64,000 nt of DNA from an uncultured Victivallales bacterium (GTDB lineage: Bacteria; Verrucomicrobiota; Kiritimatiellia; UBA8416; CAYOBW01): NCBI GenBank assembly GCA_964402115.1, contig CAYOBW010000003.1, positions 24,086 through 88,085 of the forward strand, read 5' to 3'. Below are positions 1 to 64,000 of this stretch, in pieces; position 1 is the first letter of the stretch, and each line of letters starts with the position of its first letter. The position numbers were made by a program, and so were the translations under genes. The notes beneath the pieces were generated by a model, which was not told the DNA's origin, did not search any database, and saw only the letters and a program-made list of their open reading frames with translations.

Positions 1-1940
1 ACGCTGGTCCCCATGCCGACCACCTCGGACGGGAAGCCGGCGAAATCGGTCGCCATGACCTCGGCTAGATCGTGCTCCAGTTCCGCCTTGCGGCGCATCA
101 GCACGGCCTGGTGTTCACGGGCGAACTTGTACTCGGCGTTCTCGCGCAAATCGCCGTAACTACGGGCCACGCCGATTTCGCGGCTGTTTTCGGGAATATC
201 GACCTCGATCAACCGCTGCAGCTGCAACCGTTTCTCGCGATGCGTGCGCAGGGAGGTGAAGCGGGCCAGCTTGACGGCCTCCTTGGGCTCGCCCGAGTCA
301 AGTGCACGTTCGAGCTCAGGATAGAGGCGGATCATGCGTGCCAGCACGGAACGCCGGCTGCTGGGGTCCCAACCGCGACAGGCGTTGATGCGTCCGAGCA
401 ACCGCCCGCGCTGCAGACCATCGAGGCCCGCCAGCACCTGCTCCAGCCACGCCCGCTTCTCCTCGGCGAGGATCTTCATCTGGTTCTGCGTCTTCAGTTC
501 CTCGCCACTGAGAGGCAGATCAAGCTGGTCAACCACCTGCAGCAGGATGTCGATCAGCGCCACGGGGCGCCACGCCGGCAAGCGATCCAAGTGGCGACTG
601 GCCCAGTAGAGCACGTGCACGCTGGCGACGCGGCTGACCATGAGATCGCGCAGCACCACCATGGCCTCATCGCCCCGCCACGTACTGTCGAGGTGTTCCA
701 ACGCAGCCGTCAACACAGGTAGCGGCATGGCCGGCAGGCACTTTATCAGCAGGTCGCCCAGCCAAGTCGGATCGTGCTCGGCGAGCAATTGCAGAAGCGG
801 CGAGAGGTCGCGAACCGGCAAGCCGGACGCGGCGGCGATCAGCGTGCCAGGCTCCAGCAATTCCGCCAGAACGGCACGCGCATCGATCGCGGACGTGGGC
901 AGGCCGCAGCGACGCGCCAGCATCACGGCCCGCGCGAGCATGGCGGGATCCTTGCCCTCGGTCCCGCGGATGACGAACTTGATCCGGTCAATGACAACCT
1001 GCTGGGCGGCTTCGCGTTGCAGCGCGGTGGCATCCGCTTGGAGCGCCTCGCCGATGCGCGTCAGCAGTGTCGGCATGTCGCGCTCGCCCACCAGGCGGGC
1101 AAACCATTCGTCGTCGTAGGTCTTCTGCCGGGCCAGCAGGCGAATGGGGTCATTGCGCTTGGTCGGAATCTCGACAAAGGGATCGTTCTTAAGCGTCTTG
1201 CGGGCGGCTTCCCAGAACGGTTTCCAATCCGCCTCGGCGAAGACCTCGGGTACGAGCTTCTCCTTCAGCAGCGGGGCGCTCTGCGGACCATAGCTGCGCA
1301 GGGCGATGCGCACGACCTCCGCCGGATCGTGCTCCACGAGCGCTTCGAGCGCCGCGCGATCCCGGTGCTTGCGGGCCAGCAAATGGTCGTCGCTGACAGG
1401 CGCCAGCGTCTCGGCCGCGTACGCGAAAGACATCTGATGGTTGGGCTTGCCTGAGAAGTCAATCGTCACGCGTTTGTAGAAATCGTCCACCTGCTTGACG
1501 ACGCCAAAGCCCCAGGTTTTGTCGTGGCAGAACATACCCGGCGCCAGGGTCAGCAGGGTTTCCAGCCGTCGCAGGCATTCGGCCGGACGCACCGTGTCCT
1601 GATCCAACCCCACCGACGTCGCGAAGATCTTGCCCACGCGGTCGGCGAAGACCCGCTCAATGGTTTCACGGCAGAGCGTCTTAGAGGGCGTGCGGTCGCC
1701 TCTCCAGTCTAATCGCAACATCAACAAACGTAATGAATTAGGCCGATCATTGCGCTTGATCAGCGCTTCCTGCAGCAACGCGCCCCATTCCTCCGCCCGA
1801 TCGGCAGCGCCGCGACGGGCCAATTGGGTGAGAACCCCGAGGAGATGTTCGACAGGGAGAGGGTCGGTTTCCATGGCCCGCAAACACCACTCTTCGAGGC
1901 CATCCGTGCTTTTGGATTTCACTTGGTCAGGCAGTTCCAT
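1..1940 (-). CDS. greA: Transcription elongation factor GreA with long N-terminal extension (3' end outside window; >=646 aa)
   Basis: Absent from the ORF track (no stop in window). Manual minus-strand translation: ATG at 1940 after AAGGAG SD (MELPDQVKS...), in the same frame as the GreA signature IPENSREIGVARSYGDLRENAEYKFAREHQ near the window edge. Internal CHDKTWGFGVVKQVDDFYKRVTIDF segment resembles long PVC/chlamydial-type GreA. Confidence 0.88.
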   Translation of the reverse strand, partial: MELPDQVKSKSTDGLEEWCLRAMETDPLPVEHLLGVLTQLARRGAADRAEEWGALLQEALIKRNDRPNSLRLLMLRLDWRGDRTPSKTLCRETIERVFADRVGKIFATSVGLDQDTVRPAECLRRLETLLTLAPGMFCHDKTWGFGVVKQVDDFYKRVTIDFSGKPNHQMSFAYAAETLAPVSDDHLLARKHRDRAALEALVEHDPAEVVRIALRSYGPQSAPLLKEKLVPEVFAEADWKPFWEAARKTLKNDPFVEIPTKRNDPIRLLARQKTYDDEWFARLVGERDMPTLLTRIGEALQADATALQREAAQQVVIDRIKFVIRGTEGKDPAMLARAVMLARRCGLPTSAIDARAVLAELLEPGTLIAAASGLPVRDLSPLLQLLAEHDPTWLGDLLIKCLPAMPLPVLTAALEHLDSTWRGDEAMVVLRDLMVSRVASVHVLYWASRHLDRLPAWRPVALIDILLQVVDQLDLPLSGEELKTQNQMKILAEEKRAWLEQVLAGLDGLQRGRLLGRINACRGWDPSSRRSVLARMIRLYPELERALDSGEPKEAVKLARFTSLRTHREKRLQLQRLIEVDIPENSREIGVARSYGDLRENAEYKFAREHQAVLMRRKAELEHDLAEVMATDFAGFPSEVVGMGTS

Positions 1941-1964
1941 TATAAAGCTCCTTCACGTGGATTG

Positions 1965-1994
1965 CCCTTTTACCACAGAAGCCTGGTAAAAGGG
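1965..1994. promoter_or_regulatory. Perfect 11-bp inverted repeat in the divergent greA/rluA intergenic region
   Basis: CCCTTTTACCA-cagaagcc-TGGTAAAAGGG, 24 nt upstream of the greA ATG. Function not established. Confidence 0.4.
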
Positions 1995-2030
1995 AACGGG
2001 TGTTGACGGGTTTTTCGAGGGGAGTCAAGC

Positions 2031-2867
2031 ATGCGCAGCGTAGCCTATACGATTCGTAACGAAGGGGCCGGCATGGCCTTGCTGGATTTCCTGGCCGGCC
2101 ATCTGGAGATTTCCCGGAAGCGGGCCAAGCAACTGCTCGACCGGCGCTGCGTTTTCGTCAATCGCAAACGGGTTTGGATGGCCCGCCACACGCTGGCCCG
2201 CGGCGACGTAATCGAAGCGCACTTGTTGGAGGAGCACGAGCAGAAGGGCGGAGGCCCACCCGATCTGCTGCACCAGGACCCCGACTACCTGATCCTCAAC
2301 AAGCGGGCGGGCGTGGTCTCCAACGGCGAGAACAGCGCGGAGAGCGAATTGCGCCGGCGATTGGGCGATCCAGCCGTCCGCGCCGCGCACCGCCTGGACC
2401 GCGACACATCCGGATGCCTGTTGTTCGCGCGCAACGAGCTGGCCTTCGACCGGGTGGTCTCCCTCTTCCGGCGCCACCGCGTGCGCAAGACCTACCATGC
2501 ACTGGTAGTCGGCTTGTTGAACACACCGGGACGTACGATCCAGTCGCCCGTGGACGGCGAGCAGGCCATCACGAAGCTCCGGACGCTCGACAGCAACCGC
2601 GCGGCGAGTCACCTCCTGGTTTCCATCGAGACCGGACGGACCCACCAGATCCGCCGCCACCTGGGCGGCTTGGGGCACCCCGTGCTGGGCGACGGGCAGT
2701 ACGGACTCCAGGCCGGCATGGCCGATGCCGCCCGCGCAGCGCCCCGGCAGATGCTGCACGCCTACTCGCTCGACTTCCGCCATCCCGTCACGGAGGTCCG
2801 GGTGCATGCCATCGCCCCCCTGCCGGGCGATTTCCGCGAGCTGCTGCGGCATCTGCGGCTGACGTAA
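2031..2867 (+). CDS. RluA/RluD-family 23S rRNA pseudouridine synthase with S4-like N-terminus
   Basis: Motifs LNKRAGV, HRLDRDTSG (catalytic Asp), TGRTHQIR, HPVLGDGQYG and MLHAYSLDF. Confidence 0.93.
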   Translation: MRSVAYTIRNEGAGMALLDFLAGHLEISRKRAKQLLDRRCVFVNRKRVWMARHTLARGDVIEAHLLEEHEQKGGGPPDLLHQDPDYLILNKRAGVVSNGENSAESELRRRLGDPAVRAAHRLDRDTSGCLLFARNELAFDRVVSLFRRHRVRKTYHALVVGLLNTPGRTIQSPVDGEQAITKLRTLDSNRAASHLLVSIETGRTHQIRRHLGGLGHPVLGDGQYGLQAGMADAARAAPRQMLHAYSLDFRHPVTEVRVHAIAPLPGDFRELLRHLRLT

Positions 2868-2869
2868 AG

Positions 2870-2904
2870 CAGAAGTCAGAAGTCAGAATTCAGGAGTCAG
2901 GAGC
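2870..2904 (+). repeat. Short tandem heptamer repeat (CAGAAGT/CAGGAGT-like, ~5 copies)
   Basis: cagaagt-cagaagt-cagaatt-caggagt-caggagc immediately after the rluA stop codon. Confidence 0.7.
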
Positions 2905-2942
2905 ACGGAGCGGCAAATGGAGCAGGCACGGGAGGCATAACC

Positions 2943-5900
2943 ATGCGCGGACTGGGGCGGTTGGGCGGCGGACGGTTGGCGGGCTGGCTGGGCGGGGCGG
3001 GACTTCTCTGGGCGGTGGCGGCCAGTCCCGCGGCTGACGAGGGCTATCGGCTGACGGCGGAATCGCCCGTCTACTCCGTCAAACCGACCTCGGAGCTCGA
3101 CCTGACGGATGCCGTAACGTTGGAGGCGTGGGTCCGCGCCGACCGGATGGACGAGGGCGGCGGTCGCATCCTCGACAAGACCGCGCCGGGCACACAGCTC
3201 GGCTACATGCTCGACACCCACCCCGGCAACAGCCTGCGCCTGGTGAATGCCAAGGGCATGTGCCGCTTTGCCGCCAAGCTCCCCGCCGACACCTGGACGC
3301 ATGTCGCGGGCGTTTTCAGCGCTGGCCAGCAGATCATGAAGCTCTACGTGGGCGGACGCGAAGTGGCCAGCGAGAGGGGCGCGTTTGTCCCCATGACGCT
3401 CAGCACGCTTCCACTGTGCATTGGCGCCGATCCGTCGGGTGACAACCGCTTCCGCGGACGCATTCTCGTGGCGGCCGTGTATGGGCGCGCCCTTGCGGCT
3501 GAGGAAGTCGCCGCGCGGGCCGCGCGCACGGACGCCGCCTCCCTGCCCGGCGTGCTGGGCGAGTGGCGCTTCGCCGCGGATGCCGGGCCAGCCATCCAGC
3601 CGACGGCCGGCAAGCTTGTCCTGCGGCGCGGCGGCGCCCGCGCCGCCCGCTCATACGCGGGGACCTACGCCGACGACGTCACGACGCCCCCGGCAGCGCC
3701 CTGGTGCCTCTGGTACCGGCGTCCCGCCCAGAACTGGTGCGAGGCGCTGCCGATCGGCAGCGGGCACATCGCCGGCATGGTGTTCGGCGACCCCCAGACC
3801 GAGCACATCCAATTCAACGAGCACACGGTGTGGACCGGCCGGCCGCACGATTACGCGCACACCAATGCCGTGCGCTTTCTGCCGGAGATTCGCCGGCTGC
3901 TGCAGGAGGGGCGCGCCAGCGAGCGACCGGGGCTCGCCAAACTGGCCGAGGCTGACAAGCTCGCGGCGGCGGGCAACAAGGACGGCGCCCAGGCGCTGCG
4001 CAAGGAGGGGCAGGAGTTGCTCAAGGTCGCGCGCGCGAAACAGGGCGAGGCCGACGGCCTGGCCATGCGGGAGTTCATGAGCGTGCCGCTGGGCCAGAAG
4101 ACGTACCAGCCGTGCGGCGACCTGTGGATCGAGCAACCGCCCATGGCAAGCGTCAGCGGCTACCGGCGCTGGCTGGACCTCGACACGGCCACGTGCGTAT
4201 CCGAGTTCAGCAGCGGCGGCGTGCGCTTCACGCGCGAGGCCTTCGCCTCCCACCCCGCCCGCGCCATCGTCACGCGTCTGCGGGCCGACCGGCCGGGCCA
4301 GGTGCAGTGCTTCGTGCGGCTCTCCTCCGCCCACCGCGGCGCCGCGACCACCGTCGAGGGCCAGGACCGCGTCGTGCTGCGCGGCGAGGTGGAGTCGGGC
4401 GGCATCCGGTTCCAGGCCGTCGCCAGGATCGAAGCGCAAGGCGGCACGCTGAAGGCGGAGGAAGACGGGATTCGCATCGAGGACGCCGACGAAGTCGTGG
4501 TGCGACTCGTGGCCGGCACGAGCTTCAAGAACTGGCTGGACATCTCCGGCGATCCCGCGGCCGCGTCCGACGGGCTGCTGGAGGCGGCGTCTGCGCGCAC
4601 GTACGATGCGCTGCGGACAGCGCATCTCACCGATCACCAGGCGCTGTTCCAGCGCGTGGCGCTCGACCTCGGGCGCACGGACGCGGCGAAACGGCCCACC
4701 GACGAACGCATCGCCGGGTTCCGCGCCGGCAACGACCCGCACCTGGCAGCCCTGACCTTCCAGTACGGACGCTACCTCCTGATCGGCAGCAGCCGCGCGG
4801 GCGGCCAGCCGGCGAACCTCCAGGGCATCTGGAACGACCTGCTGCGTCCGCCCTGGGACAGCAAGTACACGTGCAACATCAACACGGAGATGAACTACTG
4901 GCCGGCGTTGCCGGCCAATCTGGCCGAGTGCCAGGCGGCGCTCTTCGACGCGCTGGACGACCTTGTCGTCTCGGGCCGCCGCACGGCGAAGGAGCACTAC
5001 GGCGCGCGCGGATGGGTCGTGCACCACAACTTCGACCTCTGGCGCGGCAGCGCGCCGATCAACGCGGCCAACCACGGCATCTGGGTCACCGGCGGCGCAT
5101 GGATGACAACGCAGCTCTGGGAGCACTACCAGTTCACGCAGGACCGCGAGTTCCTGCGCAAGCGCGCCTACCCGGTCATGCGGGAGGCGGCGCTCTTCTT
5201 CACCGACTTCCTGGTTGAAGACCCGCTCACCGGCTGGCTCGTCAGCGGACCGTCGAACTCGCCCGAGCAGGGCGGCCTGGTGATGGGGCCGACAATGGAC
5301 CACCAGATCATCCGCGTGCTGTTCAGGGCCTGCATCGAGGCCGCGCGCGTCCTCGACACGGACGCGGCTTTCGCCGCGCAGCTCGGCAAGCTGCTACCGC
5401 GCATCGCCCCGAACCAGGTCGGCCGGCACAACCAGCTCCAGGAGTGGGTCGAGGACAAGGACGACCCTGGCAACACGCACCGCCACGTGTCGCATCTCTG
5501 GGGCGCCTACCCGGGCGACGACATCACGTGGCGCGATCCGAAGCTGCACCAGGCGGCGCGCCAGTCCCTGCTCTACCGGGGGGATGCCGCCACAGGCTGG
5601 TCCATGGGCTGGAAGATCAATCTCTGGGCGCGGTTCCTCGACGGCGACCACGCCATGCTCATCGTCGGCAACCTGCTTGAGCCGATCGGCAAGGGCAAGG
5701 GCGGCATGTATCCGAACCTGTTCGACGCGCATCCGCCGTTCCAGATCGACGGCAACTTCGGCGCGGCGGCCGGCATCGCGGAGATGCTCCTGCAGAGCCA
5801 CGTTCGCGAGACTGACGGCACGTTTGTTGTGCACCTGTTGCCGGCCCTCCCGTCGGTTTGGCCCGCGGGGAGTGTGCGGGGTCTGCGCGCCCGCGGCGGA

Positions 5901-6062
5901 CACGAGGTGGACCTGGCATGGCAAGGCGGCCAGCTGACGGAGGCCACGCTGCGTCCCTCCGTGACGGGTCGCGCATCCGTGCGGCTCGGCGAACGGACGG
6001 TGACGCTGGAAACGACGGCGAACCGCCCGCTCAAACTGGGACCAGACCTCACGTCACGCTGA
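2943..6062 (+). CDS. Secreted GH95 alpha-L-fucosidase-like glycoside hydrolase with N-terminal LamG/concanavalin-like domain
   Basis: GGAGG SD and signal-peptide-like N-terminus. LamG motifs ([15 protein letters not shown]). GH95 motifs [57 protein letters not shown] and [11 protein letters not shown]. Confidence 0.92.
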
Positions 6063-6151
6063 GCGCGTGGGCTGCCCTGGAACGGACCGGCGCCGCGGGG
6101 CTCGCACGCCGACCCCCATCCGCCGTTGCCGCTTGCGGCAGCCCCTTGGCA

Positions 6152-6823
6152 TCAAGGCGAGCGCTTCGGCACAATCCGCAGCGTGCCGTCACGCACGACA
6201 ACGGTCTCGATCTTCGCCAGGAACCGGGCCGTTTCCGGCTCTTCGGCGGCCTTTTCGGCCAGGTTCTCATTGCGGACGGCGTGCATGATCGTCTCGGGCA
6301 GGGCCTTGCCGCGCACCTCCACGGCGTCCATAAACACATTCAGCCGGCCGGCCGTCAGGTCCACACGAAACACGGCGGAACCGTTCAGGTAGCGATCCTT
6401 GAAAGGCGCCGGAGCCTGCTTGAGCGCCATGCTGACCTGCCCGCGGAGTTTGTCGCCCTCGAGATCGACGCGGACGGCGCCCCCCTGGCCCGCCCAACCG
6501 GGGTTCCGGCCAAGCAGGATATTGATATCGCGAGCGGTCAGGACCAGATCGGACGCGGCACGCTCCTGCCGCAGCTCCTCGCCGAAGGCCTTGACGCGCG
6601 CAACCAGGGCCGCGGCCTCAGCCTGCGGCGCCTCTGTCACGGGTAACGCCCGGGGCGCGGGATCCGTGTACTGCGTCACCGCGTTGGCGATGAAGCCCTT
6701 GACCCCGCGATAGGCTAGAAAGCTGCCGACCGCAGCCAGCAGCAGCACGGAGAGGCAACCGATGGCCAGGGCCTTCCCGCAACCACAACCGCTCTTCCTG
6801 ACCGGCTGAACGACTTCGCCCAT
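6152..6823 (-). CDS. Hypothetical membrane-anchored protein (single N-terminal TM after a Cys-rich KSGCGCGK motif)
   Basis: ATG at 6823 preceded by AGGAGGA is preferred over the longer ORF-track start, which overlaps the MFS gene. One hydrophobic helix followed by a soluble domain. Confidence 0.72.
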   Translation of the reverse strand: MGEVVQPVRKSGCGCGKALAIGCLSVLLLAAVGSFLAYRGVKGFIANAVTQYTDPAPRALPVTEAPQAEAAALVARVKAFGEELRQERAASDLVLTARDINILLGRNPGWAGQGGAVRVDLEGDKLRGQVSMALKQAPAPFKDRYLNGSAVFRVDLTAGRLNVFMDAVEVRGKALPETIMHAVRNENLAEKAAEEPETARFLAKIETVVVRDGTLRIVPKRSP

Positions 6824-6926
6824 CTTCTTATCCTCCTGCCCTTTTGACGCACTGTAGCAGGCCAGACCGTGCGCGTCCAACCGAGACAACGGGTTGACGG
6901 CTGTGGTATGGTCCTGGCCTGTTGCT

Positions 6927-8276
6927 ATGAGCGAACCGACACCAACCGCAAACACCCCTTACGGCGTCTGGCAGAGCCGGGAGTACCGGCTGTTCTCAGC
7001 CGGATGGATGGCCCTGATCCTGGCCGGCCAGATCGAGTTGATAGCCGTGGGCATGCACGTCTATGCCCAGACGGGCAACGCGCTGGCCCTCGGCTGGCTG
7101 GGCCTGACCCGTGCCTTGCCGGTCATCCTGCTGGCGCTCGCGGGCGGACAGCTGGCGGACCGTTACAGCCGACAGAAGGTGCTGACCGTCACGCTTTCGA
7201 TTGGAGTTCTCGCCACCGCCGGCCTGCTGGCAGCGGCCTGGTGCGGGGCGTCGATCAGGTGGTTCTACGCGTTTCTGCTCCTCGCCGGGATCGGACAGGC
7301 ACTCGGCTCACCGGCCCGGGCCGCCATCCTGCCTCAACTGGTTCCGACTCACCTCTTCAGCCACGCGGTGGCGTGGAACTCCAGCCTGTTCCAGGTCGGC
7401 ACCATGATCGGACCAGCACTCGGCGGCTTGCTGATGGGACGCAACGATAACACCCCGCCTGCCCTGGCCCTTGCCTGCGCGTGCCGGCTGGGCGCCCTGG
7501 CCTTCATCGCCGTGATCCGCCTGCCGCACACCGGGAACAGGCCGGCGGTCAACTCGCTGGCCGATCTGCTGGCAGGCATACGCTTTGTGGCCAATTCCAG
7601 GCTCATCCTGGCCACGATCACGCTCGACCTGTTTGCCGTGCTGGTCGGTGGAGCGGTCTACCTCCTGCCGCTGTACGCGCGGGATATCCTGCACGTCGGC
7701 GGCGTGGGGCTGGGCCTGTTGCGCTCGGCGGAAGCCGTGGGCGCGATCCTGATGGCCATGCTCATCGCGCACCGGCCACCTCTGCGCAGGGCGGGAAACG
7801 CCATGCTCTGGGCGGTGGCGGGTTTCGGTGCTTCAACCGTGTTGTTCGGCCTGTCGCAGTGGTTCTGGTTGTCCATGCTCGCCATGTTCCTGATCGGGGC
7901 TACGGACAACATCAGCGTCATCGTACGCCACACGCTCGTGCAGGTGCTGACGCCGGACGCCATGCGCGGGCGGGTCTCGGCCGTAAACAACGTCTTCATC
8001 GTGGCGTCGAACGACCTGGGAGGCTTCGAATCGGGCGTCAGCGCACGGCTGTTCGAGGCCGCGGCAGCCGGGTTGGGGGTCGCCGCTCCGGGCCTGTCCG
8101 CGCGCGTGGCGGGCGCCATGGGGTCGGTGGTATTCGGAGGGATCGGAGCCATCCTGGCGGTGGCGGGCTGCGCCCGGCGCTGGCCGGAACTCCTCACCCT
8201 CGGTTCGCTTCGGGACATCCAACCCGCCGAACCGGCGGCGCCGACGCCCCCGCGAGAACGACCGGACTTGGCGTAA
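6927..8276 (+). CDS. MFS transporter (EntS/DHA3-like H+ antiporter family)
   Basis: About 12 hydrophobic segments, motif A GGQLADRYSRQK, TITLDLFAVLVGG and LTPDAMRGRVSAVN. Start set at ATG 6927. Confidence 0.9.
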   Translation: MSEPTPTANTPYGVWQSREYRLFSAGWMALILAGQIELIAVGMHVYAQTGNALALGWLGLTRALPVILLALAGGQLADRYSRQKVLTVTLSIGVLATAGLLAAAWCGASIRWFYAFLLLAGIGQALGSPARAAILPQLVPTHLFSHAVAWNSSLFQVGTMIGPALGGLLMGRNDNTPPALALACACRLGALAFIAVIRLPHTGNRPAVNSLADLLAGIRFVANSRLILATITLDLFAVLVGGAVYLLPLYARDILHVGGVGLGLLRSAEAVGAILMAMLIAHRPPLRRAGNAMLWAVAGFGASTVLFGLSQWFWLSMLAMFLIGATDNISVIVRHTLVQVLTPDAMRGRVSAVNNVFIVASNDLGGFESGVSARLFEAAAAGLGVAAPGLSARVAGAMGSVVFGGIGAILAVAGCARRWPELLTLGSLRDIQPAEPAAPTPPRERPDLA

Positions 8277-8335
8277 GCTCTTTGCGAGCATTGACCTGCA
8301 GCCTGAACCCCTGCAGTCTACAACCCTTTCCAGGT

Positions 8336-11140
8336 TCACTGCGCGTCGCGACAGACTGTCTGGTCAGGTCGGGCGCCGGGCATGTCGTCGCGCGGACGCG
8401 CCTGCAATTGCGCAGTCACCGGCTCGAAGGTCCGCAGCAGGGCCTGATAGTCGGGATCGCTGGTGTCGGCAAAAACCGCCCTGCCGCAGGCTTCCGTGCC
8501 GCCGGCGGCCTTGGCGAGAGGCGCCAGCAGGAAGCGGTTCAGGCCGGGATTGGTGATGCGTGTCCACACCTCGCGTGGCACGGCCCCGCCGGCATGACAC
8601 TCCGCGCAGCGGCGCTGGGCGACGGCGCGCAGCGTGGCGTCCAGCTCGGCCGGGTAAAGCCGTCGGCAGCCGGTCGTGCCGGGGTAGGCGGTCTCGCTCG
8701 TGCCGTAGTACGGCACGTTCAGGTCGATCCACTGCAGCACGCGCCGGCGCTCGGCGGCGGCGAGTTGCACGCGGGGGCGGCCGGCGGCGTCGGGATGGCC
8801 GCCGACGACGATATCGGCCAGCTTGCTGCGCGGGGAGCCCCAGGCGCCGGGGGTGATTTCGAGGATGTTGGCCTCCATGCCGTTGTACGTGGGGATCCAG
8901 CTCACGTACGGGCTGTCCCACTCGCCTTCGCCGATGCGGCGACGACCGCGCGCCAGCGTTTCGTACGACACGTTGAAGAAATCGGTCTTGTCGCCGCCCA
9001 GGTCGACGCGGTTCGGGGACTGGTGGCAGCGCACGCAGTGCCGGTCGAGCACAGGCTGCACGACCGCCGCGTAGTCGAAGCCAATGCCCTGTCCCCAGTC
9101 GGGCGGGCGCAGTTCGCAAACGGGCTGCCGCGGCGCCCGCGGACGGCCGGCGAGGGCTACGCCCTGGCGCGATTCGTGACAACCGAGGCAGCCCTGCTGC
9201 TCGCCCGGCATGAAGTGCGTGAAGGTCCGCATCCGCTGTACGGCACGTCCCTGGGCATCGAGCGCCATGAAGTAGAGCGGCACACCGGCCGGCACGCGGA
9301 AGCAGGCGGAGCCGTCCTCGGCCACGGGGGCATAGCCCCAGACCAGCTTGCCGGCATAGGTCGCCCCGCAGGAGATCACGGGGAACTGGAACCCGAACGC
9401 GCGCCGGTTCAGGTCCGCGCGCACGGGTTTGGCCATCTCCTGCACGACGGCGATCTCCGCGACGGCCCCACGCGGCACGTGCGGCGCCAGGCCGCGGTAG
9501 ACATCCTGCAGGAAGACCGTGGCCCAGCCAACCGTCCCCGTCGGCGCCGGCAGGGCGGAGGGGATCACCGTCGGAGGCAGCGGCCGGGGCGCAAGCGGCT
9601 GGGGATTGTGGAAGCCCACTCCGTCACGCGGCGCCAGCACCTCCACCTCCTGCGTCGCGTCGTAATCGCGCAGGAGAATGGTCCCGCCGCGGGAGACCAG
9701 GTAGTAGGGCGGCGCCAGCGGATACGGCCCCGCGTAAGGTCCGCGCACGTGGTTGCCTGAACCCTGTTCCACGCGGCCGATGTCCACCTCCGGCGTTAAG
9801 TTCCGGATGGCAGCCTGGGCGTTCATGCCGTACGCACGGTCGATTAGCCCCACAGCGCCGCTCGCCGGGCCGTTGTGCGCCGTCAGCGTGCAGAGCACGC
9901 ACGTCGAGCCTGGAATGGCGCGGGCCTCCATGAACGTGGCGGGGCTCAGCACACGATTGCCGAAGTAGCCCGTCAATCCGGTGCCGTCAGGATTGATGGC
10001 CCACAGGCTCTGGATGGGAATCGCGGGCTTGTCGACGTACTCCCAGCGCGAATAGATGATCCGCCCGTCGTTCAGCACGCTGGGCGTGAAATCGTTGACG
10101 ATATTCGCCGAGAGCCGCCGCACGAGCGACCCATCGGCTTCCATGCGGTGCAGCAGTCCCACGGGCGAAATCCAGCAATAGGCGAACTGCGCCGAGCGGG
10201 TCGAGAGGAAGGCGATGCCGCCGTCCGGCAGCCAGCAGGCGTTGTAGTCGTGCCAGCGGCCGTCGGTCAACTGGCGGAGTCCCGTGCCGTCGGCGCCCAC
10301 GGTGAAGAGGTGGTACCCGGCGTCGGCGCGCTGGCGCCAGCTGAAGAGGACGTTGGTGCCGTTGTAGGCCAGATCGGCGTCCAGGATTTGCCCCTCCCCT
10401 GCGTCCACCAGGCGCCGCAGGGCGCCCGTGTCGGGCCGGAAGGCGTACAGTCCGCCGCCGGCCCTGAACCCCTCCACGTGATAGGTGTAGACATGGGTGG
10501 ACTCGATGGGGCGACGCTGAACGACCAGCAGTTCGGTGAAACCAAGACGGCCGGCCTTGAGCTGTGCCGCCAGTTCGGCCGAAGCTCGCGGGATGCGACG
10601 CTCTTCGGGCAGGCGCCCCTCCGGCGGGATGGAAGGGAAGACCATGATTTCGGTTGCGCCGGGGTTCGGACCGCCATACGAACCGGCAAACACCAGGCGC
10701 AGCCGCTGCGCGCGCTGCGGCGCGGGCAGGGTGAGACGCTGTGGACCGTGAACCCGGTCCAGGCGACCGGTCCGTACGGGTTGTTCGGCGCCGTCGAGGT
10801 AAAGCCGGTAGTCGCGCCAGCCCTCCTCCAGGTACCAGGCCGTGCGCGCGTAGTAGACCACTTCGGCGATGGTGACAGGCGCCGGCCAGGCCAGGGAGAA
10901 GGCGGCGCCTTCACGATGGGTCTCGCCGCGCACACACCACGCCTGGTCAAGATCGGCGTGGCTGCCGGCGGCGGGAATGCGACCATCCACCGCGAAGCGT
11001 GGCAGGTAGTTATCGCTGTAGACTGAATCCGCGCTCGCGACAGCCTGCGTGGCCAAGTTCGGCGGCAGGGCCGGCGAAACCGCCGCAGCGGTGACCAACC
11101 CGGCGATCCAACCAACCTGCATGAGCACCGCAATAAGCAT
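8336..11140 (-). CDS. Secreted HzsA-like (hydrazine synthase alpha middle-domain family) protein with discoidin-like N-domain, TolB-like propeller and three CxxCH motifs
   Basis: ATG 11140 with AGGAG 7 nt upstream. Motifs DGRIIYSRWEYVDK, INPDGT, DGSACFRVPAGVPLYFMALDAQGRAVQRMR and WIDLNVPYYG. CxxCH motifs: CLGCH (9176-9190), CVRCH (9023-9037), CAECH (8594-8608). Confidence 0.8.
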   Translation of the reverse strand: MLIAVLMQVGWIAGLVTAAAVSPALPPNLATQAVASADSVYSDNYLPRFAVDGRIPAAGSHADLDQAWCVRGETHREGAAFSLAWPAPVTIAEVVYYARTAWYLEEGWRDYRLYLDGAEQPVRTGRLDRVHGPQRLTLPAPQRAQRLRLVFAGSYGGPNPGATEIMVFPSIPPEGRLPEERRIPRASAELAAQLKAGRLGFTELLVVQRRPIESTHVYTYHVEGFRAGGGLYAFRPDTGALRRLVDAGEGQILDADLAYNGTNVLFSWRQRADAGYHLFTVGADGTGLRQLTDGRWHDYNACWLPDGGIAFLSTRSAQFAYCWISPVGLLHRMEADGSLVRRLSANIVNDFTPSVLNDGRIIYSRWEYVDKPAIPIQSLWAINPDGTGLTGYFGNRVLSPATFMEARAIPGSTCVLCTLTAHNGPASGAVGLIDRAYGMNAQAAIRNLTPEVDIGRVEQGSGNHVRGPYAGPYPLAPPYYLVSRGGTILLRDYDATQEVEVLAPRDGVGFHNPQPLAPRPLPPTVIPSALPAPTGTVGWATVFLQDVYRGLAPHVPRGAVAEIAVVQEMAKPVRADLNRRAFGFQFPVISCGATYAGKLVWGYAPVAEDGSACFRVPAGVPLYFMALDAQGRAVQRMRTFTHFMPGEQQGCLGCHESRQGVALAGRPRAPRQPVCELRPPDWGQGIGFDYAAVVQPVLDRHCVRCHQSPNRVDLGGDKTDFFNVSYETLARGRRRIGEGEWDSPYVSWIPTYNGMEANILEITPGAWGSPRSKLADIVVGGHPDAAGRPRVQLAAAERRRVLQWIDLNVPYYGTSETAYPGTTGCRRLYPAELDATLRAVAQRRCAECHAGGAVPREVWTRITNPGLNRFLLAPLAKAAGGTEACGRAVFADTSDPDYQALLRTFEPVTAQLQARPRDDMPGARPDQTVCRDAQ

Positions 11141-11287
11141 GACCCGTCTCCTATGCCCGGGTGCCTGGCGGCACCCAGCCGCGACGAAAGGCACTGGAGA
11201 CAGGTTAATAGCGCCCGAAACCGGAAGTGACAAGCGAAATGCGGGATGAAGCGTAACGCCTCAGTGACGCGGAGGGGGGGGGCGATA

Positions 11288-11557
11288 ACGGCGGGGACCG
11301 CCGTCTCCACGCCTCGTCGCCTGCCCACTGGGAGCGGGGGCGTCCCGCCCCCGTAGCGAGATGGCCGGGGGCGAGACGCCCCCGCTCCCAGTTGCCGCGA
11401 AGACAGACGACAACGAGGCGTTTACCCTTGGATGCGTCCAAACGCGGATCGCCGAGTAGCGCGGGCCTCTCCGAGGCCCAGCGCCGCCCGGTGGCGTTGC
11501 GTGCACGGCCGGATTTCATGCAGAACCCGCCCGCGCCTTCGGAGAAGGCGGGGCTAC
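11288..11557. repeat. Cluster of REP-like palindromic elements (BIME-like)
   Basis: GTGG-type hairpin at 11288-11310 (minus strand). 27-bp inverted repeat pair with one mismatch at 11327-11392. Inverted pair of GTAG-hairpin units at 11456-11479 and 11534-11557, both with a CTCCG loop. Confidence 0.72.
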
Positions 11558-11630
11558 CACCCAGACGGCCCGATCCGCCAAATCGGTGGCGCGCCAAGTC
11601 GACGCGGTGTTAGAACCCACTTCCGGCAGG

Positions 11631-14600
11631 TCAGGGCACGGGGGAGTAGTCGTCTTTGTTGGGGATGCCGTCGCCGTCGGCATCTTCATCGCCGTCGCGG
11701 ATGCCGTCGCCGTCGCTATCCACGTTGTCCGGCCGCAGTCCGAGAGTGGCTTCAACGGCATCGGGCAATCCGTCGCCGTCCGTATCGGGCAGCGGCACAA
11801 TCTCGATGTCCCACTGGTGCAGCGGCTGCCCCGCCGTGCCGCCGAGGGTCAGGCGATAGCGCCCTGCCGCCAGCGGTTGGTCGCCAGTGAACAGGATGGT
11901 CCGCCCATCGGCGCCCAGGCTGAACTGTCCCGCCACCGGCGCGGTGGTGCCATCGGGTAACACGCGGGTCAGGGTCGCTCCGCCGCTGCTGATCAGCTCG
12001 GGTGCCACCGCGGTCTGGAAGGCGAAGGGCAGATACCGGCCCGTAGCGGGCAACATGCCCGCGACCGCTGGAGTCTCCGCCACGCCACCCAGCAGATCCG
12101 GCGCACCCAGCAGCGGATCGTCACCGCTCCGCTCCGCGCTCCCGCCCCACGACCAGACGGTCGGGACCCAGAGCCATAGCCGCGGCGCGGCGCCAACAGG
12201 CAGTCCCGCGGGCTCGCCTTCAGCCTCTTCCGTGGGCAGCGTCTCACCTGCGGCGAGCACCGTCTCCCAGCGCCCGCGCAGATCGTAGCCGCTCACGCCA
12301 CGCCACAGGTTGTCATTGATGCCCAGGGTGGCCGGCGCGGGAGGCGGCCCAGATGACTCGGGGGCATTGACGGTGACTGTAACCGTCCCGAGCGACGTCA
12401 GGCCGGCAGGATCGGCGACCGTGTATTGGAACGTGTCGGCGCCGAACCAGCCGGCCGCCGGCGTGTAGGTGATTGTTCCGTCGGCGTTGAGCACCAGCGC
12501 GCCATGCAGCGGGTACCCGGCCGTGCCCAGCGCCGGCAACGTCAACGTCAGCGCATCGCCATCCACATCGGCATCGTTCGTGCGCGCGAACACGATCACG
12601 GCCAGCGACTGCCCCGTGGTGGCGGCATCGGCGACAGCCACCGGCGCGTCGTTGACGGGAGACACCACCACGGTCACCGTCGCCAGCGCACTGCCGCCCT
12701 GGCCATCCGTCAGCGTGTAGCGGAACGTGTCCGTGCCGAACCAGTCCGCCGTCGGCGTGTACGTGATCGTCCCGTCGGCGTTCACCACCGCCGTGCCATG
12801 CGCCGGCCCGTCGCTCGCTGCCACCGTCACGGTCAGCGGATCGTTTTCCACATCGCTGTCGTTCGGCAGCACGGGCACGGTTACGGCCGTGTCTTCGGCC
12901 GTGGCCCCAGAGTCAGCAGCGGCCACAGGCGCGTCGTTCACCGACCGCACCGTCATCGTCACAAGGGCCGTGGCACTGCCGCCCGTACCGTCCGCCAGCG
13001 TGTACTGGAAGGTGTCCGTGCCGAACCAGTCCGCCGCCGGCGTGTAGGTGATCGTCCCGTCGGCGTTCACCACCGCCGTGCCGTGCGCCGGTCCGTCGCC
13101 CGCCGCGATGGCGACGCTCAGCGAATCGCCGTCGACGTCGCTGTCGTTGGCGCGCACGTTCACCGTGCGGGCGGTATCCTCATCGGTCGCCGCCGCATCG
13201 GCGCGGGCCACGGGCACATCGTTCACCGGCAGAACCGTGACGGTCACCAGGGCCGACGAGCTGCCGCCCTGGCCATCGGACAGCGCGTAGCGGAAGGTAT
13301 CGGTCCCGAACCAATCCGCCGCCGGCGTGTAGGCGATCGTGCCGTCGGCATTCACGATGGCTGTGCCATGCGCCGGACCGTTGGCCGCCGCAATTGTGAC
13401 GGTGAGCGGGTCGCCGTCCACATCGCTATCGTTCGGCAGGACGGCTAGGGTCACAGCCGTGTCTTCGTTCGTCGTCGCGGAATCGGCCACGGCCGCGGGC
13501 GCGTCGTTGACGGGGCGCACCGTGAGCGTAACGGTGGCTGTGGCGGTCGCTCCGCGGGCGTCGGTCAGGGTGTAGACAAAGGTATCCGTCCCGTTCCAGT
13601 TCGCGTCCGGCCTGTACGCCAGCGAGTAGTCGGCGTTCACCACGACCGTGCCATGTGCCGGCCCGTTCCCGGCGGCGATGCTGACGCTCAGCGCGTCGCC
13701 ATCCGGGTCGCTGTCGTTGGCCAGAACCCGCACGGTCACCGAGCCGTCCTCGTCGACGGCAGCCGCGTCGTTCGCGGCCACCGGCGGACGGTTGGCCAGC
13801 ACGGTGACCGTCACAGTCGCCGAAGCCGTCCCGCCCTTGCCGTCGGCCAGATCGTACGTGAAGGTGTCCGTTCCGGACCAACCGGCTTGCGGCGTGTAGG
13901 TGACCGTACGATCCGCATTGAGAGCCACCGCACCGTGCGCCGGCGCGCCCGCAACCGGCAGGCTGACCACCAGCGGATCGTTGTCCACGTCACCGTCATT
14001 CGTCAGAACGGTGATGATAACGGCCATGCCCTGGAACGTCGTAGCAGTATCGTCTTGCGGAACCGGAGCATCGTTGACGCTGGTCACGGTCAGCGTCACC
14101 GTCACCGCGGCGGACTTGCCGCCCAGCGCGTCCACGGCCCGGTACATGAAGCTGTCCGTGCCGTTGAAGTCCGTGGCCGGCGTGTACGTGAATGTCCCGT
14201 CCGTGTTCAGCGTCAGCGTGCCATGCTGCACATCGGTCGCCAGTTCCGCCTTCAGCAGCACGTTGTTCTCACCTGGTGCGCCGCCATGCAGGTCGCTGTC
14301 GTTCGCCAGCACCGTTGTGCCGTTCAGCGTCGTATCCTCGGCCGTCGTCTGCGCATCCGCCACCGCCGCCGGTATGTCGTTGACGCTGGTTACGGTCAGC
14401 GTCACCGTCACCGCCGCGGACTTGCCGCCCAGCGCATCCACGGCCCGGTATGTGAAGCTGTCCGTCCCGTTGAAGTCCGCCGCCGGTGTGTACGTGAAGG
14501 TCCCGTCCGCGTTCAGCGTCAGCGCGCCGTGCTGCACGTTCGCCCCCAACTCCGCCGTGAGCGGCGAGTTGTTCTCCAGCGGCGCGCCGCCATGGAGATC

Positions 14601-17600
14601 GGTGTCGTTCGCCAGCACCGTCGTGCCGTTCAGCGTCGTGTCCTCGCCGATCGTCTGCGCATCCGCCACCACCGCCGGCGCGTCGTTGACGCTGGTTACT
14701 GTCAACGTCACGGTCACCGCCGCAGACTTGCCGCCCAGCGCGTCCACGGCTTTGTATGTGAAGCTGTCCGTCCCGTTGAAGTCCGCCGCCGGCGTGTACG
14801 TGAATGTTCCGTCCGTGTTCAGCGTCAGCGTGCCGTGCTGCACGTCGGTCGCCAGTTCCGCCGTGAGCGGAACGTTGCTCTCGCCCGGCGCGCTACCGTG
14901 CAAATCGCTGTCGTTCGCCAGCACCGTCGTGCCGTTCAGCGTCGTATCCTCGGCAGTCGTCTGTGCATCCGCCACCGCCGCCGGTTCGTCGTTGACGCTG
15001 GTTACTGTCAACGTCACGGTCACCGCGGCGGACTTGCCGCCCAGCGCGTCCACGGCCTTGTAGGTGAAGCTGTCCGTGCCGTTGAAGTCCGCCGCCGGCG
15101 TGTAAGTGAATGTACCGTCCGTGTTCAGCGTCAGCGCACCGTGCTGCACGTTCGCCCCCAACTCCGCCGTGAGCGGAACGTTGTTCTCGCCCGGTGCGCC
15201 GTCATGCAGGTCGCTGTCGTTCGCCAGCACCGTCGTGCCGTTGAGCGTCGCATCCTCGGCCGTCGTCTGCGAATCCGCCACCGCCGCCGGTGCGTCGTTG
15301 ACGCTGGTCACGGTCAGCGTCACGGTCACCGCCGCGGACTTGGCGCCCAGCGCGTCCACAGCCTTGTAGGTGAAGCTGTCTGACCCGTTGAAGTCCGCCG
15401 CCGGCGTGTATGTAAACGTCCCGTCCGCATTCAGCGTCAGCGCCCCGTGCTGCACGTTCGTTCCCAACTCCGCCGTGAGCGGAACGTTGTTCTCGCCCGG
15501 TGCGCCGCCGTGGGTGTCGTTGTCGTTCGCCAGCACGGTGGTGCCGTTCAGCGTCGCATCCTCGGCTGTCGTCCGCGCGTCGGCAACCGCGGTCGGCCGA
15601 TCGTTCACGGAGGCAACGTTGATGGTGACCGTGCCCTCCAGGGTCAGCCCGAACTGATCGGTGACCCGAACACCCAGCGTGTCAGCACCGTTGAAGTTCG
15701 CGGCCGGCGTGTACCGCCACGTCGCCCCTGCGCCCGTCAAGGTGCCGTGGGTCGGCATCGACAGAATCTCATAGTACAGCGTGTCGTTCGGCAGGTCGGC
15801 ATCGCCGACGGGCAGTGTGATGTCGCGCGCCGTATCCTCCGTGGCCGCCACGCTGGTGGCCGTAAAGAACGGGGCGCTGTTGGCCACCGGACCCACACCG
15901 CCAAGCACGGCGAACGTGAACGGATCCTCGTCGGGGTCGTTGCTCCGCACGACCACGTCACCCTTGAACAAGCCGGCCGTCGTGGTATCGAGTGCCAGCG
16001 TGAGGGTGATGGACTGCCCCGGGCGCAGGACCAGGGAAGCCGGCACAGTCACCGTGAAACCCGCGGGCGCAACGACGCTCGCCAGGGTCAGCGCCGTGCC
16101 GCCCGCGTTCGTCAGCGTGAGGGTCGTCTCCGGCGCCGGGGCGCCCGTCGCCACGTTGCCCAGCACGATCGGCCGCGTCGCGCCGTCGGTCACCGCCGCG
16201 CCGCCAACGGTCACCGCCAGATCCTGGTCGGGCGCGTTGTCGGTGAAGCTGGCGCTCGCGGCCGCGCTGGCGTTGCCCGCGGCATCCTGCACGGCGCCGG
16301 CTGCGAGGTTGACCTGCACCGTACCGCGCGTGAGGCGGTCGCCGTCGTCGCTGTACCAGTAGCGCACGCGCCCGCCGCCCAGCTCTTCCACGCGGTCAAC
16401 GTCCACGCCGGTGACCGTCAGATCGGCGGCGTCAAACGCCCCCGCCGCGAACCCGCTGCCGGCTTCGGTCCACTGCACCTCGATATACCCCTCGTCCACG
16501 GCGATCGAGCTGCCCGCGATGGGCGCGGCCAGGGCGCCGGCGGGCGCGGCGGTATCGAGGGTGAGCGAGAGCGAGACCGTCCGCGTGCCCTCGACGTTGG
16601 TCCCCTGCACGCGCCACACCTGGAGCCCTTCGGTCAGCGAGAGGCTGTCGAAGCTGAACTCGCCGGCGGCGTTGGCCGTCGCCGTGCCGTCGTCGAAGCC
16701 GTCGCCGTCGAGATCCAGCAGCACCTGGAGGTCGGGCTCCGTCACGCCGCTGAGGGTGACCGTGCCGCGGCTCGTGATGCCGTCGCCCGCGGCACCGCTG
16801 TCGGATGCGGCGTCGAGGTTGACTTCGATATCGGGGCCGACCCCCTCCTCCCAGCGCACGTTGTCCAGGGTCGCCTGGCTCTGGGCCGCCCCGATGCTGA
16901 TCAGGTCATAGAAGAGGACCACGGGCGCGCTGGGGGCCACGTCGCGCAGGCTGATGCTGACCTCGATCGGCGCGGCCAGGGACATGACGTCACCGGAGGC
17001 GCGAACACCGCGAATGCGGACGCGGTTGCTGAAGAAGACGTGACCGTCCGCCTGGATGTTCAGCAGCGCGTCGCCGCCGGCCAGGCCGCCCATGGCGCCG
17101 AAGGCCGAGGTCAGCGTGGCGCGCTGGAGCAGGGCCACTTCGAAGGCGTCCGGCGCGGTGCCGGGGTTGGCCGACAGCGTCAGGCTCGAGATGGTGAAGC
17201 GCAGCACGCCGATGCGGTCGGGCAGGTTGAAGGCCTGGGACAGGTCGCTGAAGAGCTGGCCGCCTTCGGAGAGACGCGCCGTGCCGCCTTGCACGCTGAC
17301 GGCCCCGAACGTATTCCAGCCGAAGTCCGCGGCAGCAGGGTCGCTGACATCGAAACCGCCGTTGGTGATGTCGTCCGGCAGCGTCTCCGCGAAGTCACCC
17401 GCAAAGATCGTGAAGCCCGGCTCCGGCGCCGCACCAAGCTGGTAGCTGACGCGGGCGATGCCGGGATGCACGGCATTGGCGGCGGCCAGGGCTACGCGAA
17501 TCACCGATCCATCCAGCGCGGACGGTAGACGCCGCTCCCCGAGGCGCAGCGTGGGGGTCATGGCCGACGTCGGGTGGGCAGCGGACTGAGCATGTTCGCG

Positions 17601-20600
17601 GTCAGCGGCCAGCACCATGTCCACGCCGGGGCCGTCGAAGCGTACGCCGTCGGCATCCTGCGTGACATAGGACAGGAAACCGGAGAACTGGGTGGTGAAG
17701 CCCAGCAGGTGACCCACTTCATGAACGAGCAGCGAGAGGAGGTCGTAACGCAACGCCACGTCGCTGTCCACGGTCGCCTGGTACGCTCGGTCGCCCTGAT
17801 ACAGCGCATACTCGTCGGACGTCTGCGGCGTCGTATCCATGTACCAGCCCGCGCCGCTGGCATCGCGATCCACGCCGATGTAGCCGGCGACAGGCTCCCC
17901 GTGTGCCCCAAACGCCGTGATCGCGGCATAGCCCAACTGGCTTCCGGCCAAGTCGTGCAGACCAAGCGTCAGCGCAAATGTCGGCGTGTAGCCCAGTGCG
18001 CTGGACCACCATGACAGCGCGGCCTCTCCCAATGCAACGAGCATCGAGTCCGCATTCACGGTTTCAGCCGGGGTTTCCGTGGGCGGCAACGCGACGATTC
18101 CGTCCCCCGTACTCGACTCCGCCTGCAGGGAAATGATCGTTCCCCGATAGCCGCCCGGCATGGCTGTGAACTTGTTGTAGGCGGCATTGATGTCGAGTTT
18201 CCCGCTCTTGAAGAACGGCGCAAACGCTTTGCCGGCGCCGCTGGGATCCCTCTGCATGGCGTTCAGGATTGTGCGCTCGATGATCGCCTGTGCTTCTCCT
18301 ACTTGCGCTTGCGCGAGGCCACCGATCTTAAGGTCTATGTCTGTCGATCCGCCGCGCATGGGCGCTTTAGCCAAATCGGCCGCGCGTCTGAAGGTACGGC
18401 CTTCGACGCCAGACGCCCACATGGCCTGCTGAGCATTCTTGAAACGGGCTCCGGGCATGCCGGCTGTGTAGATATCAAGCACCGCGTCGAGCCGTTCACC
18501 CATATCGGAGAGGCGACTTCCCAGGGATCCCATCAGCTCAATCTGGGACGACGCGGCGGAAAATCCCTGCGTTCCGGTCACCGCCTGCCCGGCTTCCCGC
18601 AGCACGGCCATTTGCTCACCCGAAGCCAAAGTGGCTGTCTTGCTTTCGCGCATCAAGCCGAAGATATTGTCGCTGTGCTTGGCGAATAACTCCTCCACCT
18701 TGCTGGCGGCCGCGCCCTGCACTTCCGGCCATATGCCGCCACTGTTCTTGATTAGTCCGTTGAGTTTCTTGAAGCGATCCTGCGCCTTGAGGTAGAGGAC
18801 CCGCATCTTGGCGCTGGTTCCAGGCGTAGCGGCCAGTTTTCCCATTTGCGCGATAGCACCCTCCAACTTGGCAGATGCGGCAGCCGCCTTGGCGTTGAGC
18901 ATGCTACCCTCGGCGGCGTATTTAAGGTGTTGCCATTGTCGCGCCTTGAGGACCTTGGCGATTTCTCGTACTGGGTCTTTACCCGCCAGTGTGGCCCTGT
19001 TGTAGACTGCGGCCAACTCCGGGAATTCCTCCAACTTCTGGAAACGATAGAACTCCTTGCCTGTCTCCAACATGCGTTCGTAGGGGCGAACGAGTGTATA
19101 GCGAACCCAATCGTCGATACCATTGGCGATTCGGGCCGCATCCCCGACTTTGTCGCTGATGCGAAGCCCCTTGACGGCGGCCTTCATGACCGTCCCAAAC
19201 CCTGATTCGAACACCTTACCCGCGAAACGCGCCACCTTGCCTACACCGCCAATCAACATGATGGGGTCGAGCACAAAGCTGGCGACGTTACCCACACTCT
19301 CGCCGACAGAATAGTAGTCGCCTGACTCAAGCGCTCCCACGAAGTTGCCCAGGAAGGATGCCACCGCCGGCGCGACGACTTCGGAGGTAGCCGCCCCCAC
19401 AAGCGCGACGACACCAAAGGCGGCGGAAGCGATTGACCCCATGCCGTCGCGCTGAGCCCAGTCATACTCCTGGTTGAAGCGCTTCGCCACGATATCCCAA
19501 GCCTTGCCGGTCTTGTCGGAACCGTTCATGTAGTCCTGAATCAGCCAGCTCTGCGGCTTGTACGTGGAGAGCCAGTTCTGGTTGTACGCGAACGCCCCGA
19601 AGGCGTCGCCGACTGTCAGCAAGGTCTCCTTAACCACCGCTTTGCCGATGTCGTAGAGGGCCACGACGCCGTTTCCGAGGGCATTGCCGAAACCTTTCGC
19701 GAAATTGGTGATGCCGTAACTGTCCGGACTCGGCGTAAACAACAGATACGGCTCCGGCAAAGTAACCGTCTTGTTGGGGCTTCCGATTTCCTTCAGTTGC
19801 GCGATGACGGCGGGGTCCATGGGTTGCGATACAGTTCCCGTCGGGTCGGTCATGCCCACCGGGTTGTTCTCGACAAACCGGTAAAGGTTCGTGTCGCCGG
19901 CGTCGAGTCCCAGCGGATCAAGGCTGATGAAACGCCCGCCGACGGGGTCGTAGTAGCGGGCGCGGAAGTAGTAGAGCCCTGTCTCCGCGTCCAACTCACG
20001 CCCCTGATAGAGGTACCGCGAGGTAGTCGTCGGCGTTGACTGCGAGGCCACGCGACCGAAGAGCAAATACTTAATGTGGTTGACCAGAGCGCCGGCATTG
20101 TCCACCAGATCCGTGGTGCTGTTGACCTGGTCTGTCAACCGCCAGAGAACCAACCCTTGGCCGTTATCCTGCGCCAGGGTCTGGTCGGCGCCTTCGCCGC
20201 CGAAATAGACCCACGCCAGGGCTGCATTCGCCGCACCCGGGGCGCGCACGCATTCGACCAGGACATTCACACCGTCGTAGAGGAAGTGCTCGGCTGCCGC
20301 GGCGACACCGTCAGTCGGCGTTGTGTCCACGCGACGCGCTATCCGGCGATCGAGGACGTCGTATGTGTAGTCGGTCCGCTGGCTGAGCGTGTCGTTGTGG
20401 TCGTACTCGACGACCGTGGTCAAGCGATTGCGGTAGTCCCACGTATAGACGCGCTTCGCGCCACCCGCAATGGCCGTTGCTGTCGCCAAGTTGCCAGCTC
20501 CGTCGTACGTGTAGGTATACACACCATCGGACATGACACGGTTACCGGTGCCCAGCGTCACGTCGGTGCGGTTGCCGTTGGCGTCGTAGGCGTAAATCTC

Positions 20601-23600
20601 GGCCGCACGGCTATCGCTGTACGTGACTCCTGTCACCTGTCCCGAGGCGTCGCGCGCGTAGGTACGGGTACCATCGACGTCCGTGACGGTCATGATTTGC
20701 CCGGCAGCGTCATAGGTAAAGGAGAAGCTGTTCAGGGCCGAAGCGCCCGACGTGTGTACGATCCCTGCGAGCCAGCCGGACTGGGGTTGATAGGTGTAGG
20801 TTGTGCTGGTCACAGCCGAACCGGTGCCCAGCGAAGCGTACCGGTCTACGCCCGTCAGTTGGCTGTCGGCGTTGTAGCTGTAATGCACCGCCTTGTCCTG
20901 CAGCCCGGGGCCGAACTGCGACATGTCCGTCCGGCGCCGGAGCAGGTCGTAGTCGTAGAGCGAGGTAATGCTGCTGAGGCCCGTCACGCCACCCACCGTG
21001 GCAGACATCATCGTGAGGTTGTGCCCAGCGTCGTACGTGTAGATCAGCACCAGGGTCGGCGCGCCGGGATTGGTCGCATCCTGCCGAATAAGTTGCCCGT
21101 CGTCGTTGTACTGGTATACGTACGAACTGAAATCATCGTCTGCCGTCAACAACCGACCCTCGGGATCGTACGTCCAATGCGCAGCGTACGATTCGCCAAC
21201 CCAGACTTCGTCCGTCTTGCGGCTACGTCTATCGTAGGTGAACCGTCGTGTCCGACCATTTCCGTCTGTGATCGTCTCCGTGTTCCCGGCGTCATCGTAC
21301 GTGTAAGACGTGCTTCCGGCGGGTGAGGTCTCGGTCTTAAGCTGGCCACGGTCGGTGTAGGCAAACGTCGTTTCATTGCCGAGGGGATCGGTCACGCTCG
21401 TCCGTTCGCCAGCGGCGTTGTATTCGTACAGCGTCGTCCCCGTGGGCGTTACTTCCCGAATCAGGCGACCCAGCCTGTCGTAGTACCAGGTTGTCGTGTG
21501 GTCATTTCCGTCCGTATACGTATTCTGGAGACTGCCGTACGTCCACTCCTGCGTAGCGCCGCCCCGCACGGATTGGAGGGTTTGCCGGTTCAGCCGGTCG
21601 TAGTCGTAATCGGTGACTCGACCCTGCTCATCCATGAGCAGCGTCAGGTTGCCGTTGGCATCATACTCGCGTGCCTCGGACAGGCTGTCGGGACCCGTCA
21701 CCGTCTTCTGCCGCCCCACCCCATCATACGTGAACGTGGTGACGCGCCCGAGTTCATCGCGTACGCTCTGCAGCAGGCCATTGTCGTAATAGAACAGGTT
21801 CTGCGTATGACCCATCGCGTCCTTGATTTCGGTCTGGCGATTCAATGGATCGTATTCGAAGCGTTCAGTCTTCCCGGCGAAGTCGGTGACGGCCTTCACA
21901 TTGCCAACGGCGTCATACGTGGTGACACTGGTTGCCCCGGTGGGATCGATGACGTGCGTGCGACGGTTGAGTTGATCGTATCGGTATAGGGTTGCATAGC
22001 CGCGCGGGTCAGTGACTGAGGTCTGATTGCCAGCCTTGTCGTATGTGTATGAGAAGGCCGCCTCGTCGGCTGAACCCTCGGCGTAGGTAATCTTGGTCAC
22101 TCGATGCAACGCATCGACGTCGTACTTCGTGCGGCGTCCCAGCGGATCAATCTCCAGCGTCTTGTCGCCAACCCTGTTGTACTCGTACTGGGTTGTCTCG
22201 CCGTCCATGGTTGTCCGCACCAGGCGACCGAAGGCATCGTACTCGTTTTCCGTCAGCAGGCCGTGCGAGTCGAGGGACCACTCGACCAGCCCGTCGAAGC
22301 CATAGGTCCACGTCTGCTGTTCAGCCGAGCCTTGCGCGCGGATGAGGAGCACTTCGCGGCCTGCGTTGTCGTACGCATGGAACGTCACCGTGCCGTTCCC
22401 ATCCCACTCTGACACGATGTTGCCGAAGTCGTCCCGCTCCGTCCGTGTGGTCACACCTTCGGGGCGATTCGTCGCTTTGAGAGAGTTGGCGCCATCGTAC
22501 TCGAACGTGGTCCTGTTGCGCAGCGCGTCCTCCTCAGCTTCCAGTCGACCGAGGTCGTCGTAGAAACGCTTCTGGATGACAATTCCACCGCGAGAGACTG
22601 ACTTGATCCTGTCCCCGTCATCGTAGGCATACGTCGTCGACCGGTCGAGCGCGTCCGTCACACTCTCGATTCTGCCGAGTTGATCATAGCCTGTGACTTC
22701 GGTCTTTCCGTCGGCACGTGTCGTTACGGTCAAGCGGTTACGCTTGTCGTAGTCGTACCGTGTCGTGCGATTCTCGCCGTCAGTCACGCTCTTGACGTTG
22801 CCCACCAAGTCGTATGTCTGCGAGACAACGACCCCGAGCGGGTAGGTCGTGGTGATGACCCGATTGAGGGCGTCGTAGCCGTAGCTGGTTACATTCCCTT
22901 CGCTGTCGGTCTGCGACTGCAGCCGGCCCTTGGCATCGTAGTCAAGCTTCTCCTGAACAGTCTGCCCGCCACCCGTGTAGGTGATCGTGCGCACCCGATT
23001 AAGTGCGTCGTACGTGTACGTCTTGACGAGCCCTCGCACATCCGTCTCGGTCTTGACGTTGCCGAGCAGGTCGTAGGTGTAGCTGGTGGTGCCTTCCCCC
23101 GTGATGACGGAGGTCCTGCGGTTCATCTTGTCGTATTCGTATCGCTTAAACTGGACGCCGCGTCGCTCTGACTCCAAGTTGCCATACTTGTCGTAGGCGT
23201 AGGCGGTCGTTGCCTCCCGGTCCGTGCCGACGGCGTCGACCGTGCTCGCCACGCGGGCGGTGGCAGGGTCGTACTCCGTCCCCGTCACGACTCCGCCCGC
23301 GCTGCGGTGCTCCAGAAGCAGACCGGCCGGGTCGTAGTCAAAGGTTTCGTACGTGCCATCCGGAAGGTCTACACGGGTCCGCCGATTCAGCGGGTCGTAG
23401 GTGCTCTCGGTCTCGCGATTCAAGGCGTCGATGAAGAAGGTCTGATTGCCGTTCTCGTCGTACTTGAACGTGTGCTGTGTGCCGTCCGCGAACTTGACCC
23501 CCGTCCGCCGGCCCGCGTCATCGTAAGTGAATTCCGTGCGCCGCCCCTCCGGGTCCACTTCCGCCTTCACACGTCCTACCTTGTCGAGTTCGTATGTGGT

Positions 23601-26600
23601 TGTAGCGGTGTTGGAAACGGTTTGCCCCTTCAGGCGACCGCGCTTGTCGTACTCGTACTTGAACAGAAGACCGCTGATGTCCGTCTTGTCGGTCAGCCAC
23701 CCGTTCTTGTTGTAGACATACGTTTCCGTGGCCGCGCCGCTGCCATAGCTTACGGTCTTGGGTTTGTCCAGATCGTCGTAGACCGTCACGGTGACGTAGC
23801 CCAACGCGTTCGTGATGCTGGTACGACGCCCCATGGCATCGTAACCGTAGCTTTCAACTCCGCCATCGGCGAACTTCGTGCCCTTGAGCCGTCCCTGCCC
23901 ATCGTACTCGTTCGTCGTGGTCAGACGACCGTTGACCCTGATGGTCTCCACCTGGCCGTCCTTCGTGTACGTATACGCCACACGTCCGGTCGGACCGTCG
24001 GCGGTGATGAGCCGATTGCGCTCGTCGTAATCGTAGGTTGTGGTCCGCCCGAGGGCATCCGTCTTGCTGCGGAGATTGCCCAAGCTATCGTACCGGCTGA
24101 CGTTCGAGTTACCCAGGGAGTCGGTGACAGTCAGGGGGTTGCCGAGGACGTCGTAACTCGTTGTAACCGAGTACCCTCGCGCGTCCTGACTCGACTTGAC
24201 GTTCCCCATGTCGTCGTACTCGTTGACCCGAGTGTTGCCCAGCGGGTCGGTTGCGGAAACCGGCCGATTCATTACATCGTACCGGGTGATCCAGCGCTTG
24301 CCCTCCTCATCGATCCGCACTTCCGGGTTACCGTAGTCGTCATACTCGCACCCGTTGCTGCTGCCGTCGTCAAATGTCACCTGCACCAGCCGTCCGTACT
24401 GGCCGTACGTGTAGCTCGTCTTGTACCCCATGGGATCGGTCATCGTCGCGACCTGTCCGTTCCCGTTGTAGGTGAGGATCGTCTTGACGTCCCCGTAGTC
24501 CGAGGTTTCGAGGGTGGATTCCGTTCGGTTACCATTCGAGTCGTACTTGTACCGTGTAACGCGGCCCAGAGGGTCTGTGACCGACAGGATCTGGTTGAAA
24601 CGATCTTCGTAGGTGTAGGTCGTCGTGCTGGTAACGCCCGTCTCGCTGTCGTAGCGGGCCAGCTTGAGCAGGAGCCCCTTGCCCTGATCGTCGTAGGTGT
24701 ATGTGGTGACGTTCCCGTCGGCATCGGTCTTGCTGACGGGTTGGTTGTGCTCGTTACGCTTGACCTCCAGAAGGCTGCCCAGGAGGTCGACGCCTGACTT
24801 GTAGTAGCCAAACTGATCGATGATGTAGGTTCGCCGCTGCCCCTCCTCTGTGACGAAGACCGCCTTCGGCTCGTCGTCCAAATTCACAGCCAGCGGAGCA
24901 TGCTTCGGATCGCGGGTGTCGAGGGGATTGTAGAAGCCGAGCAGTTGGGCCGGCAGCAGTTCTGAGGCACGCTTGCCAAACGCACTGCCCCCGATCACGC
25001 GACCCGAGTTCTTCCCTGTCGGGCCATCGTAGAGGATCGTGTCCGTCTGGTTGTTCTTGTCCTTCTGCCCCACGAGATGATGTTCCTCGTCGTAGTAGAA
25101 CTCCCGAATTGTTCCATCCGGGTCTTCGATCGAGATTAGATTGCCCTTGCCGTCCAACTGCAACCGCGTGGTCCGGCCGAATGGGTCGATGATCGTCACG
25201 CCCGAGGAGGAGACGCTGATCCGCGTCCGCAGACCCACGGGGTCCGTGACGCCGCTGAGGTCGCCGGCGGAGCTGTAATCGTACCTGGTCTTGTTGCTAT
25301 TCCTGTCGCGCACCTCCACCAGTTTCAGGCGTCGCGGCAGACCGGTGACGTTAAGCGCTGCACCCTTCTTCTCAACGTCCTCGAACCGGTAGACTGTGCC
25401 GTCAGGCATGGTGCGCTCGTAGCTGCCGTCCGCCAGTTGCCGCAGGGCCGAGAAATCACCAGGCTGTCCGACCCATGGATCGCCAGCGACGGGTGGCGGC
25501 GCGAAGGAGCTCTCATCCCCATTCCCGTTGACCAGCAAGACTCCGCCGGCGTCGAGGTTCTCATACAATTCGTAGTATCCCTCAAGCCCCCAACCGGCGC
25601 CAAACGGGCTCTTCTGATAGTTGACAACAGCCATCGTCCCGACATCGGGGGTGAAGGCCCCGTCAACGAAGCGCCCGTTGACTTGCTGGAACAAACCCGT
25701 CTCCAACGTGTAGCGGTAAAGCCCGGTGTAGGCGTCGCTCAGGTCAATCTGGATCGCCGCACTGATGTTGTCGGCGCCAGGTACGCTGAAGAAGTTCTCG
25801 CCGCCACGCAGACCCATCGCCGCGTACTCCTCCGTCAGGACAAGACCGTCAGCCTGCGTGATGTAGTCGCCCAAACGGGCATCCAGCCGAGCGATCAGGT
25901 ACTGGCCCATGTACTTGACCGGCACATCGGCGTAGGTGAAGTGGAGGATCGGCTTGGGATCGGCACGCAAAGAGTCGTAGTGCAGGGTCAGACCGCGTGC
26001 AAGGCCGAGGGATTGATAGGGCACGACCGAGTGGGTTTCGTGCAGCACGCCCGAGTGCATCTCAGCCACGGCCGAAATGCCGACCGGAACGGTTTCCGGC
26101 GCACTGCTCAGGTTCATGTCGCCGAGGGCGGAGCGCATGTTGTACGCGTTGTCCATCGTAGGCATCAGGGTCCCGGTGGCCGACTGCACGGAGATGCCAC
26201 GCGGGTTTCCGCCGATCTCGATGGGTGTGAACTGGTTCGGCTTGCTTTGCCAGTAGTAGTTGAATTTCGACACACCGAAAACGAGCCGCCCCCCGACGAA
26301 CTGCGCCGCGCCGCCCGCACTGACTACCTTCTGCTCGCGGAACGTGTACTCGTCACGCTTGAGTTCCCTCTCACCCGTCGAGAACGTGCCAAAGGCATAG
26401 AAACGTGCGTCCGCCGCCGTATCGATCATGTGATTGATGTCGTCGATCGGAACCCGCCAGAAATCCGTCTGGGAGGGGTCAAACTGCACCTGCGAATCGC
26501 CTTCCAGCGTGGCGATAATCTGAATGATGTCGAAACCGAAGACGCTGTCTACGCCCGGATAGGCGGCGTAGAGGGTGCCCGTCGAAAGCGAGGCGGCCAG

Positions 26601-29600
26601 GTTGTCAGGGTAGGAGTACGGGACGGGACGCGTGGCCGCGGTGATAGTCGCACCCGCTGCCAACGGATCGCGGATGATGCCCACATTGCCGCCAGCCGCC
26701 ACCGCAACAGGGATTTCGATGGTCGCCGACTTCAGCCCCAGTTTCTGCCAGACGCCATCCGGGAAGGTATACGTGAAGGACGTGAGAAGTGGTCCCAGGT
26801 TGGGGTCACGCTTGGGATCGCCCTCCCACGTCCGGTTGTAACCTGTCACGAAAGCGTAGGCGGGATGATCCTTGCCTATCTCCTTCTTGAACGTATTAGG
26901 CGCGATGTACACGACAGCCTGGGCGTTCGTGACCGAGAAGAACTGCTGGTAACGTCCGCCCACGTTCCCGAAAGGCAAGAGATCAATGTAACTGGGTTTC
27001 TCATGAATGCCAGTTTCCGGGTTGTAGCGCAGGACGCCCACGCCCTGCGTATCGCTCCGGCGATCCGTGAAGAGCATCACGTTGGCATCGGACGTGGCGG
27101 CCACGCCGTACGGTGTGGGGCCAACCGCAATGACTCGGCTCGCTTTGTTGGTGTCAAACTGCGGATTGCCGAGAACGGGATCTGCCGGGTTCGTCGGCGT
27201 CAGGCGCGCAGCGTACGGATCGACGTCCTTTGCGACACTCAGGTCCGTGTCGATGACAATGATATGGCCAGCTCCGGTCGGCGCCGCGCCGAAGAGGTCA
27301 GCCGCGGGAGCCGCCACATAGAGCCGCTTCTGGTCGGCACTGAGCGCCAGGCCGCGCAACCCCACGGGAGCGGGTCCAACCGCAATGGTGCGGACATGCT
27401 TGTTGTAAGACCTTGAGAACGGGTCGATGTCGATGACGTAGACGTTGCTGATGCCATCCGGGGAGGCTGACGCATCGGAAACGTAGGCGTACTTGCCAAG
27501 TTGGTCCACGGTGATCCAGAACGGGGCCGACCCGTCCGGGAGATTGATGTGGTTGAGCCCCGTGGTTTCTGGCTCACCCGCCTGGTCGGGTAGCACGTCG
27601 ATCTCGTGCAAGGCTTGCGCGTCCAGCACGGAGACACCCGAATGCCCCCACAACGTAACGTACACGCGGGACAGGTCGGGCGTGATGGCTGTAGCCCGCG
27701 GGCTGCTTAACTTGTAGTTTGGATCGACGTAGATCTTCGCCACTTCGATGGGTACGTACTTGCTCGCGTCGCCAGCGCCCTTGATCGCCTCGGTCCGCGT
27801 GGTGTCCACAACCGTCACGTAGCCGCCCGTCGCGTCACCTGAGTTGGCCGCAAACAGGTACTTCGTCTGCCGCAACATGCGCACCGTCTCGCTCCAGAGC
27901 GTAACGGTGGTAAAGCCGGTTTGGGTACTCGAACGCGTAACGAAGCGTCCGACGGCGATTCGCGACACGCCCAGCGTCACCGTGTTCGGCACTTTCAGAC
28001 GGATTTCGCCGGATCCCAACGTCAAACCGCTTCCCGTCACGCGAACATCCAGCGCACCCGCCTGAATGATTGAACCGTCCTCCGCGAAGCCATCCTGCAT
28101 GCCCATGACAAACGTTACAACGAAATCCGCGGCTGCACCCACGAACTTGCCTTTTATGACCAATTCAGGTCCCGTCGACGTTGTTTCCATGCTTGCCGCA
28201 GTGACGACTGGCTGCACGGGGTTCTGCGTTACAAAAGGCCTTGGTGTGACGACCGCACCGAGATTCTTGGCGATAGGCTTTTCGTCGGTTCCTTTGACAA
28301 ACTGAACGTTCTCGCTGGTCTTCGCGACATAACTGCTTTCGTTGGTCGCGCGATACGTCAAGGTGGCCTCCAGGCCGGCGACGGGGATCGCGAAGTCGTT
28401 GAATAGACCGGGGATCACATGGTACTTCTTCCCGCCGGTGGGTGTGTCGACCACGATGTCAGTACCAGATCCGCCCATGTTCCCCATGGCCAAAGCGGCC
28501 GTTCCAAAGGAAGGAGCGCCCACGAACATGGCACCGCCGACGTTGGGACGCATGGCAATTCCGGTCGAGTCCACGGCCCAATCGCCATTGTGCCGCGCAT
28601 ACGGCGGTGACGTGGTGCGGGCGTAGCCATCCGCGCCGACCACCAGGCGGTCGACGATCAACCAGGAATCCTCGTACTGATCCGGTCCCAGCACCGTACG
28701 AACCGGCTGGAACAGGAACATGACGTCGCCAACCGCATACCCTGCGGGGGCAGGAATGGCGGCCGAGAAGTCCGCACCTACAGCGTCACTGCCGGTATCG
28801 AGAGCAAAGCCACCCTGGAACGACCAGCCACCGGGCAACGCATACGGCATATCGGCTGCGCTCTTGGACGCAACGGTCACGGTCGTGCCTTCGGGCAGAG
28901 CGCCCGCACCAAAGCCAATCACGGCGCCACCCGGCGCGGCAACCAGGGCGCCGCTGCCGCCGACGGTTCCGCTGTTGGCCGTGGGCGTAAGCACGCTGAT
29001 GGGCACTACGCGGCTCTGGCCGCCCAGCACCACGGTAACCTCCGTGACGCCCTGGGCCAACGCCGTGAGCAGCCCGTCAACGGTGATACTAGCCACGCCC
29101 GCCTTGGCAAGATAGTAGACCGTTCCCTGCGCGGCGGCGGAACGATCCACGATAGTGGCGATATCCACCTTCTCGCGAATGACGAACTGGCGTGTCTCGC
29201 CTACGGTCAGTGCGTACGTCGATGGGAAGAAGTCCAGCAGCGCCATGTCGGGATCGCCAACAGTAACAGGTGTGGCAGCAGTGCAGCCCTTGGCCATGAT
29301 GACGATGGTCGTGATCCCGTTGGCGAGTGCCACGACCTGACCATGCGCGGTCACGCGGGCAACGGCCGGCGACAGCGATTGGTACGTCACGTAGTTGGTC
29401 GGCAGGGCAAGTTCCGAGCCATCTGCGAGAATGCCGATCAGGGTCAGATTTACTACATCGCCGATAGCGAGGACTCGATCGCGCTGGCCAATGTGGATGG
29501 TTGTGAAGACCGGTTCGGTCACCGTCACCGTCACCGCTGCGACGGCGGATGTCGCCAGCCCATCGTCTGCCCGCAGTTCGAAGCCGGCAGCGCCGACATA

Positions 29601-32600
29601 GCCGGCGTCGGGCGTGAAGCGCACGAGACGACCGCCGTCCAGCAAATCCACGCGGCCGTGCTGCACGTTTGCGACGATGAAGCGCACGGCATCGCCATCG
29701 GCGTCGGTGGCGGTAGCGCTGAGGTCAACGGTTGTCGCGAAACCCGTATAGGCGTTGGCCGCCACCGGCGCTACAACAGGCGGCCGGTTCGCAACGAAGC
29801 CATAGCTGCTGTCGAGGTAGGCCCCGTCAGCGGCACCGACATGGCCGTCGCGATTGGCATCCGCCCCGACCACGTACCCGGCTTCGCCTGTGTTGGTCCC
29901 GACGGCCGCGACGAAGAGGGCTGCGTCATTCCCGTCCACGGCGCGATCGCCGTTCACGTCGCCAGCCAGGTACGCGCTCAGGCTGAACGTACCCGCGGTC
30001 GCGGCAGTCGCCCCGCTGACCGCGACGACGTAGGGCGCGCCGGCGGACAGGGTGTACAGCGCCAGCGCATCGCTTCCAGCGGCCCGCTGCTCACCAGCGG
30101 TCTGCCCGATCAGGCGCGGCGCCGCGGGGCTGAGTCCGCCCGCTCCGGACAGAGCGAAGCCGAGGGTGATGCGGCCCATGGCGGCGGTCCGCAGTTCGGG
30201 CGTGCCGAGCACGAAGGCATAGTAGCGGGTCTGGCCCGCGGCGAGCGTGCCGGTCACCGGCGTGCCCAGCGACTGGTGCAGGGAGCCGAGCACGGCGGTC
30301 ACCGCGCGGGTGGCCTGCCACTGTCCCTGCGCACCGTACTCGACCAACGCGCTGCTGCCGCTGCCCGTCGTGACCTGCGTCGTCAGGAGGTGGCCGCTGT
30401 AAGCGTACCAGGTATGCGCGCCAACGCCGCGCAGGTCGTCAACGGCCGCCAGGTTGCCGGCGGTATCGTAGCGGTAGCCGAGTTGTCCCACGCCCGGCAC
30501 GGTCACACCAGCCAGCCGACCCTCGCCGTCGAAGGAGAAACCGAGACGGTCGCCGTTCAGGGCCACCACACCGCTGTCGCTCCAGTAGAGCGACTGGCCC
30601 GCCGGGCCCACGCTCTGCGTCAGGCGCCCCCCGGCGTCGTAGATGTAGCGGCTGTTGTCGGGAGCCGTCAGGCTCACGGCAGCGGAGTCGAACCGCCCGC
30701 TGGTGGGATTGTACGGCAAGCCCGTACCGCGCTGGAAATAGGCGCCCTGGACCAGGTCGAGCAGGACCGCCGGGGTCTGCAGGGAGTAGTTCACGCCTGC
30801 CTCGGGCGTCCACTGCGGCCGGTAGTAGCTGCCGCCGGCTGTCGTCACCAGGACCGGTTCGAAAACGAAGGCGGCGCGGCGCCCGTCGGGCAGATTGATA
30901 TACAGCCGCGTCCCATCGCGGAAGGCATTGTAGATGCCGGCGTCTTCCGCCCCGGTGGGCGCAAGATTGGTCGTGATGAGCGGGTCGAGACCAGCGAGCT
31001 GCCACCCGTACCCCGCGTGGCCATCCAAGTTCCCCGCGACACTGTCGTACCGGCGGGTCAGGTTGATGGTCAGGCCGTTCAACACGGCTGTCACGTCGGT
31101 CACCGTGGTCGTGTAGGAGCCGCTCTTGGCAGCCGTGTAGACCTCGACCAACCGCGTCACCTCGGCGGTACGGCCGGAGACATCCGCCGCGCGCAGCCGC
31201 AGGAGGTAGGCGCCGTTCAGCCAGCGCTCGGGGTCAAGCGTGTAGAGCGTCGCGTTCAGCACCGGCGCCGTGCCGCGGGCCAGCTCGCTGTAGGTTTCGC
31301 TGCCGAGCAGCGCAAGTTCGAGCACATATTCGTCCAGGTTCGAGTCACTGACGTTGCCAATCACGGCCGTGGGATTGCGCACGACGGTCCCCTCGGGGGG
31401 CAGGCTGAGCACCACAACCGGCGCAGCCAGATCGCTGCCGTCGCGCACCTTAAGCACCGACGACGCCGTGCCGATGATGCCATCCACGTCCACGGCCTTC
31501 GCCGTCACCGCGTAGCGACCGGATGCGGCTGGAACGAAACGGGCGCGACCGAACGAGTCGAGCGAAAGCAACACGCCGTCCACCCGCACCTCGATGCTCG
31601 CCATGTCGGCCACCCCTTCGGCAACGGCGTGGATCAGGACAGGCTGGCCGGCGGCCACGGGGAAGCTGGGCGTGAACTCGATCAGCACATCGGGGAGTAT
31701 CGGCACGTGCGAAACGACCAGGCGCAGGCTGCCGAGGGTTGAGAGGTCCCCGTCGCTGAGCGTGAAGAGCACGCTGTGTTCGCCCAGTTGCGTGGCCGAC
31801 GGCGTCCAGCGGAACTCGCCGGTCGCGGCGTTCAGCGTGGCGCCCAGGGGCAGCGCCCGCGCCTGGAACTGCAGGACGGCACCTGCGTCCGGGTCACTGC
31901 CCGGGATCGTCATCACGAACGCCTGCCCGACCAGCGCCACGTGGCCGCTCATCGGCGCCAGACCGGGCGGACGATTGACGTTCAGCACCTGGATCTGCGT
32001 GCTCATTGTGTCGGTCAGGCCGCCCGGATCGACCGCCTTGAACGTGACCGTATGGACACCGGCCTGGTCGTAGCCCGGCGTCCAGGTGAAGTACTGCGTG
32101 GCCAGATCGTACTTCGCCCCCGTCGGCAGCACGCCATCCACCGTCACGGAGATCGGGTCGAGGTCGAAGTCGCCAACCTGCACCGTGAACGCAAGATCAA
32201 GCCCCTCCTGGGTGAGATAGCCGGGGAGCGGCACAAGGACGGGAGCCTGGTTGACGTTTGCCACGGTGATCAGCACGGTCTCGCTGCTGGTGCCGGCGCC
32301 GTCGGATACGGCAAAGCGTACCGAGTAGCGCCCGGCCTGGTAGAGATCAGGGGTCCACGTGAATACGCCGGTCGTCGGGTTGAGGCGGGCGCCCGTCGGC
32401 AGCCCGTCGGCGGTATAGGTAAGCGGATCGCCGTCCGATTCGATGGTCGAGAGGTTGATGGTCAGCTGGCTGTTCTCAAGCACCGAGGCGCCACCCACCG
32501 GCATCAGCATGGGCGCGGCGTTGGCGGCCCTGACATCGAACACGACGCTCTGCGCCGCAAACAGCGCGTTCGCCGGGGTACCGTTACCGCCATCTGTCAC

Positions 32601-35600
32601 CCGCAGCGTGGCGGTCGGCTTGCCGCCATCGCCCGCCGCTGGCGTCCAGCGGAAGCGAGCAACGCCGTAGAATGCGGTCGCCTCGAGCGTTGCCCCGGCA
32701 GGGAGCCCGGTGACCGAGTAGGTCAGCGGCTCGTTGTCCTGGTCGGAGACACGCACGTCGAACACCAATTCCGTGCCGATCACGGCCACCTTCGGCCCGA
32801 CGTACTCCATGACCGGAGCGCAGTTGGGCACGTTCACCGTCAGCACGAACTGCCCCGCGCCGCTCAGTACGGCCGCCGGATCGCCGTTCCCATTGTCCGT
32901 GGCCCTGATCGTGATGCTGTAGTTGCCGCGCTGCGTCAGCGTCGGCGCAACATGAATGACCCCCGTCCCGTTGCCGTTGTCGGTCAGCGTGGCGAAGGGC
33001 GGCAACCCGGTCTGAGTGAGGCGGAGCGTTGTACCGGTCGCGTCGTCGGCGTCGTGAGCGGTCACGGGGATGTCCAGCGTCGCGCCGCCGTTGACCGTTT
33101 GGTTCGCGATGGGGTCTACGACCGGCGCCGCATTGGCATCCTTCACTTCGATGCGGAGGTTCAGCGTCGCGCTGGTGGGCGTACCGGTGCCATCGCCGTC
33201 GTCGGTCGCCGTGAAGGCCAGGTCATAGATGCCGGCCTGCGTGAAGCCCGGGGTCCACTCGAACCACAGCTTGGCAGTCGAGAACGTCGCCCCGGCAGGC
33301 AGAGCGTTATGGGTGACCATCAGGTAGTCCTGGTCCGTGTCGGTGGGATCTTCGATCTGGAAGTCCGGGTGCTCGGGGTCATGGGCCGGGATGCGCACGG
33401 CCATGGCCTGACCTTCGTAGATGACCACGTAGCTCAGTTCGTCCATGTAGACCGGTCCGTTGACGTTGAGCACGTTGACGTGGAGCGTCTGCGCCACGGC
33501 CTCGCCGCCGGCGTCCCTGGCGAAGATCTGGATATCGTAGCCGCCATGCTGGTTGTAGCCAGGAATCCAAGAAAGCAGTCCGGTGACAGGATGCAGCAGA
33601 GCGCCCGGCGGCAGCAAAGGTGCGTAGAACTGGACGGCGTCGCCGTCGGGGTCGGCGCCGTTCAGGTTCACGGTCAGCGTATCGCCCTCGCGCACCGTGC
33701 GGGCGGTCAGGGTGTCAAGCGTCGGCGGCCGATTAACGTCAGCGATGACAATGCTGAACGTGGTCGTCGTGATGGCAAGCCCGTCGGTGACGGCCACGGT
33801 CACATCGGAGTAGCGACCTGCGTCAGAGCTGCCCGGCAACCAAGTCAGCACGTTGGTCGTAGCGTCGAAGATCGCACCGGGCGGCAGGTGGTCGAGCCAG
33901 TAGACCAGCGAGTCGCCATCGGAATCGTAGGCGCCAATCTGAACCGTCACCCGCGTTCCCTCCTGGCCCTGCTGGTCGGCGACAGGCAGCACGACCGGCG
34001 GCGTGTTGACGCCGGTGACCGTCACGTTCCACTTCTGGTCGGCGTAGCCGCCGCGTGCATCGTAGGCCCGCACCTGGAAGGCGGTAACCGGCGCGGCGCC
34101 ACGTGTGGGAGTCCAGTCGAGCCGCCCGGTCGCTGCATTGAGCGTGGCGCCGGCGGGCCCGCGTACGAGCAGGTAGGTTATGCCGGCGCCGTCGGGGTCG
34201 GCAGCCACGACGTCGTAGCGGTAGGGCTGACCCACGACGGCGGTCGTGCCGGCAGCCGAACTGACCGCAGGCCACTGGTTCGGGGCCACACCCGCCAGCA
34301 CCTTCGCCTGCAGGTCGAGGGGCGCCGCAGCGGGGTTGTGAATCGTCAGCAGGCGCACCGTGGTGGAGGCGCCCGGAGCCAGCGACGAGCCAGCGGTGGC
34401 CAGCAGATCCACGTAGGGATGGCCATCGTTCGTATACCCGTCACGGTTGAGCAGCGTGATGCCGCTGTCGGTCAGCCCTTCGAGCACGAGGCGCAGCGGC
34501 GCACCCAGGGTCTCCGTGCCCGTGTTCCGCACGACGACATCCATGGAGACCGTGCCATCGTGGCGGTTCAAGCGCGTGTTCGTGAAGCTCGGCTGCGCCG
34601 TGGCGGTGACGTCCGTCAGGATCGTGAACGCCATGATGTACGGATCCTTCATGGCCAGCCCGCTCGTGGAACGTAGCGTATTCTTCAGCGTGATCTGGTA
34701 GGCGTCGACCGGCAGCGCCTCGAATTCCAGGCGGACCGTCCGCGTGTCGGTGTTGTACGTGGCTGAACCCAGGCTCAGCTCGATGCCGTTGCCGACATTG
34801 ACGAGTTGGTAGTTCGCAAGGTCGGTGACCGAACTGCCGAGCATGTCCGTGTCGAACGTAATCAGGGCGGTGTTAATGCTGGCGGTGTTGTTGGAGCCGT
34901 TGACCGGAGTCGAAGCCAGCACGCGCGGCGCCGCGACCAGGAAGAGCACGTCGAGCTGACCGGACTGGGACACGTAGACGCGGTTGTTCGGCCCGACGTG
35001 GATGAACTCGCCGTGCGTGCCGCCCGTGGCGATACTGACCTGCTTCAGTGTGGCCATGTCCACCAGCGTCATTGTGCCGCCGGCGTGATTGATGAAGAGC
35101 AGCCCCGCGAGGGCGCTGCCGTTGACGCCAAAGGCGAGGCCCGTGGCCGGGTTCGTCGACTTGAGCACGGTCTCGGCATTGCCGCGGCTGTCGAAGCGGA
35201 TCACGTCACCGTCCTCGGGCCAAGACGTGGCATAGAGCGTGTTGTCGGGAGCGAAAGCGAGCGAGTGAACGCGTTTCGAGGAGAAGCTCCGGAATCCGCC
35301 GGTCGCCGGATCGAAGACCTCAATGCCGCGCTCGGTGGAAAGATAGAGCTTGCCCGTTTGCGGATGGATCGCCAACCCCAGTCCGATGCCGTCGTTGTAG
35401 CGGGCGAGAATCTGGCCCGACACCGGATCGAGTCGCAGCAGCGGTCCGCCGCCGCTGGTCGCCCAGAGCCGTCCGGCGGAATCGAATGCCATGTCGTAGA
35501 TCGGCACATCGAGCGTCGCCAGCGGCGCGCCCACGCTCCCGCCGGCCACGGACAGCGCCCATAGCTTGTTGCGCCCCTCGCCGCCGCTGACAAGGATGCG

Positions 35601-38600
35601 GCCATCCGGCGCAAAGGCCACGCTCAGCGCCCCGATGCCCGCACCCGAACCCGGCATGGAGCGGGCGAACCCCTCCAGCATGAACGGCTCGTAGATGGTC
35701 GTGAACGACGACGGTTTCAGCGTCTGCTGCCCGGCCGGGATGCGCTGTTGGGCCTGCAGGAACAAGACATTCGTAACGGGCACCGCCGGCGGGGTCACCA
35801 CAACCGTGCGTGTCGGTTGGGTCAGTTGCGCGGCGGTTGGCAGGCCCCCCAGATTGATGCCGGGGTTGTAAGGCGGGAGCACGACTCCGTCGGGCACGGT
35901 CTCGACGTTGCCGGCGTGATCGGCTGAGAGCACGATGAACGCAGCCGTCGTCCCTACGCCACCGTCGTAGACCCACGCGGTCGCGCTCGTGCGCCGCTTC
36001 CAAGCCACCCACGCGCCGCCATCTTCCGAAACGTAGATCGTGGAATCCTCGACGCCCGAGCCGTCACGGTCGTCTGCGGCGGTGAAGCTGATGGCATACG
36101 CGCCCTTGCCCAGGTCCTTCACGGTGGTGACGGTGGTCGGACCGTATGCATCCAGCGTCGCCATGTGGATGTTCGTGTCAAGCGGCGCGTTGCCGTCGTA
36201 GAACACGCGGGCTACGGAAGTCAAGGTCGTGCCGGTCTTGATCTCCTTGTCGAGTGTGTAGGTCGGATAGGGCCGGATCGTGTAGCTCACCACGCCACCC
36301 TGCGCGCGATCCGTGTTCGGCAGCAGCAACCCCTTGGCGTCGTCGGTGATGGGCAACCCTGTCTCTGGGTCGAGGGCGGTGAAGACCCACTGGGCAATCC
36401 CCGTGACCACGTCCACGCCCGCCGTGACACGCACCACGATGCCGCGCTCGGCCGTAAAGTCGAAGTCCCCCGTGAACGAACCACGGTCCGAGGGCAGGTG
36501 AATCTGGATGTCGCCAAGCACCATGTCGCCGAGCGTGAAGCTACGAACGTCGAGCTCGGGGTCGAGTTCCTGCATGATGCGGATGGACTTAATGGCCTTC
36601 TCGGCCGCTGCCGGGTTCTCGAACTTGATGCTGTACGGCAGGGCCGTGTTGTTGGGCACGTGGTTCGTTGTGCCATACCCGGTGGGACCGACCAATTTGA
36701 CGGCATCGGAGCGGGTGCCGGTCAAACCGAAGTAGTCCTTCAGACGAGGATCCTGAACGGTGATTTCCTGGGTATCGCCCTCGCCCACCTGCACCCAGAA
36801 CGCTTCGAAGTGCGTCTCGTGGGTCAGTCCCATCTCGAACAGCGCCGCATCGGGCAGGTCGGCGCCCGCGTAGGTCGCGGCCGGCCGGTCGCCGTACCAG
36901 GCGCGAACCTTGGCGAAGAACTCAACCAGGTTCCCGGACGCCAGGATTTCGCCGTTCACGTCCTCGCCCAGCAAGCCCGCCGTGATGACCGAGATCAGGC
37001 TGGAGGTCGGCGGCAGCAGGTTGATCTCGGGCGGTTCGTCTTCCGGGCGAAGCTGCCCGGCGTCCTGCAGGCTCTTCAGGTAGAGATTGACCCAGTCGTT
37101 CTCGTTTGCCGCGGCAACAACCAGCGCATGGGGCGCCGCGGTGTCGGCCAGGATGGCATTCCGCAGATCCTTGGCCACCTGCGTCTGGTAGGCGAGATAC
37201 TCCTGCGTGGTCATCGGCGTCGCGGCGGCGGCAATCCAGAACTTGTAGTTCGTGGGGTTGTAGTACATGTCGCGCGCAGGATCTTCCTTCAGCTTGGCCA
37301 GCGCCTTGGGATCCTTCTTGAGGACGTCGCGCATCTCGGGAAAGACATCGGCTGTAAAGGTGAGCCCCATGAAGCCGCGGTTCACGAAGTCGAACGTGAA
37401 GCCCGGAGCCATGAGCCGCCCGTCCAGATTCAAGATGGAATCAAGCTCGGCCCACGGCACATCGGTCACGTCTGGCGCCCCGCTCAGGTTCGTGCGGAAG
37501 ACCAGCGGATCGTCACCCACCGGGAAGATGTAGCCGGCCGCATCGTCATCCAACTGCCCGTGGACATAATCGTACCACTCGCTGAACTGCGACATGTTCG
37601 GCATGCCGAATTCGAAGTGGACGTAAGGCGCGTCCACATTGGTCGTGCTGTACACTCCGAAGCCATACCAGCCCACATCGCCATACTCGAGTTGCGAGGG
37701 GCCGCCCATGCCGACAGTCAGGCTCAGCGGCTGGGCTTCGTCGATCTGGTAGCGGTACGGGACCACCGCGACCTGCCCGTCGGGGTTTGTGACGCGGACG
37801 TCGTACAGCCCGTGCGGCGCGTCACGCAGATCGAACGTCGCCACGATGCGCGTGGCGTTGACGACCCGATAGTTGACGGGTTCGTACTCGGCCATCTGCG
37901 GGCGGATCAGCTTCACGATGGCGCTGGACGAGAAACGGGCGCCACGCACGTCCATGGTGACGTAACGGGAGTCGCCGCCGTTGTCCGGGGTCACATCGGT
38001 GATGCCGAACGGCATCAGACGCGCCGACAGTGTTACGGGCGTATCCTTGGGCGAGCTGACGCTGCGCACGAAGATGAAGTAGCGCCCCGCTTGCGTCAGG
38101 GGCACGCGCGCATCCTGGTCGCTCCAGAGGTGCCCTTCGAAAGCCGCATCGTAGTGCAGCGTGCTGGGTAGGCCCTCGAACCTGACGTAAAGTTCATTGG
38201 CGGCGCTCTTGTCCTGGGAGACCAGGCTGACTTCCAGTGTCTCCCCCGCCGGCACCGTGATCATGTACAGGAGTTCCGCGCCGCCGGTCAGCGTGTCCGT
38301 GGCCGGCACATCGAGCTGCAGCGTCTTCACCGAGACGTTGAACGTGTCCGCGCTGGCCAGCTTGTTGTTCGCGTTGTTGGAACCCTCGTTGATGTCGTCA
38401 AAGATGTCCGTGCGCACGATGACGCGATAGTTGCCCGGCAGAACCGTCGGCAGGGTGGCGGTCAGCGTGCCCTCATAGGACTGTCCGGGCAGCAGTGAGC
38501 GGAAGATCGGTCGCGGCTTGCCGTGCTCGTCGAGTTGCGTCTCCACGCGCCCCAGCAGCTTGTCGCCCAGGTCCCACACGGCGTCAGCCGACACGTAGAG

Positions 38601-41600
38601 CGCGTCGGCCCAGTAGCCTTCGGCTTTCTCGGTGGCATGCACGTTCTTCACCGTGTAGCTGACGGTGACGGGCTGGCTGACGGCAGCCGTGGCGGGCACG
38701 CTGATGGTCTGAACCACGAGGTCGGTCGGCGGGGACGGATCGATGAGCATGGGCTGAGCACTGGGGCCCGCGTTGTTGCCCTCGTTGGCGCCTTCGTACA
38801 CCACCCCGCGCGGCCGGTTCGGGCTGGGCACGTCGGTCAGCACGAAGACGTAGTAGCCGCCGAGGATGCCGCGCGGCACGGCGTAGTTCACGGTGACCGA
38901 GTACGACGCATCGCGCGCCAGGGCGCCCGTATGGTCCAGTTGACCCAGGAAGTAATCGCTGTTCACGTCCAGGTATTGGTCCCGAGAAAGGAACAGGTAA
39001 TCGGTCCAGGTGTTCTGCCTGTCCGGAATCGGGCCGGGGCCCATGTTGGTGACGGTGTAAGTCACGTCAAAGCGCCTGCCGCTGATGGCGTGGTCGGGGC
39101 GCACCACGCTGGTCACCCGCAGGTCGGGCGACGCCACGCGGGTCACGTGCACCGGATTGCGGATGATGTTGTTTGCCTCATCCTGGAACTCCTTGACGTT
39201 ACCCATTTGGGCCCAGGCGTTCGGAGGCCCCTCGAGACGCTGCTGCCCGGTTGCCGCCGGGTAAGGTAGCGCGTAACCGATGTACCAGGACTGGCCAAAG
39301 GGCGAATCGATGTAGACGAGCACCTGGAAATCGCCCTCGATGTCGTCCGGCAGGCGTACCGTGGTGTTTACCGTGTAGCTCTCATTGGCCTGAAGCACGC
39401 CCGTGTGCCGGCTGTCACCGATCAGCAGGTCGTAGAGGTCCAGCGAACCATCCTGCGAGATGTAGACGCGGTCGTACCAGTAATCCGTGCGGGTGGCGCG
39501 CGTGCCGATGTTCGTCACGGTCCACTGAATATCAATCGTCTGGCCGGAGTCGGCTGCGGTCGGAATCGTGATGCTCGTGACCTTGAGATCCGGCTCGCGA
39601 TAGGTGACATCGAGCGTCGTGGATGCCGCGTTGTTCAGTTTCCGGTCGGCGGCGCCCTCCCAGACGCGCCCGCGGAAGTCCTTGGGCCAGTCCGGGAATT
39701 CGCCGGCGCCAACCGCATCGATGCCGCCATAGTGATACTCGACGTCCGGATTGCGATCCGTGAACACGTACACGTAGCGCCGCCCGGCGCTGCCGGCCGG
39801 GAGTTCGACGTCGAGCGTCGCGTCGTAGCTCGCGTTAGCCGCCAGGCCGTCGGTGTTCGCATGCACGACCGAACCGACGAACGTGGCACGCGTGAAGAGG
39901 AACGTCGGGTCGGGTGAGAAGTAGACGTAATCCGTCCAGCGCTCCGTGCCGCTCCACACAGCGGCCGGTCCCTGGTTGGTCACGGTCCAACCAACCGTGA
40001 TCTTCTCGCCGGTGTAGGCCGTCGCGGGCACGGTGATCGACGTTACCGCCAGGTTCGACGCTTGGTTGCTCACGATGCACGGCGCCGGGCGCTGGTTGTT
40101 GCGGGCGAACGGCCCTTCCCACACCTTGGCGACGACCTTGGTGCCCCACAGGATGTACTTGAGGTCGCCGAAACTCAGGTCTTTGACCTTGGCCATGATC
40201 TCGCTCTCGCTCATGGCCGTCACATCGCCGATCTTCTCCTGGATGCGGCCGGACAGCTGGGCCATCTCCGCCAGCAGCAGATCCTCTTCGGTCAGAATGC
40301 TCTGCGGGTCGACGTTGGTCTCGACGATGATGAACGCCCCATCCGCACTGGGCGGAAGCGTGAAGGTAGCGGTCTGCGCGTACTGCTCGCCCCGTTCCAG
40401 TTTACCCTCGTGGAGCAGGCCGAATACCATCCACTGCTGCCCCTTGTTGTCGTACAGGTCGTTGTCCGTCGAGACGTAGACCGCATCGGCCCAGCGGTCG
40501 AGGTCGGTGACGTTCGAGCCATTGTTCTTAACCGTCCAGGAGACGGTGGTCTTGCTGCCGCCCAGGGCCGTGGCTGGAGCCGTGACAGCAATGACCTCGA
40601 GGTCCGCAGGTGGCGTGTAGATCACGGTCAGGGGCGTGCCGGCCGTCTTGTAGTTGTTGTTGTCGAGTTGCGTCGGGTCGTCAGGGTTGATGTTGATGTC
40701 GAAGGTCAACTCATACACACCCCCGTTGACATCCGTGTAGACCATGAGCTGGTACTCGCCGGTGATATGCTTGGGAATCTCGCCCGTGATCGTGCCCTCG
40801 TAGAACTCGCCCACCTCCAACGCTCCGGTGTGCCACGTCGAACCGATGTAGAAGTCACCGCGCGCCGGGTTCGGCTTCTGGGCATTGACGGCCAGCCACA
40901 GGCCATCCGTCCAGCTGGCCGGGTAAGTGATCCCGGCTCCGCGGTTGGTGACCTTGTACCGCACCGAGATGGTCGTGCCGTCAAAGGCATCCGTGGGACC
41001 ATACACATCGGAGACAACCAAGTCGGGCGGCGGCACCGGCGTAACGTCCACGGCGAGCTGCTGTGCCTTGGCATTGTTGCCTTCGCCCGGGAACTCATCA
41101 ACCGACCCCGACGCGTCGACGACCGCCAGGATGTACATGTTGCCGCCCGCCTCGGCGGGCAGCCGGTAGTTGCCGCGCGAGGTGTACTGTTCGCCGGGAC
41201 CCAGAGCGGATCCGTTCGGCACCCAGGCCAACAACCGGTCTCCGCCGTCCCACTTATTGTCGAGCGAGAGGTAGACGCCATCGTACCAGCGACTGCCACC
41301 CGTGGGGGTCGCGGTGACGCTCTGGTTGATGACCGTCCACTCCACGTCCACGACCGCGCCCGCCGTAACCTGGGCCGGGATGCTGAGGACGTTGACCCGC
41401 AGGTCGGGGCGGGGCGTGAGTTCAATCGTGACCGTGGAACCGACGTTCGGAGCGTTGTTGGCGCGATTTGGATCGTTGAGTTCCGTCGTGTAGTCCGTCG
41501 TCACGTACACCTCGAAGACGCCCGAAACGTGCAGCGGGAGGCGGAAATTCTCCGTGCGGGTGTAAGTGAGGCCAGCCGCGAGATCCTGCGAGACCGTGAA

Positions 41601-44600
41601 GCTTCCGATACGTGTCGCCTGGGCGCGGTTGCCGCTCGGCGCAATGTAGATCGCATCGGTCCAGCCACCCGCGGCCAGATCCGGTCCCTCGTTGCGCACC
41701 GTCCACGTGATGTCGAGCGCCTCACCGTCCTTGGCGTGTCCGCTGGCCGTGACATAAGTGTCACCGCTGCCCTGCATCCGCACATCCGTCACGCGGAGGT
41801 CTGCAGCGGGCGGAGCCGTATAGCGGACGCTGATGGCGTTCGAGCGGGTGCGGTTGTTCGTGTCGTAGATGAACTCATAGACGTTGTCCGCTCCGTTGGC
41901 TACCACGAACAGGTAGACGTTGCCGTTGGCAGCCGTAGGCAGCGTGACTTCAGCCGTCCGGGTGTACGAGGCGCCCAGCGCCAGGTGACCGACACGGCTG
42001 AAGCGCTGCAGGTGCGTCATGCCCGTCTGCCCGGTTGCATCGGTGCTCAGGTAGACGTCGTCGTACCACTCGGGCGTGGAGGTCTGCCCGATCCCGTTGG
42101 GATCCGCGTTGGTCACGGTCCAGCTCAGCGTCAGCGTCTGCCCGTTGTCGCCCGTGGCGGGTGTATCCACCGAGTTGACCACGAGATCCGCATACGGCTG
42201 CGGTACGATGTCCACGATGTGACCCGGCGTGGCTGAGTTGGCGCCGGTGTTCGTGTGTTCGTAGACGGCATCGAGCGCGTCGGTGACCACAAACAGGGTG
42301 AAGTGTCCTTCCGTCGCAGCGGGCAGTTGAATGGTGTACACACTCGTGTAGAAGGTGCCGGCCGGCATGAGGCCGACGTGCGTGAAGGATCCCACGATGC
42401 GGTCATCGCCATCGCCCAGCACCGTGTTGGGCGACAACACGACGCGGTCCACCCACGTGTCCACCGGCCCCGTACCCGTGCCCTGGTTCGTGATGGTCCA
42501 CGAAACAGGCAGGTCCGCAGGGTCGCTGACGATGCGCGATGGAGCCGTAACGCCGCTGACGGCGAGGTCCGCGTAGGGGGCGAGGGTCACAGCCATGACC
42601 AGCGACGCGCCCACGTTGTTGGATTCGCCCGCCGAGCCTTCGACGACCTCACCCGCGGCGTCGGCCTGCACGAGCAGATAGTAATCTCCCGCGATCCCGT
42701 TCGGGAGGGTCGCCACGAGCGTGCCTGCATACGGACCCCCAGCGCCCACAACACCTGTGTGCGCAACAGCGCCGAGGAGCGTGTCCGCGCCGTCCAGCGT
42801 CGAATCGTTCGAAAGGTAGACGCGGTCCGTCCACTGGCCGCCCGTGGATCCGGTACCGTTGTTCTGCGTGGTCCAATTGACCGTCACGGCGGTGCCGGAC
42901 AGGGCGCTGGGCGCGCCGAGCACACTAACCACCTGCAGGTCGGGATGGGCCAGCGCGTAGGCGGCGGAGGCAGTTGCATTGTTGCCCTCACCCGCCCGCT
43001 CGTACACGGCCGCGCCGGCATCCGCGACGACAACCCAGTAGTACGTGCCATCGGGACGCACGGGTACGGTCACCGTTTCCGTCCGGTCGTACGAAGCATT
43101 GAGCGCCAACCCGCCGGTGTGCGTGTAGTTGCCGACCCAGACCGCGCCGGCTACGAGCCCGTCGCTCGACAGGTACAAGGTGTCCGTCCAGTCGCCAACA
43201 GCCGCAGCGGCGCCGGTGTTCTTCACGCTCCACGTGACCTGGACGGGCTGCCCGATGATCGGCGGCGTGAGCCCCTGCACGGCGGTCACGCCCAAGTCCG
43301 GCACATCCGCCAGGGCTACCGTGACGCTGCCCAGGCTGCGCACGCTGTTGTCGTTCTCCGCTCCCGGCTCAACCAGCTGTCCGTACACGTCGGTGTAGAC
43401 AAACAGCCAGTAGGTCCCCGCGGTCAGGTCTTCGGGCAGCCGCACGCCCTGCGACTGGCCGTAACTGCCGTCGGCCTGGAGCGCCCCGCGATGTTCGAAC
43501 TGACCGAGCTGACGGTCGGTGTTCGTCTCCAGCGTCTCGTCGGCTGACAGGTAGACGCGATCCCACCAGGTTGAGCCCTGGGTGACGGCGGTGCCGTGGT
43601 TGGTCACGCGCCAGACGGCGGTCACCGTCTCTCCGGTCACCGCGTTCGCCGGCACGGTCAGGACATCAACCTTCAGGTTGGCGGGCGGATCGGCGTAGGC
43701 GATGTCGAGTCGGTTGTCGTGGGCATCATCCACCTTTACGAAATCGGCTGCATTGTTGGATTCGTTGCTCTCAGGCACCTGGCTGTAGGCGTCGACCCGG
43801 ATGTAGATATTGTACTTGCCGGTTACCCCCCAGGGAATCGTGCCGCTGAAACTGCGGTCGAGTGTGGCGCCGGCTGCCAGCGCCGCGGTCTGCGTAGCCG
43901 AGCCGATGAGAATGTCATCGTAATTGCCGATGTAAGTATCCGAGGAGAGCACCACGCGCTCGGTCCACTGCCGGTCAACGGCGGCGCCACCGAGATTGGT
44001 GACGGTGTAGGTCACGGTTATCGTTGAACCGCTGGTAGCGACGAGCGGGGCCACGGCGGCGCTGACGGCAAGGTCCGGCGCGCTCAGGTTGACCGACTGG
44101 TCGAGCAGATTGTTCGTTTCGTCGCTCTCCGGTTGCGCGCCGTACCGGTCCGTGACGATGAGAATGTGCCGTACGCCGGTCAGACCGCCGGGCAGGGTAA
44201 GCGTCTGCGTGACGGCGTAGGACGCGCCGCCAGCCAGGGCGGTCGAGCGCGAGACATTCGCCAGCAGGGTGTCGTTCGCGTCCACGACGCCGTCGGTTGA
44301 AAGATAGACGCCGTCCCACCAGCCTGTCGTGGCGTCGCCGGCGCCGGCTGCGTTCATGACCGTCCAGGTTACGGCAAGCGTGTTACCGGACACCCCGGCA
44401 GCCGGTACGGTCGTGTTCGCGGGATCGATTCGCAGATCGGCTGCGGTCACGGTGATAGCGCGCACCAGGAGATTGTTGGTTTCCGTCATCTCGGACTGGT
44501 AGTTGTAGACATCGGTCTTGACGATCAGGAAGCGCGCGCCAACCGCCACGCTCGCGGGGATCACGACCCCGGAGGCGCCGGTTCGCGAGACGGTATAGCC

Positions 44601-47600
44601 TGTGCCATCGTTGGTCAGGGGCTGCGTCGGCGGGGCGTACTCGGAAGCAAGCAGCACGTCCGTGTTCGGGTCGAATTGATCGTCGGCTGACAGGTAGACA
44701 AAGTCGTACCATCGACTGGTGGCAGCGCCGTCACCCTTGTTCTGCACCGTCCAGGAGAGGTCCACGCGCTGTCCCCAGGCGACGGTAGCTGGCGCCGTCA
44801 GGGCGGTGACCTGCAGGTCGGCCGCATTGAACGTGACCCCCTTCGACAGCACGTTGTTCGTCTCGCTGGCTTCCGCCTGGCGGTTCTCGGCGTCGGCGGC
44901 AAACAGGAAGAATACGGGGCCGGTGAGACCGGTCGGCAGGGTTGCCTCCAGCGTCACCGTGTAGGAAGCACCCGCCGCCAGCGGTGCATGGCTGCCGGCA
45001 TAGTACGAGGTGACAAGCACATCCGTGTCCGGCTCCAGGGTTTCGTTGGCAGACAGGTAGACGCGGTCACTCCAGAGGCCGGTGGCCGTGCCGGAGCCCT
45101 GGTTCTTCACGGTCCAGGAGAGTGACACACGCTGCCCCCAGACGGCCGAGGCGGGCACGGTGGCGGCAGTTACAACCAAGTCAGGGTCGCTGATGGTAAT
45201 GGCGCTGGATTTCAGATTGTTTGTTTCACTTGTCTCCGGTTGATAGCCGTACTGATCGGCGGCGAGAAGCAGGAACTTAGGTCCCACGCCGGCGAGCGGC
45301 AACCGCACCTGCAACGTCACCGTGTAACTGGCGCCGGCGGCCAGCGGGGTTTGCGCCTGGATACCCTGCCAGGCCAGTTGCACATCCCCTTCGCCCAAGG
45401 TCTCGTCGTCCGACAGGAACACGAGGTCGTACCAGTCGTTGAACGCCCCGCCCTGGCCGGAGTTGGCCACCGTCCACGTCGCCTCGATCCACTGGCCGAG
45501 GGCGCCGGTAGCGGGCGCTGTGAAGGCCGTGACGGCCAGATCGGGGGCGCTGATGGTGATGGCGCGGGCCAACAGGTTGTTCGCCTCGTTGACCTCTCCC
45601 TGCTGGTTGTAGATATCGGCAATGAAGAGGAGATAGAAGTCCCCGGTCCGGCCGTACGGGAGAACGACGGTCCTGTTCTCGGTGTAGGACGCGCCCGTCT
45701 CCAGGCCAGCCTGCGCCGCGGCGCTGAACGCGCCCAGGTAGGTATCCTGGGCATCGAACACCATGTCCGCGGAGAGATATACGCTGTCCTGCCACTCCGC
45801 CGGAGCCGCGCCTACGCCCGCGTTGCGGACGGTCCAGGAGACAGCGATGGTCTCCGCCACGGAAGCCTGCGCCGGGGCGGTTGCCCCGGTCACGGTCAGA
45901 TCGGGAGCGATCACGTTCAGCGCAACGGCGCGCGTGTTGTTGTTCTCGGCCGCTTCGCCCTGCTGCTGGCTGCCATCGGCCACGAAAAGCACGTAGTAGC
46001 TGCCAGCCGCCACGGCGGGAACCGTGATCAGGCGGGTAACCGTGTACTCCGCACCAACCGCCAGCGGCGATTGGGTGGTGATGTATTCAGCGGCGACGAA
46101 GACGTCGCTGGCATCCCACGTCTCGTCCACAGAGAGGTAGAAGTAATCCGCCCAGTCCGACAGGGCGGCAACCGTCCCGTCGTTGCGCACGGACCAACTC
46201 ACGCTGACGGACTGGTTCAGGCTGGCGGTGGCGACGGCCACGCTCGCGGCGGTGACGGTCAGGTCGGGTGCAGTCACAACCAGCGTCCGCGTCAGCGTGT
46301 TGTTCGTCTCGCTGGACTCACCCTGGTTACCGGAACCGTCAGCGACGAAAAAGAGCGTGTAGGTGCCGGGCGCCAGCGAGGTCAGCGCGGCTTCGACCGT
46401 GGCGGTGTAGCCAGCCTGCGCGGGCAGCGGGCTGCGTTCGGCCGCGCTATTGTTGACGAGCAGGCGATCGCCCCAGGTGTCGAGCGTGCCGTCGACGGAG
46501 AGATACACGCGATCATACCAGTCCGCGGGAGCAGCCGCGGACCCGATGTTCGTCACCGTCCACCCCAGGGCGATGGCCGCGCCGGAGACCGCGGTCGCCG
46601 GGGCCGTGGGCGCCGTGAGCTCGAGATCGGGCGCCGTGATCACAATCCGCGAGGCCATGACGTTATTGCCTTCGTCCGTCTCCCCCTGGACGCGGTTGCC
46701 ATCGGCTACGAAGAGCAGCCATCGCTCGCCCGTCCCTGTCGCGGGCAGGGCTACGCTACGACTCATGTCGTACGTAGCACCGGCGGCGAGGGGGGTCAGC
46801 CCCTCCGCGTTGAATGCATAGAGCAGCGCGTCCCCGCTGCCCAGCGTGGCGTCGGTGGACAGGTAAACGTAGTCGTACCAGTCCGCGACCGCAGCGACAG
46901 TGCCCGCGTTCTTGACCGTCCAGGTCACGGCCAGGGTTTCACTGAGGCTGGCGGCGCCCGGCGCGGTCACGGCTGTCACCGTCAGGTCCGGCGCGGTCAG
47001 CGCAATGGCACGTGAGGCGGTGTTGTTCGTCTCGTCGGTCTCGCCCTGCTGCTTGGCGCTGTCAGTCACGACGAGGAGGTAGCGGTTCCCGGTGGCGGAT
47101 TCGGGCAGGCGGACAGTGCGGGTCAGCACGTAGGTTTCAGCGGCGCCCAGCGCTCCCGTCAGGCTGACGGCAAAGGAGCCGACCAGCGTGTCGGCGGCGT
47201 CAAGGGTCGTGTCATCGGAAAGGTACAGGGCGTCGCTCCATGCCGTCGTGCTGGGATTCGTGCCGCTGTTGCGACCGGTCCAAGTCACCGTCACGGTCTC
47301 GCCGAGCACGGCGGCGGCTGGCGCGTCGTCGATGACCGCCGTCAGGTCGGGCGCGTTCAGGATAATGGCCACGGGCGTGACGTTGTTGTTGTCGTTGGTT
47401 TCACCCTGCGCGCTGTAGTAGTCCGTCACGAACAGAAGGTACATGCTGCCAACCGCGTTGGCCGGGAGGGTGACGTTCACGCCGCTGACCACATATTCCT
47501 GCGCGGACGAGAGCGTGTTGGTGCGCTGACGGGTCACCAGCACCGTGTCGCCGGCGTTGAGCGTGGCGTCGGCGGACAGGATGACGGCATCCCACCAAGT

Positions 47601-50600
47601 CGTCCCGGCATTACCCGCACCCTGATTCTTAGTGGTCCACCCGACCTGGATCGTCTGGCTGGCGCCGGCCGTGCCGGGCGCCTGCGGCGAGAGCACGACC
47701 AAATCGGCGGACTCGATCCGCAGGGCGGCCGAGGCCATGTTGTTATTGGTGTCGGCCTCGCCCTGGGTCCCGAGGAAGTTGGCTTGCACGAGCAGGTAGT
47801 AGTCGCCGGCCGCGACGCTGGTGGGGAGCCGGACCTGGCGCGTGAAGGTCACGCTGTTCGTAGTCGCCCAACTCACCCAGGCGGGCGCCGTGTGCATGTA
47901 GGAGATCGAAACGTACGGCGAACTGTTGTAATAAGAGACGCTGCCCCCGGTCAGGGCGCCGGAGTAGCCGTGCCCTGTCGCGTCGGCCGCTGTAGTGCCC
48001 GCGCCGTCGTTCAAGGTCCAGTACGCCTCCAGCCCGGCCTCCGTGCCCGTGAGTTCGGCGCCACGACCGGCGGTCACCAGCGCCTGGGTGCGAGCACCGC
48101 GCCATACCCGCACATCGTCAATGGCACCAACGAAATTCTGAGCAGTGCCAACCGGCGTGTTGCCGATCCACAGGTCGGAGTCCGCCGTCGTGTAACCCAG
48201 CGCGGAGGAGGTGAAGGACTGGTCGCCTTTGTAGAGGGTCACGCCCGTGCCGGGCATGAAGACTGCCGCCAGATGCTGCCAAACGCCCAGATCGACAGTC
48301 AGGCCCGTGTCCACGACACCGATCCCGTCCGTCAGCCGCCAGGTGTCACCCTGCTGAAACAGCGACCAGCCGTACTGCCCCGTGCCGTATCCGGTCGTAC
48401 CTGCCACATAGCGCGCATCCGAAGCGCCAGCCGCGGTGAGCGGCAGCACCCAGGCCTCCAACGTGTAGCCCGGCGAACCGGCGGTCTGGTCCAGGTTCAG
48501 CGTGGTGGTCAATGCCCCGTAGTCGTCGTTGAAGAACATCGCCTTCTGCCCGACGACTCGCGCCCGCACGCCGGCCCCGTTCTGCAGGTGCAGGTAGGTG
48601 TCATCCCACGAGACAGCGGCATCGGTCGAGAGCCGCAGCAGGTCGCCCCAGGTGCCGAGCGCCGTGCCGGCGCCGCTGTTGGTCACGGTCCACGAAACTT
48701 CCACCACGCCGCCACTGGAGGCACTCGCGGGGACGGTCGGCAGACCCACGACCAGGTCCGGCGCCGCGCCGAGGGTTATGGCGACAACCTTCATGTTGTT
48801 CGTGTTGAGCGTCTCGCCCTGCTGATCGTTCACGTCGGTCACGAAGAGCAGGTAGAGGGTCCCCGCCGTTGTCCCGCTCTTCGGCTTGATGTCGAAGCGC
48901 GTCGAGCGTGTGTAGGCGCCGTTCACGGCAAGCGGTCGCACACCGGTGTTGTCCAACTGCCCCAGCAGGACGTCACTCCATGTGTCCAACGTCTGGTCCG
49001 TCGAGAGGTACACGGCGTCCATCCAGGTCGCCGCCGCCACCTGCGTGCCCTGGTTCTTCACCGTCCAGGAAAGGTCAGCGGTTTGCCCCCAGTTGACCGT
49101 GCCCGCCGGGCCGGTCGCCTCGGACACGACCAAGTCCGGTGCCACGACCGTCACCGCCACCGCGAACGTGTTGTTGTTCTTGTTGCCCTCGGGCTGGCTG
49201 GCGTTCTGGTCGGCCGCAAATACCAGGTAGTAGTTGCCCGGGGTCAGGCTGGGCAGGGTGACTTCGGTGGATCCTACGTAGCTGGCGCCCACATCCAGCG
49301 GCGACTGGGTGGCGGCATTCCAGTTCGTCAGCTGCGTGCCGCCGCTGATGACGGCGCTGCTGTTGACGTAAATCACGTCATACCAGTCCCGCAGCGCAGC
49401 CGCATTGCCCTGATTCTTCACGGTCCAGTTCACCGTCACCGGTTTGCCCATGATCACGGTCTGGGGCGCTGAGGCCAGCAGGACCACCAGGTCCGGTCCC
49501 ATCAGGGTGAAGTCCTTCGCGCCGACGTTGTTGCCCTCGTTGCTTTCGAGGACGAACGGGGTTCCCGTGTCGGTCTTCACCACGATGTAGGCTGTGCCCG
49601 TCGCAAAGGAGGGCAGCGTGACGGTTTTCGTTTTGGTATAGGAACCGTTCGGTGAGAGGGGGCCACTTGCGCTGTTGACGGCCAGATAGGTGTCGCTCGC
49701 GTCCCATTTGTTGTCGGTGGAGAGGTAGAGGGTGTCGGACCAGGAACCCGTCAGGTCGCGCCCGACCGGATCGGTGTACGTGACTGTCCATGTGACGGAA
49801 ACGGTGTCGCCCACGGTGGCCGTGAAGGTCGCATCAACAGGCGTCATACGCACTTCGGCGAATCCGGCGTAACCGGAGGTGTAGTTGTGCGCCCAGGTGG
49901 CCGGGTCGGAGTCTATGACCGTGTACGTACCGGCGGGTAGCACGATATTCGGCGTGACTTCCCAAGACCTGTTACTACCCACTCCCGTCGCCGTCCAGGG
50001 ACCATACGTCGTGCCGTCCAGAGCCTGTAGTGACAAGGTGCCCGGCACCGCGCCTGAGCCATAGTTCCAGTGGTAGGTGCTTATGTACGTGACGGTTACG
50101 CTCTGACTGATCGAGAAGACCGTGGCGGCCGTGGGATTATTGCTGACACTGTAGACGTTCCCGTTGTTGAACCCGGCCATCCCGACTGTCACGTTCGTGA
50201 CCGTGAGATCGCCACCGCCCAAGGTGACGGGCGTCCCGAGAGTGTTGTTGTTCTCGTTGCTTTCGGGCGCGTACTTGTAGCCGTCGGCAAACACAAACAG
50301 GTAGCCCGTTCCGGGCACGGCCGAGTTCGGCAGCGTCACGGTGTTCGTGGCCGTATACTCGCCACCCGGAGCCAGAACCCCATTGTGATAGAAGCCGTTC
50401 AGGCTGACGTCGTTGGTGTCGAATGTCGCGTCGGCGGAGTAGTAAACGACGTCGTACCAGTAGGAGGAGGACGGGGCGTCGCCGGTGTTCTTAATCGTGT
50501 AGGTCACGGCGGTCGTGACGACCCCGTTCCCCAGCGAGGCGGGGTCGGCGCTGACCGCCGTGGTTATCAGATCCGGGCTGGTGACGGTCAGCGCGATGGC

Positions 50601-53417: not shown

Positions 53418-53627
53418 CCGCCCCCTCAGAGCGCTCGAATCGGTTGCAACGTCACTATCGATACGCCTCCTTCCATGGGAAAGGCAAGTGCTTTTTTCTC
53501 TTTTTCTGCCCCCGGCGGAGCGCTGCCAGTCGGCCGCATGCAACGCCATCGGCGCGCGTTTCGACTTGTTATGCAATGGCGTCTGGGCCATAGTCTCGAC
53601 GCGTTTATTCGACATCGGGGGGATGCC

Positions 53628-54566
53628 ATGAAGATGGATTCTGTCAGGGTTTCAGCGCCAGCAACAATAGGCAACATAGGGCCCGGATTCGACGTTCTGG
53701 GGCTGGCCGTCAAGGGCATTGGCGACGTGATCGAGGCCCGCCGCACCGCCTCCGGCGTCACCCTCTCGGCCGTGGTGTGCGCCCACCCGGGCATCGAACT
53801 GAGCAGCGATCCGGAGAAGAACACGGCCGGTATTGCCGCCCGCGAAACGCTCGACACGCTGGGGGAAAAAGGGGGCGTGGATCTGAAGCTCTACAAGGGG
53901 CTTCCCCTGGGGTCCGGACTCGGCTCCAGCGCGGCTTCCGCCGCGGCGGCGGCGTTCGCCGTCAATGTGCTCTACGGCAACCCCCTGACCAAGGAGGAAC
54001 TCATCCTCCCGGCCACCCGCGCGGAAGCGGCAGTCTCCGGCGGGTTCTTCGCGGACAATACGGCCCCCGCGCTGCTGGGCGGCGCCACCCTCACCCGCTC
54101 GTGCCTGCCGCTGGACGTCACCCGGATCGGCAGCATCCACAACCTGATCATCATCCTGATCACGCCCGACCTCGTCATCCTGACACGCGAAGCCCGGAAG
54201 ATCCTGCCGGCGACCGTCCCCCTGGCCGACTTCGTGTGCAACATGGCCAACACGTCGCTGATCACGGTGGCTTTTGCCAAGGACGACTACTCCCTGTTTG
54301 CCCGCAGTCTCAACGATGTGGTCATCGAACCGGTGCGCGCGAAGCTGATTCCCGGCTTTGACGAGGTGAAGGCCAACGCCCTCAAGGCCGGGGCGGACGG
54401 CGTGGCGATCTCCGGCTCGGGTCCGACGGTTTTCGCGATCACCAATCAGCGCGCCCGTGCCCGCTTCATCGAGGACGCCATGATCCGCACTTTCTCGGCC
54501 CACGGCGTCAAGGCTTCGGGCGTCATTACCGAGGTGGACCCCGAGGGCGCCACCATCCTGGCCTGA
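53628..54566 (+). CDS. thrB: Homoserine kinase
   Basis: SAPATIGNIGPGFDVLGLA, GHMP loop PLGSGLGSSAAS, ADNTAPALLGG and ISGSGPT. ATG 53628 after a GGGGGA SD. Confidence 0.93.
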   Translation: MKMDSVRVSAPATIGNIGPGFDVLGLAVKGIGDVIEARRTASGVTLSAVVCAHPGIELSSDPEKNTAGIAARETLDTLGEKGGVDLKLYKGLPLGSGLGSSAASAAAAAFAVNVLYGNPLTKEELILPATRAEAAVSGGFFADNTAPALLGGATLTRSCLPLDVTRIGSIHNLIIILITPDLVILTREARKILPATVPLADFVCNMANTSLITVAFAKDDYSLFARSLNDVVIEPVRAKLIPGFDEVKANALKAGADGVAISGSGPTVFAITNQRARARFIEDAMIRTFSAHGVKASGVITEVDPEGATILA

Positions 54567-54568
54567 GC

Positions 54569-55750
54569 ATGCCGCGCCGTCAGCCAACCCGCCCCCACGC
54601 CCCGAACAAGCGGGAGCCTGACACCGGCAGGCCCCGCCATGCGGCTGCACCCCCGACCAGCGACAGCGTGGCCCTGTTGCCGGTCGACTCGCTTGCCATC
54701 CGACGCAAGGCACTCCGGGAACACCACAAGGCGGAGCAGACGCTGGAAGACCTGAAGGTCAAGCTCACCCGGTATCACGAACAGGACACGCCCGGCTTCC
54801 GCCAGTGGCTGCACCAGACCTTCGGCGCACTCCTGACACAGCAGCGCGAGCTCGAACAGGCTTGCGCGGACAACTACCGCATCCTCGAGGAAATCGCCTC
54901 GCTGGCCAACCGCATGGACCTTTCCGAGGTGGCCGCCTACCGCAAGTGGCTGTGGCGCCAGGACCACCCCGAGGAGGCCGCCGCCGAAGACCAGCAGTGG
55001 GAGGAGGAGGCCCGGCGGCGGACGCAAGCGGCCCGCGAGAACTTCAACCGGGTATTCGGCCTTGAGGAGGAGGCAACCGACGACGATGACGATGACGAGG
55101 GCCTGTTCGACGGGCCGGACGACGAGGAAGATGAAGCGCCCTTCGGGGCGACCTTCGAGGACTTCATCAGGGGGTTCCTGGGCCACGGCGCCGCGCGCCA
55201 CCGCGGAAAGCCCGCCGAACACCCGGACGACAAGACCGTCAGGAACCTCTATCGCACCATTGTCCGCCACCTGCATCCGGATCATCATGGCCAGATGAGC
55301 GAGGCGCGCCAGAACCTCTGGCACGAGGCGCAGGAGGCCTACCGGCGGGGCGACCTCAACGCCCTCCACGGCGTGCTGGCCCGCTGCGAAAATGGCGGAG
55401 CTGGCATCGGCCTCCACACGCCTGTGAGCTTGATCCAGCGTCTGACGCGGCAGCTCAAGGACACCATCCGCAATACCCGCCGCGAGGTGCGCCAATTCCA
55501 GCGCGATATCGCATGGGAGTACGAGAAACGGGTGGCCGACACCCGCTTCGTGCGCCGGATCAAGAACGATCTCGACAGCGCCATCCTCAACCTGACCCTC
55601 CAGTTCCGCGAAATGAAGGCTACCCTGGAGGATCTGAAACGCAGGGCCAATCAACCCCCCGCACGCCCACGCCCGCGCCCCACCCCGCCCCGCCAACGGC
55701 GCCAACCCCAACGCGACGAGGACGACGGGCAACTCGGTTTCTTTTTCTAA
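54569..55750 (+). CDS. J-domain-containing protein (internal HPD motif, coiled coils, acidic tract)
   Basis: VRNLYRTIVRHLHPDHHG...LWHEAQEAYRRGDL matches J-domain helices II-III. Starts 2 nt after the thrB stop. Confidence 0.75.
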   Translation: MPRRQPTRPHAPNKREPDTGRPRHAAAPPTSDSVALLPVDSLAIRRKALREHHKAEQTLEDLKVKLTRYHEQDTPGFRQWLHQTFGALLTQQRELEQACADNYRILEEIASLANRMDLSEVAAYRKWLWRQDHPEEAAAEDQQWEEEARRRTQAARENFNRVFGLEEEATDDDDDDEGLFDGPDDEEDEAPFGATFEDFIRGFLGHGAARHRGKPAEHPDDKTVRNLYRTIVRHLHPDHHGQMSEARQNLWHEAQEAYRRGDLNALHGVLARCENGGAGIGLHTPVSLIQRLTRQLKDTIRNTRREVRQFQRDIAWEYEKRVADTRFVRRIKNDLDSAILNLTLQFREMKATLEDLKRRANQPPARPRPRPTPPRQRRQPQRDEDDGQLGFFF

Positions 55751-55757
55751 CCGCCGC

Positions 55758-55787
55758 TTGACGCGCCCGATCCCCGCCCGCTATGGT
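55758..55787 (+). promoter_or_regulatory. Putative sigma70 promoter for the riboswitch operon
   Basis: TTGACG-N18-TATGGT, ending about 10 nt before the riboswitch 5' end. Confidence 0.5.
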
Positions 55788-55797
55788 GAGACGCGTT

Positions 55798-55970
55798 ACA
55801 GGTTCTCTGCGCCTTGCGCGCGGGGAGGCGAGAGGGAAGGCCGTGAAAATCGGCCGCGGACGCGCCGCTGTGACCGGGGACAAGTCCCGCGTGAAACCAC
55901 TGCACCGGCCGGATGCCGGAGCGGGAAGGTGCGGGAGGCGGATGATCCGGGAGTCAGAAGACCTGCCTGT
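55798..55970 (+). ncRNA. Cobalamin (B12) riboswitch
   Basis: Ordered consensus elements: ACAGGT..., AGAGGGAAggccGTGAAAATCggccGCGG..CGCCGCTGTGA, CCACTG...GGGAAGG, B12-box GAGTCAGAAGACCTGCC. The 5' ACAGG pairs with the 3' CCTGT. Confidence 0.93.
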
Positions 55971-56041
55971 AATAAGCCTGCACTGGCCTTCGCGGGTCAA
56001 ACAGCCGTCAGGTCGCCGCGCACACGCACGGTAGCGACAGG

Positions 56042-56080
56042 GCCGGCTGCCCGATCCCCGAGGGAGGCCGGCTTGTTTGT
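56042..56080 (+). terminator. Candidate intrinsic terminator in the riboswitch expression platform
   Basis: GCCGGCT.CCC...GGG.GGCCGGC stem followed by TTGTTTGT, between the aptamer and the first ATG. Confidence 0.45.
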
Positions 56081-56121
56081 GAGTTGTCCCCCACGTCGGG
56101 ACCAACAAAGGAACTGTCGCC

Positions 56122-56787
56122 ATGCCTGCGGTCCATACCCTCCCTTCCCCACTGTGTTTCCTCGCTGTCCTTGCCGCCTGGCTCGGCGCCACAGCGCCGG
56201 GCCAGGCCGGGGCGTTCGACAGCGTCACGACCTGGGTCGGCTCGGGCGCCAACCAGGCCGCGCTGGTCGTGGATTGGAACGACGCCAAGCAGCCGCAAGC
56301 CCTCGTGTGGGGGTACCGCTGGTACGGCACCGCCAGCGGCGCCGATATGCTGCAGGCTATCTCCGATGCCGACGTGAAGTTCGAGGTGACGATCAGGGAC
56401 TGGGGCTGGGGGCTGACGGTCGAGGGCATGGGCTACGACTTGAACGGCAACGGTTTTGCCGCAGCCGATCCCGGCGACCACTTCAAGCCCGGCTGGGTGG
56501 CGCCCAACTGGTGGTCCTACTGGATCAACGACCCCGCCCTGAGCGAGGGCAATCCCTACGCCGGCGGCAACTTCATCTCGTCGCAGGTCGGCATGGGCGA
56601 ACGCACCCTGGCGAACGGCGACTGGGACGGCTGGCGCTATGACGACGGCACACGCGCCCCCGTCAGCCCCTTCGCATCCGTGCCGGAACCCGGCACGCTC
56701 GCCCTGGCGCTGGGCGGTGCCGTGGTGCTGCTGGCTCGGCGCGCGCGCCGGGCAGGGAGAACGTCGAAGCGCAGGCGGAACGCGTAG
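56122..56787 (+). CDS. PEP-CTERM sorted surface protein, probable transcobalamin-like (DUF4430-like) domain
   Basis: AAAGGA SD, signal peptide, and C-terminal VPEPGTLALALGGAVVLLARRARR (PEP + TM + basic tail). WGLTVEGMG...WWSYW...SQVGMGERTLANGDWDGW resembles the DUF4430 pattern (by eye). Confidence 0.8.
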   Translation: MPAVHTLPSPLCFLAVLAAWLGATAPGQAGAFDSVTTWVGSGANQAALVVDWNDAKQPQALVWGYRWYGTASGADMLQAISDADVKFEVTIRDWGWGLTVEGMGYDLNGNGFAAADPGDHFKPGWVAPNWWSYWINDPALSEGNPYAGGNFISSQVGMGERTLANGDWDGWRYDDGTRAPVSPFASVPEPGTLALALGGAVVLLARRARRAGRTSKRRRNA

Positions 56788-56807
56788 AACCCGCCGAAGA
56801 ATATCGT

Positions 56808-58073
56808 ATGCGTCTCATCCCGTGCAGGTTATGTTATGTTCTAGCCGCGGTTTCGACTGCGGCCGGCGTGGCGCGTGCGTCGGATTTTGCCACGCGCGTG
56901 GTAAGCTCTGCCAATCTGGCAGCCCCCTGGAACAACCCGACCAACGCGCTCGGACGCCCCACTGTCGATGCGTGGGGCGACTGGGAGAACATCGACCCTG
57001 CCGAACCGGTCCCCGTTGTCCCAGCCTATCCGCCCATCCGGCTGGCCGGCTTCGGTGACCTGGCGGGGGATTACCTCGTCAGCATCGACACCGGCGGACA
57101 CCTGACCCTGGAGTTTGACCACCAGGTGGAGGACGACCCACGCAACCCCTACGGCCTCGACCTGATCGTCTTCGGCAACATGCTGCACAGCGGTCGCGGA
57201 CAGGCCTGGAGCAATCGCGACCCGAATGCATTTACGCTGGGCGCCACCCACATCACGGATGCCGGCAGGGTGTCGGTCAGCCAGGACGGCGTGACGTGGC
57301 TTACCTATACGAATGGTCCTTATGCCGACGACTTCGCCCCAACCCTGGGCCGCGTCTACGACCCGACCCACGCGGTCACGAACCTCGGCGCCTGGAACCG
57401 CTGGTGGGGATCGCCGACCGACCCCACCCGCCCGCACGATCCGCGTCTGAAGGCCGCTGACTACGACGGGCGTACGCTGGCGGAGGTCTGCCGGGCCTAC
57501 GGTACATCGGCCGGCGGCACGGGTTTCGATCTGGCCGTGTTCGCGGATTTGCCCGCCACCTCCAGCAACGGCTGCAAGTGGATCCGCTTCGTCCGCATCG
57601 CCAGCACCACGCTCGCGCCCGAGGTGGATGCCGTCTCGGACGTCGCCCCCGTGGCGCCGTTCGAGCTGTGGCGTCTCGCGCTCTTCACGTGGTGGCAGCT
57701 GGCCGACCCGGCACTCAGCGGGGCGGCGGCCGATCCGGGCCGCAACGGCCAGCCCAACTGGGTGGACTACGCGTTCGCCGGGGATCCGTGGACGGTCCAG
57801 GCGCCGGTCAACGCCATCCGGGCCGCGGCGTGGCGCCGACAGGATGGCGCGGACCGCCTCGCCGTGACCTACACGCGCAATGCCAGCGCCCGCGACGTGA
57901 CGTTCCGGCTCGAGTCGGCCGGCCAGCCCGGCCGGCAGGCCGCCTGGAGTGCCGCGGACGTCGTGCAGGAAGCGCGCGTGGAGACGCTATCGAACGGACT
58001 CGAGGCGGTTACCGGGCTGCTGCCGCCGGGAGTCGGGCCGCGCTTCGCACGCCTGAGGACGCTGGCGCCATGA
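56808..58073 (+). CDS. Secreted cell-surface protein (possible BtuH-like corrinoid-binding domain) with Verrucomicrobia-type C-terminal domain
   Basis: Signal peptide. [15 protein letters not shown]...DLIVFGN...[10 protein letters not shown]...GGTGFDL...IRFVRI pattern. C-terminal W...[19 protein letters not shown]...YTR...RFARL. Confidence 0.68.
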
Positions 58074-58831
58074 ACCGTCGCGCCGCCACAGCTGCACGCG
58101 CTTTTACGCTGATCGAACTCCTCGTGGTCATCTCCATCATCGCCCTGCTCGTGGGTCTGCTGCTGCCGGCGGTCCACATGGCGCGGGAAGCGGGGCGCAG
58201 CACCCAGTGCAAGAACAACCTGCACCAGTGCGCGCTGGCGGCCCTGCGCTATGCGGCCGATCACGACGGGCAGTTCCCGCCCGCGCAGACCGTACGCAAC
58301 GGCGCCTCGTGCGCGTGGGATTTCTCCACCACGGTCACCTGGGGCAGCAGCGGGAAGAAGACCAGCGTCGCCCCGGGACTGCTCTGGCAGGAGTACGGGG
58401 AGGGGCGCGTGCTGCAGTGCCCCAGCTACCGGGGCGGACCGAACTGGGCCACGGACCCCTATTGCGGCTATAACTACAACACCAGCTACATCGGGCATGG
58501 GCGTAACGAACCGAACCCCGAACCCGCCAGCCTGGCCAACATTGCGACCCCTGCCCGGTGCGCACTCTTCGGCGACGGCGAGTACGAGGGCGGCGCCAAC
58601 AAGTTCATGCGGGCGCCCTGCGGCGACCTGGCCGGCGGCGGGGACAGTCCCTCGTACGCGGGCCGCAGCGCCGGCACGCAGGGCTTCCGCCATCGCGGCC
58701 GCACCAACATAGCCTTCTGCGACGGCCACGTGGAGTCCTTCGACACCCCCTACCGTCCCGGCGGCCCCGGCGAAACCGCCCCCGGCTGCGGCTTCATCAG
58801 CCCCGACAACAGCCTGTACGACTGGCAGTAA
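58070..58831 (+). CDS. DUF1559-type prepilin-like protein (N-terminal methylation motif, C-terminal H-X9-DG motif)
   Basis: ATGA overlap with the upstream gene. [40 protein letters not shown], and [16 protein letters not shown]. Confidence 0.9.
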
Positions 58832-58839
58832 GGCGCTCC

Positions 58840-60828
58840 TCACCGCCCATACGCCGACCCGGAGAACGACAGCGCCTCGTCGAGCCAGGTGTCGGCGCGA
58901 AGGACGGCGCGGCGCTGCTTGAAAGCCTGGGACTGCGCGGTGCGCTGGGCGAGCCGCACCGCGGCTTCGACGAGGGGGCGGGCGCGCACGGGGTTGGCGC
59001 GCAGCACGGCCTGCAGCCGCCCGCGCAGGGCGGCGGGCAGGAAGCGCCGCAGCAGCTCGTCCTCGAGGCTGACGCAGGCCTGCGCGCTGCCCGCGTCGCC
59101 CTGGCGCGCGCAGCGGCCGAAAAGCTGCCGGTCGATCCGCCCCGACTCGTGCCGCTCCGTGGCGATGACGTGCAGCCCGCCGGCCTCCGCGACGCCGCGC
59201 CCGAGCCGGATATCCGTACCCCGCCCCGCCATGTTCGTGGCGATCGTGATCTGCCCCGGCTGGCCGGCGGCGGCGACGATCTGCGCCTCCTCCTGGTGGC
59301 GGACGGCGTTGAGCACGTGGTGTTCCACCCCGCGCGCGACGAGCTGGGCCGCAAGGCGCTCGCTGGCCTCGACGCTGCGCGTGCCGACCAGCACCGGCCG
59401 CCCGGCGGCGTGCAGGCGCAGGACCTCCTCGGCCACGGCGGCCCAGCGCGCGTCGGCTTCGGCGAACAGGGCGTCCGGCAGCACCTCCCGGCAGCACGGG
59501 CGGTGCGTGGGTATGGGCGCCACCGGCAGCCGGTAGATGTGCCAGAACTCCGCCGCCGCCTCGCGCGCCGTCCCGGTCATGCCGGCGAGCCGCGGATAGA
59601 GCCGGAAGAAGCGCTGAAAGCTCAGCCGCGCCAGCGTCTCGTCGGGCTCGGTGACCGCCAGCCCCTCCTGCGCCTCCACGGCCTGGTGCAGGCCCTCGCT
59701 CCAGTTGCGGTTGGGCATGAGCCGCCCCGTGAACTCGTCCACGATGACGACCTGCCCCTCCTGCACGACGTACTGGCGGTCGCGCTTGAAGAACTCGCGC
59801 GCGGTGAGGGACTGCTCGATGAGCTCGCGCCGCCGCTCCGCGCCGCGCCAGATGCCCGGCAGCGCCTCCGCCTGCGCCGCGAGCCAGTCGCGTCCGGGGG
59901 CGAGCAGCTCGACCTCGCGGTGGCGCGCGTCGACGCGGTAGTGCCGCCCCGGCTCCAGCGCGGCGGCGAGCCGGTGGGCCGTCACGCAGGCCTCGCGCAG
60001 GGCCTGGTTGTCGCGCGGCTGGGCGATGATCAGCGGCGTGACCGCCTCGTCGATGAGCACGCAGTCGGCCTCGTCCACGATCGCCGCGTGCAGCCCGCGC
60101 ATGACGAGGTCGCCGGCCAGGGCGCCGGGCTGCAGCAGCGCGCGCACGAGCCGCCGGCCGGCGTGCTGCACCTGCCCAAGCCGCAGGCGGTCACGGAGGA
60201 AGTCGGCGACGACCTCCTTGCTCGTCGTGTAGGTCACGTCCCGGCCGTACGCCTCCCGCCGCGCGGCGGGCTCGAGCAGCCCGGTGACGCAGCCCACGCT
60301 CACGCCGCAGAACTGGTAGAGCGGTCGAAACCACGCCGCGTCGCGCTGGGCGAGGTAGTCGTTGACCGTCACGATGTGGCAGGGGCGCCCGCTCCAACCG
60401 GCGATCACGGCCGCCAGCGCGGCCGTGAGCGTCTTGCCCTCGCCCGTGGCCATCTCGATCAGCCAGCCCTGGTGCAGGGCGAGGGCGCCGGCGACCTGCT
60501 CGCGGTAGGGGTGCAGCCCGGTCTGCCGCCCGGCGGCTTCGCGCACCGCCGCCAGCGCGTCGTCGAGCAGCGGCGCGCCGCGCGCCTCCGAGCGCCGGAA
60601 CGTCGCACGCAGCTCCTCCAGCCGCGCGCGCAGCTGATTGTCCGAAAGGTGGCGCAGGGCCTCCGCCCGCGCGTCGATGCCGGCGGCCCGCGCCAGCAGC
60701 GCCGCGCTGCGCCCCGCCCCGCGCCGCCACCGCCCGGCAAGGCCGTGCACCCAGGCGTCGAGCCCGCCATGGATGCGCTCCGGGCGGCGCACCTCGATAC
60801 GGCGGTAATCCTGGGTGGGCGTGCTCAT
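58840..60828 (-). CDS. Short SecA paralogue (SecA_DEAD-type ATPase, 662 aa)
   Basis: EMATGEGKT, HIVTVNDYLAQRD, IVDEAD, IVDEFTGRLM, GLHQAVEA, GMTGTA, IATNMAGRGTDI, HESGRIDRQLFGR and SLEDEL, ending about 70 aa later. ATG 60828 overlaps the upstream TGA. Confidence 0.9.
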   Translation of the reverse strand: MSTPTQDYRRIEVRRPERIHGGLDAWVHGLAGRWRRGAGRSAALLARAAGIDARAEALRHLSDNQLRARLEELRATFRRSEARGAPLLDDALAAVREAAGRQTGLHPYREQVAGALALHQGWLIEMATGEGKTLTAALAAVIAGWSGRPCHIVTVNDYLAQRDAAWFRPLYQFCGVSVGCVTGLLEPAARREAYGRDVTYTTSKEVVADFLRDRLRLGQVQHAGRRLVRALLQPGALAGDLVMRGLHAAIVDEADCVLIDEAVTPLIIAQPRDNQALREACVTAHRLAAALEPGRHYRVDARHREVELLAPGRDWLAAQAEALPGIWRGAERRRELIEQSLTAREFFKRDRQYVVQEGQVVIVDEFTGRLMPNRNWSEGLHQAVEAQEGLAVTEPDETLARLSFQRFFRLYPRLAGMTGTAREAAAEFWHIYRLPVAPIPTHRPCCREVLPDALFAEADARWAAVAEEVLRLHAAGRPVLVGTRSVEASERLAAQLVARGVEHHVLNAVRHQEEAQIVAAAGQPGQITIATNMAGRGTDIRLGRGVAEAGGLHVIATERHESGRIDRQLFGRCARQGDAGSAQACVSLEDELLRRFLPAALRGRLQAVLRANPVRARPLVEAAVRLAQRTAQSQAFKQRRAVLRADTWLDEALSFSGSAYGR

Positions 60829-62981
60829 GCGCGGGGCTCGCGCTGCAGGGCCTGGCGCAGGCGGCGCAGCCCCTGCTGCAGGAGCGGCTCCGGCGGGAGG
60901 CGGAAGCAGATGCGCCCCGTACGGCCCTCGCAGAACCACACGCCGGCGGCGGGCGCGAGCTCGGCGCGCACCTCGAAAAACGTCTCCGCCGCCCGCGTGC
61001 CGCCCCTGTCGTCCGGCGTCACCGCCACCTCGCCCCCGCCCCGCCAGCCGAGGGCCGCCGACGGCAGCTCGCGCCGCTCGGCGGGAAGGATCGCGCGGTC
61101 CAGCACCGCCAGCGGCTGGCCCGCGCGCCCGCGCAACCGGACGGCGGCGTGCCGGATCCCGCCATCGTAGAGGCGCGAAGCCTGGGCCTGGGAAACGGTG
61201 GCGACGAAGCGGAAGCGGGCCGGGTTGACCACGCTGCCGAGCAGCGTGCCGCGGTCGATCCGCACCCCGGTCTGCTCGGCCAGCACCGGCGCGATCCAGA
61301 GGCCGGCGCGCGGCGCGCGGACGATCAGGCCCGCGCGCTGCTGGAGCAGGCGCTCGCGCTGGCCCCGCACGGCGGCCAGGTACTGCGCCAGCGGCCCGAG
61401 GTCGGCGGTGGACTCGCGCAGCGCCCGCCGCTGCATGGCGAGGGCCTGCGCGAGCCGTGCCTCCACGGCGGCGAGATCGAGATCCAGCTCGTCATCGGCG
61501 AGGCGGACCAGCGGCTGCCCGTTCGTGACGCTCTGCCCGGACGGCGTCAGCACCGCCGCGAGGCGCCCGGCGGCGGCATTGCTCACGTCGTCGCGTTCGA
61601 CCGCGCGCAGGACGCCGGGAGCCAGGAAGCGGCAGGGCAGCGGCAGCACGGCCAGCAGCAGCGCCAGCCCCGCCGCCAGCCCCGCGGTCGCGGCCAGCGC
61701 GCGCGCTCGGGTGCGCTCGAGGGCCGGCGAGGCGGCAAGGTAGCCCGCGAAACGCACCAGCGGCACGCCGCCCCAGGCCACGGCACAGGCGACGGCCATC
61801 AGCGCCCCGACGATGAGGTAGCGGCGGGCGACCAGCAGGATCATCGCCGAGAAGACCACGGCGCGGTAGGCGCCGCTGAGCAACCCGTAGCACGCCAGCC
61901 AAACCGCCTCGCGCCGGCCCTGGGCGGGACTGCGGGAGGCGCGCCGCCCGAAGAGGTACCGCTCGGCGAGGTGCCGCAGCTGGCGGGACGCGCGGCCGTG
62001 CAGGTTCGGGATGTCGAGCAGGTCGGCGAGGATGTAGTAGCCGTCGTACCGCAGCAGCGGGTTGCCGTTGAACAGCACGCTCGACACCGACGCCACGAAG
62101 ATCATGTTGTAGGCCACGCTGTGCACAACGCCGGGGCTCGTCGCGGCCCAGACCACCATGGCGCCCGCGGCCACGAACAGCTCGGCGAGCATGCCGGCGG
62201 CGGCCACGACGATGCGCTGGCGGCGGGCGCGAAACGCCCAGCTGGAGGTGACGTCCACGTAAGGGACGGGCGTGAAGATCAGCAGCATGACGCCCAGCGT
62301 GTGCACTTCGCCGCCGTAGCGCTTGCAGGCCAGCGCGTGGCCGAGCTCGTGGATGACCTTCACCAGCGCGAGGCCGATGTAGAGCAGGAACAGGTTGCCG
62401 GGAGCCAGCACGCTCTGGGTCTGCTCGCGCAGCGCCTCGGCGTTTTCGAGGCCGACCTTGACGGCCCACCCCACGGCGGCCAGCCAGGCGACGAGCCCGG
62501 GCCAGCCGAAGAGCAGGCGCGCGAGGGGCTGCAGGCGGCGCATGAGCGCCTCGGGGTCCCACAGCGGAAAGCGCGCGAACATGACGTTCAGCCACAGCGC
62601 CTGCTGCTCCCGCCGGACGCGTTTGCGGTAGCGCTCGAAGAACGCCTCGCTCTCGGGGGGCAGCTCGTAGTGCAGGAGGTTCGCGGCGTAGAGCTGGGTC
62701 AGGAGGTGCAGCACGTCCGCCTGGCCCGGGGCGTCCGCCGGGTGCGCCGCCAGGCAGGCCTCCCACGCGGCCTGCACCGTGCAGTCGGGCCCCAGGCGCA
62801 CGAGGAAGTCGTACGCCGCGGGCCGCACGCGGTGGAACTGGTTGTTGAACGGGTCGTGGAGCAGGTACCAGCGCTCGCCGCGGTAGTACTGGCGGCACAC
62901 GCGCACCTGCGGGTGCAGGCTCACGCGCAGGGTCGCGACCCGGTACCAGAACTCGCTGAACGTCCGGTTCGCCGTCGCCAT
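60825..62981 (-). CDS. PqqD-like / peptidase M50 (site-2 protease-like) / HlyD-type membrane-fusion hybrid protein
   Basis: HELGH in a TM context plus NGNPLLRYDGYY (S2P NPDG-like motif). C-terminal lipoyl-like + coiled coil + beta-barrel adaptor region. N-terminal ~100 aa resembles a PqqD-like winged helix. Confidence 0.85.
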   Translation of the reverse strand: MATANRTFSEFWYRVATLRVSLHPQVRVCRQYYRGERWYLLHDPFNNQFHRVRPAAYDFLVRLGPDCTVQAAWEACLAAHPADAPGQADVLHLLTQLYAANLLHYELPPESEAFFERYRKRVRREQQALWLNVMFARFPLWDPEALMRRLQPLARLLFGWPGLVAWLAAVGWAVKVGLENAEALREQTQSVLAPGNLFLLYIGLALVKVIHELGHALACKRYGGEVHTLGVMLLIFTPVPYVDVTSSWAFRARRQRIVVAAAGMLAELFVAAGAMVVWAATSPGVVHSVAYNMIFVASVSSVLFNGNPLLRYDGYYILADLLDIPNLHGRASRQLRHLAERYLFGRRASRSPAQGRREAVWLACYGLLSGAYRAVVFSAMILLVARRYLIVGALMAVACAVAWGGVPLVRFAGYLAASPALERTRARALAATAGLAAGLALLLAVLPLPCRFLAPGVLRAVERDDVSNAAAGRLAAVLTPSGQSVTNGQPLVRLADDELDLDLAAVEARLAQALAMQRRALRESTADLGPLAQYLAAVRGQRERLLQQRAGLIVRAPRAGLWIAPVLAEQTGVRIDRGTLLGSVVNPARFRFVATVSQAQASRLYDGGIRHAAVRLRGRAGQPLAVLDRAILPAERRELPSAALGWRGGGEVAVTPDDRGGTRAAETFFEVRAELAPAAGVWFCEGRTGRICFRLPPEPLLQQGLRRLRQALQREPRA

Positions 62982-62982
62982 G

Positions 62983-64000
62983 TCACCACCAGATCCGCAG
63001 CCGCAGGTAGTCGGCCGTGCGATGTCCCAGCAGCCAGAGCGGGCTGCGGCGCCCCACCCGGATGCGCGCGACGCCGTTCATGCCCGGCCGCCACCAGGCC
63101 TCGGCCGCCGCGGGCGCACCGCGCACCGTGACCGTGTTGCCCTGCTCGCCGGCCTGCGCGGCGGGGTCTATCCGCGTCACGCGCACGGCGAACCGCCGCC
63201 CCGGCTGGCTTTTGAAAGCCAGCGCGCCCGCGCCGTCCGCCGGCAGGTCGTCGATGTCGGCCTCGTCGACGGCCATCTCGACGTAAAGCTTGTCCAGCCG
63301 CGCCACCTTCGCCAGGAGGTCGCCGGTCTTGACGGGCACGCCGAGCCGCTCGCGCAGGTCGCCCTCGACCACGCAGCCGTCCAGCGGCGCGCGCACGGAG
63401 GCCTGCGCCACGCGCCGACGCACCAGCTCCAAACGCGCCCGCGACTGTTCGGCCTGCGCCTCGGCGATGCGCATGTCGGCGTACTCGTTGGCCGCGCGCG
63501 CCTTCTCGACTTCGCGCAGGTAGCGGTTGCGGTCGGCGAGCGCCGAGGCCTCCTCGAGCAGCAGGTCGCGCGTATCCAGCGTGACGAGCACGACGCCGGC
63601 GGTCACGCACGCGCCGACCTCGACCGGCGCGGTGTCGATGTACGCCTCGAACGGGGCGGTGACGACACCCACCACCTCGCTGCGCAGCACGAACGGGGCC
63701 TTGATCTCGTATTCCAGCCGTCCGGCCACCAGCCAGATGGCCAGCGCCGTCCCGGCCGCCGCCAGCAGTTTGGCGCCCGTATGCCGCGGCCCGAGCAGCG
63801 CCTCCAGCCGCGGCCGCGCCGCCTCCCAAAGCCGGCCGCCCACCCACCGGTCGGCCCGCCGCAGCGTGTCCAGCCGGTCGGCCACCTGGTCGGCCGCCAG
63901 CCGCAGGTGCCGCACTTCGTCCTCGGCGAACGGCTGCCGCCGCTCGGCCAGCAGCACGGCGCAAGGCCGGCCCGCCGCGCGCAGCGGCACGGCGCAGAGG
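62983..64000 (-). CDS. HlyD-family periplasmic adaptor with upstream GAF-like domain (5' end outside window)
   Basis: LCAVPLRAAGRPCAVLLAERRQPF (GAF end), a TM helix, VTAPFEAYI...VEVGACVTAGVVL, coiled coil, VRAPLDG and WRPGMNGVARI. Confidence 0.85.
   Translation of the reverse strand, partial: LCAVPLRAAGRPCAVLLAERRQPFAEDEVRHLRLAADQVADRLDTLRRADRWVGGRLWEAARPRLEALLGPRHTGAKLLAAAGTALAIWLVAGRLEYEIKAPFVLRSEVVGVVTAPFEAYIDTAPVEVGACVTAGVVLVTLDTRDLLLEEASALADRNRYLREVEKARAANEYADMRIAEAQAEQSRARLELVRRRVAQASVRAPLDGCVVEGDLRERLGVPVKTGDLLAKVARLDKLYVEMAVDEADIDDLPADGAGALAFKSQPGRRFAVRVTRIDPAAQAGEQGNTVTVRGAPAAAEAWWRPGMNGVARIRVGRRSPLWLLGHRTADYLRLRIWW

Follow-up and report, generated by a model that had tools for sequence, protein, structure and literature searches.

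The BC cocoons of the Tc toxins (TcdB2-TccC3, YenB-YenC2) are large RHS shells (about 200-250 kDa) accompanied by a beta-propeller and equipped with an Arg/Asp/Asp autoprotease, and the giant protein described here resembles them in these features and in an identical core motif. In the account given in PMC6868009, the Tc cargo that follows straight after the cut is hypervariable, positively charged and unfolded, to be compared with the block that follows the core here, but it is terminal, not larger than 35 kDa and injected through TcA; here a 61-kDa block is succeeded by 2,160 further residues, and the cage forms part of a 1.5-MDa adhesin. No member of the TcA or TcB/SpvB family was seen within the window (the whole stretch of 64,000 nucleotides that was analysed).

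Mosquito SGS1 (PDB 8fjp) likewise has an Rhs/YD shell, an aspartyl-protease site and shielded hydrophobic helices, followed by a second protease site (furin) and a domain outside the shell, an order that, as described in PMC9935623, resembles that of the giant protein. The tail after the core has about 630 aa in SGS1 and 2,734 aa here; the second cut is made in trans by a host protease in SGS1, whereas the candidate here is a metzincin in cis; and the outer domain of SGS1 is Tox-SGS. In the bacterial teneurin-like proteins (BiTLP, PDB 9pt5/9ifo) and the T6SS Rhs effectors (for example 8qjc, 7q97 and Tse5) the core is autoproteolytic with the same R/D/D spacing as here, and the severed C-terminal domain, in some cases hydrophobic and membrane-active, is concealed in the shell; their cargos are, as far as PMC13018210 describes them, terminal and short (teneurin-like average about 15 kDa), whereas the block here is internal. 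PAAR/VgrG or FN-plug/NHL signatures were not found in the giant protein.

Polymorphic toxins, as treated by Zhang et al. 2012 (PMC3482391), share with the giant protein a repeat stalk, a processing module (RHS, HINT, metallopeptidase) and a variable toxin cassette, and multi-toxin proteins of up to 13,652 aa are recorded there. In that treatment the toxin is C-terminal, with the releasing peptidase on its N-terminal side and an immunity gene downstream; here the peptidase stands on the C-terminal side of an internal variable cassette, a long conserved adhesin arm comes next, and an immunity gene is not evident. The peptidase itself is similar to leishmanolysin (GP63, M8, PDB 1lml) in its metzincin fold, HExxH, long insertion before the third zinc ligand and Met-turn, but the identity is only 17%, and unlike leishmanolysin it is fused to a CBM/MAM-like sandwich within bacterial giant adhesins.

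From its sequence we read the product, with a probability of roughly 0.6, as a single giant surface or secreted protein in which the block alone would be the caged cargo and the arm would lie outside the cage.

The giant open reading frame

One continuous reading frame on the minus strand (11631..53615) stays open for 41,985 bases with zero internal stops in the ORF listing of the window; it encodes an acidic protein (pI 4.4) of 13,994 aa and about 1,476 kDa. The host is an uncultured freshwater bacterium. The earlier note had given the feature as 11631-26075, of which 11631 is indeed the end of the gene; 26075 is the entry into the RHS array, the gene starts at 53615, and the span given is the last third of the frame only. 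The motif NNPVGMTDPTG occupies residues 11250-11260, the final base of its Gly codon lies at window position 19836, and exactly 2,734 residues follow residue 11260, as had been counted before.

Logan contigs of runs from three studies (X1, X2 and X7; the assembly itself may derive from one of these runs) bridge both the junction of core and block (19836) and that of block and metzincin (about 18116) with 0 gaps and 0-1 differences (Table 1); a stop or frameshift near 18100, named earlier as the possible trace of fused genes, is absent. The reading frame and both junctions are real, without assembly fusion.

Table 1. Features of the giant protein and contigs that bridge its two junctions.
Feature	Window position	Strand	Residues	Remarks
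N-terminal region	29940..53615	-	1-7892	
Big_2 and beta-propeller-like region	26076..29939	-	7893-9180	GC3 0.754
RHS/YD array	20070..26075	-	9181-11182	28 Pfam RHS_repeat stretches
RHS repeat-associated core	19836..20069	-	11183-11260	NCBIfam TIGR03696
Variable block, putative cargo	18117..19835	-	11261-11833	573 aa
Two hydrophobic Gly/Ala-rich stretches in block	19227..19448	-	11390-11424, 11440-11463	
Linker, block to metzincin	18057..18116	-	11834-11853	about 20 residues
Leishmanolysin-like metzincin	17466..18056	-	11854-12050	
Beta-sandwich (jelly roll), CBM/MAM-like	16842..17381	-	12079-12258	
Ig-like domains	15882..16841	-	12259-12578	Big_13, then choice-of-anchor D/DUF1573/HYDIN-like
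Tandem-95/Cadherin_5/Big_9 repeats	12366..15881	-	12579-13750	12 repeats
C-terminal region	11631..12365	-	13751-13994	
Core-block bridge at 19836	19154-20277			X1 record 4
Core-block bridge at 19836	19700-19960			X2 record 18
Core-block bridge at 19836	19699-19904			X7 record 29
Block-metzincin bridge at about 18116	17400-18293			X2 record 14
Block-metzincin bridge at about 18116	17814-18508			X1 record 2
Block-metzincin bridge at about 18116	18039-18228			X7 record 24

Domain architecture and autoprotease core

The N-terminal region contains two Laminin_G_3 domains, more than 21 CARDB and nine He_PIG repeats, Big_9/cadherin-like domains, a dockerin-like domain and Big_2; a ELEGLEPRILLS motif near residue 80 is common to the homologue from genome G122, and inspection by eye revealed no hydrophobic Sec signal at the N-terminus. 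At residue 7893 begins the unit that is collinear with the relative P0118. The propeller-like region has a weak match of the Lactonase/WD40 type, with lactonase-propeller matches in the homologues P0119 and P0121. A local repeat HMM counts 33 RHS repeats in residues 9488-11260 (1,773 aa, 197 kDa), and the core reaches 83.4 bits with TIGR03696 (Rhs_assc_core; cut-off 32.5). The complete cocoon, about 80% along the chain, is apparently self-cleavage-competent.

The putative aspartyl autoprotease residues of the core are R11220, D11233 and D11257, with the same spacing as R2103/D2116/D2140 of BiTLP and as in the SGS1 site, and the core aligns with those of YenC2, TccC3 and SGS1 (SGS1 E 8.5e-12). 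By analogy with the solved cages the chain is expected to be cut between T11261 and V11262, which keeps the site at DPTG proposed earlier but moves the cut one residue further.

Behind the core, profile searches agree with the parts seen before (a segment of about 570 aa, a zincin, Ig domains, at least 11 cadherin-like repeats and a calcium-binding tail) and set the number of repeats at 12. The D-rich, TSP3-like calcium-binding tail (residues 13942-13994) stays under the threshold of Pfam TSP3_bac (17.3 bits against 25), and in the C-terminal region no sorting signal was recognised.

Relatives with an exchanged block

Eight other proteins or genomic ORFs have an RHS core and, behind an unrelated block of 280-890 aa, the conserved metzincin, beta-sandwich and cadherin-like repeats, so that this order recurs across several lineages. 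Among 104 large RHS matches, the 12 with the longest post-core tails include 3 that carry the metzincin module (P0003, P0027, P0098); a search with the module contributes P0107 (1 of 11 matches) as well as P0118 and P0120 (2 of 5 matches); and two of three further genomes examined from the same phylum have the architecture, G122 (an ORF of 16,521 aa) and G064. The Arg and both Asp of the core are kept in all nine members.

P0118 is 34.6% identical to the giant protein over 2,917 columns ending at residue 11262, and the similarity restarts at residue 11866 (42%). With G122 there is a single HSP of 8,611 columns (39.5%) and a separate one along the RHS array to residue 11263, after which similarity restarts at residue 11833 (42.7% over 1,088). 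The similarity to these two collinear relatives thus ends at DPxG and returns at the start of the metzincin, with sharp boundaries, and among the nine blocks only 1 of 36 pairs aligns at E ≤ 0.01, merely over a stretch of 73 aa. The comparison proposed in the earlier note, conserved flanks against a varying 570-aa segment, therefore came out positive: the sequences have the block exchanged wholesale between conserved flanks.

Pfam searches and precomputed Pfam lists reveal a toxin family in none of the nine blocks except that of P0120, in which a pretoxin-HINT domain (PT-HINT, 1207-1331) and a non-specific nuclease (Endonuclease_NS, 1413-1525) lie between the end of the core at 713 and the beginning of the metzincin at 1606. 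The same nuclease domain stands immediately ahead of the metzincin in P0108 and P0122, and PT-HINT does so in P0117.

Size of the block and of the cage

In the six related proteins with complete arrays the span of the RHS array correlates with block length (Spearman 0.94, p 0.005); three of the nine members, with arrays truncated by the start of the protein, were left out. The ratio of block to array is 0.22-0.33 in members of the architecture, and that of cargo to array in 67 ordinary RHS proteins has a median of 0.234 (5-95% range 0.12-0.52); the ratio of whole tail to array is 0.67-1.54. The block thus matches ordinary RHS cargo and the whole tail does not. According to PMC6868009 about 30 kDa can be accommodated in a Tc cocoon of about 250 kDa, the largest natural cargo given being 35.1 kDa, and PMC13018210 puts the BiTLP cavity at about 44,000 cubic angstroms and the average cargo at 15 kDa. 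The earlier argument that a cage could not take up a whole fragment of 2,734 aa agrees with these published figures, and also with the usual cargo-to-array ratio of the block alone.

The putative cargo block

The block (61 kDa, pI 9.2, rich in Lys and Met) is predicted to be all-helical, and its two hydrophobic stretches (Kyte-Doolittle, 19-residue window, >1.4) are candidate membrane-inserting helices. A Pfam search of the 573 aa returned zero matches even at E ≤ 10, and a search of 1.84 billion representative proteins yielded 0 homologues; the Atlas offers only weak look-alikes (0.90, 122 shared features), and the AlphaFold2 model, made with no alignment supplied, has a pLDDT of 41. As a basic segment with two hydrophobic helices within an acidic protein it looks like a cargo: Tc cargos are described as requiring a pI of about 8 or above (PMC6868009), and shielding of hydrophobic helices is described for the shells of SGS1 and BiTLP (PMC9935623, PMC13018210).

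Against a cargo count several observations. Only three of the seven blocks computed are basic (the present one, P0118 and P0107), the other four being acidic with pI 4.4-6.1 (P0003, P0027, P0098, P0120); blocks of 61-100 kDa are larger than every documented RHS cargo; and no candidate immunity gene was found after the giant gene, where a 130-aa ORF (11205-11597) appears to be non-coding and is followed by a gene for an HZS-alpha/cytochrome-c-like protein.

The metzincin and the linker

Between the HEVGH of the metzincin (residues 11965-11969, window 17709-17723) and the His of "REH", its third ligand, there is an insertion of about 35-40 aa. In 15 of 15 metzincin sequences H132, E133, G135, H136 and M186 (Met-turn) are invariant and the third zinc ligand is conserved. 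The model (pLDDT 81.7) superimposes on 1lml_A with Z 11.2 and rmsd 2.7 over 161 aligned residues; the Pfam metzincin models all stay below their cut-offs on the giant protein (Peptidase_M10 14.9 bits against 24). Judged by sequence and model the enzyme looks functional.

The linker is disordered or of low confidence (pLDDT <50, model residues 1-19), and alignment A1 of the metzincins lacks conservation upstream of the first helix. The linker is a candidate for a second cleavage, which is plausible because a leishmanolysin-like metzincin follows the block after only some 20 residues; the furin site after the caged helices, as described for SGS1 in PMC9935623, is a precedent.

The beta-sandwich, which has Z values of about 10-13 against CBM4/16/22 and MAM domains, recurs in the genome's second giant ORF (contig C34). 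The metzincin cassette occurs without an RHS core in P0119, P0121, P0122, G321 and five alphaproteobacterial loci, and in eight more, shorter proteins whose precomputed Pfam lists contain no RHS; it is therefore not dedicated to cargo release.

Alternative readings

The cage could be structural as in teneurins, an uncut rigid hub of an adhesin, with the block plugging the shell as an internal linker and no toxin delivered. Metazoan teneurins, as described in PMC9935623 and PMC13018210, have uncleaved post-shell domains outside the shell, and the eight blocks without a toxin family, the missing immunity gene and the entirely adhesin-type repeats in the remainder of the protein all suit such a hub. 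We nevertheless hold it to be unlikely, since the last catalytic Asp, reported in PMC9935623 to be missing in teneurins, is retained here with its partners, a linker would not be swapped wholesale between flanks that are 35-45% identical, and one block contains PT-HINT together with a nuclease.

Rather improbable, too, is a polyprotein in which the autoprotease merely splits a precursor into two independent surface proteins, an N-terminal CARDB/Ig adhesin with a shell and a C-terminal metzincin-cadherin protein, the block being a rapidly evolving spacer or pro-region of the metzincin. It would explain why the cassette is found in so many RHS-less proteins, and the poorly predicted helices of the blocks do lie immediately ahead of the protease, in the position of a pro-domain. 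Pro-domains, however, co-evolve with their own protease, and in a pro-domain there is no reason for a length that scales with the RHS array, for the block/array ratio of ordinary RHS cargo or for a slot also taken by PT-HINT and nuclease domains.

That two or three adjacent genes were joined by mis-assembly, or that a sequencing error deleted a stop, is close to refuted by the spanned junctions, the unbroken frame and eight independent proteins with the identical order of parts in one frame, even though the metagenome bin is fragmented (578 contigs, 81.5% complete, 6% contamination) and GC3 is lower across residues 7893-11833 (0.735-0.785) than on both sides (0.84-0.86).

Proposed mechanism and significance

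If the block is a caged cargo, as we favour, it would be kept partly unfolded within an enlarged cocoon after the model of the Tc toxins, the T6SS Rhs effectors, the bacterial teneurin-like proteins and SGS1. The core would sever the chain after T11261, and the C-terminal fragment of 280 kDa would be retained by its first 570 residues, caught inside the cage; at the disordered linker the chain would emerge from the cage, and the arm would attach to the target surface. Two routes of release may be imagined, both speculative: the metzincin could cleave the linker in cis and free the cargo, or the cargo could be withdrawn while still joined to the arm, so that its two hydrophobic helices would become accessible to the target membrane. 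In all described RHS toxins the cargo sits at the end of the chain; here a protease-adhesin arm follows the block, and the cargo would therefore be internal.

The giant gene and its layout

The putative RHS cargo block lies inside a minus-strand gene of 13,994 codons (table below). The earlier note had described what are the last 4,815 codons of this gene; its description is correct, though it leaves out that the whole gene is three times longer. The domains that it had listed after the core, in the order unmatched stretch, HExxH domain, Ig-like domains, cadherin-like repeats and Ca-type tail, are also those found here; NF012211, PF17892 and PF17963 each match the tandem-95/cadherin-like repeats in 12 stretches, at E 6e-238 to 1e-200. 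In what follows, core is the RHS repeat-associated core, block the cargo block behind it, module the leishmanolysin-like metzincin plus CBM/MAM-like beta-sandwich that comes next, and arm the module together with everything after it. P and G numbers denote database proteins and genomes (G000 being the window's own), X numbers public sequencing runs.

Features of the window, its giant protein and related proteins (nt, window position; aa, position in the giant protein or in the protein or genome named)
Feature	Position	Remarks
Giant gene	nt 11631..53615 (-)	single frame, zero stops (window ORF listing)
Motif ELEGLEPRILLS	aa 75-90, nt 53300-53400 region	kept as ELEALEPRILLS in the G122 homologue (G122:C23)
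Part ahead of the RHS array		repeats of the Laminin_G_3, CARDB, He_PIG and Big_9 types and their like over about 7,900 residues, then a beta-propeller-like region
RHS array		33 repeats over 1,773 aa (local repeat HMM)
Core, TIGR03696 (Rhs_assc_core)	aa 11183-11260	83.4 bits (cut-off 32.5), profile positions 1-75 of 76
Autoprotease residues	R11220, D11233, D11257	
End of core, NNPVGMTDPTG	aa 11250-11260	final base at nt 19836
Core-block junction	nt 19836	spanned by X1 record 4, X2 record 18, X7 record 29
Block	aa 11261-11833	573 aa, unmatched; Lys 6.6% (whole protein 1.9%); pI 9.2 (rest of protein 4.4); predicted all-helical; GC3 0.735, fifth lowest among the gene's 269 windows
Unit of low GC3	aa 7893-11833	0.735-0.785 (flanks on each side 0.84-0.86)
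Hydrophobic stretches of block	aa 11390-11424, 11440-11463	two, Gly/Ala-rich
Block-module junction	nt ~18116	spanned by X2 record 14, X1 record 2, X7 record 24
Order after block		HExxH domain, two Ig-like domains, 12 tandem-95/cadherin-like repeats, Asp-rich TSP3-like tail
ORF in gap downstream	nt 11205-11597	130 aa, the only one; no family, non-coding-like composition
Downstream gene	nt 8336-11233 (-)	965 aa; hydrazine-synthase-alpha middle-domain match (E 2.4e-20), weak cytochrome c motif; no evident link to giant gene
Upstream gene, SecA-like	nt 58840-60939 (-)	short, 699 aa; SecA_DEAD, PP_bind, P-loop
Upstream gene, M50/HlyD-like	nt 60825-62981 (-)	718 aa; Peptidase_M50, weak HlyD_3 match
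G122 homologue	core 14248-14322, module 15213-15636	ORF of 16,521 aa
G064 homologue	core 1253-1327, module 2096-2442	
G321		module without core
P0120	core ends 713, module starts 1606	PT-HINT 1207-1331 and Endonuclease_NS 1413-1525 in block
P0040 (Lewinellaceae bin)	core ends 1028	2,742 aa; DUF6531, N-terminal RHS array; after the core about 500 residues without assignment, CIA30/CBM domains, seven SprB repeats, T9SS sorting domain at extreme C-terminus
P0042	cores end 1799 and 3729	4,026 aa; DUF6531 twice; about 300 aa and 297 aa after the cores
Second giant frame of G000	C34:1083-1859 (L011/L022)	12,418 aa, cut by contig end; CBM/MAM-like beta-sandwich at 41% identity

As the assembly is a fragmented bin (578 contigs, completeness 81.5%, contamination 6%), the two junctions of the block were checked in public reads. 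Parts of nt 17400-20300 are contained in 18 public runs from 12 studies, all of them freshwater or lake metagenomes, and seven of the 18 hold at least half of its sampled words. Contigs from four runs (three studies) span this stretch without indels. Genes fused by the assembly, which would have betrayed themselves by a stop or frameshift near nt 18100, are thereby dismissed, since contigs from three studies cross both junctions. The assembly may derive from one of the junction-spanning runs; the comparative evidence is independent of that. RNA contigs of run X10 lie on nt 17400-17615 and 18095-18869 (five contigs, 0-1 differences), which is a weak hint of expression, as DNA can occur in such libraries; from places where RNA contigs are missing nothing follows.

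Recurrence of the order core, block, module

With the last 331 RHS residues as query, a search of proteins of 2,647-8,425 aa gave 104 matches, 101 of which contain the core by a local core HMM. In 96 of these 101 large RHS proteins 22-996 aa follow the last core. Post-core lengths over 1,700 aa were found in P0098, P0027, P0003, P0040 and P0042, the last of which, however, has two cores and a normal tail of 297 aa after the second. In the classical layout the variable toxin is the C-terminus, a few hundred residues past the core; in the window protein exactly 2,734 residues follow.

Among the 12 longest tails, three (P0003, P0027 and P0098) match aa 11846-12258 of the window protein at 32-40% identity and then continue into cadherin-like repeats. 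From the module side, one search added P0107 (one of 11 matches; the protein starts inside the RHS core) and a further one P0118 and P0120 (two of five matches). A profile of A1, an alignment of 15 modules, detected the module at E<=1e-10 in eight of 401 genomes (400 of the same phylum and the window's own), three of which, G122, G064 and G321, were examined. The order core, block, module is common to nine proteins in total, the window protein included. Since P0027 is from a Chthoniobacteraceae bin and P0120 from Plasticicumulans lactativorans, the architecture extends beyond one lineage.

A full-text search of the literature, which does not reach supplements and is no proof of absence, yielded no account of a protein in which a variable block and a conserved metzincin-cadherin arm come after an RHS core. 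The available parts of PMC3482391, PMC13018210, PMC9935623, PMC6868009 and 10.1101/2023.11.21.568195 likewise contain no core with variable block and metzincin-adhesin arm. The RHS cage, the autoproteolytic core and the variable cargo are known; in this family they go together with an internal slot, unusually large cages and cargos and a conserved downstream arm. The observation is real, and the overall reading of the earlier note, an internal cargo in an RHS cage, holds.

The block as a swappable cassette

The two nearest relatives, P0118 and the G122 homologue, are collinear with the window protein. With P0118 the alignment covers 2,917 columns at 34.6% identity from aa 7893 to 11262, and it restarts at aa 11866 (42%); the G122 homologue gives one HSP of 8,611 columns (39.5%), a separate HSP across the RHS array to aa 11263 and a restart at aa 11833 (42.7% over 1,088 columns). 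Between the end of the core and the module there is no alignment, the blocks being 573 (window), about 280 (P0118) and 890 aa (G122) long. That the flanks should be conserved while the block varies, as had been anticipated, is borne out by this sharp break at DPxG: the flanks of both relatives align, the blocks do not.

When all nine blocks (280-890 aa) were compared by BLASTP, one of the 36 pairs matched at E<=0.01, namely the blocks of the window protein and of P0107 over 73 residues (E 3e-6 to 5e-6). Among 1.84 billion representative proteins the window block has no homologue at E<=0.001; tblastn did not find it elsewhere in its own genome, 60 related genomes gave a single match at chance level (E 0.003), and Pfam returned nothing for it even at E<=10.

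What the blocks contain

No fold could be assigned to the window block; AlphaFold2 without an alignment gave a pLDDT of 41, and this model was not used for a fold search. Its look-alikes in the Atlas are weak (phage P22 gp16-like, 0.86; PT-TG, 0.80). In P0108 and P0122, both without RHS, Endonuclease_NS stands immediately ahead of the module, and in P0117, also without RHS, PT-HINT occupies the slot ahead of it. Together with the layout of P0120 this indicates that the slot ahead of the module repeatedly hosts toxin-type domains. The precomputed Pfam lists of P0003, P0027 and P0098 hold no toxin family; the matches of the G122 block to zincin effectors (Peptidase_M91, E 0.06) and of the G064 block to an apolipoprotein-like family are below threshold and not significant. 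An ADP-ribosyltransferase, read by eye from motifs in part of the P0120 block, was dropped, as Pfam gave no support at E<=1.

Blocks that are otherwise unrelated share a short motif toward their C-terminal part, GGSTDIDL in the window protein (aa 11745-11765), GSSDVDL in P0107 and LSTDIDA in P0003. A nucleotidyltransferase-like reading of GGSTDIDL was not kept, the 73-aa alignment of the window and P0107 blocks being its sole support.

Directly after the giant gene there is no candidate for an immunity gene, and the next gene is unrelated, which counts against a classical interbacterial toxin-immunity pair; an immunity gene may lie elsewhere.

The RHS core and its autoprotease

Pfam RHS_repeat matches the giant protein in 28 stretches, all before the core (E 1.7e-176), and TIGR01643 in 17; the array detected by the local repeat HMM is long enough for a shell. 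The core, which scored 89.6 bits in a genome-wide profile search, aligns with solved Rhs effectors, YenC2, TccC3, a bacterial teneurin-like protein and mosquito SGS1. A Tc toxin (ABC) is marked by a TcA translocator and a TcB/SpvB N-terminal domain in the locus; neither family is among the Pfam matches of the giant protein and of the flanking ORFs scanned.

According to the available text of PMC9935623 and PMC13018210, self-cleavage of the core depends on one Arg and two Asp, and metazoan teneurins, which are without the last Asp, do not cleave. A teneurin of the metazoan type, with uncleaved domains outside the shell, would account for a long chain behind the core, and teneurin chains do match the window core, weakly (E about 5e-4 to 1e-3); the window protein, however, keeps both Asp. 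The Arg and both Asp are present in nine of the nine family members, with a spacing in the window protein (-13/+24) equal to that of R2103/D2116/D2140 in BiTLP. Because SGS1 cuts at 2733|2734 with its last Asp at 2729, the cut in the window protein should by analogy fall after T11261; the YenC2 fragment in 4igl also terminates one residue past the aligned Gly. In the 101 homologues DPxG is followed by widely differing residues, among them L, H, N, M and T, and the Thr of the window protein is therefore no sign of decay. Judged by its residues, the cage looks active, with putative self-cleavage.

Cage size and cargo size

About 30 kDa fit into the cocoon of a Tc toxin, itself of about 250 kDa, and the natural cargos of P. 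luminescens reach at most 35.1 kDa (PMC6868009, available text); the cavity of BiTLP measures about 44,000 cubic angstroms (PMC13018210, available text). By these published figures the 280-kDa tail of the window protein is, as the earlier note had it, too large to be caged as a whole.

Array spans were determined with a local RHS-repeat HMM in the six family members with complete arrays, leaving out G064 and P0120, which start within the array, and P0107, which starts in the core. To arrays of 1,274, 1,613, 1,773 (window protein), 2,653, 2,636 and 3,157 aa correspond blocks of 280, 428, 573, 673, 873 and 890 aa, respectively. Array span and block length correlate with a Spearman coefficient of 0.94 (p 0.005), to be read with the caveats that these are six kin proteins, that the repeat HMM was trained on this family and that sequence length is a mere proxy for cavity volume. 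This scaling offers indirect support for self-cleavage and for a caged segment behind the core. In 96 ordinary large RHS proteins taken as control, the correlation of array span with post-core length is weak (Spearman 0.21, p 0.037).

In 67 ordinary RHS proteins, each with 8 or more repeats detected, the median ratio of cargo to array is 0.234 (5-95%: 0.12-0.52). In the complete-array proteins of the family the ratio of block to array is 0.22-0.33, that of whole tail to array 0.67-1.54. Since the first ratio is ordinary and the second is not, the block, and only the block, stands in the usual proportion of cargo to cage. Arrays of 1,274 to 3,157 aa are paired with blocks of 31 to 100 kDa, the largest of which are about three times the size of the biggest known RHS or Tc cargo.

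The metzincin module

In alignment A1, H132, E133, G135, H136, M186, R195 and a D..G.GW motif are invariant; the column of the third zinc ligand holds H in nine sequences, E in two and D in three, and is gapped in one. The window module, which has H in this column, contains HExxHxxG, a third zinc ligand and a Met-turn. Modelled by AlphaFold2 with A1 (pLDDT 81.7), it matches leishmanolysin (1lml_A) across the first domain, model residues 19-243, with a Z of 11.2 (rmsd 2.7, 161 residues), and its second domain is a CBM/MAM-like jelly roll; Foldseek over the whole model gave weak meprin matches. The first 19 residues, which link the module to the block, are modelled with low confidence and are unconserved.

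Leishmanolysin has a long insertion ahead of the third zinc ligand. The window module resembles this enzyme (M8) in having a long insertion between HExxHxxG and the third ligand; shorter homologues have the canonical HExxHxxGxxH. Curated metzincin models remain below cut-off on the window protein (Peptidase_M10 14.9 versus 24 bits, Zincin_1 13.1 versus 22.4 bits), Peptidase_M10 scores 27.1 bits on the homologue P0117, and a PDB profile search of the module found karilysin (E 0.0056).

The module also occurs without an RHS core, in P0119, P0121, P0122, G321 and five alphaproteobacterial loci; these five were the only loci with the module in a single-protein locus scan, none of them with an RHS core. 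This marks it as a general component of giant adhesins and not as a device dedicated to cargo release.

Other internal cores and neighbouring genes

An internal RHS core is rare (5/101, in a length-biased sample) and, as P0040 and P0042 show, not confined to the metzincin family. P0040 offers an independent example of RHS cargo inside the chain; its terminal secretion signal is possibly the reason for this position. For the nine-member family a C-terminal secretion signal forcing the cargo inside is unsupported, its C-termini not being conserved; of the module proteins only P0121, which is without RHS core, ends in RTX repeats. P0042 would, with two complete tandem RHS modules, carry two cages per chain. 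The last approximately 170 residues of P0098 are an Arg/His/Pro-rich low-complexity repeat, like an array read out of frame, pointing to a frameshift or an error of gene calling at the C-terminus of this record.

The window's own genome has eight more RHS cores (on C11, C1, C252, C558, C94, C556 and C398), in frames of up to 4,681 aa. Their tails are ordinary (171-518 aa), so that the organism has conventional RHS toxins as well. In the second giant frame of this genome (on C34) the core search found no RHS core.

Before the motif ELEGLEPRILLS no hydrophobic signal peptide was seen. The motif appears similar to one that is frequent at the N-termini of large exoproteins of Planctomycetes and Verrucomicrobia. 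The SecA-like and M50/HlyD-like proteins encoded upstream could be a dedicated exporter for a giant protein without visible Sec signal; synteny of the two genes with the G122 locus was not found.

Proposed mechanism and its meaning

The gene is real, its architecture recurs, the block behaves as a cassette, the autoprotease and metzincin sites are conserved, and array and block scale with each other. We propose that the cargo slot is internal and swappable, with the autoprotease on one side and a conserved metzincin-adhesin arm on the other. The chain would cleave itself after T11261, the block would sit inside an enlarged cocoon, and the arm would remain outside, tethered solely via the trapped block. 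The caged cargo would then form a non-covalent 'ball-in-socket' joint, which holds the 280-kDa arm to the 1.2-MDa stalk.

How the cargo might leave is more speculative. When the arm binds to a target, the metzincin may cut in the linker, comparable to the furin cut past the caged helices of SGS1; alternatively, the target-bound arm may pull the cargo out. In either case the freed cargo would expose its hydrophobic helices or an enzyme at the target surface. For the proposal as a whole, i.e., a cage that grows with its cargo, a swappable slot in mid-chain, a ball-in-socket arm and contact-triggered delivery without an injection machine, we put the probability at roughly 0.3 and hence regard it as tentative.

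In the RHS/YD cages described, i.e., those of Tc toxins, T6SS Rhs effectors, bacterial teneurin-like proteins and SGS1, the cargo is at the chain end, and the cavity has so far been regarded as limiting its size to about 15-35 kDa. From an internal slot together with arrays of up to 3,157 aa it would follow that a cage can be enlarged by adding repeats, and also that the polypeptide can exit the cage and go on as a folded arm. Enlargement by repeats is posed as an open question in the available text of a paper on Tc-toxin engineering (PMC6868009).

The conserved flanks (core HMM plus metzincin HMM) provide a handle for mining metagenomes for new toxin domains. The family would be a naturally occurring intermediate form, placed between toxin cages and teneurins, in whose layout domains follow the shell, and it suggests a route by which the giant adhesins of uncultured freshwater bacteria may join attachment with toxin delivery.
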